Below, piece after piece: positions 1-26,335 of a stretch of DNA of 26,335 nt. Position 1 is the stretch's first letter. Each line of letters opens with the position of its first letter. The notes beneath the pieces were generated by a model. It was given only the letters and a program-made list of their open reading frames with translations, did not search any database and was not told the origin of the DNA. The position numbers and the translations under genes are program-made. This stretch comes from Stramenopiles sp. TOSAG23-3 (Eukaryota), in the NCBI GenBank assembly GCA_900128585.1, contig LT642146.1:62001-88335 (forward strand), given 5' to 3'.

Positions 1-2
1 GA

Positions 3-1523
3 AGATTTGCTGGGGAAGAGGACGTGCCCTGCACTGGCGACGGGACATTTCGCAAAGCCCCGGCCTTGTGGCCGAAATGGCACCCTGCAAACGGGCTTGC
101 GATGCACCGGCTGCAGCTCCAGATTGCTCTCCATGGGTATTCCTTAGTCAAGCCAGGGGGCGTCTTCGTGTACTCTACCTGCTCCTTGAACCCTTTGGAA
201 AACGAAGCCGTCGTTGCTACGATAATCGAGGAGACCTCGTTTGGTTGCGATTTGTTGTCGGTGAAGGACTTGCTTCAAAATAGCGTGTTGACGGAGGACG
301 GGGTGACCGACTGGGTGTTGGACGGAAAAGAGTGGGGGGATGAAAAATCGCACCACAGTATTCTGCCGCCGTCTCAGCGCGGCCTCTCCTCCAAGAGGCG
401 CGCGCGACTAGACAAGCGGCTTAGGAAGACGGCTCGTTTGATGCCGCACAAGAGCGGCACAGGGGGCTTCTACATTGCCGTGTTTCGGAAAACAAAACCC
501 TGGTCCATGGGTGCGGCAAGTGCAGCCGGTGAAAGTGGCGCGTCGAGTGCGTGCCAAGAGCTGGACGAGGCCAGCGCATTGAATTTACTAAAGAATAGAA
601 TGGGATTCAAAGCGACGTCGTCTTCGGAAGCGAAAAGCGGCATTTGCCTGTACCCAGTTGATGGCAAAGAATTGAAAATGTTAAGGCGCAAATTCGATTT
701 CGCGAGCGTGGGCACCGAGGAAGGGAGGGCTTTGGTCACCACCAATCCACAGTCCCGCAGAGAGAACTTTGAAGAAGATGACAAACCGTTCAACATGGTC
801 TCGCAGGCCGCCAACAAACTCTTGGGCACGCTTCTGTCGAGCGAGGTTGCAGTAATTCACGCAGGGGTGTCTGTGCTTACGCGGCAGGCCCCCAACGATT
901 ACGACCATGGTGACTCAACGAGCGCGTTCTATGAAGCCAGCGAATATTGCCTTGTGCCCGACGGCATATGCCCATTTTTACCAGAAATTAATGCCCGGAA
1001 AATGTTAGTGTCTTTGCGTGATTTTGCGTTGCTGATTCATTTGCAGCTAAACGATTCCGGTTCCTCTGGCCTATCGGCAAAAACGTTGGGAGGCACTTTG
1101 TCGTCAAACCTTTTTGAGCTATTGTTATCTGTTTCGCCCGGCTCGTCCATTGCGGTGTATTTGGACCCAGAACTTTTTGTTAAAAAGGAGATCGCGGGCG
1201 ACGCGGTGCTTGCTTCGTCCGCAGGCAACAGCACTGGAGGAAAAAAACGCGTACGACGACGGAAAGTAAAACGTGGATCCGTGGCAAAGAATGCCGGTAG
1301 TTCGGGAAGCAATGTGCCAGAAACACTCCACGAAGTGAAGAAAGGCCCATACCAACCCATGGGCATCGTCCTATTTTCATTGGGCGAATCGTTTCACGTC
1401 CTGACACAACAAGATCGACTCGAGAGTTACCAGGACTACATCACTTCCTGTTTAGAAAACCCCTTTGCAGGAGATGAAGAGGATGATAGCGAGGATGAAA
1501 GCAGTCAGGAAGATGGCGATTAA
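3..1523 (+). CDS. NSUN2: NOL1/NOP2/Sun-family RNA cytosine-C5 methyltransferase, NSUN2/Trm4-like (5' part outside the window)
   Basis: Motif IV DVPCTGDGTFRK, W..W...GL.MHRLQ, motif VI YSTCSLNPLENEAVV, RLMPH..GTGGFYIAVFRK; frame open from position 3; basic NLS-like patch and acidic tail; the GTG at 24 is internal. Confidence 0.85.
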   Translation, partial: RFAGEEDVPCTGDGTFRKAPALWPKWHPANGLAMHRLQLQIALHGYSLVKPGGVFVYSTCSLNPLENEAVVATIIEETSFGCDLLSVKDLLQNSVLTEDGVTDWVLDGKEWGDEKSHHSILPPSQRGLSSKRRARLDKRLRKTARLMPHKSGTGGFYIAVFRKTKPWSMGAASAAGESGASSACQELDEASALNLLKNRMGFKATSSSEAKSGICLYPVDGKELKMLRRKFDFASVGTEEGRALVTTNPQSRRENFEEDDKPFNMVSQAANKLLGTLLSSEVAVIHAGVSVLTRQAPNDYDHGDSTSAFYEASEYCLVPDGICPFLPEINARKMLVSLRDFALLIHLQLNDSGSSGLSAKTLGGTLSSNLFELLLSVSPGSSIAVYLDPELFVKKEIAGDAVLASSAGNSTGGKKRVRRRKVKRGSVAKNAGSSGSNVPETLHEVKKGPYQPMGIVLFSLGESFHVLTQQDRLESYQDYITSCLENPFAGDEEDDSEDESSQEDGD

Positions 1524-1705
1524 TGCCATGCGTGTTTCATGTGTTTCGTATGATAAGTTCTTTTTGTTGTCTATAAGAGATAATTTAAAAAAAAAACAAA
1601 TTATATATGTGTATGAAATTTATAATTAAAATTACATGAAAAGGAACGTAAACCTGTAATGGACAAAAGGGAGCAGATTCACTTACGCGGTACACGAGGA
1701 AGAAT

Positions 1706-1805
1706 AAATTTTAATTTACTTAAAATAACAGCCAATTTTTTCGTTTATATTGAGAAGTACAAAAGGAGCTAAAAAGTATAAAATAACAGCCAATTTTCTT
1801 GTTTT
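1706..1805. repeat. Dispersed motif A cluster (2 copies of ACAGCCAATT)
   Basis: ACAGCCAATT at 1728-1737 and 1786-1795; 22-mer TAACAGCCAATTTTCTTGTTTT at 1784-1805 is identical to 9148-9169 and 22889-22910. Confidence 0.9.
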
Positions 1806-1888
1806 AAAAAAGTAATTTTCTGTATAAATATGATCTTCTTCATGTAATCATATCGCGAATGTGTACGTCTGCTCCTTGTTTTATAAAT

Positions 1889-2800
1889 TTAAAGCCTAAA
1901 CAATGGCTTTACGAACGCTCGCAGTACATCGATTTCATGTCGAGCATTGGTGTAATCCTCTCGCGAACCAGCTTCACCGACAGCCAAATTTGCAGCATTT
2001 AGGGCCTGACTCAAAATACCAACGTCTTTTTTTTCCCCTTCTAGAAAGCGCTTCATCCAGTAGATGTAGCGTTTACCCAGGTAGTCGTAATTCTCGTTCG
2101 GTGATTCTTCCCGTTTCGAGTTCAAAATATTTCCTACCTCCTGCATAATTTCATTGCCGTCTTTATTCATTCCTTCTCCTTCCCGCATAAAAACTTCCCT
2201 GGTAAATTCAGACGCCAGTTTCTCAACGGTCAATAGCTCTCCCCTAAACCGTTTTAAGTGATGCAAGATTGTGTCCACGTCGTAGTTTTCCCCCAAATCA
2301 ACGGCATCACCGTATTCCGTTTGTCCCTCTTTGAACAATCGTACGAGGAAGCCAGAGCGTGCAAATACCATACCGTTGGATTTGCAATACTCTGCACGCT
2401 CCGTGCAATTCAATTCCAAGCAAATTAATTCACGCATTGATTTTAGCTCATGGGCCAAGCTTTGAAATTTCTCCCTTCCTCTCTCAGCCCCCTCGACGTT
2501 TCGATAAAGAAGTAGCATGCTGTGCTTCTGAGAGGTTGACAATATTTCTTCCAGGTTTTCTCGGACGGGGTGGACGGCGGCTACAGCTTTGTCCGTATTG
2601 TCGCCCCTGCACTTTCGATTTAAAAACCCACCGCATTTTCTCCTAATAGGGCACCAACCATACCCATTTGCGATGCACTTTCCGCACGATATGATCGATT
2701 TCGCCCGTACCTTTTTGTTTGAAGAAGTGGTGGGGTTGGCGGTGGAAGAAGCAAGCACCAGGAAAACCACCAGCCCCAAAAGTTGTAGAAGCACCCGCAT
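1889..2800 (-). CDS. Secreted/ER protein: signal peptide, PSI-like Cys module, redox-inactive thioredoxin-like domain, ERp29/PDI-D-like helical C-terminus
   Basis: Hydrophobic N-terminus; SCGKC..GYGWCP..RKC..C; Trx-like FQSLAHELK..ICLELNCTERAEYC without active-site CxxC; C-terminal KRYIYWMKRFLE...IDVLRAF resembles the ERp29 C domain. Confidence 0.6.
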   Translation of the reverse strand: MRVLLQLLGLVVFLVLASSTANPTTSSNKKVRAKSIISCGKCIANGYGWCPIRRKCGGFLNRKCRGDNTDKAVAAVHPVRENLEEILSTSQKHSMLLLYRNVEGAERGREKFQSLAHELKSMRELICLELNCTERAEYCKSNGMVFARSGFLVRLFKEGQTEYGDAVDLGENYDVDTILHHLKRFRGELLTVEKLASEFTREVFMREGEGMNKDGNEIMQEVGNILNSKREESPNENYDYLGKRYIYWMKRFLEGEKKDVGILSQALNAANLAVGEAGSREDYTNARHEIDVLRAFVKPLFRL

Positions 2801-2984
2801 TAGATCTTGCTGTTCGAATTGATTAAATTGCTGTCCTTTCCACGATTCGCAAATGTTTTCGGTGTGCTCCTTCGAGATACAATGGTTAATAAATCTAATC
2901 TAATATGGAAAGTTGAAAACTGTTGAATAATTAATTGTACGTTTTCTCAAATTCAAAATATGATATTATTTATTGAAAAAAATC

Positions 2985-3041
2985 CTTCTTCTTCTTCTTC
3001 TTCTTCTTCTTCTTCCTTTTCTTCTTCTTCCTTTTCTTCTT
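2985..3041. repeat. (CTT)n microsatellite
   Basis: Direct reading. Confidence 0.95.
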
Positions 3042-3343
3042 GTACCAAGTATAAAAAAAAAGTAGGACTACAAAGTAGGACCATTATTATATAGAAATTT
3101 CAATGCTATTTCTATGTATTATGCTTGTAGTATTCAATAGCTACACGGAAGCATGAAGTGAATGAAGGAAGCGTAGTATAGAGTATTTTAATAATAATAA
3201 AAAAGAAATAATATAAAATATTGTATAATTAAAAAAAAAAGATCCCTCGCTCTCTCGTACACAGTACACGTAATAACTCTAATAATAGACTAACGATGCA
3301 CTCATATATGTTTTTTAGTTAATAAATACGAAAGCAAGTATTC

Positions 3344-3367
3344 CTTCTTCTTCTTCTTCTTCTTCTT

Positions 3368-3398
<31 letters not shown>

Positions 3399-3460
3399 TG
3401 ATGTCTTTCTTCTGTCTTTCTTCTTCTGTCGTCTTTCTTCTTCTTTTTCTTTCTTTTCTT
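3344..3460. repeat. (CTT)n microsatellite with degenerate pyrimidine tail
   Basis: Pure CTT run to about 3397, then interrupted copies. Confidence 0.95.
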
Positions 3461-3649
3461 ATCAAAAAATAAAATGCAGGCGTCTTTTATTCTTCTTTAT
3501 TTCTAAACGAACGATTGGAGACGAAAATTTTAAAACAAATTGCGGGCATATAATGAACGATTTAAACAGCAAAACTTGCACAGCCGAGGAGTATAAAAAC
3601 TTACGCGTTTCCCTACTTTTCAAACGTTTCCATGCGGTGACACTTTACA

Positions 3650-4396
3650 ATGGGTTCGGAAAGCATGCAGAAACGTCGTAAAACACGCACAGCTTACGTC
3701 CCTCGTATGGATCCCGGGAGGATCTTTTTGTTTTTCTTCCTCATATTTTGCGTAGTCGCTGGCATATACTTTGCTTATCGCCCCTCATCGGACCGGCAGA
3801 ATGCGGGAGCGCAAAACCGAGAGTTTTCAATGATGGAGTATTCAAAACAAAAACCCATACCATACAAGGAATGGGTGCGCAGAAGGCAAGAGATTGCGTT
3901 GAAGCCTCTGCATCCAGCAGCGACTCTGAACAAAACAGAAGTTGGAAAATGGATATTTAGAAAAGTGATGATTGACAATGAGTTGAAACCGCAGTATTAC
4001 AATATCAAAACCCACGAAGTCAAGTGGCTGAAGCCTCCGAAAGACCTAGCGCACTACGAAGAAGAGCTGGACAAAAATGCCGAAGTAGAAGGTGGAGGTG
4101 TCCTTTCTCTCATGGATATCCTCCTTAAACAACGGGCAGAGATGGATGCGAGAAAGAGTAAAAGCGAACGATCTGATGAAGATGAAGAGGACAGCGACGA
4201 GGAAATCGTTACGACAAAAGCGCCTGGCTCTGGACGAACAGTTGGAGAAGATAGAAATGACGGTGGATGGGTGTTTTCGCCAAAGGATGTTGTAGCAGAA
4301 AAGGAGAAGCGGAACGGCATGAAAATCAAGAAAGAGGAGGACGCAAAATCTAGAGTGAAAGAAGAGGACGAGAAGAGAAGGAAGAAGCTTACATAG
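3650..4396 (+). CDS. Single-pass membrane protein with WW-like domain and charged low-complexity tail
   Basis: ACAATGG start context; TM IFLFFFLIFCVVAGIYFAY; W-x13-YYNIKTHEVKWLKPP fits the WW pattern; E/K/D-rich C-terminus. Confidence 0.7.
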   Translation: MGSESMQKRRKTRTAYVPRMDPGRIFLFFFLIFCVVAGIYFAYRPSSDRQNAGAQNREFSMMEYSKQKPIPYKEWVRRRQEIALKPLHPAATLNKTEVGKWIFRKVMIDNELKPQYYNIKTHEVKWLKPPKDLAHYEEELDKNAEVEGGGVLSLMDILLKQRAEMDARKSKSERSDEDEEDSDEEIVTTKAPGSGRTVGEDRNDGGWVFSPKDVVAEKEKRNGMKIKKEEDAKSRVKEEDEKRRKKLT

Positions 4397-6577
4397 TTCT
4401 GTCAAATTAAATTGAAGTTTATCCTTTACTCCGCGGATACCGGTTGAGGGGTTCTCAAGTAAGAGTTTGACAACTTCTCTGTCATAGTAGTGGGGTTGTC
4501 CAGTATTAGTTTGAGAACTTATCTGTTCCAGTAATGTAATTTCCAATGGCACTTTACCGCCGCGGTCCATCGCAAACGCCTGAGATGGTTGCAGCTGTAA
4601 TAACAGTTTTACCAGTAACTCATCATGGAAGTGACGGAATTCGGTTGAGGGGTGCACCAGTAATAATTTGACAACTTCCCTGTGATTTTGCTCTATTGCA
4701 ATTCGCAATGGCACTTTTCTGTTGCGGTCCATCACATTTACATCAATTTTTGGGTGTGACAGTAAGAGTTTTACGACGCTATTAAACCCTTTTCTGCACG
4801 CGATATGAAGCCGTGTATCTCCATCTTTATTTTTCCCATTCGCAACAAAGGAGGTCTTCGATTCTATCTGTTTCCGTGTATAACGCAACAATTCAGATTC
4901 TTCCTTTTGTACTAGTATAGAAGCGTCGCCTACATGTAGGCAGGCTTGAACAGACACCATGACCCCCTTTAATTCGGGCACATCATTCATTGGTACAGGA
5001 AAAGTAATGCTGTTACCCCAGAACGCGTCATTGTTTATCCCAACAATATAAATGGGCCAAGAAACCGGCTTAAGCCTCAGGCCAATTTTATGACCACAAA
5101 AATTTGGCGGCGTGTTCATTTCAAAGAGTAAATGCACAGGCATCGTTTCATCTCCTGGACATGTTTTCAATTCCTCAAACATACCATGCTGATCCCAGTG
5201 AAATGCTCGGTCTCCTACCAGAACAATAAGTGAGCAGGTCCTGTTGGTAGCAGCAGAATTTCCCTTTGTTTCTTTGATTTCGCTGGTAATTTTTGCAATC
5301 TTCCCCATTGCTTTCCGTGCTTGTGCTGGTTCAACATGTTGCAAAACTTGAACTAACGGTATTTTGTTTCCCCATTTGTTTAACGGGTTTGTAAAAACAT
5401 TAACGTTTTGGATTGTGTTATCTGCTTCTACTCTCACCATTTCAAGTTGGTTTGGCATTTCAAGTTGGGCCGGTGCTGTGGTGTCATTTCGAACTTTACT
5501 TTGGGAAGATGCGCTGGATTTTCTTCGTGTGATGTAGCGATAAAGTCCTAGAAAAATCAGCAAAGGGGGAAATGAAAATAAAATAGATTGCCAAATTGCA
5601 TTTCTTCTTCTTGTTTCGTGCGGAAAGTCGGAATTAGTCTCGTCATCAGTTAACCGAAACAAAGGGCAATCACGCAGAAGAGTATAATCTCCTTTCGCGC
5701 AATTTTTGGTCCTGTCGCAGCTTCCAGCAGAACAAGATTTACAAGCAGTCAATCCAGTCAATCCCGTTCGGTCCCCGTACTTTCCAGCAGGGCAGGGCAG
5801 ACTTGACATGCCTCTTAGACAGTACGTTCCTCTTGGACAAAGCGAACATTGTGATTTTTTTGTCATTCCTTTATCCATAGTAACTTTTCCTGCATCGCAG
5901 TCCGAGCAGGCGCTTAATGCCACCTGCCCCGTCCGGTCCCCGTACTTTCCAGCAGGGCAAGGCATGGTCGAAATGGCAGTTGGACAGTACGATCCTTTTG
6001 AGCAAAGCGAGCATTGCGACGTTCCTTTTTCCAAAGCAATGGTTCCTGTCTCGCAGTCAGAGCAAGCACTGGATGCCGTCTGCCCCGTCCGGTTCCCGTA
6101 CTTTCCAGCAGGGCAAGGAGTCGCCTCACCGGCTGTCCCTGAACAATAATATCCCGAAGGACATGTGGAGGAAGTATATGGGCATGCCAAGGATTCGCTT
6201 GTTTGGACGCCTGGAGGGCATACAGTAAACCACTTCTGCACTTTTTCTTTCCCATCATAACTAGAAGGCCCACTCCACTCTGGGAAGATGACCGTCCTGT
6301 CCTCCCCAACAACCTTCAACTTTGCACCGTTCCAACCGTCGCCGTAGGTATCCCAACCCACGACCGCGACGTTACCTCGTTGTAGGCATGCGTTCTTCGT
6401 GTCTCCTCCCTGGCCAGATAAAACTACACCCCCGTATTGTAAGATTTCCCACATAACTTCTGAACCAAAGGAACCCTCGGTACAATCAACCGTGACGGAT
6501 ACTTCACCGCCCGGGCAGGCCCACGCAACAGTGAAGGCCAAGGCTGCACTCCACAGAAGAATAATTCGAAAGATCAT
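4046..6577 (-). CDS. Receptor-like type I membrane protein: signal peptide, D(S/T)YGDGWNG domain, Cys-rich GCC2/GCC3 (ephrin-receptor-like) repeats, TM, cytosolic ankyrin repeats; 3' end uncertain
   Basis: Likely start Met at 6577 (ORF track 6607); GWDTYGDGWNGA; three PCPAGKYG.RTG...C..C repeats; TM ILFSFPPLLIFLGLY followed by RRK; ankyrin GDTRLHIACRKGFNSVVKLLLSHPKIDVN; last 117 codons overlap the opposite gene. Confidence 0.75.
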   Translation of the reverse strand: MIFRIILLWSAALAFTVAWACPGGEVSVTVDCTEGSFGSEVMWEILQYGGVVLSGQGGDTKNACLQRGNVAVVGWDTYGDGWNGAKLKVVGEDRTVIFPEWSGPSSYDGKEKVQKWFTVCPPGVQTSESLACPYTSSTCPSGYYCSGTAGEATPCPAGKYGNRTGQTASSACSDCETGTIALEKGTSQCSLCSKGSYCPTAISTMPCPAGKYGDRTGQVALSACSDCDAGKVTMDKGMTKKSQCSLCPRGTYCLRGMSSLPCPAGKYGDRTGLTGLTACKSCSAGSCDRTKNCAKGDYTLLRDCPLFRLTDDETNSDFPHETRRRNAIWQSILFSFPPLLIFLGLYRYITRRKSSASSQSKVRNDTTAPAQLEMPNQLEMVRVEADNTIQNVNVFTNPLNKWGNKIPLVQVLQHVEPAQARKAMGKIAKITSEIKETKGNSAATNRTCSLIVLVGDRAFHWDQHGMFEELKTCPGDETMPVHLLFEMNTPPNFCGHKIGLRLKPVSWPIYIVGINNDAFWGNSITFPVPMNDVPELKGVMVSVQACLHVGDASILVQKEESELLRYTRKQIESKTSFVANGKNKDGDTRLHIACRKGFNSVVKLLLSHPKIDVNVMDRNRKVPLRIAIEQNHREVVKLLLVHPSTEFRHFHDELLVKLLLQLQPSQAFAMDRGGKVPLEITLLEQISSQTNTGQPHYYDREVVKLLLENPSTGIRGVKDKLQFNLTELCKLLPSLLVLFFHSRFCVLLFLDFHAVPLLLFCYNILWRKHPSTVISIFSNCSSRARRFCRNDFLVAVLFIFIRSFAFTLSRIHLCPLFKEDIHERKDTSTFYFGIFVQLFFVVR
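5750..6150. repeat. Intragenic tandem duplication (about 156-165 bp units) encoding the Cys-rich repeats
   Basis: CCGTACTTTCCAGCAGGGCA recurs near 5775, 5940 and 6096. Confidence 0.9.
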
Positions 6578-7008
6578 GTTGTTTAAGATATAAAATAATT
6601 TACTCATTCATCAATTCATTCATATAAAAACGTATAATTCAAAACTAAATCAATAAACATATATACATGCATTTGTATATATTTATGTTTCCATGAATTT
6701 TTCTATTTTTTACATTCATTCATTTCACTAAAACTCATTTTCATTTTTCTTCTCCGTCTTTTCCTTCCTTCTCTCTGTGATGCTGTTGTTCTTATTTTTT
6801 CTATTTATCATCATTGATCACACCACTTTTCTTCACTTATATTATTTTCTTCACTTATTTATTATATTTTTTATTATAGTATTTATACTATTATTACATC
6901 ATATATTTATCATACGAGATCTAATGACATTATTATTTAAATTATATCTGTAGTACGCACGCAGACCCCCCCACTTTTTTTTCTTTCCCTTCCTCCTTTC
7001 CAAACAAA

Positions 7009-7071
7009 GTACCAGGTACCTTTAATACCGGTATTAATACCAGGTATTAAATACCTGTACCTGTACCAGGT
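7009..7071. repeat. Nested TACC(A)GGTA palindrome cluster
   Basis: Perfect TTAATACCGGTATTAA 7022-7037 overlapping TTAATACCAGGTATTAA 7034-7050, flanked by GTACCAGGTAC and TACCTGTACCTGTACCAGGT. Confidence 0.85.
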
Positions 7072-7401
7072 GTATTATATCCTAATTATTTCCTCCTGTT
7101 AGTGTCTATTATTATTTTTATGATCGATAAATATTGTCGATGAATAAATGCTCCTCCGAAAAAGACTTTTCTGAAGAATTTTCAAATCCTCTCTAATACA
7201 GCTGGTGTGTTTACATTAAATGTTATAAAATATTATTTACTAATACATATGAAAACCGAGTAAAGAATTAATTTTTTTTATACTCCCGGCTGCTAGAATT
7301 AAAACTAGGGCAGCGCCAGTGTTAAGGGCTTCCGGCATTGCGGCGCCCTGTTCACGTGTTCCGCGTCTGGGTATGGCGGCATCCATTGTTTGTGCTACGA
7401 T

Positions 7402-7713
7402 CTACGTTGTGATTTGGTCGCTGCTGGCCTGCGGGTCTAGATTTGTGTCCAGCTCATCCTCGCATATGCCTTTCTCTTCAGGGTCGCCGGGTGGCACCTG
7501 TTCGTATATGAGTGAGGTTGCTCCAAATACCATATCGTTGCCTGACAGGTTGTTTTCCAAGCGCCCGATCTCTTTAAGAACTTTGTTCCCATATTGTAGG
7601 CATCGGATGCGTGGGCGGGAGGCTTGATCTTGCAGGGATTGGAAGGCCTCCTTGAAATCTGCCGTGAGTGGTTCTGAGGTTCCGTCGGGGCTCAGGCTTG
7701 TCATAGTGTCCAT
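7402..7713 (-). other. GC-rich ORF of unknown status (small gene, second exon or pseudogene fragment)
   Basis: 103-aa ORF in a coding-like GC island that continues about 100 bp past its TAG; no recognisable domain. Confidence 0.3.
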
Positions 7714-7775
7714 ATATATATATAAAAATAAAATCCAATTTTAAATGTACACCCGTGGCTTGGGAGTTGGAAAGC

Positions 7776-8198
7776 TCACAGTTCGTCGCCTCGAAGTTTC
7801 AGTTTTTTGTTCTCTTCTTCCACCTTCTTCAATCGTCTGCGAAGCTCCACAACTTCATCCGATTCCTTTCGCCCCTTTCCGTCCCTTTTGCTATTCTTGA
7901 CTTTTCGGTAGGCCAGCTTCCTTTCCATTTGAATATTTTTGTGGGCCTGCTGCCTGCTTTTCTTTATGTGGTGATGCCCGTGATGGGTTTGTATGTGCAC
8001 CAACGCCCATATCGCTATAGCTACAAAGGCGAAAAACGTGTACAGAAACTTTTTTGCCAAAGGCGACGGATTAAATATGATCTTATGGTGCTCGCGTGTC
8101 ATAGCAAGGTTGCGAAGAGTACCTTTCACAAAGCTGGCGCCATCTTCCCGTTTCTTCTCCGTTTTTGACTGTAAACGATTGGCCCGCGCCGCTGACAT
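7776..8198 (-). CDS. Small single-TM protein with His-rich patch, coiled coil and C-terminal GDEL
   Basis: GAAATG start; TM FLYTFFAFVAIAIWALV; HHGHHH; ELRRRLKKVEEENKKLK; ends RGDEL. Confidence 0.6.
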   Translation of the reverse strand: MSAARANRLQSKTEKKREDGASFVKGTLRNLAMTREHHKIIFNPSPLAKKFLYTFFAFVAIAIWALVHIQTHHGHHHIKKSRQQAHKNIQMERKLAYRKVKNSKRDGKGRKESDEVVELRRRLKKVEEENKKLKLRGDEL

Positions 8199-8837
8199 TT
8201 CTGACCTTTACGCGAAGTGTGCGCGGGAGCCCCTCTCTATATTTGTGTTTTTGAAAGACAATACCATTCCAGAGATGCAGGGGAAAAAACATCTGTCTTC
8301 AACAAAACTCAAACCGACGATTGTTTCCGAAAAAAATGAAGCCAAGACAAGAAAAAAAAAGTACTGCATTTGGTAGAACTAAAAATGTTTTAATTCACAG
8401 TGTATAATAATACGGCATCATGCAGACCTATTTATTATAGTTTTCTAGACGTCTGTAGTTGTATAGTACTGGTAGTACTATAAAAAACTAAAATAACTAC
8501 TAAATATATTATTACTTCCTTTATTATTTACATAATATATGTGATACCAAGGAGGAGGTAAATAGACAGACAATGAAAATAATAGCTCCTCTTCTGGCTT
8601 CGTACTCTGACCTCGCTCGATGTCTACGAGGACGTATTTTAATATAATACCACCGACCGGGCTTTCCTCTTTATTATTATTATTAATATATTATAGAACA
8701 AGCAGTGAGTTTTTTAAATAATGTTTTCGTTGTTTGTTGTTGTTCGTTTTATTATATGGCATTGAAGAAAAAAACATACTTTTTTATTACGTACTTCGTT
8801 AATTATATAAGAGGGTAAGTTACTTCTCGTTAATATA

Positions 8838-8918
8838 TGCTTTAAGACTCTCACTTTATAATTCAGTCATTGATTCTTCGAAATCAAAAATTGTAGTATA
8901 TATGAGAGTCTTAAAGCA
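8838..8918. repeat. Motif B inverted repeat (MITE-like)
   Basis: TGCTTTAAGACTCTCA 8838-8853 and exact reverse complement TGAGAGTCTTAAAGCA 8903-8918, 49-nt spacer. Confidence 0.85.
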
Positions 8919-9147
8919 AACTATAAGAGATATAATTTGTTGTTGTGTTTTAAATAAATATACAAAAGTGTAATATGATACTTTCTTTCTTCTCCTTCTT
9001 CCTTAGAAGTTTTTTCTGAATCTGGTACGTTTGGCCAATTATCGCAGTCGGAACTGTTGTTCAACCACCGACTATCGAGAACTAACAAGGAACTAGGCCC
9101 AAAAGTAAACCTGCTACTTTTTATTTATTGTTAGGTTAATACCAAAT

Positions 9148-9169
9148 TAACAGCCAATTTTCTTGTTTT
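9148..9169. repeat. Dispersed motif A (single copy)
   Basis: TAACAGCCAATTTTCTTGTTTT. Confidence 0.9.
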
Positions 9170-9281
9170 TATTGTTAATATATCCATAATATTATTTTAT
9201 TTTCATAACATATTCACATATAATTAGTTCTTTTCACATAGGTCGAGATCCACAAATAATTAAAAAGTACATTTTCTCCTT

Positions 9282-9487
9282 TTGTACACATTTCAGTGAT
9301 TCTTGTTGTTCTGTTTTTTTAAAACACCCTTCTTTGCTCAGTCTCCCCACAGTTGTACACATCTCAGTGATTCTGTTTTGCTAAAACACCCTTCTTTGCT
9401 CAGTCTCCCCACAGTTGTACACATCTCAGTGATTCTTGTTGTTCTGTTTTTTAAACATCCTTCTTTTGCTCAGTCCCACCACCTGTT
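9282..9487. repeat. Three-unit minisatellite (71, 62, about 73 bp) overlapping the ABC transporter stop codon
   Basis: Units start with TTGTACACAT at 9282, 9353 and 9415. Confidence 0.9.
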
Positions 9488-11340
9488 GCAGACGATGGTT
9501 CAACTCTTGCTTGTGTCTGTTTAAAGAACTCGCCCTCTGCGAGACACAACGACTGGTATGTGCCACTCTCCGCAATCTTGCCATCTTTCATGTACAAAAT
9601 TTGTTGTGCTTGACGTAAATCATCCAAATTGTGCGTCACCATGATCGTGGTGGCTTGGCATGCCAAAGCATCGAGTGTGTGTTGCAGCTGCTGCGCCACC
9701 AACCCGTCAAGCCCAGTCGTCGGTTCGTCCAGCAAATAAATCGTTCCATTCTTCAACATGGCTCGGGCAAGGGCGACCCGTTGCTGTTGCCCGCCGCTTA
9801 GTTTGGCGCCTGATTCGCCGACATCTTTGTCAAGGCTCAGTTCCGACCCCTCCTCCAGCACCAACTCGGCACTCTTCGCGGCCGCCAACAATTCGGTGTC
9901 ACTGGCTCCTTGCCGCCCATACTCGATGTTCTTCCTTATGGTGGATGCAAAAAGCTGTGATGTCTGAGTAACTACACTAAACGCTGACCTCAAGCTAGCA
10001 CCCGTCATCGTCTGAATGTCAACACCATTGATATATATTGACCCAGTGGTTGGGCGATAGAAGCGCAACAACAGCCGAAGAATGGTGGATTTGCCACACC
10101 CACTGGCTCCCACCAATCCCATGGTCTGCCCTCCTTCAATTTTGAAAGACACTTGTTCCAAAATCATTTTATCCTGGTAGGAAAACGAAACGTTGCGAAA
10201 TTCAATCGAAGGATTTGGTGTCAATGGCAATTTCACAGCACCGGGCTGATCAATGACGCTGGATCGGGATTTGACGAATTCAGACAATGCTTGCGCTTCA
10301 AACAGAGCACTTCGAAGTTCGGTCAGGTCGGCGGCGTACTTTTCCAAACCGCCAACAAAGGTAAAGAAATAGAAAAACAAACCAGCAAGTTCCAGAGAAG
10401 TGGCAGTGTTGGCCAGCGCAGGAATAATCACAGCAACACACAACACCGTGATACCCGTGGAGATAATCTGAAGCACCGCGGATGAAATATGCGTTCCCTG
10501 CAGTACGGCCGACATTTTGGTGCTTATGGTTTGAAAGGATTTTTCCGCGTTGGAGACTTCGTATTGCACACGATCGAAAAAATGCGCTCGCTCGTAGGAT
10601 CCAGCAATGGCCAATAGCTTTCCCCACTCCGAGAACATGGCGGTCATCATGTCTTTGTTTCGAATCGCCGCTTGTTCAGCAGTACGGTAGGCGGCGACGG
10701 TAAAGGCCACGTATAGCACTATCAATGCCAGAGCAATTGGCCCAAAAAAAATGCCCAGCAAGACGACACCGACCACCAGATTCAACACAGTCGAGAGAAC
10801 GCCACCGTACAAAGCAGGCAAAAGCTTGTCCACATTCATGAATATTTTACTGATGAGCTGTCCAAACTTTCCCGTTGGTGTCGATATCATTGAATCGTGT
10901 TCCATCTCAAATAGTTTTTGGATCACTGAAGTTCCATGCGCTACTTGCAGGCTTCCTTTTAATTGGTCGATGATTAAACTGTTGCAAGGAGGAGACACAC
11001 GGCTCACCACCTGCAAGACACCGATAACAACGAACCACACGTACAATTCGGTGGTCATCTTGCCAAGGTCGAGCTCTTTTTGAACAACGGCAAATATTAA
11101 AAATGACACACTTCCAGATATTGTGAGCAGTTGAAGAACAACCCATTTGAAGAGAAAGGAAGGGTAGTCGCGGAGCGCCACTACTTGTTTGTTCATGATG
11201 TTTAACTCTCGAAAAAAATCAAACGGGGGAGGTCCCGAAGGCACATCTGCCGCAACCTTTGTTTCCAGAGGCACCTTCTGATCTTCGTTGCCCGCTTCAA
11301 TGTCATCAGTCTTCGTCAGTTCAACTTCTTTAACTTCCAT
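9451..11340 (-). CDS. ABCB-type half transporter (TMD+NBD), ATM1/HMT1/ABCB6-like
   Basis: Several TM segments; Walker A GASGCGKST, signature LSGGQQQR, Walker B YLLDE, H-loop VTHNL; TILRLLLRFY and TGKFGQLISK resemble the ATM1/HMT1 group; first ATG at 11340 (ORF track uses TTG at 11367). Confidence 0.9.
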   Translation of the reverse strand: MEVKEVELTKTDDIEAGNEDQKVPLETKVAADVPSGPPPFDFFRELNIMNKQVVALRDYPSFLFKWVVLQLLTISGSVSFLIFAVVQKELDLGKMTTELYVWFVVIGVLQVVSRVSPPCNSLIIDQLKGSLQVAHGTSVIQKLFEMEHDSMISTPTGKFGQLISKIFMNVDKLLPALYGGVLSTVLNLVVGVVLLGIFFGPIALALIVLYVAFTVAAYRTAEQAAIRNKDMMTAMFSEWGKLLAIAGSYERAHFFDRVQYEVSNAEKSFQTISTKMSAVLQGTHISSAVLQIISTGITVLCVAVIIPALANTATSLELAGLFFYFFTFVGGLEKYAADLTELRSALFEAQALSEFVKSRSSVIDQPGAVKLPLTPNPSIEFRNVSFSYQDKMILEQVSFKIEGGQTMGLVGASGCGKSTILRLLLRFYRPTTGSIYINGVDIQTMTGASLRSAFSVVTQTSQLFASTIRKNIEYGRQGASDTELLAAAKSAELVLEEGSELSLDKDVGESGAKLSGGQQQRVALARAMLKNGTIYLLDEPTTGLDGLVAQQLQHTLDALACQATTIMVTHNLDDLRQAQQILYMKDGKIAESGTYQSLCLAEGEFFKQTQARVEPSSATGGGTEQKKDV

Positions 11341-12427
11341 CGGTACGACTTCAGCTTTGGTGGTCAAGTAATTTAGTACAATTCAGATAAAAGTGGCGAC
11401 ACTGTTTTTTGACATTAGCTTTTTTTTGACACTATCTTTTGAAAATCCAAAGCCAGAAAAACAATTCAACCACCGGTGGGTGGGTGTGAACACACCACTA
11501 CCCAGGGGAAGGCAACGAAAGAATATTTTTATTTTCGTACTGTGTACCCGTACTACTGTATGATTTAAAAAATAATACTTCTACTACTACTTAAGGCTCC
11601 ATTCCAATGACTGGTTGTCGTTTGTCCTGTTGCTGTATGGTTATGATATATTTCTACTTCGTTTATCCTTAAATTATCTGCTTATTTAATTTCCTTTTTA
11701 GCGCTGTTCATTCTCAGAACACGGCGGCGGCGGCGGCTATGATCATAAAAAATTGAATCATGTTGTTTTTTGAAAATGAAATGGAGTGCATCGTCATGAT
11801 TTAATAATTAATATAAGATGAGGAGAAGAAAACCTTGAAGCCCACCCCACAGTGACAATGTATTACATTAGAAGACGACTATAGCTTATAGTCTCTAGAC
11901 TAATAAAAGCAACAGTCCTCCTCCAGAAGAAAAACCTTTACCAAGTCAAGCGGTCCGGTCCACCCGGTCCCTCTAATAAAAGTCATACAATCAGCTTATT
12001 TGGGCTGATGCTGTGTTGATGAAATCATCAACCTTGTTTGTTTTATAAATTGAACCATCATCATCATCACATTTTGTTGTTGTGGTGCTTCTCTCTGTTC
12101 TTTTTCAACGAAAATTATGGTCTGCAATTTAAACCAATGCTGTGATTGGTAATATTATACGGTATAGTAGATTTTTTTAATTTTTTTTCTGTGATACTCT
12201 ACTTCTTCTTCTCGCTACTACTACTATCATCCTTCTTTGTCTTCATTCTTATCCCCAGTCTTCCCCACATTCTCTGTGCATGACGGAGTCTCATCTACCA
12301 CATATGATAATTATCGGCGGTTCATTTTAAAGCCCTTTGGTACACAAATTGAAGTTTGTAGACAGTTTATTGGCAGGCACCACACACAATACTTTAGAAG
12401 TCCCCAAATAATTAACCAGAGTTGATC

Positions 12428-13081
12428 ATGCAGTTTGCCAACGAACGGAGCGATCTTGTCGATGCTCTCAGCGCAATGGCAGTCAAACATATTCTAAAAC
12501 TTGGTCGCGAGGGGAAAGAACCGATTGAAATAGCTCATTCTATTCAAAATTTGTTTCATTCTGTAAACAAGACGAAGTTGATCCAGAACCGTAGACAGGA
12601 GGAAGCAGTCTCCAAGCAAAAGGTTGAAACGAAGTCTGAGTCCCAGCCAAGAAAGAGGCAAGGCGTGAACCTGCGTTTTTGTGAGGCCTGTGAAGCTGGA
12701 GACAGTGCTCTGGCGTCAGAGCTACTGACTACAGACCTTGTAGATATCAATTGCCGAAACGAAGAAGGTCTTTCCCCCCTTATGATAGCAGCCGGCGAAG
12801 GACACAGCATTATCGTCAAACGCATTTTGAAGGAGAGAAGCGTAGACGTGAACATGGTGGACTCTGACGGCGATGACACTGCATTGATGTTGTCTGTCGA
12901 AGGTGGGCACTATGACTGCGTGGCAATGTTGGTCAACTACCCTGGGATTGACTTGCTTCACGAAGATCGATTCGGAGAAACGTGCCTGCGGTTAGCAGCG
13001 ATACGGAAGCAGTTTGCAATTTTTGAGCTTTTGAAGACGGCAATGACTGGCAGCGGCAAGCGGCGCCCCAAAACACCGTGA
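12428..13081 (+). CDS. Ankyrin-repeat protein
   Basis: DINCRNEEGLSPLMIAAGEGH, DVNMVDSDGDDTALMLSVEGGH, EDRFGETCLRLAA; first ATG at 12428. Confidence 0.85.
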   Translation: MQFANERSDLVDALSAMAVKHILKLGREGKEPIEIAHSIQNLFHSVNKTKLIQNRRQEEAVSKQKVETKSESQPRKRQGVNLRFCEACEAGDSALASELLTTDLVDINCRNEEGLSPLMIAAGEGHSIIVKRILKERSVDVNMVDSDGDDTALMLSVEGGHYDCVAMLVNYPGIDLLHEDRFGETCLRLAAIRKQFAIFELLKTAMTGSGKRRPKTP

Positions 13082-13431
13082 TAAAAATGCCACCGTCTTT
13101 TCGGTATGCCCTTACAGGGCATTTACTATTACCGTCCCCCTGTATTCTATGAAAATATTAAGTATACATATTTTTTCAAAACGCGATGAGATGCGAAACC
13201 CACAACAAGTTTTTTCGGCTGTGAAAATAAATTCGCATTAATGCAAGGCATCAGTGCGTTCGAAATCTTGCGTAGGACTCGGTCTGAAATCTTATTATTA
13301 AATCTCTTACTTCGTATGTATTTTTTACTTAACTTTTTAATCCTTCTCCGTATAGTTTTTAATTTAAATAAAAATCTCTCAGCAGTGGACTCTCCCCCAT
13401 GCCACCCACGGCGAACAGTACACTTTCTTAT

Positions 13432-14364
13432 TTATTTTTTCCGTTTGGATTCTACACGTGCCGCAAATTTACTCAAAAGGGTATCGAACCTGAGCTCGTA
13501 CTCTTGGGAACCTTTTTCTAACCCGTCAAAATAACCCCGTTCCTCCATATGCTTAACAAATTTTCGAAACAGTTCAATCTCTTCGTCGCTGAGCAAATCG
13601 ATGGGCTCGTGGGGAGCTTCCCCATATCCACCCTCTGCGCGCGGGGGGGCGCCCTTCTCCACCCCCCCGTCCTTTGACGGGTTCATAGACTCAAGGATTT
13701 CAGGATTATGTTGAAAATAGGATTGAAAAACGTCGTCCTCCCCGAGGCCATACTCATCTACCCCCAACGAAAAAAAATGGGTGCCGTTGTTGTTCAAATC
13801 ATCCCCGACCTTCATGTACCCCACCCCGTTGCTCCTGAACATGGCGGGCAAGTTTCGCATTTTCCCGCCCTCATTCTTTCCGCGAGGGTACCACTCTCCG
13901 TGAAAATTCTGGGGCGCAAAGATTATCGACACTGCGCCCGTGCACGATTGAAAGCCCCGCAGTGCGTCGATCAAAAAACAACTATCCGACGGTCGTAGGC
14001 GTACCTGAAGCATGTCCTTTTCAACCTGTGTCTCTAAGTGCTCGTCGGGGTACACAAACCCAAAAATTTGGCCAAACTGAATGAAAAATCTACCGGTCGT
14101 TATGTTGTGCGATTCGTGCTCTCCTTTGCTCAGTATAGTGCAGAGCAGCAGAACCGTCTGCTTCTCGCCACGGCTCTGTTTGTCGCCCAGTTCCGTTTCC
14201 AACAAGCACGGCATGCCCGTCGAGGCTTTTTCCTGCCGAAGTTCGTTGTCATGCGACAGCCACAGAGAGATATCGTCTATTGCCCCTCCCCCAGCGCGCC
14301 CCGAGGTTGGCTTTTGAACAGCCCTCCCCCCTCCCCCAGCGCTGCTACGAGCACGGGACGACAT
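13432..14364 (-). CDS. Hypothetical protein with small C-terminal helical module
   Basis: GC-rich ORF from AAAATG at 14364; the upstream 83 codons of the ORF-track call are AT-rich low complexity. Confidence 0.7.
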   Translation of the reverse strand: MSSRARSSAGGGGRAVQKPTSGRAGGGAIDDISLWLSHDNELRQEKASTGMPCLLETELGDKQSRGEKQTVLLLCTILSKGEHESHNITTGRFFIQFGQIFGFVYPDEHLETQVEKDMLQVRLRPSDSCFLIDALRGFQSCTGAVSIIFAPQNFHGEWYPRGKNEGGKMRNLPAMFRSNGVGYMKVGDDLNNNGTHFFSLGVDEYGLGEDDVFQSYFQHNPEILESMNPSKDGGVEKGAPPRAEGGYGEAPHEPIDLLSDEEIELFRKFVKHMEERGYFDGLEKGSQEYELRFDTLLSKFAARVESKRKK

Positions 14365-14940
14365 TTTAAGGTGTACTCCACACCAACTAAACAGACTATG
14401 ACGGTATATTAAAACGCACCCTAATGTATGTACAAAGAAAGGTTCCAACGTCCTGCCAGAAGGATTATTGTTCGAAACAAACGAACAAACAAGTGAATAA
14501 GTAACGAAATTACAAAACAGGAAAAGAAAAAAAGTAGTGTTGCGTTTTCTTGTTTTTTGTTTTGTTGTTGTTCTTCTTCGTCGTTTTCTTGGTACTACTA
14601 CACTAGATACCATAATAATAAATAGATATAATAATAATTATTACATCTCTCTCTTATCTCAACAAAGTTCAAATTGGTTTTTTTGCGTTCGTTCGTTCGT
14701 CGTTATCGCCGTTGTGTTCCTTTTGTTCACAGGGATTCCAAAGGAAGAAGAAGGATTTGAAGTACGAGGTAGGAGAAGAGTAGTAGACTAGCCGCCTATT
14801 AATATGTACACGAGGACCTTGTCGCCTCGAAGAATACCAAGGTATTTAAATAGAGAATTGATGTAAATTAATAGCAAGGAGCAATAATACGAAAAATATT
14901 TACATGTAGTAGTGTGAGATTATGTTACCCTTTTTTCTTT

Positions 14941-14961
14941 TCTCTCTCTCTCTCTCTCTCT
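14941..14961. repeat. (TC)n microsatellite
   Basis: Direct reading. Confidence 0.9.
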
Positions 14962-15016
14962 GTGTAGATCTTTAATAGATGATGCTATTCGATGTATAAG
15001 TTGATGTTTCTTTTTG

Positions 15017-15140
<124 letters not shown>

Positions 15141-15736
15141 CTCTCCTCCCTCCCTATTATTACATCATCATATCATCAGTCAGTCAGCACAGTCAGTCCT
15201 CGAAGCCTCTCTCTTTCTTCTTCTCTCTCCTCTTCTCTTCTCTTCTTCTTTTTGTTATTATTATATTTTTACTATTCTCTATTACGGTATTATACGGTAG
15301 TAGGTCTAATATAATAATACCTGCTGTAGCTAAATTATTATTAAATAATATATAATAATAGACTAATAATAATAAAATAATAAGAATTTTTTTTTTTTTT
15401 TACCAACTCCTCCTTCTTCTTTTTTGTTGTTGTTGTATGTTGGTATATATTATACTTTTACTACTATACTTGTAGTCCTTTATTTTTTTAATTATTAATA
15501 ATATTAGTTAATATAATAATAAAATAATATTAATTATCTTAAAGATATATATATCTTCGATCGTATATATAGAGTTTATAAACAAATTTTACATTCATTA
15601 ATGCATGAAAAGTAACACAAACAACTTGATTCGAAAAAGACAAATCCGCCACCTTCCCCGGTTCAACGTCTTTTCGTTTGTTCTTTTAAAATAGAAAGTT
15701 GTACGCGATAACGTTACTACCACGGACGGTTGTGCA

Positions 15737-17080
15737 ATGGCTTCCCTTGCAAATCAACGAAACTCGACAGACTCGACGGACGAGAACTTTCTTGCGCCGC
15801 CAAGCAACGAGTTGAAGAGGATGGCGTCCCGGTCCCTTGAAGATCGGGTAAATCAGGAACCACCGACACTGCAGAGAAAGAACTCTGGCCTTGACATTTA
15901 CCAACGGGCAATGTCGGGGGATGACATATTTAAGGTCCCGTCCACGGACAGGCGGCGCCGCGTGAACACGAAGCGCCGAAAGCAGCGGGAGGACCCCAAG
16001 TTGCAAAAGAAGTCCTCGTTCGAAGAGTACTTGGACTCCGCCCTGGGATCGCTACGCCCGGAGGAAGGAGGCACGACACCGAAAAACCAGGAGGCGACAG
16101 ACCTGTCTTGGTTGGACAATAAACTCCCGGAAGTGTTAGATACAGTCTTCGACAGCGACGGGGGGCTCGTCCCTATGAATAGTGAGGATAGCGACGGCCT
16201 TGGGCTTTCCAGAAAGGCCAGCCGCAACAGCTTTACGATGAACCCCGTGGGGAACATGGTACGGTGGCAGTCGGATGATAGTGCAATAGAGACAGGCAGC
16301 GGCGGCCTGGGGATCGTAAGGCAGCTGTCCCAAGACCTGGGCGGGATGGACCTTGGGAGCGGGCTGGACCTGGGGAGCGGGCTGGACCTGGGGAATGGGC
16401 TGGACCTGAATGGGCTGGGGTTGGATGGGTACGGGCAGATTCCATTCGATATGATGGAAGATTCCCCAAAGAACATACCTCGGAGGACCGCGTTTGCCGA
16501 AAGCAAAGGCCGGGGGGGATCTACCCCAGCGTTTCGAAAGAAGAAGGGGAACGGGCGCTTGCAGAAGAAGGGCTCGCTCGTTTTGAGCGAGGACGACGGC
16601 CCGGCGCCCTCCACAAAACCTGCCCCGTCCACAAAACCTTCCCCGAGGAAGCCGGGAAAGGGCGCCCCTGGCGAGGAGGAGCGCATCGCTCACACTGTCG
16701 CCCAACAGAAACACCGGGACAACCACAGGAACAAGATGGACAGGCTCAAGACAATGGTGTTTACGTTAGTGGACGTTGGGGACAACGAGAAGAATATAGG
16801 CCGCCTGACAAAGATGGATATTTACACTGCCGCAATCGGGTTGGCGAAAGGGGAGAAGAGCGGGGTGATCGTGGAACGCTTGCTTGAGTATAGAGAGGCG
16901 AAAAAGACGTCAGGGAGCGGCGGAAAGGACCGGTTTAAGTATCTCCGTGCCGAGGAGAAGGCAATGCTTGAGAAGCTCCAGAAGCTGGTTTCTAAGCCGG
17001 AAACGAAAATGACGAAAGCAAACGCACTGACCGACGCATTAGTGTTCATAGGAAAGAAGTACGCAAAGAGGCTGGGGTGA
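15737..17080 (+). CDS. Atypical bHLH-type transcription factor with a second HLH-like unit
   Basis: RIAHTVAQQKHRDNHRNKMDRLKTMV...RLTKMDIYTAAI matches the bHLH layout; second unit MLEKLQKLVSKPETKMTKANALTDALVFI; long disordered N-terminus with NLS-like basic patches. Confidence 0.65.
   Translation: MASLANQRNSTDSTDENFLAPPSNELKRMASRSLEDRVNQEPPTLQRKNSGLDIYQRAMSGDDIFKVPSTDRRRRVNTKRRKQREDPKLQKKSSFEEYLDSALGSLRPEEGGTTPKNQEATDLSWLDNKLPEVLDTVFDSDGGLVPMNSEDSDGLGLSRKASRNSFTMNPVGNMVRWQSDDSAIETGSGGLGIVRQLSQDLGGMDLGSGLDLGSGLDLGNGLDLNGLGLDGYGQIPFDMMEDSPKNIPRRTAFAESKGRGGSTPAFRKKKGNGRLQKKGSLVLSEDDGPAPSTKPAPSTKPSPRKPGKGAPGEEERIAHTVAQQKHRDNHRNKMDRLKTMVFTLVDVGDNEKNIGRLTKMDIYTAAIGLAKGEKSGVIVERLLEYREAKKTSGSGGKDRFKYLRAEEKAMLEKLQKLVSKPETKMTKANALTDALVFIGKKYAKRLG
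16334..16430 (+). repeat. Intragenic 18-bp G-rich minisatellite encoding GLDLG(S/N) repeats
   Basis: GGGCTGGACCTGGGGAGC-type units. Confidence 0.85.
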
Positions 17081-17176
17081 GCGGAGGAGCGTTTGTGTTA
17101 ATTCATGCATGGCGCGCAATGTTTGCGTTCCCTTGGAAAATCCAAGAGCAATATGATATTATCAAAAACCAAAATA

Positions 17177-17199
17177 TATAGTATGCTTTAAGACTCTCA
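17177..17199. repeat. Dispersed motif B (single copy)
   Basis: TATAGTATGCTTTAAGACTCTCA. Confidence 0.85.
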
Positions 17200-17382
17200 T
17201 TTTAAATCAAATACTAACTTCAAGTCCAACCCTAATCCTATCTCGATTTTTTAGTTTGATCTTTTAAATTTCTTAATTTCGTTTGATGGTTGTCAATCAT
17301 CATTACTGTTAAAATAAAAAATTCGTACCAGTAATCGCATGCTCTGACCGAGCGACTCAATCGTTTGCACATGTTCATAATT

Positions 17383-18129
17383 TTACTGTGTACGATGGAA
17401 CACAAAAATTTTTCCGTCGACGCAACCGACCCCTTCATTGACACCGTCCGGTGCCATGGCGATCAGGGCCTCGTCAACGGTGATGCACTCTTTCAATTCG
17501 TAGCCTGCTTTTGAGGCTTCTTTCGTCACAAAATCATGCGTGACACCATGCCTTGGCACATGACAGAGCACAAACACAGGTGCCAACTGTGCACACGTTT
17601 GCACCAACGGTGCTACTATTTCTAACTTATAACAAACGTCCGCCGCCAGGACCACGTCAAAGCTTCCACTGATGGAGCAGTTTTCAATGTCCTCTGCTTC
17701 CCCCCACCGCAGCTTTCGAACGATTGTGTTGGATTCCACGGACAAATTTTTCTCCACGTTCACGTTTATCAAGTTCAGGGCAAACGGATCTGCGTCCGTC
17801 AAGACGATATGCTCGCACCATTTCGAGAGGGCCAGCCCCAAAATACCGCTTCCTGCCCCCAACTCAATAACGCGCTTCCCCGTCACGTGCAGCACGCGGT
17901 CACTACTCTTCGCAAGGTACGTCGCCAGAAGGAGAGAGCCCGGCCACGGGCACCTTCCCGAAATTTCCACGTTCGCATCCACCAACTTTGACAGAACTTC
18001 AAGCGGCAGCTGTTCCGGAAGAGACTGAATCAAAAATTTCTGCCCAGCAACGCGTACCTCTTCTTCTTCGTAATCTATCAGTTCGTTGGTTTCTTTCCAA
18101 AGCTCAAGCTCCTGACCGGCAACGGACAT
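17383..18129 (-). CDS. Seven-beta-strand protein methyltransferase, METTL21/Methyltransf_16 family
   Basis: GRCPWPGSLLLATYL, motif I VIELGAGSGILG, post-I VLTD, LRWG, motif II FDVVLAADVCY (DxxY); first ATG at 18129. Confidence 0.9.
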   Translation of the reverse strand: MSVAGQELELWKETNELIDYEEEEVRVAGQKFLIQSLPEQLPLEVLSKLVDANVEISGRCPWPGSLLLATYLAKSSDRVLHVTGKRVIELGAGSGILGLALSKWCEHIVLTDADPFALNLINVNVEKNLSVESNTIVRKLRWGEAEDIENCSISGSFDVVLAADVCYKLEIVAPLVQTCAQLAPVFVLCHVPRHGVTHDFVTKEASKAGYELKECITVDEALIAMAPDGVNEGVGCVDGKIFVFHRTQ

Positions 18130-18628
18130 CGCGGAAGTTTCTTTTGTCCGTCGTGGAGTCGGTGTTGGTCCTGGATGTAGTGTATATGCCAATATATGAA
18201 ATAAACGATGATTTTCCCTCTAAACTAATAAGCCAAGGATATATCATACATCAGCAACAATGAAATAAAATAACTTCCGTTCCCTCTCAGTCTTACTTAC
18301 AAAATTGATTTCATTCTATTAAATACAAACTCTATGCAAAGACAACACGAAAAACAGGCCACACTCCTCGTATTAGAATTTGTAATAAAAGAAGAAGTAC
18401 TTACTGACTATTATTATAATAAATACGGAGGATTTATTTTATTATTTTTTATACTACCATGGTATTATTATACTACATCATCATACACTACTCCTCAATA
18501 CTACTACCGTACGTACTATATCTATACCCACTATAACTAAATCTATTTATAATTAATACCCACTTCTCTCTCTCCTCCTTCTCTTTGTTTTTTGGAACTA
18601 TTTACACTAATACTATACCGTATAATAC

Positions 18629-18708
18629 GAAGAAAGAAGAAAGAAAGAAAGAAAGAAAGAAGAAGCACAAAAAAAATAAAGAAGAAAGAAGAAAGAAAAG
18701 AAAGAAGA
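18629..18708. repeat. GAA/GAAA purine tract
   Basis: Direct reading. Confidence 0.85.
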
Positions 18709-19106
18709 GTCGTCGGTCGGTCAAAAATCATCTCTGTTTTGTTGTTGTTGTTTTAATTTTTCTTTCTTTATTATTATTATATTACTAAATTGTTGTAGTA
18801 AGGTAAATTTTGTTTTAGTTTAGTTGTGGGAGTTATATTCGATGCTCTTCTTCTTCTTCTTCGCTCTTTTTTTATCTGTTGTGTATCGATTTTTTAGCTT
18901 CTTCGTTATTATTATTTTGTTCATTGCATAATATAGTAAAAGATCAAGAAGAAATGGAGAGGAACAGATTGAACAGTTTTAAACTTGGAGCTCAGAACGA
19001 CCACCAAAGCGTTTCCGTGCATAGCAAAGTGGCAAAAATATTTGCAGGCACTGTTCATAGTGAGCGTCGTTAGAGTCCAACGGGTTAGTTGGACGTTCTT
19101 AGTACC

Positions 19107-20726
19107 ATGGCGTATGCACCGAACACTGCTTTCCCGAGGCAACTTGTGGAGGAGGAGCGGCCGCGCTCGTTCCAAGGCCATGCAGAAGCTTCCGCCGGGC
19201 TGTCCCGCAACCTTAGTGGTCGGATTGGGGGAGAAGGAAGGTCCGATTCAATGACCCAATCTACCGTAACGATGAGGCACCAGTGGCGCCAGCACACAAA
19301 CACGAAAGGGATTATCCCGGGCCCACGCTCCGGGGCCGCGTCGGTGGTCGTTGGGAACAAGCTGTACGTGTTCGGAGGCTACGGTGGTAGTGGCCGCCTG
19401 GCAGACTTTTTCGAGTTTGACTTTGATACGAAGACGTTCCAAGAGATCGAAATGGCAGGCCACCACCCCGGGGTGAGGGAGAACAACGGTGTCGTCCTGT
19501 ACAAGAACCGCCTTTACATATTCGGTGGTTACAACGGGAACGATTGGCTGAACGATTTCCACGAGTTTGACTTGCAAACGAAAGTGTGGAGAAAGATTGA
19601 ACCGGCAGGGGCGTGCCCATCGCCACGGTTTGGATACGTTGCCGTGCGCCACGTCGACACCTTCATTATATTCGGGGGGTACGATGGCACGACCTGGTTG
19701 AACGACATGCACGAACACAATTTTTTGACGAAAACATGGGGTTCTATACACCCGACGGGGACGATCCCGAGCGTCCGAAGTTGTCCGAGTTGGACAGTGC
19801 ACAACAAGAGTGTGTTCATTTTTGGGGGATACGACGGTGTGCAGCGGATGAACGATTTCTTCGAATACCGCTGCGACACAAGGGTTTGGTCCACAGTGTT
19901 GGGAAGCGGCCCCGTCCCCTCCCCTCGCTACTTTCACGCGTGCATCATGTACCGAAACCAGATGTACGTATTTGGGGGGTACAATGGCGCCCATCGCTTG
20001 AACGACATGTATTGCTTCGATTTCGACACGCACATGTGGGCGATCGTGGAGTGCTCCGGGGAATTGCCCTCTGGGCGAAGTAGTCTGGTTGCGCAGGTGT
20101 ACGGGAATTCTTTGTTCACGTTTGGCGGGTACAATGGACGCCACGTCCTGAACGATTTTTTCGAGTTTCGTTTTGAGCCCGTCGCAATCCCGCCCCCAAC
20201 ACTGATCCACGATATGCGGCGGCTGATGAACAATGAGCAGTTTAGTGACGTAGAATTCATAGTGGAAGGGCGATCCCTGTATGCGACCAAAGCACATTTG
20301 GCCATTCGTTCAGAGCATTTTCGCGCCCTACTTTTCGGCGGAATGAAAGAAAGCCGCTCCTCAAAGGTTACTATTGAGATCAGCGACGTGCCCTACCCTG
20401 TGTTTTCCAAAATCATCGAGTTTCTCTACACCGACAACGTCACCGATATATCTAGTGACATCGCCGTCCCGCTCTTGATGGCTGCAGAACGCTATTTGCT
20501 GGGTCGTCTGAAGGGCCTGTGCGAAGATTCTATTCGTAAGTCCATTACAGTTGAGAACGTTATTAGTTTGTTCATGGCCTCCCATCGCCATAGAGCTGCC
20601 GGCCTGAAGGAGATATGTTTGGATTTCATCATCGACCACCTGGACACTGTGAAAAAAAGCACAGGGTTTCGCGATTTGAAAGATGAACCCGAGCTGTTGA
20701 TGGAGATTATCATGGTTGGCACCTAA
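19107..20726 (+). CDS. Kelch-repeat + BTB/POZ protein, LZTR1-like
   Basis: Six Kelch blades (FGGY.G...LND); BTB FSDVEFIVEG...HLAIRSEHFRALLFGGMKES; BACK-like tail; first ATG at 19107. Confidence 0.92.
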   Translation: MAYAPNTAFPRQLVEEERPRSFQGHAEASAGLSRNLSGRIGGEGRSDSMTQSTVTMRHQWRQHTNTKGIIPGPRSGAASVVVGNKLYVFGGYGGSGRLADFFEFDFDTKTFQEIEMAGHHPGVRENNGVVLYKNRLYIFGGYNGNDWLNDFHEFDLQTKVWRKIEPAGACPSPRFGYVAVRHVDTFIIFGGYDGTTWLNDMHEHNFLTKTWGSIHPTGTIPSVRSCPSWTVHNKSVFIFGGYDGVQRMNDFFEYRCDTRVWSTVLGSGPVPSPRYFHACIMYRNQMYVFGGYNGAHRLNDMYCFDFDTHMWAIVECSGELPSGRSSLVAQVYGNSLFTFGGYNGRHVLNDFFEFRFEPVAIPPPTLIHDMRRLMNNEQFSDVEFIVEGRSLYATKAHLAIRSEHFRALLFGGMKESRSSKVTIEISDVPYPVFSKIIEFLYTDNVTDISSDIAVPLLMAAERYLLGRLKGLCEDSIRKSITVENVISLFMASHRHRAAGLKEICLDFIIDHLDTVKKSTGFRDLKDEPELLMEIIMVGT

Positions 20727-20810
20727 AAACAAATACATAGTTCCTTTTTGTTCACCAAATGTAAATATCATCAATGATAATACATACCTATACTGTTCGG
20801 TTCGTTCGTT

Positions 20811-20838
20811 CCCTACCCGTATCCGTACCCGTACCCGG
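20811..20838. repeat. (GTACCC)n degenerate hexamer repeat
   Basis: CCCTACCCGTATCCGTACCCGTACCCGG. Confidence 0.6.
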
Positions 20839-21406
20839 TCTAATGGAATACAAAGAGGAACAGGAACGAATGTTTTTTTTCATTTTGGTTTTTAAAACCA
20901 CAACATGCTCAGCTGCTGCTCTGCTGCTACGTGTCCAACAGCTATTATATATACCAAGGGTTGTGTAATAATACCCGTAATAGCATTGCTATTTGATGAT
21001 GAACACGCTACCGTTGTAGTAGTACCGTTTGTTGATCGATAATGAAAGAAGGAGAGTCTATAACATTACACAACATACACTAAAATAATGATGTACACAA
21101 TACACTGCTTCCTGTAGTAATAATGAAAAAAAGAAAGCAGAAAGAAGAAGAAGAATGAATAAAATTTTTCAAAAAATCCTCCTCCCCTCCTACTCCTCCT
21201 CCGCGCCCGCAGCAGCCTAGCCGAAGAAGAACAAAGAAGAACAAAAAGGAGGCACATGACTGAAAAAAATGATACTTCCCGTGTTGGACAACGCTACGAT
21301 AAAAATATCACCAATAAACCTCTACCAGGTAACTCGCAGCTTGACAAGTAAATTCAGTATCCAAAACTGACGGATTGAACGATAGACCACCTTTTCTTTC
21401 CTTCCA

Positions 21407-22687
21407 ATGGCAGCCCACCTCAGGATACTTGTGCTGTGTTTACTGGCCCTTGCAGTGTCAGGTGCAGCACGCCAGTCTGATGCACCGACCGCGCTTGTTA
21501 AGAACATGACGGAAGCGTACAAGACCGAAAAAGTTATGGAAGGACGTGTTGTGTTCGCGTTTTATTATGACTCATCTAAGAACGGGGGAAATTCTCCAGT
21601 CGGGTGGAGCAATACGTTCAGCACTTTGGAAAAAGTTGCCGACGAGCTCAAGGACATCGCCGTTTTGGGGTATATCGACTCTTCGGTAGAGCGAAAATTG
21701 TCGCTTCAAGCAGGAATTAAACAATCGGTAGAATTGAGAGTTTTCCTGCCACTTTTCCCAGACTCGCAAATGAGGTTTGACGAGCTCATATACGATGCCA
21801 ATAGATTCCGGCCCGATTTTGAATCCGCAAGTTTGCGGCGCATACGACGCTTCGTGAAGGGTTTAGACGTAGGCGGAGAACAGTTCGCCCCAGTCCTGAA
21901 AAACGCGTTGCAAGCTATTGTGCGCAAAGAGGCATTGGGCGACCATCTGTCGTCAATATTAGAAGTGACGTCCGAACTTAAAAACAAAGGGACCGATTTA
22001 TCGATGCCTGCAAGCTTAATACTGTCACAGTTGAAAGCGATCAGAAAACAGGTAAAACTGAACAAAACTATCGACAGTGTATTAGAGGCCCAGTTCGTTT
22101 CTCTCTACAGCAACATTGCTGCCGGGCAGTGTGGAATAACAGAATTTTGCTGTAACACTTACCGACATCTTCAAGTCATCGTTATCATCTTCAATGCGCA
22201 CAACAACAAACAGTACAATTCCAGCGAAGTCTACACGGCAATGAAAGCTGCAAAGGGAAGCGAAGAGTCGAAGTCCAGGGAACTAGCCGGTTTGCCTACC
22301 GACAAAGAATTGGAGGAGATCCAAACCGAAGAGGAAATGTACAGGGTGTTGCTTAACGTGGACAAGCTTAAATCGGACTGCGACGAACAGATTGTTGAGA
22401 TGGAAGAATCTATAATTGTGCTTATGCAGGACAATTTAGGGGTCCATGAGCTCACAACGAAAGGTCGTCTAAAGGATATACGGAAACTCGTGGACGACCG
22501 CCAACCAACTGATAGTATTAAAGGTTCCTATTTTAAAAAGTACGCAAAACGATACGCAAAGTGCATGATGTCCGGAATTGTTCGAAATCGGATTAGTGCC
22601 ATGTACGACAAGCTCCACTTAGCTCTCAAGGAAAAGTTTAAATTGGACCCGACTTATTACGAAGTCGAAGCTGTGCCAACGATGTGA
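21407..22687 (+). CDS. Secreted/ER protein with redox-inactive thioredoxin-like N-terminal domain and helical C-terminal region
   Basis: Signal peptide MAAHLRILVLCLLALAVSGA; VVFAFY...LEKVADELKDIAVLGYIDSSVERKLSLQAGI...LRVF follows a PDI-type Trx fold without CxxC. Confidence 0.6.
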   Translation: MAAHLRILVLCLLALAVSGAARQSDAPTALVKNMTEAYKTEKVMEGRVVFAFYYDSSKNGGNSPVGWSNTFSTLEKVADELKDIAVLGYIDSSVERKLSLQAGIKQSVELRVFLPLFPDSQMRFDELIYDANRFRPDFESASLRRIRRFVKGLDVGGEQFAPVLKNALQAIVRKEALGDHLSSILEVTSELKNKGTDLSMPASLILSQLKAIRKQVKLNKTIDSVLEAQFVSLYSNIAAGQCGITEFCCNTYRHLQVIVIIFNAHNNKQYNSSEVYTAMKAAKGSEESKSRELAGLPTDKELEEIQTEEEMYRVLLNVDKLKSDCDEQIVEMEESIIVLMQDNLGVHELTTKGRLKDIRKLVDDRQPTDSIKGSYFKKYAKRYAKCMMSGIVRNRISAMYDKLHLALKEKFKLDPTYYEVEAVPTM

Positions 22688-22786
22688 CGAGAATCCTGAA
22701 CGTGTTTGCGTCCTGAACTTTTCGTATGAGGTAAACTTACGATTCCTATCCTAAGTTTACTAAATCATAAACTTGATGCCTTTGAT

Positions 22787-23015
22787 AAAAAACAAGGAAA
22801 TTGGCTGTTATTTAATAAAAACTATTAGAAAATTGGCTGTGGAAGCTAAATTTAATTATGTTACTTAAAATTGGCTGTTATTTATAAATAACAGCCAATT
22901 TTCTTGTTTTTAATTGGCTGTATTTATAATAAAAATTTAAAAAACGAAAATTGGCTGTTTTTTTATTTAAAAACACAAGAAAATTGGCTGTTATTTATTA
23001 AGTAATTAAATTTAT
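22787..23015. repeat. Motif A array: 7 copies of AATTGGCTGT including a 36-bp perfect palindrome
   Basis: Forward copies at 22799, 22831, 22869, 22912, 22949, 22982; inverted copy at 22891; AAAATTGGCTGTTATTTATAAATAACAGCCAATTTT at 22867-22902. Confidence 0.95.
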
Positions 23016-23105
23016 TATAAGTTTCTTTAAAATCATAGTATGTTATCATAGACTAACACACACTTTAATTAAAACTTTTTATCTCCTTAAAGAAAAAAAA
23101 AAAAA

Positions 23106-23127
23106 TATAGTATGTTTTAAGACTCTC
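23106..23127. repeat. Dispersed motif B (single copy, one mismatch)
   Basis: TATAGTATGTTTTAAGACTCTC. Confidence 0.8.
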
Positions 23128-23179
23128 CTTAATTTTAAATAAATACCGTAAAATTTATAAAATTTAAGTTTAAAAACAT

Positions 23180-25060
23180 TTAGGCCTTGCATTTGAGTTT
23201 GTAACTATCCAATGCTTTCACACCGTCCGCCCTCAAGTGATTTTTGTACGACGTGATGCCACCATCTTGTTTCCAGGGTTTGATTGATTTATTATCGCAA
23301 ACCCAAATTTCGTCTGCTACTTGTGAAAGCAGCCTGAAATCGTGCGAAACTAGAACCATACCACCCTGGAACTTGTTGATAGCATCGGCCAAAGAGTTAA
23401 TACACTCCATATCCAAATGGTTGGTAGGTTCGTCAAGCATGATGATATGGGGCCGCTCGAGCGCCAAAATGCAGAAAACAACGCGTGTTTTAAGCCCGTC
23501 ACTCATGGTCGACATTTTCATCTGCTGGCGGTCCCCTTCGATGCCATACGAACCCAAAATCCCTCGCCATTGCTCTACTTCGGGGTTGATCTTATTCCCA
23601 TCGTTACTGTACGGCGGACAAACGCCGTCCTTGTACACTTCCATGACATAATCTAACGGATTCATGTTCATGTCAAGCTGGTCTTCGGAGTGCTGGTTGT
23701 AGTACGCAATCTTCAAGTGGGAGTGGCGGCTGATTTCTCCTTCGCAAGGAATTAGCTCACCGATCATTAGCTTCAACAGCGTCGATTTTCCCGCCCCATT
23801 GGGGCCAACCAGGGCGACACGGGAATCACTGTCGATGCCGAAATCAAGATTACTGTACAAGTAATCTTCCTTTTTGCCGGAGTAGGAGAACGAGACGTTT
23901 TTAAACGCCATCACGGGCGGCGGAAGCTGCCCACAGTTCGGCCATTTGAACCGGTAAACTGACTCAATGTGTGGTGCCTGGATCAGGCCGGCTTCGATCA
24001 TTTTGTCAATAATCTTTTGCTTACTCTGGGCTTGCTTCACTAGATTAGAGTACGTACCGCAAGTTCTGATAAAGTGCTGCAGCCGCTGAATGTCATCTTG
24101 CTGCTTTCTGTACTGCTTCAGCTGTTGGGTTTCCTTCTCCTTCTTCGTCTTTACGAACGTGTCGTAATTTCCTCCCCAGACCAGAAGCTTCGAATCGTGC
24201 GTTAACTCCATGATATTGGTGCATACCGTGTTGAGAAACTCCTGGGAGTGAGATATGACAATTAGGGTCTTCTTGTACCTAGACAAAAAGTCCTCCAACC
24301 AAATGCATGCCCCAAGATCTAAATGGTTCGTAGGCTCGTCCAGCAAGAGCAAAGAGGGCTGCAGGAGCAGTGCTTGGGCCAGGGCCACCCGCATTCGCCA
24401 TCCTCCACTCATGTCTTTCGTTGACCGGTGCATCATGGGCTGGCTGAAACCCAAACCGAAAAGCAGTTCCCCGGCCCTGGCTTCTAGCGTGGCAAGGTCT
24501 TGTTCGTCCAATTCTTCGCAAATATCAAGGATTCGCTGGGACTCCGGGTCCTCCTCCATGAGTGCCTCCATTTCGTCTTCCAAGTGCCTGACCTTGTCCA
24601 TCACGATGTTCATTACGGACTCCATTGCAGTGGTGTCGCTGGGCTTTGCCTCCGTGTCCAGATGGTAAATATCAATGGTCTCTGGGATCGGTAGTTCCCC
24701 AGACGCAAGGACCTTGAGAAGCGTGGACTTTCCACTACCGTTGCGCCCGATCAAGCCGTACCGGCGCCCGTAGTTCATGTGCAACTCGGTGTCCTCGACG
24801 AGCCTGCGGCCGTGGAGCCCAATCCCAAAGGAGGAAATTTGTACATCCCTGGAATCTATCCGCGAGTCTAGGACGCCTGTAACAGAGACGTGGTTCATGA
24901 CGTCATCCGCATCGAGCACCTTCTCCCCAACCTTCTTTAAGCTCGCTGCCGCGGCACCCAAGATGCCGTCCTCCGCCTTCTCCAGCTTTTCGGCAGCTTT
25001 TTTCTTCGCTTCTTGAGCTTTCTTAAACTTGGCCGCTTTTCCGCGTTTACCTTTCCCCAT
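23180..25060 (-). CDS. ABCF2: ABC-F ATPase, ABCF2/Arb1 type
   Basis: Two NBDs without TM segments (GRNGSGKST/MSGGW/LLLDEPTNHLD; GPNGAGKST/MSDGL/MLDEPTNHLD); TGVLDS..SRDVQI and LVKQAQSKQKIIDKM are characteristic of ABCF2. Confidence 0.93.
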   Translation of the reverse strand: MGKGKRGKAAKFKKAQEAKKKAAEKLEKAEDGILGAAAASLKKVGEKVLDADDVMNHVSVTGVLDSRIDSRDVQISSFGIGLHGRRLVEDTELHMNYGRRYGLIGRNGSGKSTLLKVLASGELPIPETIDIYHLDTEAKPSDTTAMESVMNIVMDKVRHLEDEMEALMEEDPESQRILDICEELDEQDLATLEARAGELLFGLGFSQPMMHRSTKDMSGGWRMRVALAQALLLQPSLLLLDEPTNHLDLGACIWLEDFLSRYKKTLIVISHSQEFLNTVCTNIMELTHDSKLLVWGGNYDTFVKTKKEKETQQLKQYRKQQDDIQRLQHFIRTCGTYSNLVKQAQSKQKIIDKMIEAGLIQAPHIESVYRFKWPNCGQLPPPVMAFKNVSFSYSGKKEDYLYSNLDFGIDSDSRVALVGPNGAGKSTLLKLMIGELIPCEGEISRHSHLKIAYYNQHSEDQLDMNMNPLDYVMEVYKDGVCPPYSNDGNKINPEVEQWRGILGSYGIEGDRQQMKMSTMSDGLKTRVVFCILALERPHIIMLDEPTNHLDMECINSLADAINKFQGGMVLVSHDFRLLSQVADEIWVCDNKSIKPWKQDGGITSYKNHLRADGVKALDSYKLKCKA

Positions 25061-26140
25061 TGTGTTGTTGGAGTATTATTTTACACTGGGCAGCAATTGA
25101 ATATATATTACCAAACTTCTTTCTTAAAGTTTAATTTTCCTACGTTATGCTGGTATAAATTTACTGAAGCAATTCGTTCCTGCTCGTTTCTTTCCGTTTC
25201 TTTTATCGTTAGTGTAGTCGTAGTCGTACGCGCTTCTTTTCTTTCGTTCAATCTCTCTTAATTTACTGGTCGCTCGCTGCTCGCTGCTCGCTCCTCAATT
25301 TCAAGAATCAAAAAAATTTAGTTTCTAATGTCTTTCTTAAGGATTTGCTATATTTTCTTTAAAATAATTTATTTATCAATTGCAACAATAATACAGTATA
25401 TAAATGATAATTAATACCATTCCTTTAGTTTTAGTAAAACCTTACTTATTGAAGAAAACGAAAATGACGCAACAAAACAAAACATTGACATTAAAATGAT
25501 GAATGAATGAGAGATACTGTAGAAGAAAGAATAAATAAAAAAACACAAAAAGTATAGAAATAGCATAGTAAGTTATTATTTATCAAAACAGAGGCGATTT
25601 GCCTATTTAAAATATACTATACTACAATTTTGTATACTATTTTTATACAGCAGAAGTATTTTTTCCTTCGATTTTTATTTGGTTTAGTTCTATATAGTAC
25701 TGTACAGTTATAATAATCACCAGAATTAAAAATGATGAAATGGACGAAGGTCAATTCTAAGCCAGAATTTCCGTTTCCAATGTTGTGGTATTGTATTTAC
25801 TAATATTTATACTTTTATTATATTATTCTATTGTTGATGAATTATTTCTATGTGATAAACATTCTATTATTTTGTAGGTATAATGTTGAACATATATCCC
25901 CTATTTATATAATCTATATAAATACTGTAAGGGAATATAGTCGAAAGAGAAGGTGAAAATCCCAAAGTAGCGAAGAAGGGGGAATTCGAGGGAGAGGAGA
26001 GAGAGAGAGGCCTGTTTCTTTTTTTTGTAGAACTTCAAGTCCCTGGTACGGCACCGTATGTGTACTACATTCAGTTCTATTAAAGTTTAAGTATACAAAA
26101 TATTGTAATATGTAGCGCAAAAGAAGATCCATTTATTTCT

Positions 26141-26335
26141 AAGAAGTAGAAGAAGAAGAAGAAGAAAGAAGAAGAAAAAAGAAGAAGATGAAGAAAGAAG
26201 AAGAAGAAGAAAGAAGAAGAAAAAGAAGAAGAAGATGAAGAAAGAAGAAGAAGAAGAAAGAAGAAGAAGAAGAAAGAAGAAGAAGAAGAAGAAAGAAGAA
26301 GAAGAAGAAGAAGAAAGAAGAAGAAGAAGAAGAAG
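26141..26335. repeat. (GAA)n-based microsatellite running off the window end
   Basis: GAA run with GAAA and GATGAA interruptions. Confidence 0.95.

Follow-up and report, generated by a model that had tools for sequence, protein, structure and literature searches.

A nearly invariant, arrayed sequence block in the spacers behind protist genes: a possible lineage-specific gene-end module

Introduction

Why should a 10-nt word stand seven times in one spacer between the ends of two genes, and once or twice in two further spacers of the same stretch of DNA? The stretch analysed here, referred to below as the window, comprises 26,335 nucleotides of Stramenopiles sp. TOSAG23-3 (assembly GCA_900128585.1, contig LT642146.1, positions 62,001 to 88,335). 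A first-pass annotation made from its letters had described the repeated word as the core of a conserved element, motif A, and had considered several roles for it: a 3'-end or termination element, a protein-binding array with an AGCCAAT box, a replication-origin or boundary element, or the subterminal repeats of a foldback-type transposon. Signals that end eukaryotic transcripts are usually short and degenerate, whereas the blocks found here are long, nearly invariant, ordered and located behind genes. Motif A exists in the window with an invariant core, is confined to spacers that contain a gene 3' end, and follows a common module order together with further conserved blocks. We describe these features and weigh what they could mean.

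Results

The DNA of the window is eukaryotic and compact: its open reading frames (ORFs; coding GC about 45-58%) are long and poor in introns, and its spacers are AT-rich. Pfam searches assigned the following genes:

3-1523, plus strand: Nop2/RsmB-type methyltransferase
4046-6607, minus strand: ankyrin protein
9451-11367, minus strand: ABC half-transporter
12422-13081, plus strand: ankyrin protein
17383-18192, minus strand: lysine methyltransferase
19089-20726, plus strand: Kelch-BTB protein
23180-25060, minus strand: ABCF2-type protein

No Pfam family was found for the ORFs 1889-2800 (-), 13432-14613 (-), 15737-17080 (+) and 21407-22687 (+), and a protein search with the last of these returned no homologue except itself. 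The ABCF protein is 77-79% identical to environmental proteins and only 56-61% identical to those of named organisms (the haptophyte Diacronema, Amoebophrya, Symbiodiniaceae). Judged by its sequence, the source is a protist without a close sequenced relative. Re-examination of the gene models placed both the segment 7276-7767 and the ORF 7776-8198 on the minus strand, and spacer S4 (8199-9450) is therefore a tandem spacer, which combines the 3' side of the ABC-transporter ORF with the 5' side of the next minus-strand ORF. A tRNA search of the window found none.

The 10-mer AATTGGCTGT has 10 exact matches in the window, which agrees with the earlier count of ten in three spacers, while a mean of 0.05 is expected from dinucleotide-preserving shuffles; at least 10 matches were reached in 0 of 100 shuffles. 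The matches start at 1728 (-), 1786 (-), 9150 (-), 22799 (+), 22831 (+), 22869 (+), 22891 (-), 22912 (+), 22949 (+) and 22982 (+). The 22-mer TAACAGCCAATTTTCTTGTTTT, reported beforehand as identical at three loci, indeed occurs exactly at 1784, 9148 and 22889, and 7 sites match it with at most 3 mismatches (0.01 expected). Taken together, the shuffle counts for the two words rule out a chance origin of motif A.

An alignment in register of the 10 window copies and one copy from an outside locus (11 copies in all) reveals that the conserved unit is neither 10 nor 22 nt long, but comprises about 26 nt, AAAAACAAGAAAATTGGCTGTTATTT. The 10-mer core is unchanged throughout (0/110 cells), whereas 42 of the 176 cells (24%) in the 16 neighbouring block columns are off consensus (Fisher p = 3e-10 against the core); beyond the block, 123 of 264 cells differ, which is about the background for AT-rich DNA here. 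If the core decayed at the flank rate, only about 7% of the copies would be expected to be still intact. Mismatch counts and a profile search show that the contrast does not simply arise from the use of an exact core to define copies: no one-mismatch copy of AATTGGCTGT was found in any spacer, the single one-mismatch match sits in a coding sequence, and matches with up to 2 mismatches are at background in the window (28 against 29.2 expected). The profile search with the A block returned just the 11 known copies (22.8 to 8.3 bits), followed by a match of 4.7 bits inside a coding sequence. A core that is kept constant in this way suggests a recognised sequence rather than a neutrally decaying repeat. 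Invariant and without decayed copies, it looks like a selected recognition site, and the combination of constant core and variable flanks fits a protein-binding site.

Three copies are alike over a longer stretch of about 50-60 nt with sharp ends, roughly GAGGAAGCTAAATTTAATTACTTAAATAACAGCCAATTTTCTTGTTTTTAT. The heptamer AGCCAAT is present in 11/11 copies, followed by TT in ten of them and by TA in one. Motif A is AT-rich and strand-asymmetric, being T-rich on the ACAGCC strand, and it includes a Myb-like TAACAG along with the CCAAT-like AGCCAAT. The arrangement of the copies varies between single units, a direct pair, a head-to-head pair and a cluster:

1723-1748 (core 1728-1737), minus strand: first motif A copy of convergent spacer S1; over its extended length (1696-1750) it is similar to positions 1974-2024 of the outside locus
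1781-1806 (core 1786-1795), minus strand: motif A copy in S1; 22.6 bits
9145-9170, minus strand: lone motif A copy of tandem spacer S4, in the sense orientation of the ABC-transporter ORF; exact and profile match
22789-22813 (core 22799-22808), plus strand: motif A copy 1, block AAAAACAAGGAAATTGGCTGTTATTT; profile 20.3 bits
22820-22841 (core 22831-22840), plus strand: motif A copy 2, with a deviating 3' flank (GGAAGC); 15.9 bits
22864-22883 (core 22869-22878), plus strand: motif A copy 3, left half of the palindrome; 14.7 bits
22886-22911 (core 22891-22900), minus strand: motif A copy 4, sole inverted copy in the array, with the full block; 22.8 bits
22912-22924 (core 22912-22921), plus strand: motif A copy 5, flanks barely conserved; 8.3 bits
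22940-22963 (core 22949-22958), plus strand: motif A copy 6; 18.3 bits
22972-22996 (core 22982-22991), plus strand: motif A copy 7; 21.7 bits
22867-22902, no strand: perfect 36-nt palindrome made of the head-to-head copies 3 and 4

Seven of the 10 window copies thus cluster in 22799-22991, six of them direct and one inverted. The array is irregular, with core-to-core steps of 32, 38, 22, 21, 37 and 33 nt, and TRF recognised its right half alone as tandem (2.0-2.5 copies for 22912-22998). The unequal steps and the one inverted unit argue against a tandem satellite or minisatellite. Inverted-repeat analysis recovered the perfect palindrome that had been noticed before (22867-22902, 36 nt). The inverted copy 4, which forms this palindrome with copy 3, also pairs over 31 nt with copy 7 (94%) and over 38 nt with copy 1 (87%). 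The idea of foldback subterminal repeats was not supported: one inverted copy stands among six direct ones in the array, S1 has two direct copies and S4 one, and there are no terminal inverted repeats. A foldback or other terminal-inverted-repeat transposon, including a MITE, likewise finds no support, as neither terminal inverted repeats nor two inverted arms surround the A copies.

Motif A is located in three spacers only, the convergent spacers S1 (1524-1888) and S11 (22688-23179) and the tandem spacer S4. All three loci (3/3) are in spacers with a gene 3' end, and none of the five divergent, promoter-only spacers (5197 nt) contains a copy; the length-based chance that three A loci all avoid the divergent spacers is 0.086, and by length alone this avoidance is suggestive and no more. 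Within the window, ORFs of at least 100 aa are free of motif A as well, so that its claimed absence from coding sequences and divergent spacers was confirmed. The cores are found 93 and 151 nt past the stop of ORF 1889-2800 (-) in S1, 291 nt past the ABC-transporter stop in S4 (with the block at 280 nt), and 111-294 nt past the stop of 21407-22687 (+) in the array, where the inverted copy lies 279 nt past the ABCF stop; these measurements match the distances of about 90-300 bp given by the first-pass annotation. Its further claim, that AATTGGCTGT reads on the sense strand of an adjacent gene, stands at S4, the lone informative window locus, where the word is on the sense strand of the upstream gene. 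As a general rule it has no firm support: the outside locus shows the opposite orientation relative to the only gene visible there, and S1 and S11 are non-informative, since in a convergent spacer either orientation fits one of the two neighbours.

A k-mer census and a spacer-versus-spacer BLAST brought out the additional motifs B, D and E. Motif A is hence one among several gene-end blocks (A, B, E) with a common order, a relationship that was absent from the earlier description. Motif B (TATGCTTTAAGACTCTC; an A-run plus ATATAGTATGCTTTAAGACTCTCAYTTTA) has 4 copies, at 8836 (+), 8904 (-), 17182 (+) and 23111 (+), compared to 0.08 expected, and these are distributed over S4, S8 and S11, each of which contains a gene 3' end. 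The sister blocks are:

8825-8936, no strand: inverted motif B pair (8836-8852 plus, 8904-8920 minus), a long hairpin
17164-17205, plus strand: motif B copy in convergent spacer S8, 83 nt past the stop of ORF 15737-17080 (+)
17229-17241, minus strand: word TAGGATTAGGGT, similar to a telomere repeat and located between E and B, as a direct reading of the letters shows
17270-17304, minus strand: motif E (AATGATGATTGACAACCATCAA...) in S8, 78 nt past the lysine-methyltransferase stop
23093-23133, plus strand: motif B copy, A-run plus ATATAGTATGTTTTAAGACTCTC, separated from the A array by about 100 nt and from the ABCF stop by 46 nt

Past five stop codons of the window, the first module starts after 82, 97, 83, 78 and 46 nt. 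On the AATTGGCTGT strand, A is followed by a likewise oriented B in S4 and in S11, the two spacers with both motifs (2/2), and S8 and the outside locus have an identical series, in which A or B is followed by ACCCTAATCC and this by the reverse of E. The four spacers with A, B or E all contain a 3' end (length-based chance 0.038), and none of the three motifs was found in the five divergent spacers (5197 nt). A, B and E are also missing from S3, S6 and S10, three of the seven spacers with a 3' end, which rules out a general poly(A) or termination signal of the organism. A drop in GC at the module boundary was not consistent among the modules. A reading of E as a C/D-box snoRNA, based on AUGAUGA, was dropped, as the sequence, read directly, has no CUGA box downstream. 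Motif D (TATTATACGGTATAGTA), found in full at 12153 and 18611 and in part at 15287, is situated in promoter-containing spacers, as are all long CTT/AAG-type microsatellites, and the four convergent spacers have neither. With A, B and E after genes, and D and the CTT/AAG microsatellites in promoter-containing spacers, this genome has different conserved words on the two sides of its genes.

A 20-mer scan of a bacterial and archaeal genome collection retrieved 3 loci, where about 1 is expected by chance (2 x 596e9 / 4^20). Two of them (L001, L003) belong to one bacterial repeat of high GC content (60-62%); with no other similarity to the window, they were discounted as chance matches. The sole related locus of the three (L002), on contig CALGTL010000157.1, is binned as a Dehalococcoidia MAG but looks eukaryotic, that is, mis-binned. 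It has 50% GC and contains an ORF of 576-635 aa, followed by AT-rich DNA. Its positions 1996-2023 (28 nt) are identical to window positions 22885-22912 (copy 4), the similarity to window positions 23014-22965 is 88% over 50 nt, and motif E is 87.5% identical to 1914-1953 over 40 nt. Past the stop codon, E (at 6 nt) is followed by the telomere-like TAGGATTAGGGT and by the A block (at 88 nt). S8 has the same order with B instead of A. The outside locus is an independent case of A just downstream of a gene. Here, ACAGCCAATT is on the sense strand of the single visible gene, opposite to S4. The contig ends 400 nt further on, so that a convergent partner gene is conceivable.

The kinship of this locus to the window is indicated by the shared DNA blocks and by a protein fragment at 7276-7767. 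Codon usage gave no support for an origin from the same organism: the ORF correlates with the window genes at r = 0.39, compared to 0.62-0.79 among the window genes and 0.29-0.38 for bacterial controls. The fragment at 7276-7767 (-) is a truncated copy of the family of this ORF, with an in-frame stop (75% over 102 aa, E = 5e-50), and another database protein has a 60-aa piece of the family fused to a DUF229/sulfatase protein. Clustered at 90%, the family falls into clusters of 116, 11, 83, 62, 35, 118, 5 and 6 member sequences, compared to 6-7 for two single-copy window genes. Pfam and the ESM Atlas (the latter uninformative) yielded no transposase or reverse-transcriptase domain and no function. 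This orphan family behaves like multi-copy, possibly mobile DNA, and a 370-nt inverted repeat adjoins the A block in the outside locus.

RNA folds of the A array, within 22785-23001, are more stable than shuffles on either strand (z -4.9 and -4.5), and the inverted B pair at 8825-8936 forms a 112-nt hairpin (-38.2 kcal/mol, z -7.3). The Rfam check proposed by the first-pass annotation gave 0 matches at gathering score over the whole window. The E-value mode returned miRNA-precursor models only, with MIR172 (32 bits, gathering score 70) and MIR9563 (29.5 bits, gathering score 90) as the best; such sub-threshold matches reflect hairpin shape only. A literature search with 10-mer and 13-mer strings of A and B met, as judged by titles, only primers and unrelated occurrences. 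By these two routes, literature titles and Rfam, no described motif of this kind appears to match A or B. The view of motif A as lineage-specific and limited to post-gene spacers is thereby upheld (no Rfam family, no relevant literature string, 3/3 loci).

Discussion

We propose, at somewhat less than even confidence, that motif A is a lineage-specific gene-end module for 3'-end formation or termination, possibly a protein roadblock, and that the array is a reinforced barrier. Transcription would pass the stop codon and about 50-100 nt of unique 3' sequence, and would then meet an A-rich tract and the invariant AATTGGCTGT core. A sequence-specific factor could recognise this core, either on DNA or on the nascent RNA, and promote 3'-end formation and polymerase release in the style of a roadblock or fail-safe terminator, which would place the transcript end at the A-rich tract just before the core. 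The seven-copy array with its one inverted copy could then serve as a reinforced, two-sided barrier between the convergent genes 21407-22687 (+) and ABCF 23180-25060 (-), and motifs B and E would be sister modules of the same gene-end system. Binding, cleavage and termination at the modules are all steps that we infer.

A functional gene-end element is favoured by the invariant core, the lack of decayed copies, the confinement to gene 3' sides, the regular distance from stop codons and the module order. In yeast, Reb1p, Rap1p and Abf1p bound to the DNA behind a transcription unit physically obstruct Pol II and help it to terminate; these roadblocks work with nearby RNA motifs and protect the next gene (PMC5052057). 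A defined site shortly downstream, as a roadblock terminator would have, is found 46-97 nt past the five window stops and 6 nt past the stop of the outside locus. The position statistics are weak (p ~0.04-0.09) and cover 26 kb plus one outside locus. In addition, exact identity of 22-28 nt between unrelated loci exceeds what a protein site usually needs, and copying or RNA pairing fits it better.

Motif A could instead be a very small dispersed mobile or selfish repeat, such as a transposon-end module or a REP/REPIN-like unit, which is tolerated downstream of genes; its core would then be intact as the binding site of the moving enzyme and its array would result from local duplication. This is unlikely in our estimation, even if several observations agree with it: the exact 22-28 nt common to unrelated loci, the similarity that extends over about 50-60 nt with sharp ends, the occurrence of copies as single units, direct pair, head-to-head pair and cluster, and the mosaic of modules, in which E and the telomere-like word are followed by A in the outside locus and by B in S8. 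The surroundings of the outside block hint at mobile DNA as well, as it lies just past an ORF of a large-cluster orphan family (up to 118 members, compared to 6-7) and beside a 370-nt inverted repeat; furthermore, a truncated, stop-interrupted copy of this ORF family is present at 7276-7767 (-), and some gene ends have no module. However, the aligned flanks, with their ill-defined borders, show no terminal inverted repeats or target-site duplications by eye, the array consists of 6 direct copies and 1 inverted copy rather than two inverted arms, and no copies are decayed despite a flank difference of 24%. Neither a transposase nor a reverse-transcriptase domain was found in the family ORF, and the modules are spaced regularly from the stops. 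To our knowledge, a unit of 26-60 nt would be smaller than any eukaryotic transposon class. An ordinary transcription-factor site, with the array enhancing or driving neighbouring genes or an unannotated non-coding transcript, would account for the usual protein-site shape of an invariant 10-bp core with degenerate flanks, for the clustering at 21-38 nt steps and for CCAAT in 11/11 copies. We regard it as quite improbable, given that motif A is absent from 5/5 divergent spacers, that S1 (365 nt) and S11 (492 nt) lie between two stops and leave no room for a gene, that TT (10/11) or TA (1/11) after CCAAT speaks against the NF-Y flanks, and that 26 conserved nt are many for a single factor.

The hairpins raise the possibility of a small-RNA system, in which 22881-23001 (A) and 8825-8936 (B) would be cut to about 22-25 nt and the single copies would be targets. 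In each family, one locus can form a hairpin and several single copies are found at other places; the A arms (31 nt at 94%, 38 nt at 87%) and the 36-nt palindrome give folds with z -4.9 and -4.5, the B hairpin reaches -38.2 kcal/mol (z -7.3), the exact identity of 22-28 nt between loci corresponds to small-RNA size, and the Rfam E-value-mode matches are solely miRNA-precursor models. Still, we deem this explanation very improbable: the Rfam scores are far under gathering (32 against 70 and 29.5 against 90 bits) and reflect hairpin shape only, conservation is best in the central 10-mer and not at a seed-like end, and the hairpins could be by-products of local duplication. There is a slim chance that A and B are two members of a small-RNA-guided gene-end marking, whose products of about 22-25 nt would direct transcript-end formation or read-through silencing; if so, an uncultured protist lineage would set its gene boundaries by RNA guides instead of degenerate poly(A) signals. 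The slimmest chance goes to a replication-origin recognition sequence, ARS-consensus-like and located in the gene-end spacers of least transcription interference. Yeast origins prefer convergent spacers. Motif A is AT-rich and strand-asymmetric and occupies 2 convergent spacers and 1 tandem spacer, and origins in yeast are intergenic and interact with incoming transcription (PMC6314782). Yet three loci in 21 kb are denser than origins would need to be, and B and E are similarly distributed and would call for the same explanation. We know of no origin consensus that motif A resembles.

If the modules are terminators or insulators, they could provide a readable gene-boundary code for such genomes, which would help to predict genes in protist genomes assembled from metagenomes, and could supply compact parts for termination. 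Should they instead be mobile, no smaller dispersed repeat would be known from a eukaryote, and they would parallel the bacterial REP elements.

Comparison with known systems

A resemblance of the 22-mer to the dinoflagellate spliced leader was set aside, as its position and spacing are unlike those of spliced-leader genes or relict leaders. The long near-perfect hairpins at 8825-8936 and within 22785-23001 are reminiscent of miRNA and other hairpin-RNA precursors, from which they differ in that no Rfam family matches at gathering score. In the subterminal regions of En/Spm (CACTA) and foldback elements, a word of 10-12 bp recurs many times and in either orientation over about 200 bp, much like the A array. 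Unlike these elements, however, the array lacks terminal inverted repeats as well as a second end and inverted arms, and single or double A copies occur elsewhere without a transposon context. Bacterial REP/BIME/REPIN units of about 35 nt, whose inverted doublets form hairpins and which occur with other motifs, are likewise short conserved units after or between convergent genes, found as single copies, inverted doublets and mosaic clusters. They are bacterial, imperfectly palindromic and moved by a RAYT transposase, whereas motif A lacks self-complementarity and no enzyme of that type is apparent here.

With the NF-Y CCAAT box, motif A shares AGCCAAT in 11/11 copies, and the array steps of 32 and 33 nt match the spacing of CCAAT-box clusters, which lie about 32-33 bp apart in some promoters. 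NF-Y boxes are positioned at -60 to -100 from start sites, and the NF-Y consensus continues after CCAAT with C/G and then A/G. In contrast, motif A has TT or TA 3' of CCAAT, is located after genes and is conserved well past the NF-Y consensus. Of the AGCCAAT box proposed initially, the pentamer therefore stands (11/11), while the wrong flanks and the position after genes (0/5 divergent spacers; all window loci 83-291 nt past stop codons) speak against NF-Y. Connelly and Manley reportedly found in 1989 that a CCAAT box can be part of a Pol II termination signal.

Motif B, with its A-run, TATATAG/TATAG and TATG(C/T)TTT, is similar to the efficiency and positioning elements of yeast mRNA 3' ends, and also to the TAG...TATGT...TTT signal. 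UAUAUA is given as the Hrp1p/Nab4p motif in PMC5052057. The yeast 3'-end signals are short and degenerate, whereas motif B extends over about 30-55 nt, is nearly identical between loci and also occurs inverted.

The yeast roadblocks of Reb1p, Rap1p and Abf1p likewise involve a DNA word shortly past the transcription unit, which protects the neighbour together with nearby RNA motifs, and their effect depends, as described in PMC5052057, on a viewpoint set by the direction in which the blocked polymerase travels. Reb1p recognises TTACCCG, and sites of this kind in yeast occur singly, mostly near promoters, with a length of about 7-8 bp; motif A differs with its length of about 26 nt, its up to seven-fold array and its absence from promoter-only spacers. 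It resembles a roadblock site in its position, its invariant core and its multiple copies in an array. Against this background, motif A may represent a cis-acting gene-end element of a familiar sort, distinguished by its unusual length, its near invariance, its modular make-up and its array.

Conserved blocks at gene ends

We found two further conserved blocks in gene-3' spacers of the window, besides the approximately 26-nt motif A. One of them, motif E, recurs at L002, a locus outside the window (on contig CALGTL010000157.1, binned as a Dehalococcoidia MAG) that carries motif A after the stop of an ORF:

8836-8852 (+), 8904-8920 (-), 17182-17198 (+), 23111-23127 (+): motif B (TATGCTTTAAGACTCTC; A-run and TATAG upstream), second conserved gene-end block
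17270-17304 (-): motif E (AATGATGATTGACAACCATCAA...), third conserved block; L002 counterpart within 1914-1972
17229-17241: telomere-repeat-like word TAGGATTAGGGT, coming after motif E; also within L002 1914-1972

Motif B exceeds chance in the window (4 copies versus 0.08 expected), and its (+)/(-) pair gives rise to a predicted 112-nt hairpin at 8825-8936 (z = -7.3). Motif E and TAGGATTAGGGT are common to two spacers, one after the lysine-methyltransferase ORF and the other after the L002 ORF. At 9282-9482, a 62-nt tandem repeat (3 copies, 82% matches) spans the ABC-transporter stop codon and occupies most of the distance from this stop to motif A.

Promoter-side sequences

12153-12169, 18611-18627, 15287-15299: motif D (TATTATACGGTATAGTA, nearly palindromic)
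2985-3460, 14941-15250, 18629-18862, 21127-21245, 26141-26335: long CTT/AAG, TTTC and TC microsatellites

In the window, motif D is confined to divergent, promoter-side spacers and is therefore a candidate promoter element. The long microsatellites also lie in promoter-containing spacers, and none was found in the four convergent spacers of the window. An imperfect palindrome, TTTAATACCGGTATTAATACCAGGTATTAAA, occurs at 7021-7051, within the spacer 5' of the ankyrin ORF.

Overlapping and repeat-containing reading frames

Two long ORFs, 3650-4396 (+) and the ankyrin ORF at 4046-6607 (-), overlap on opposite strands. The ankyrin ORF is 853 aa long, and its final ~130-150 residues do not look like real protein; the genes on the two strands are thus probably convergent and nearly abutting, or else an intron was missed. 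The same ORF has an internal repeat at 5769-6104, with 3 copies ~156-165 nt apart, which encodes cysteine-rich units (CPAGKYGDRTGQ...). An in-frame 18-nt tandem repeat, GCGGGCTGGACCTGGGGA, is present in 3.8 copies at 16341-16418 within the orphan ORF 15737-17080.

Loci outside the window

A 20-mer scan of bacterial and archaeal genomes matched two other loci, both in a GC-rich bacterial MAG:

L001 1960-2030, L003 20-90: repeated element containing the 20-mer AACAGCCAATTTTCTTGTTT

Since neither locus has any similarity to the window beyond this 20-mer, we judged the match to be due to chance.

The L002 ORF belongs to a high-copy orphan protein family that is also represented in the window:

7276-7767 (-): truncated family member that covers residues ~18-160 of a 776-aa protein and is interrupted by an in-frame stop at 7402

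This family, in which no Pfam domain was detected, may be mobile. L002 furthermore contains a long inverted repeat (about 2057-2432, arms of about 150 nt), absent from the window, which starts ~35 nt past the motif A block, extends to the contig end and represents either an assembly artefact or a foldback/MITE-like element.
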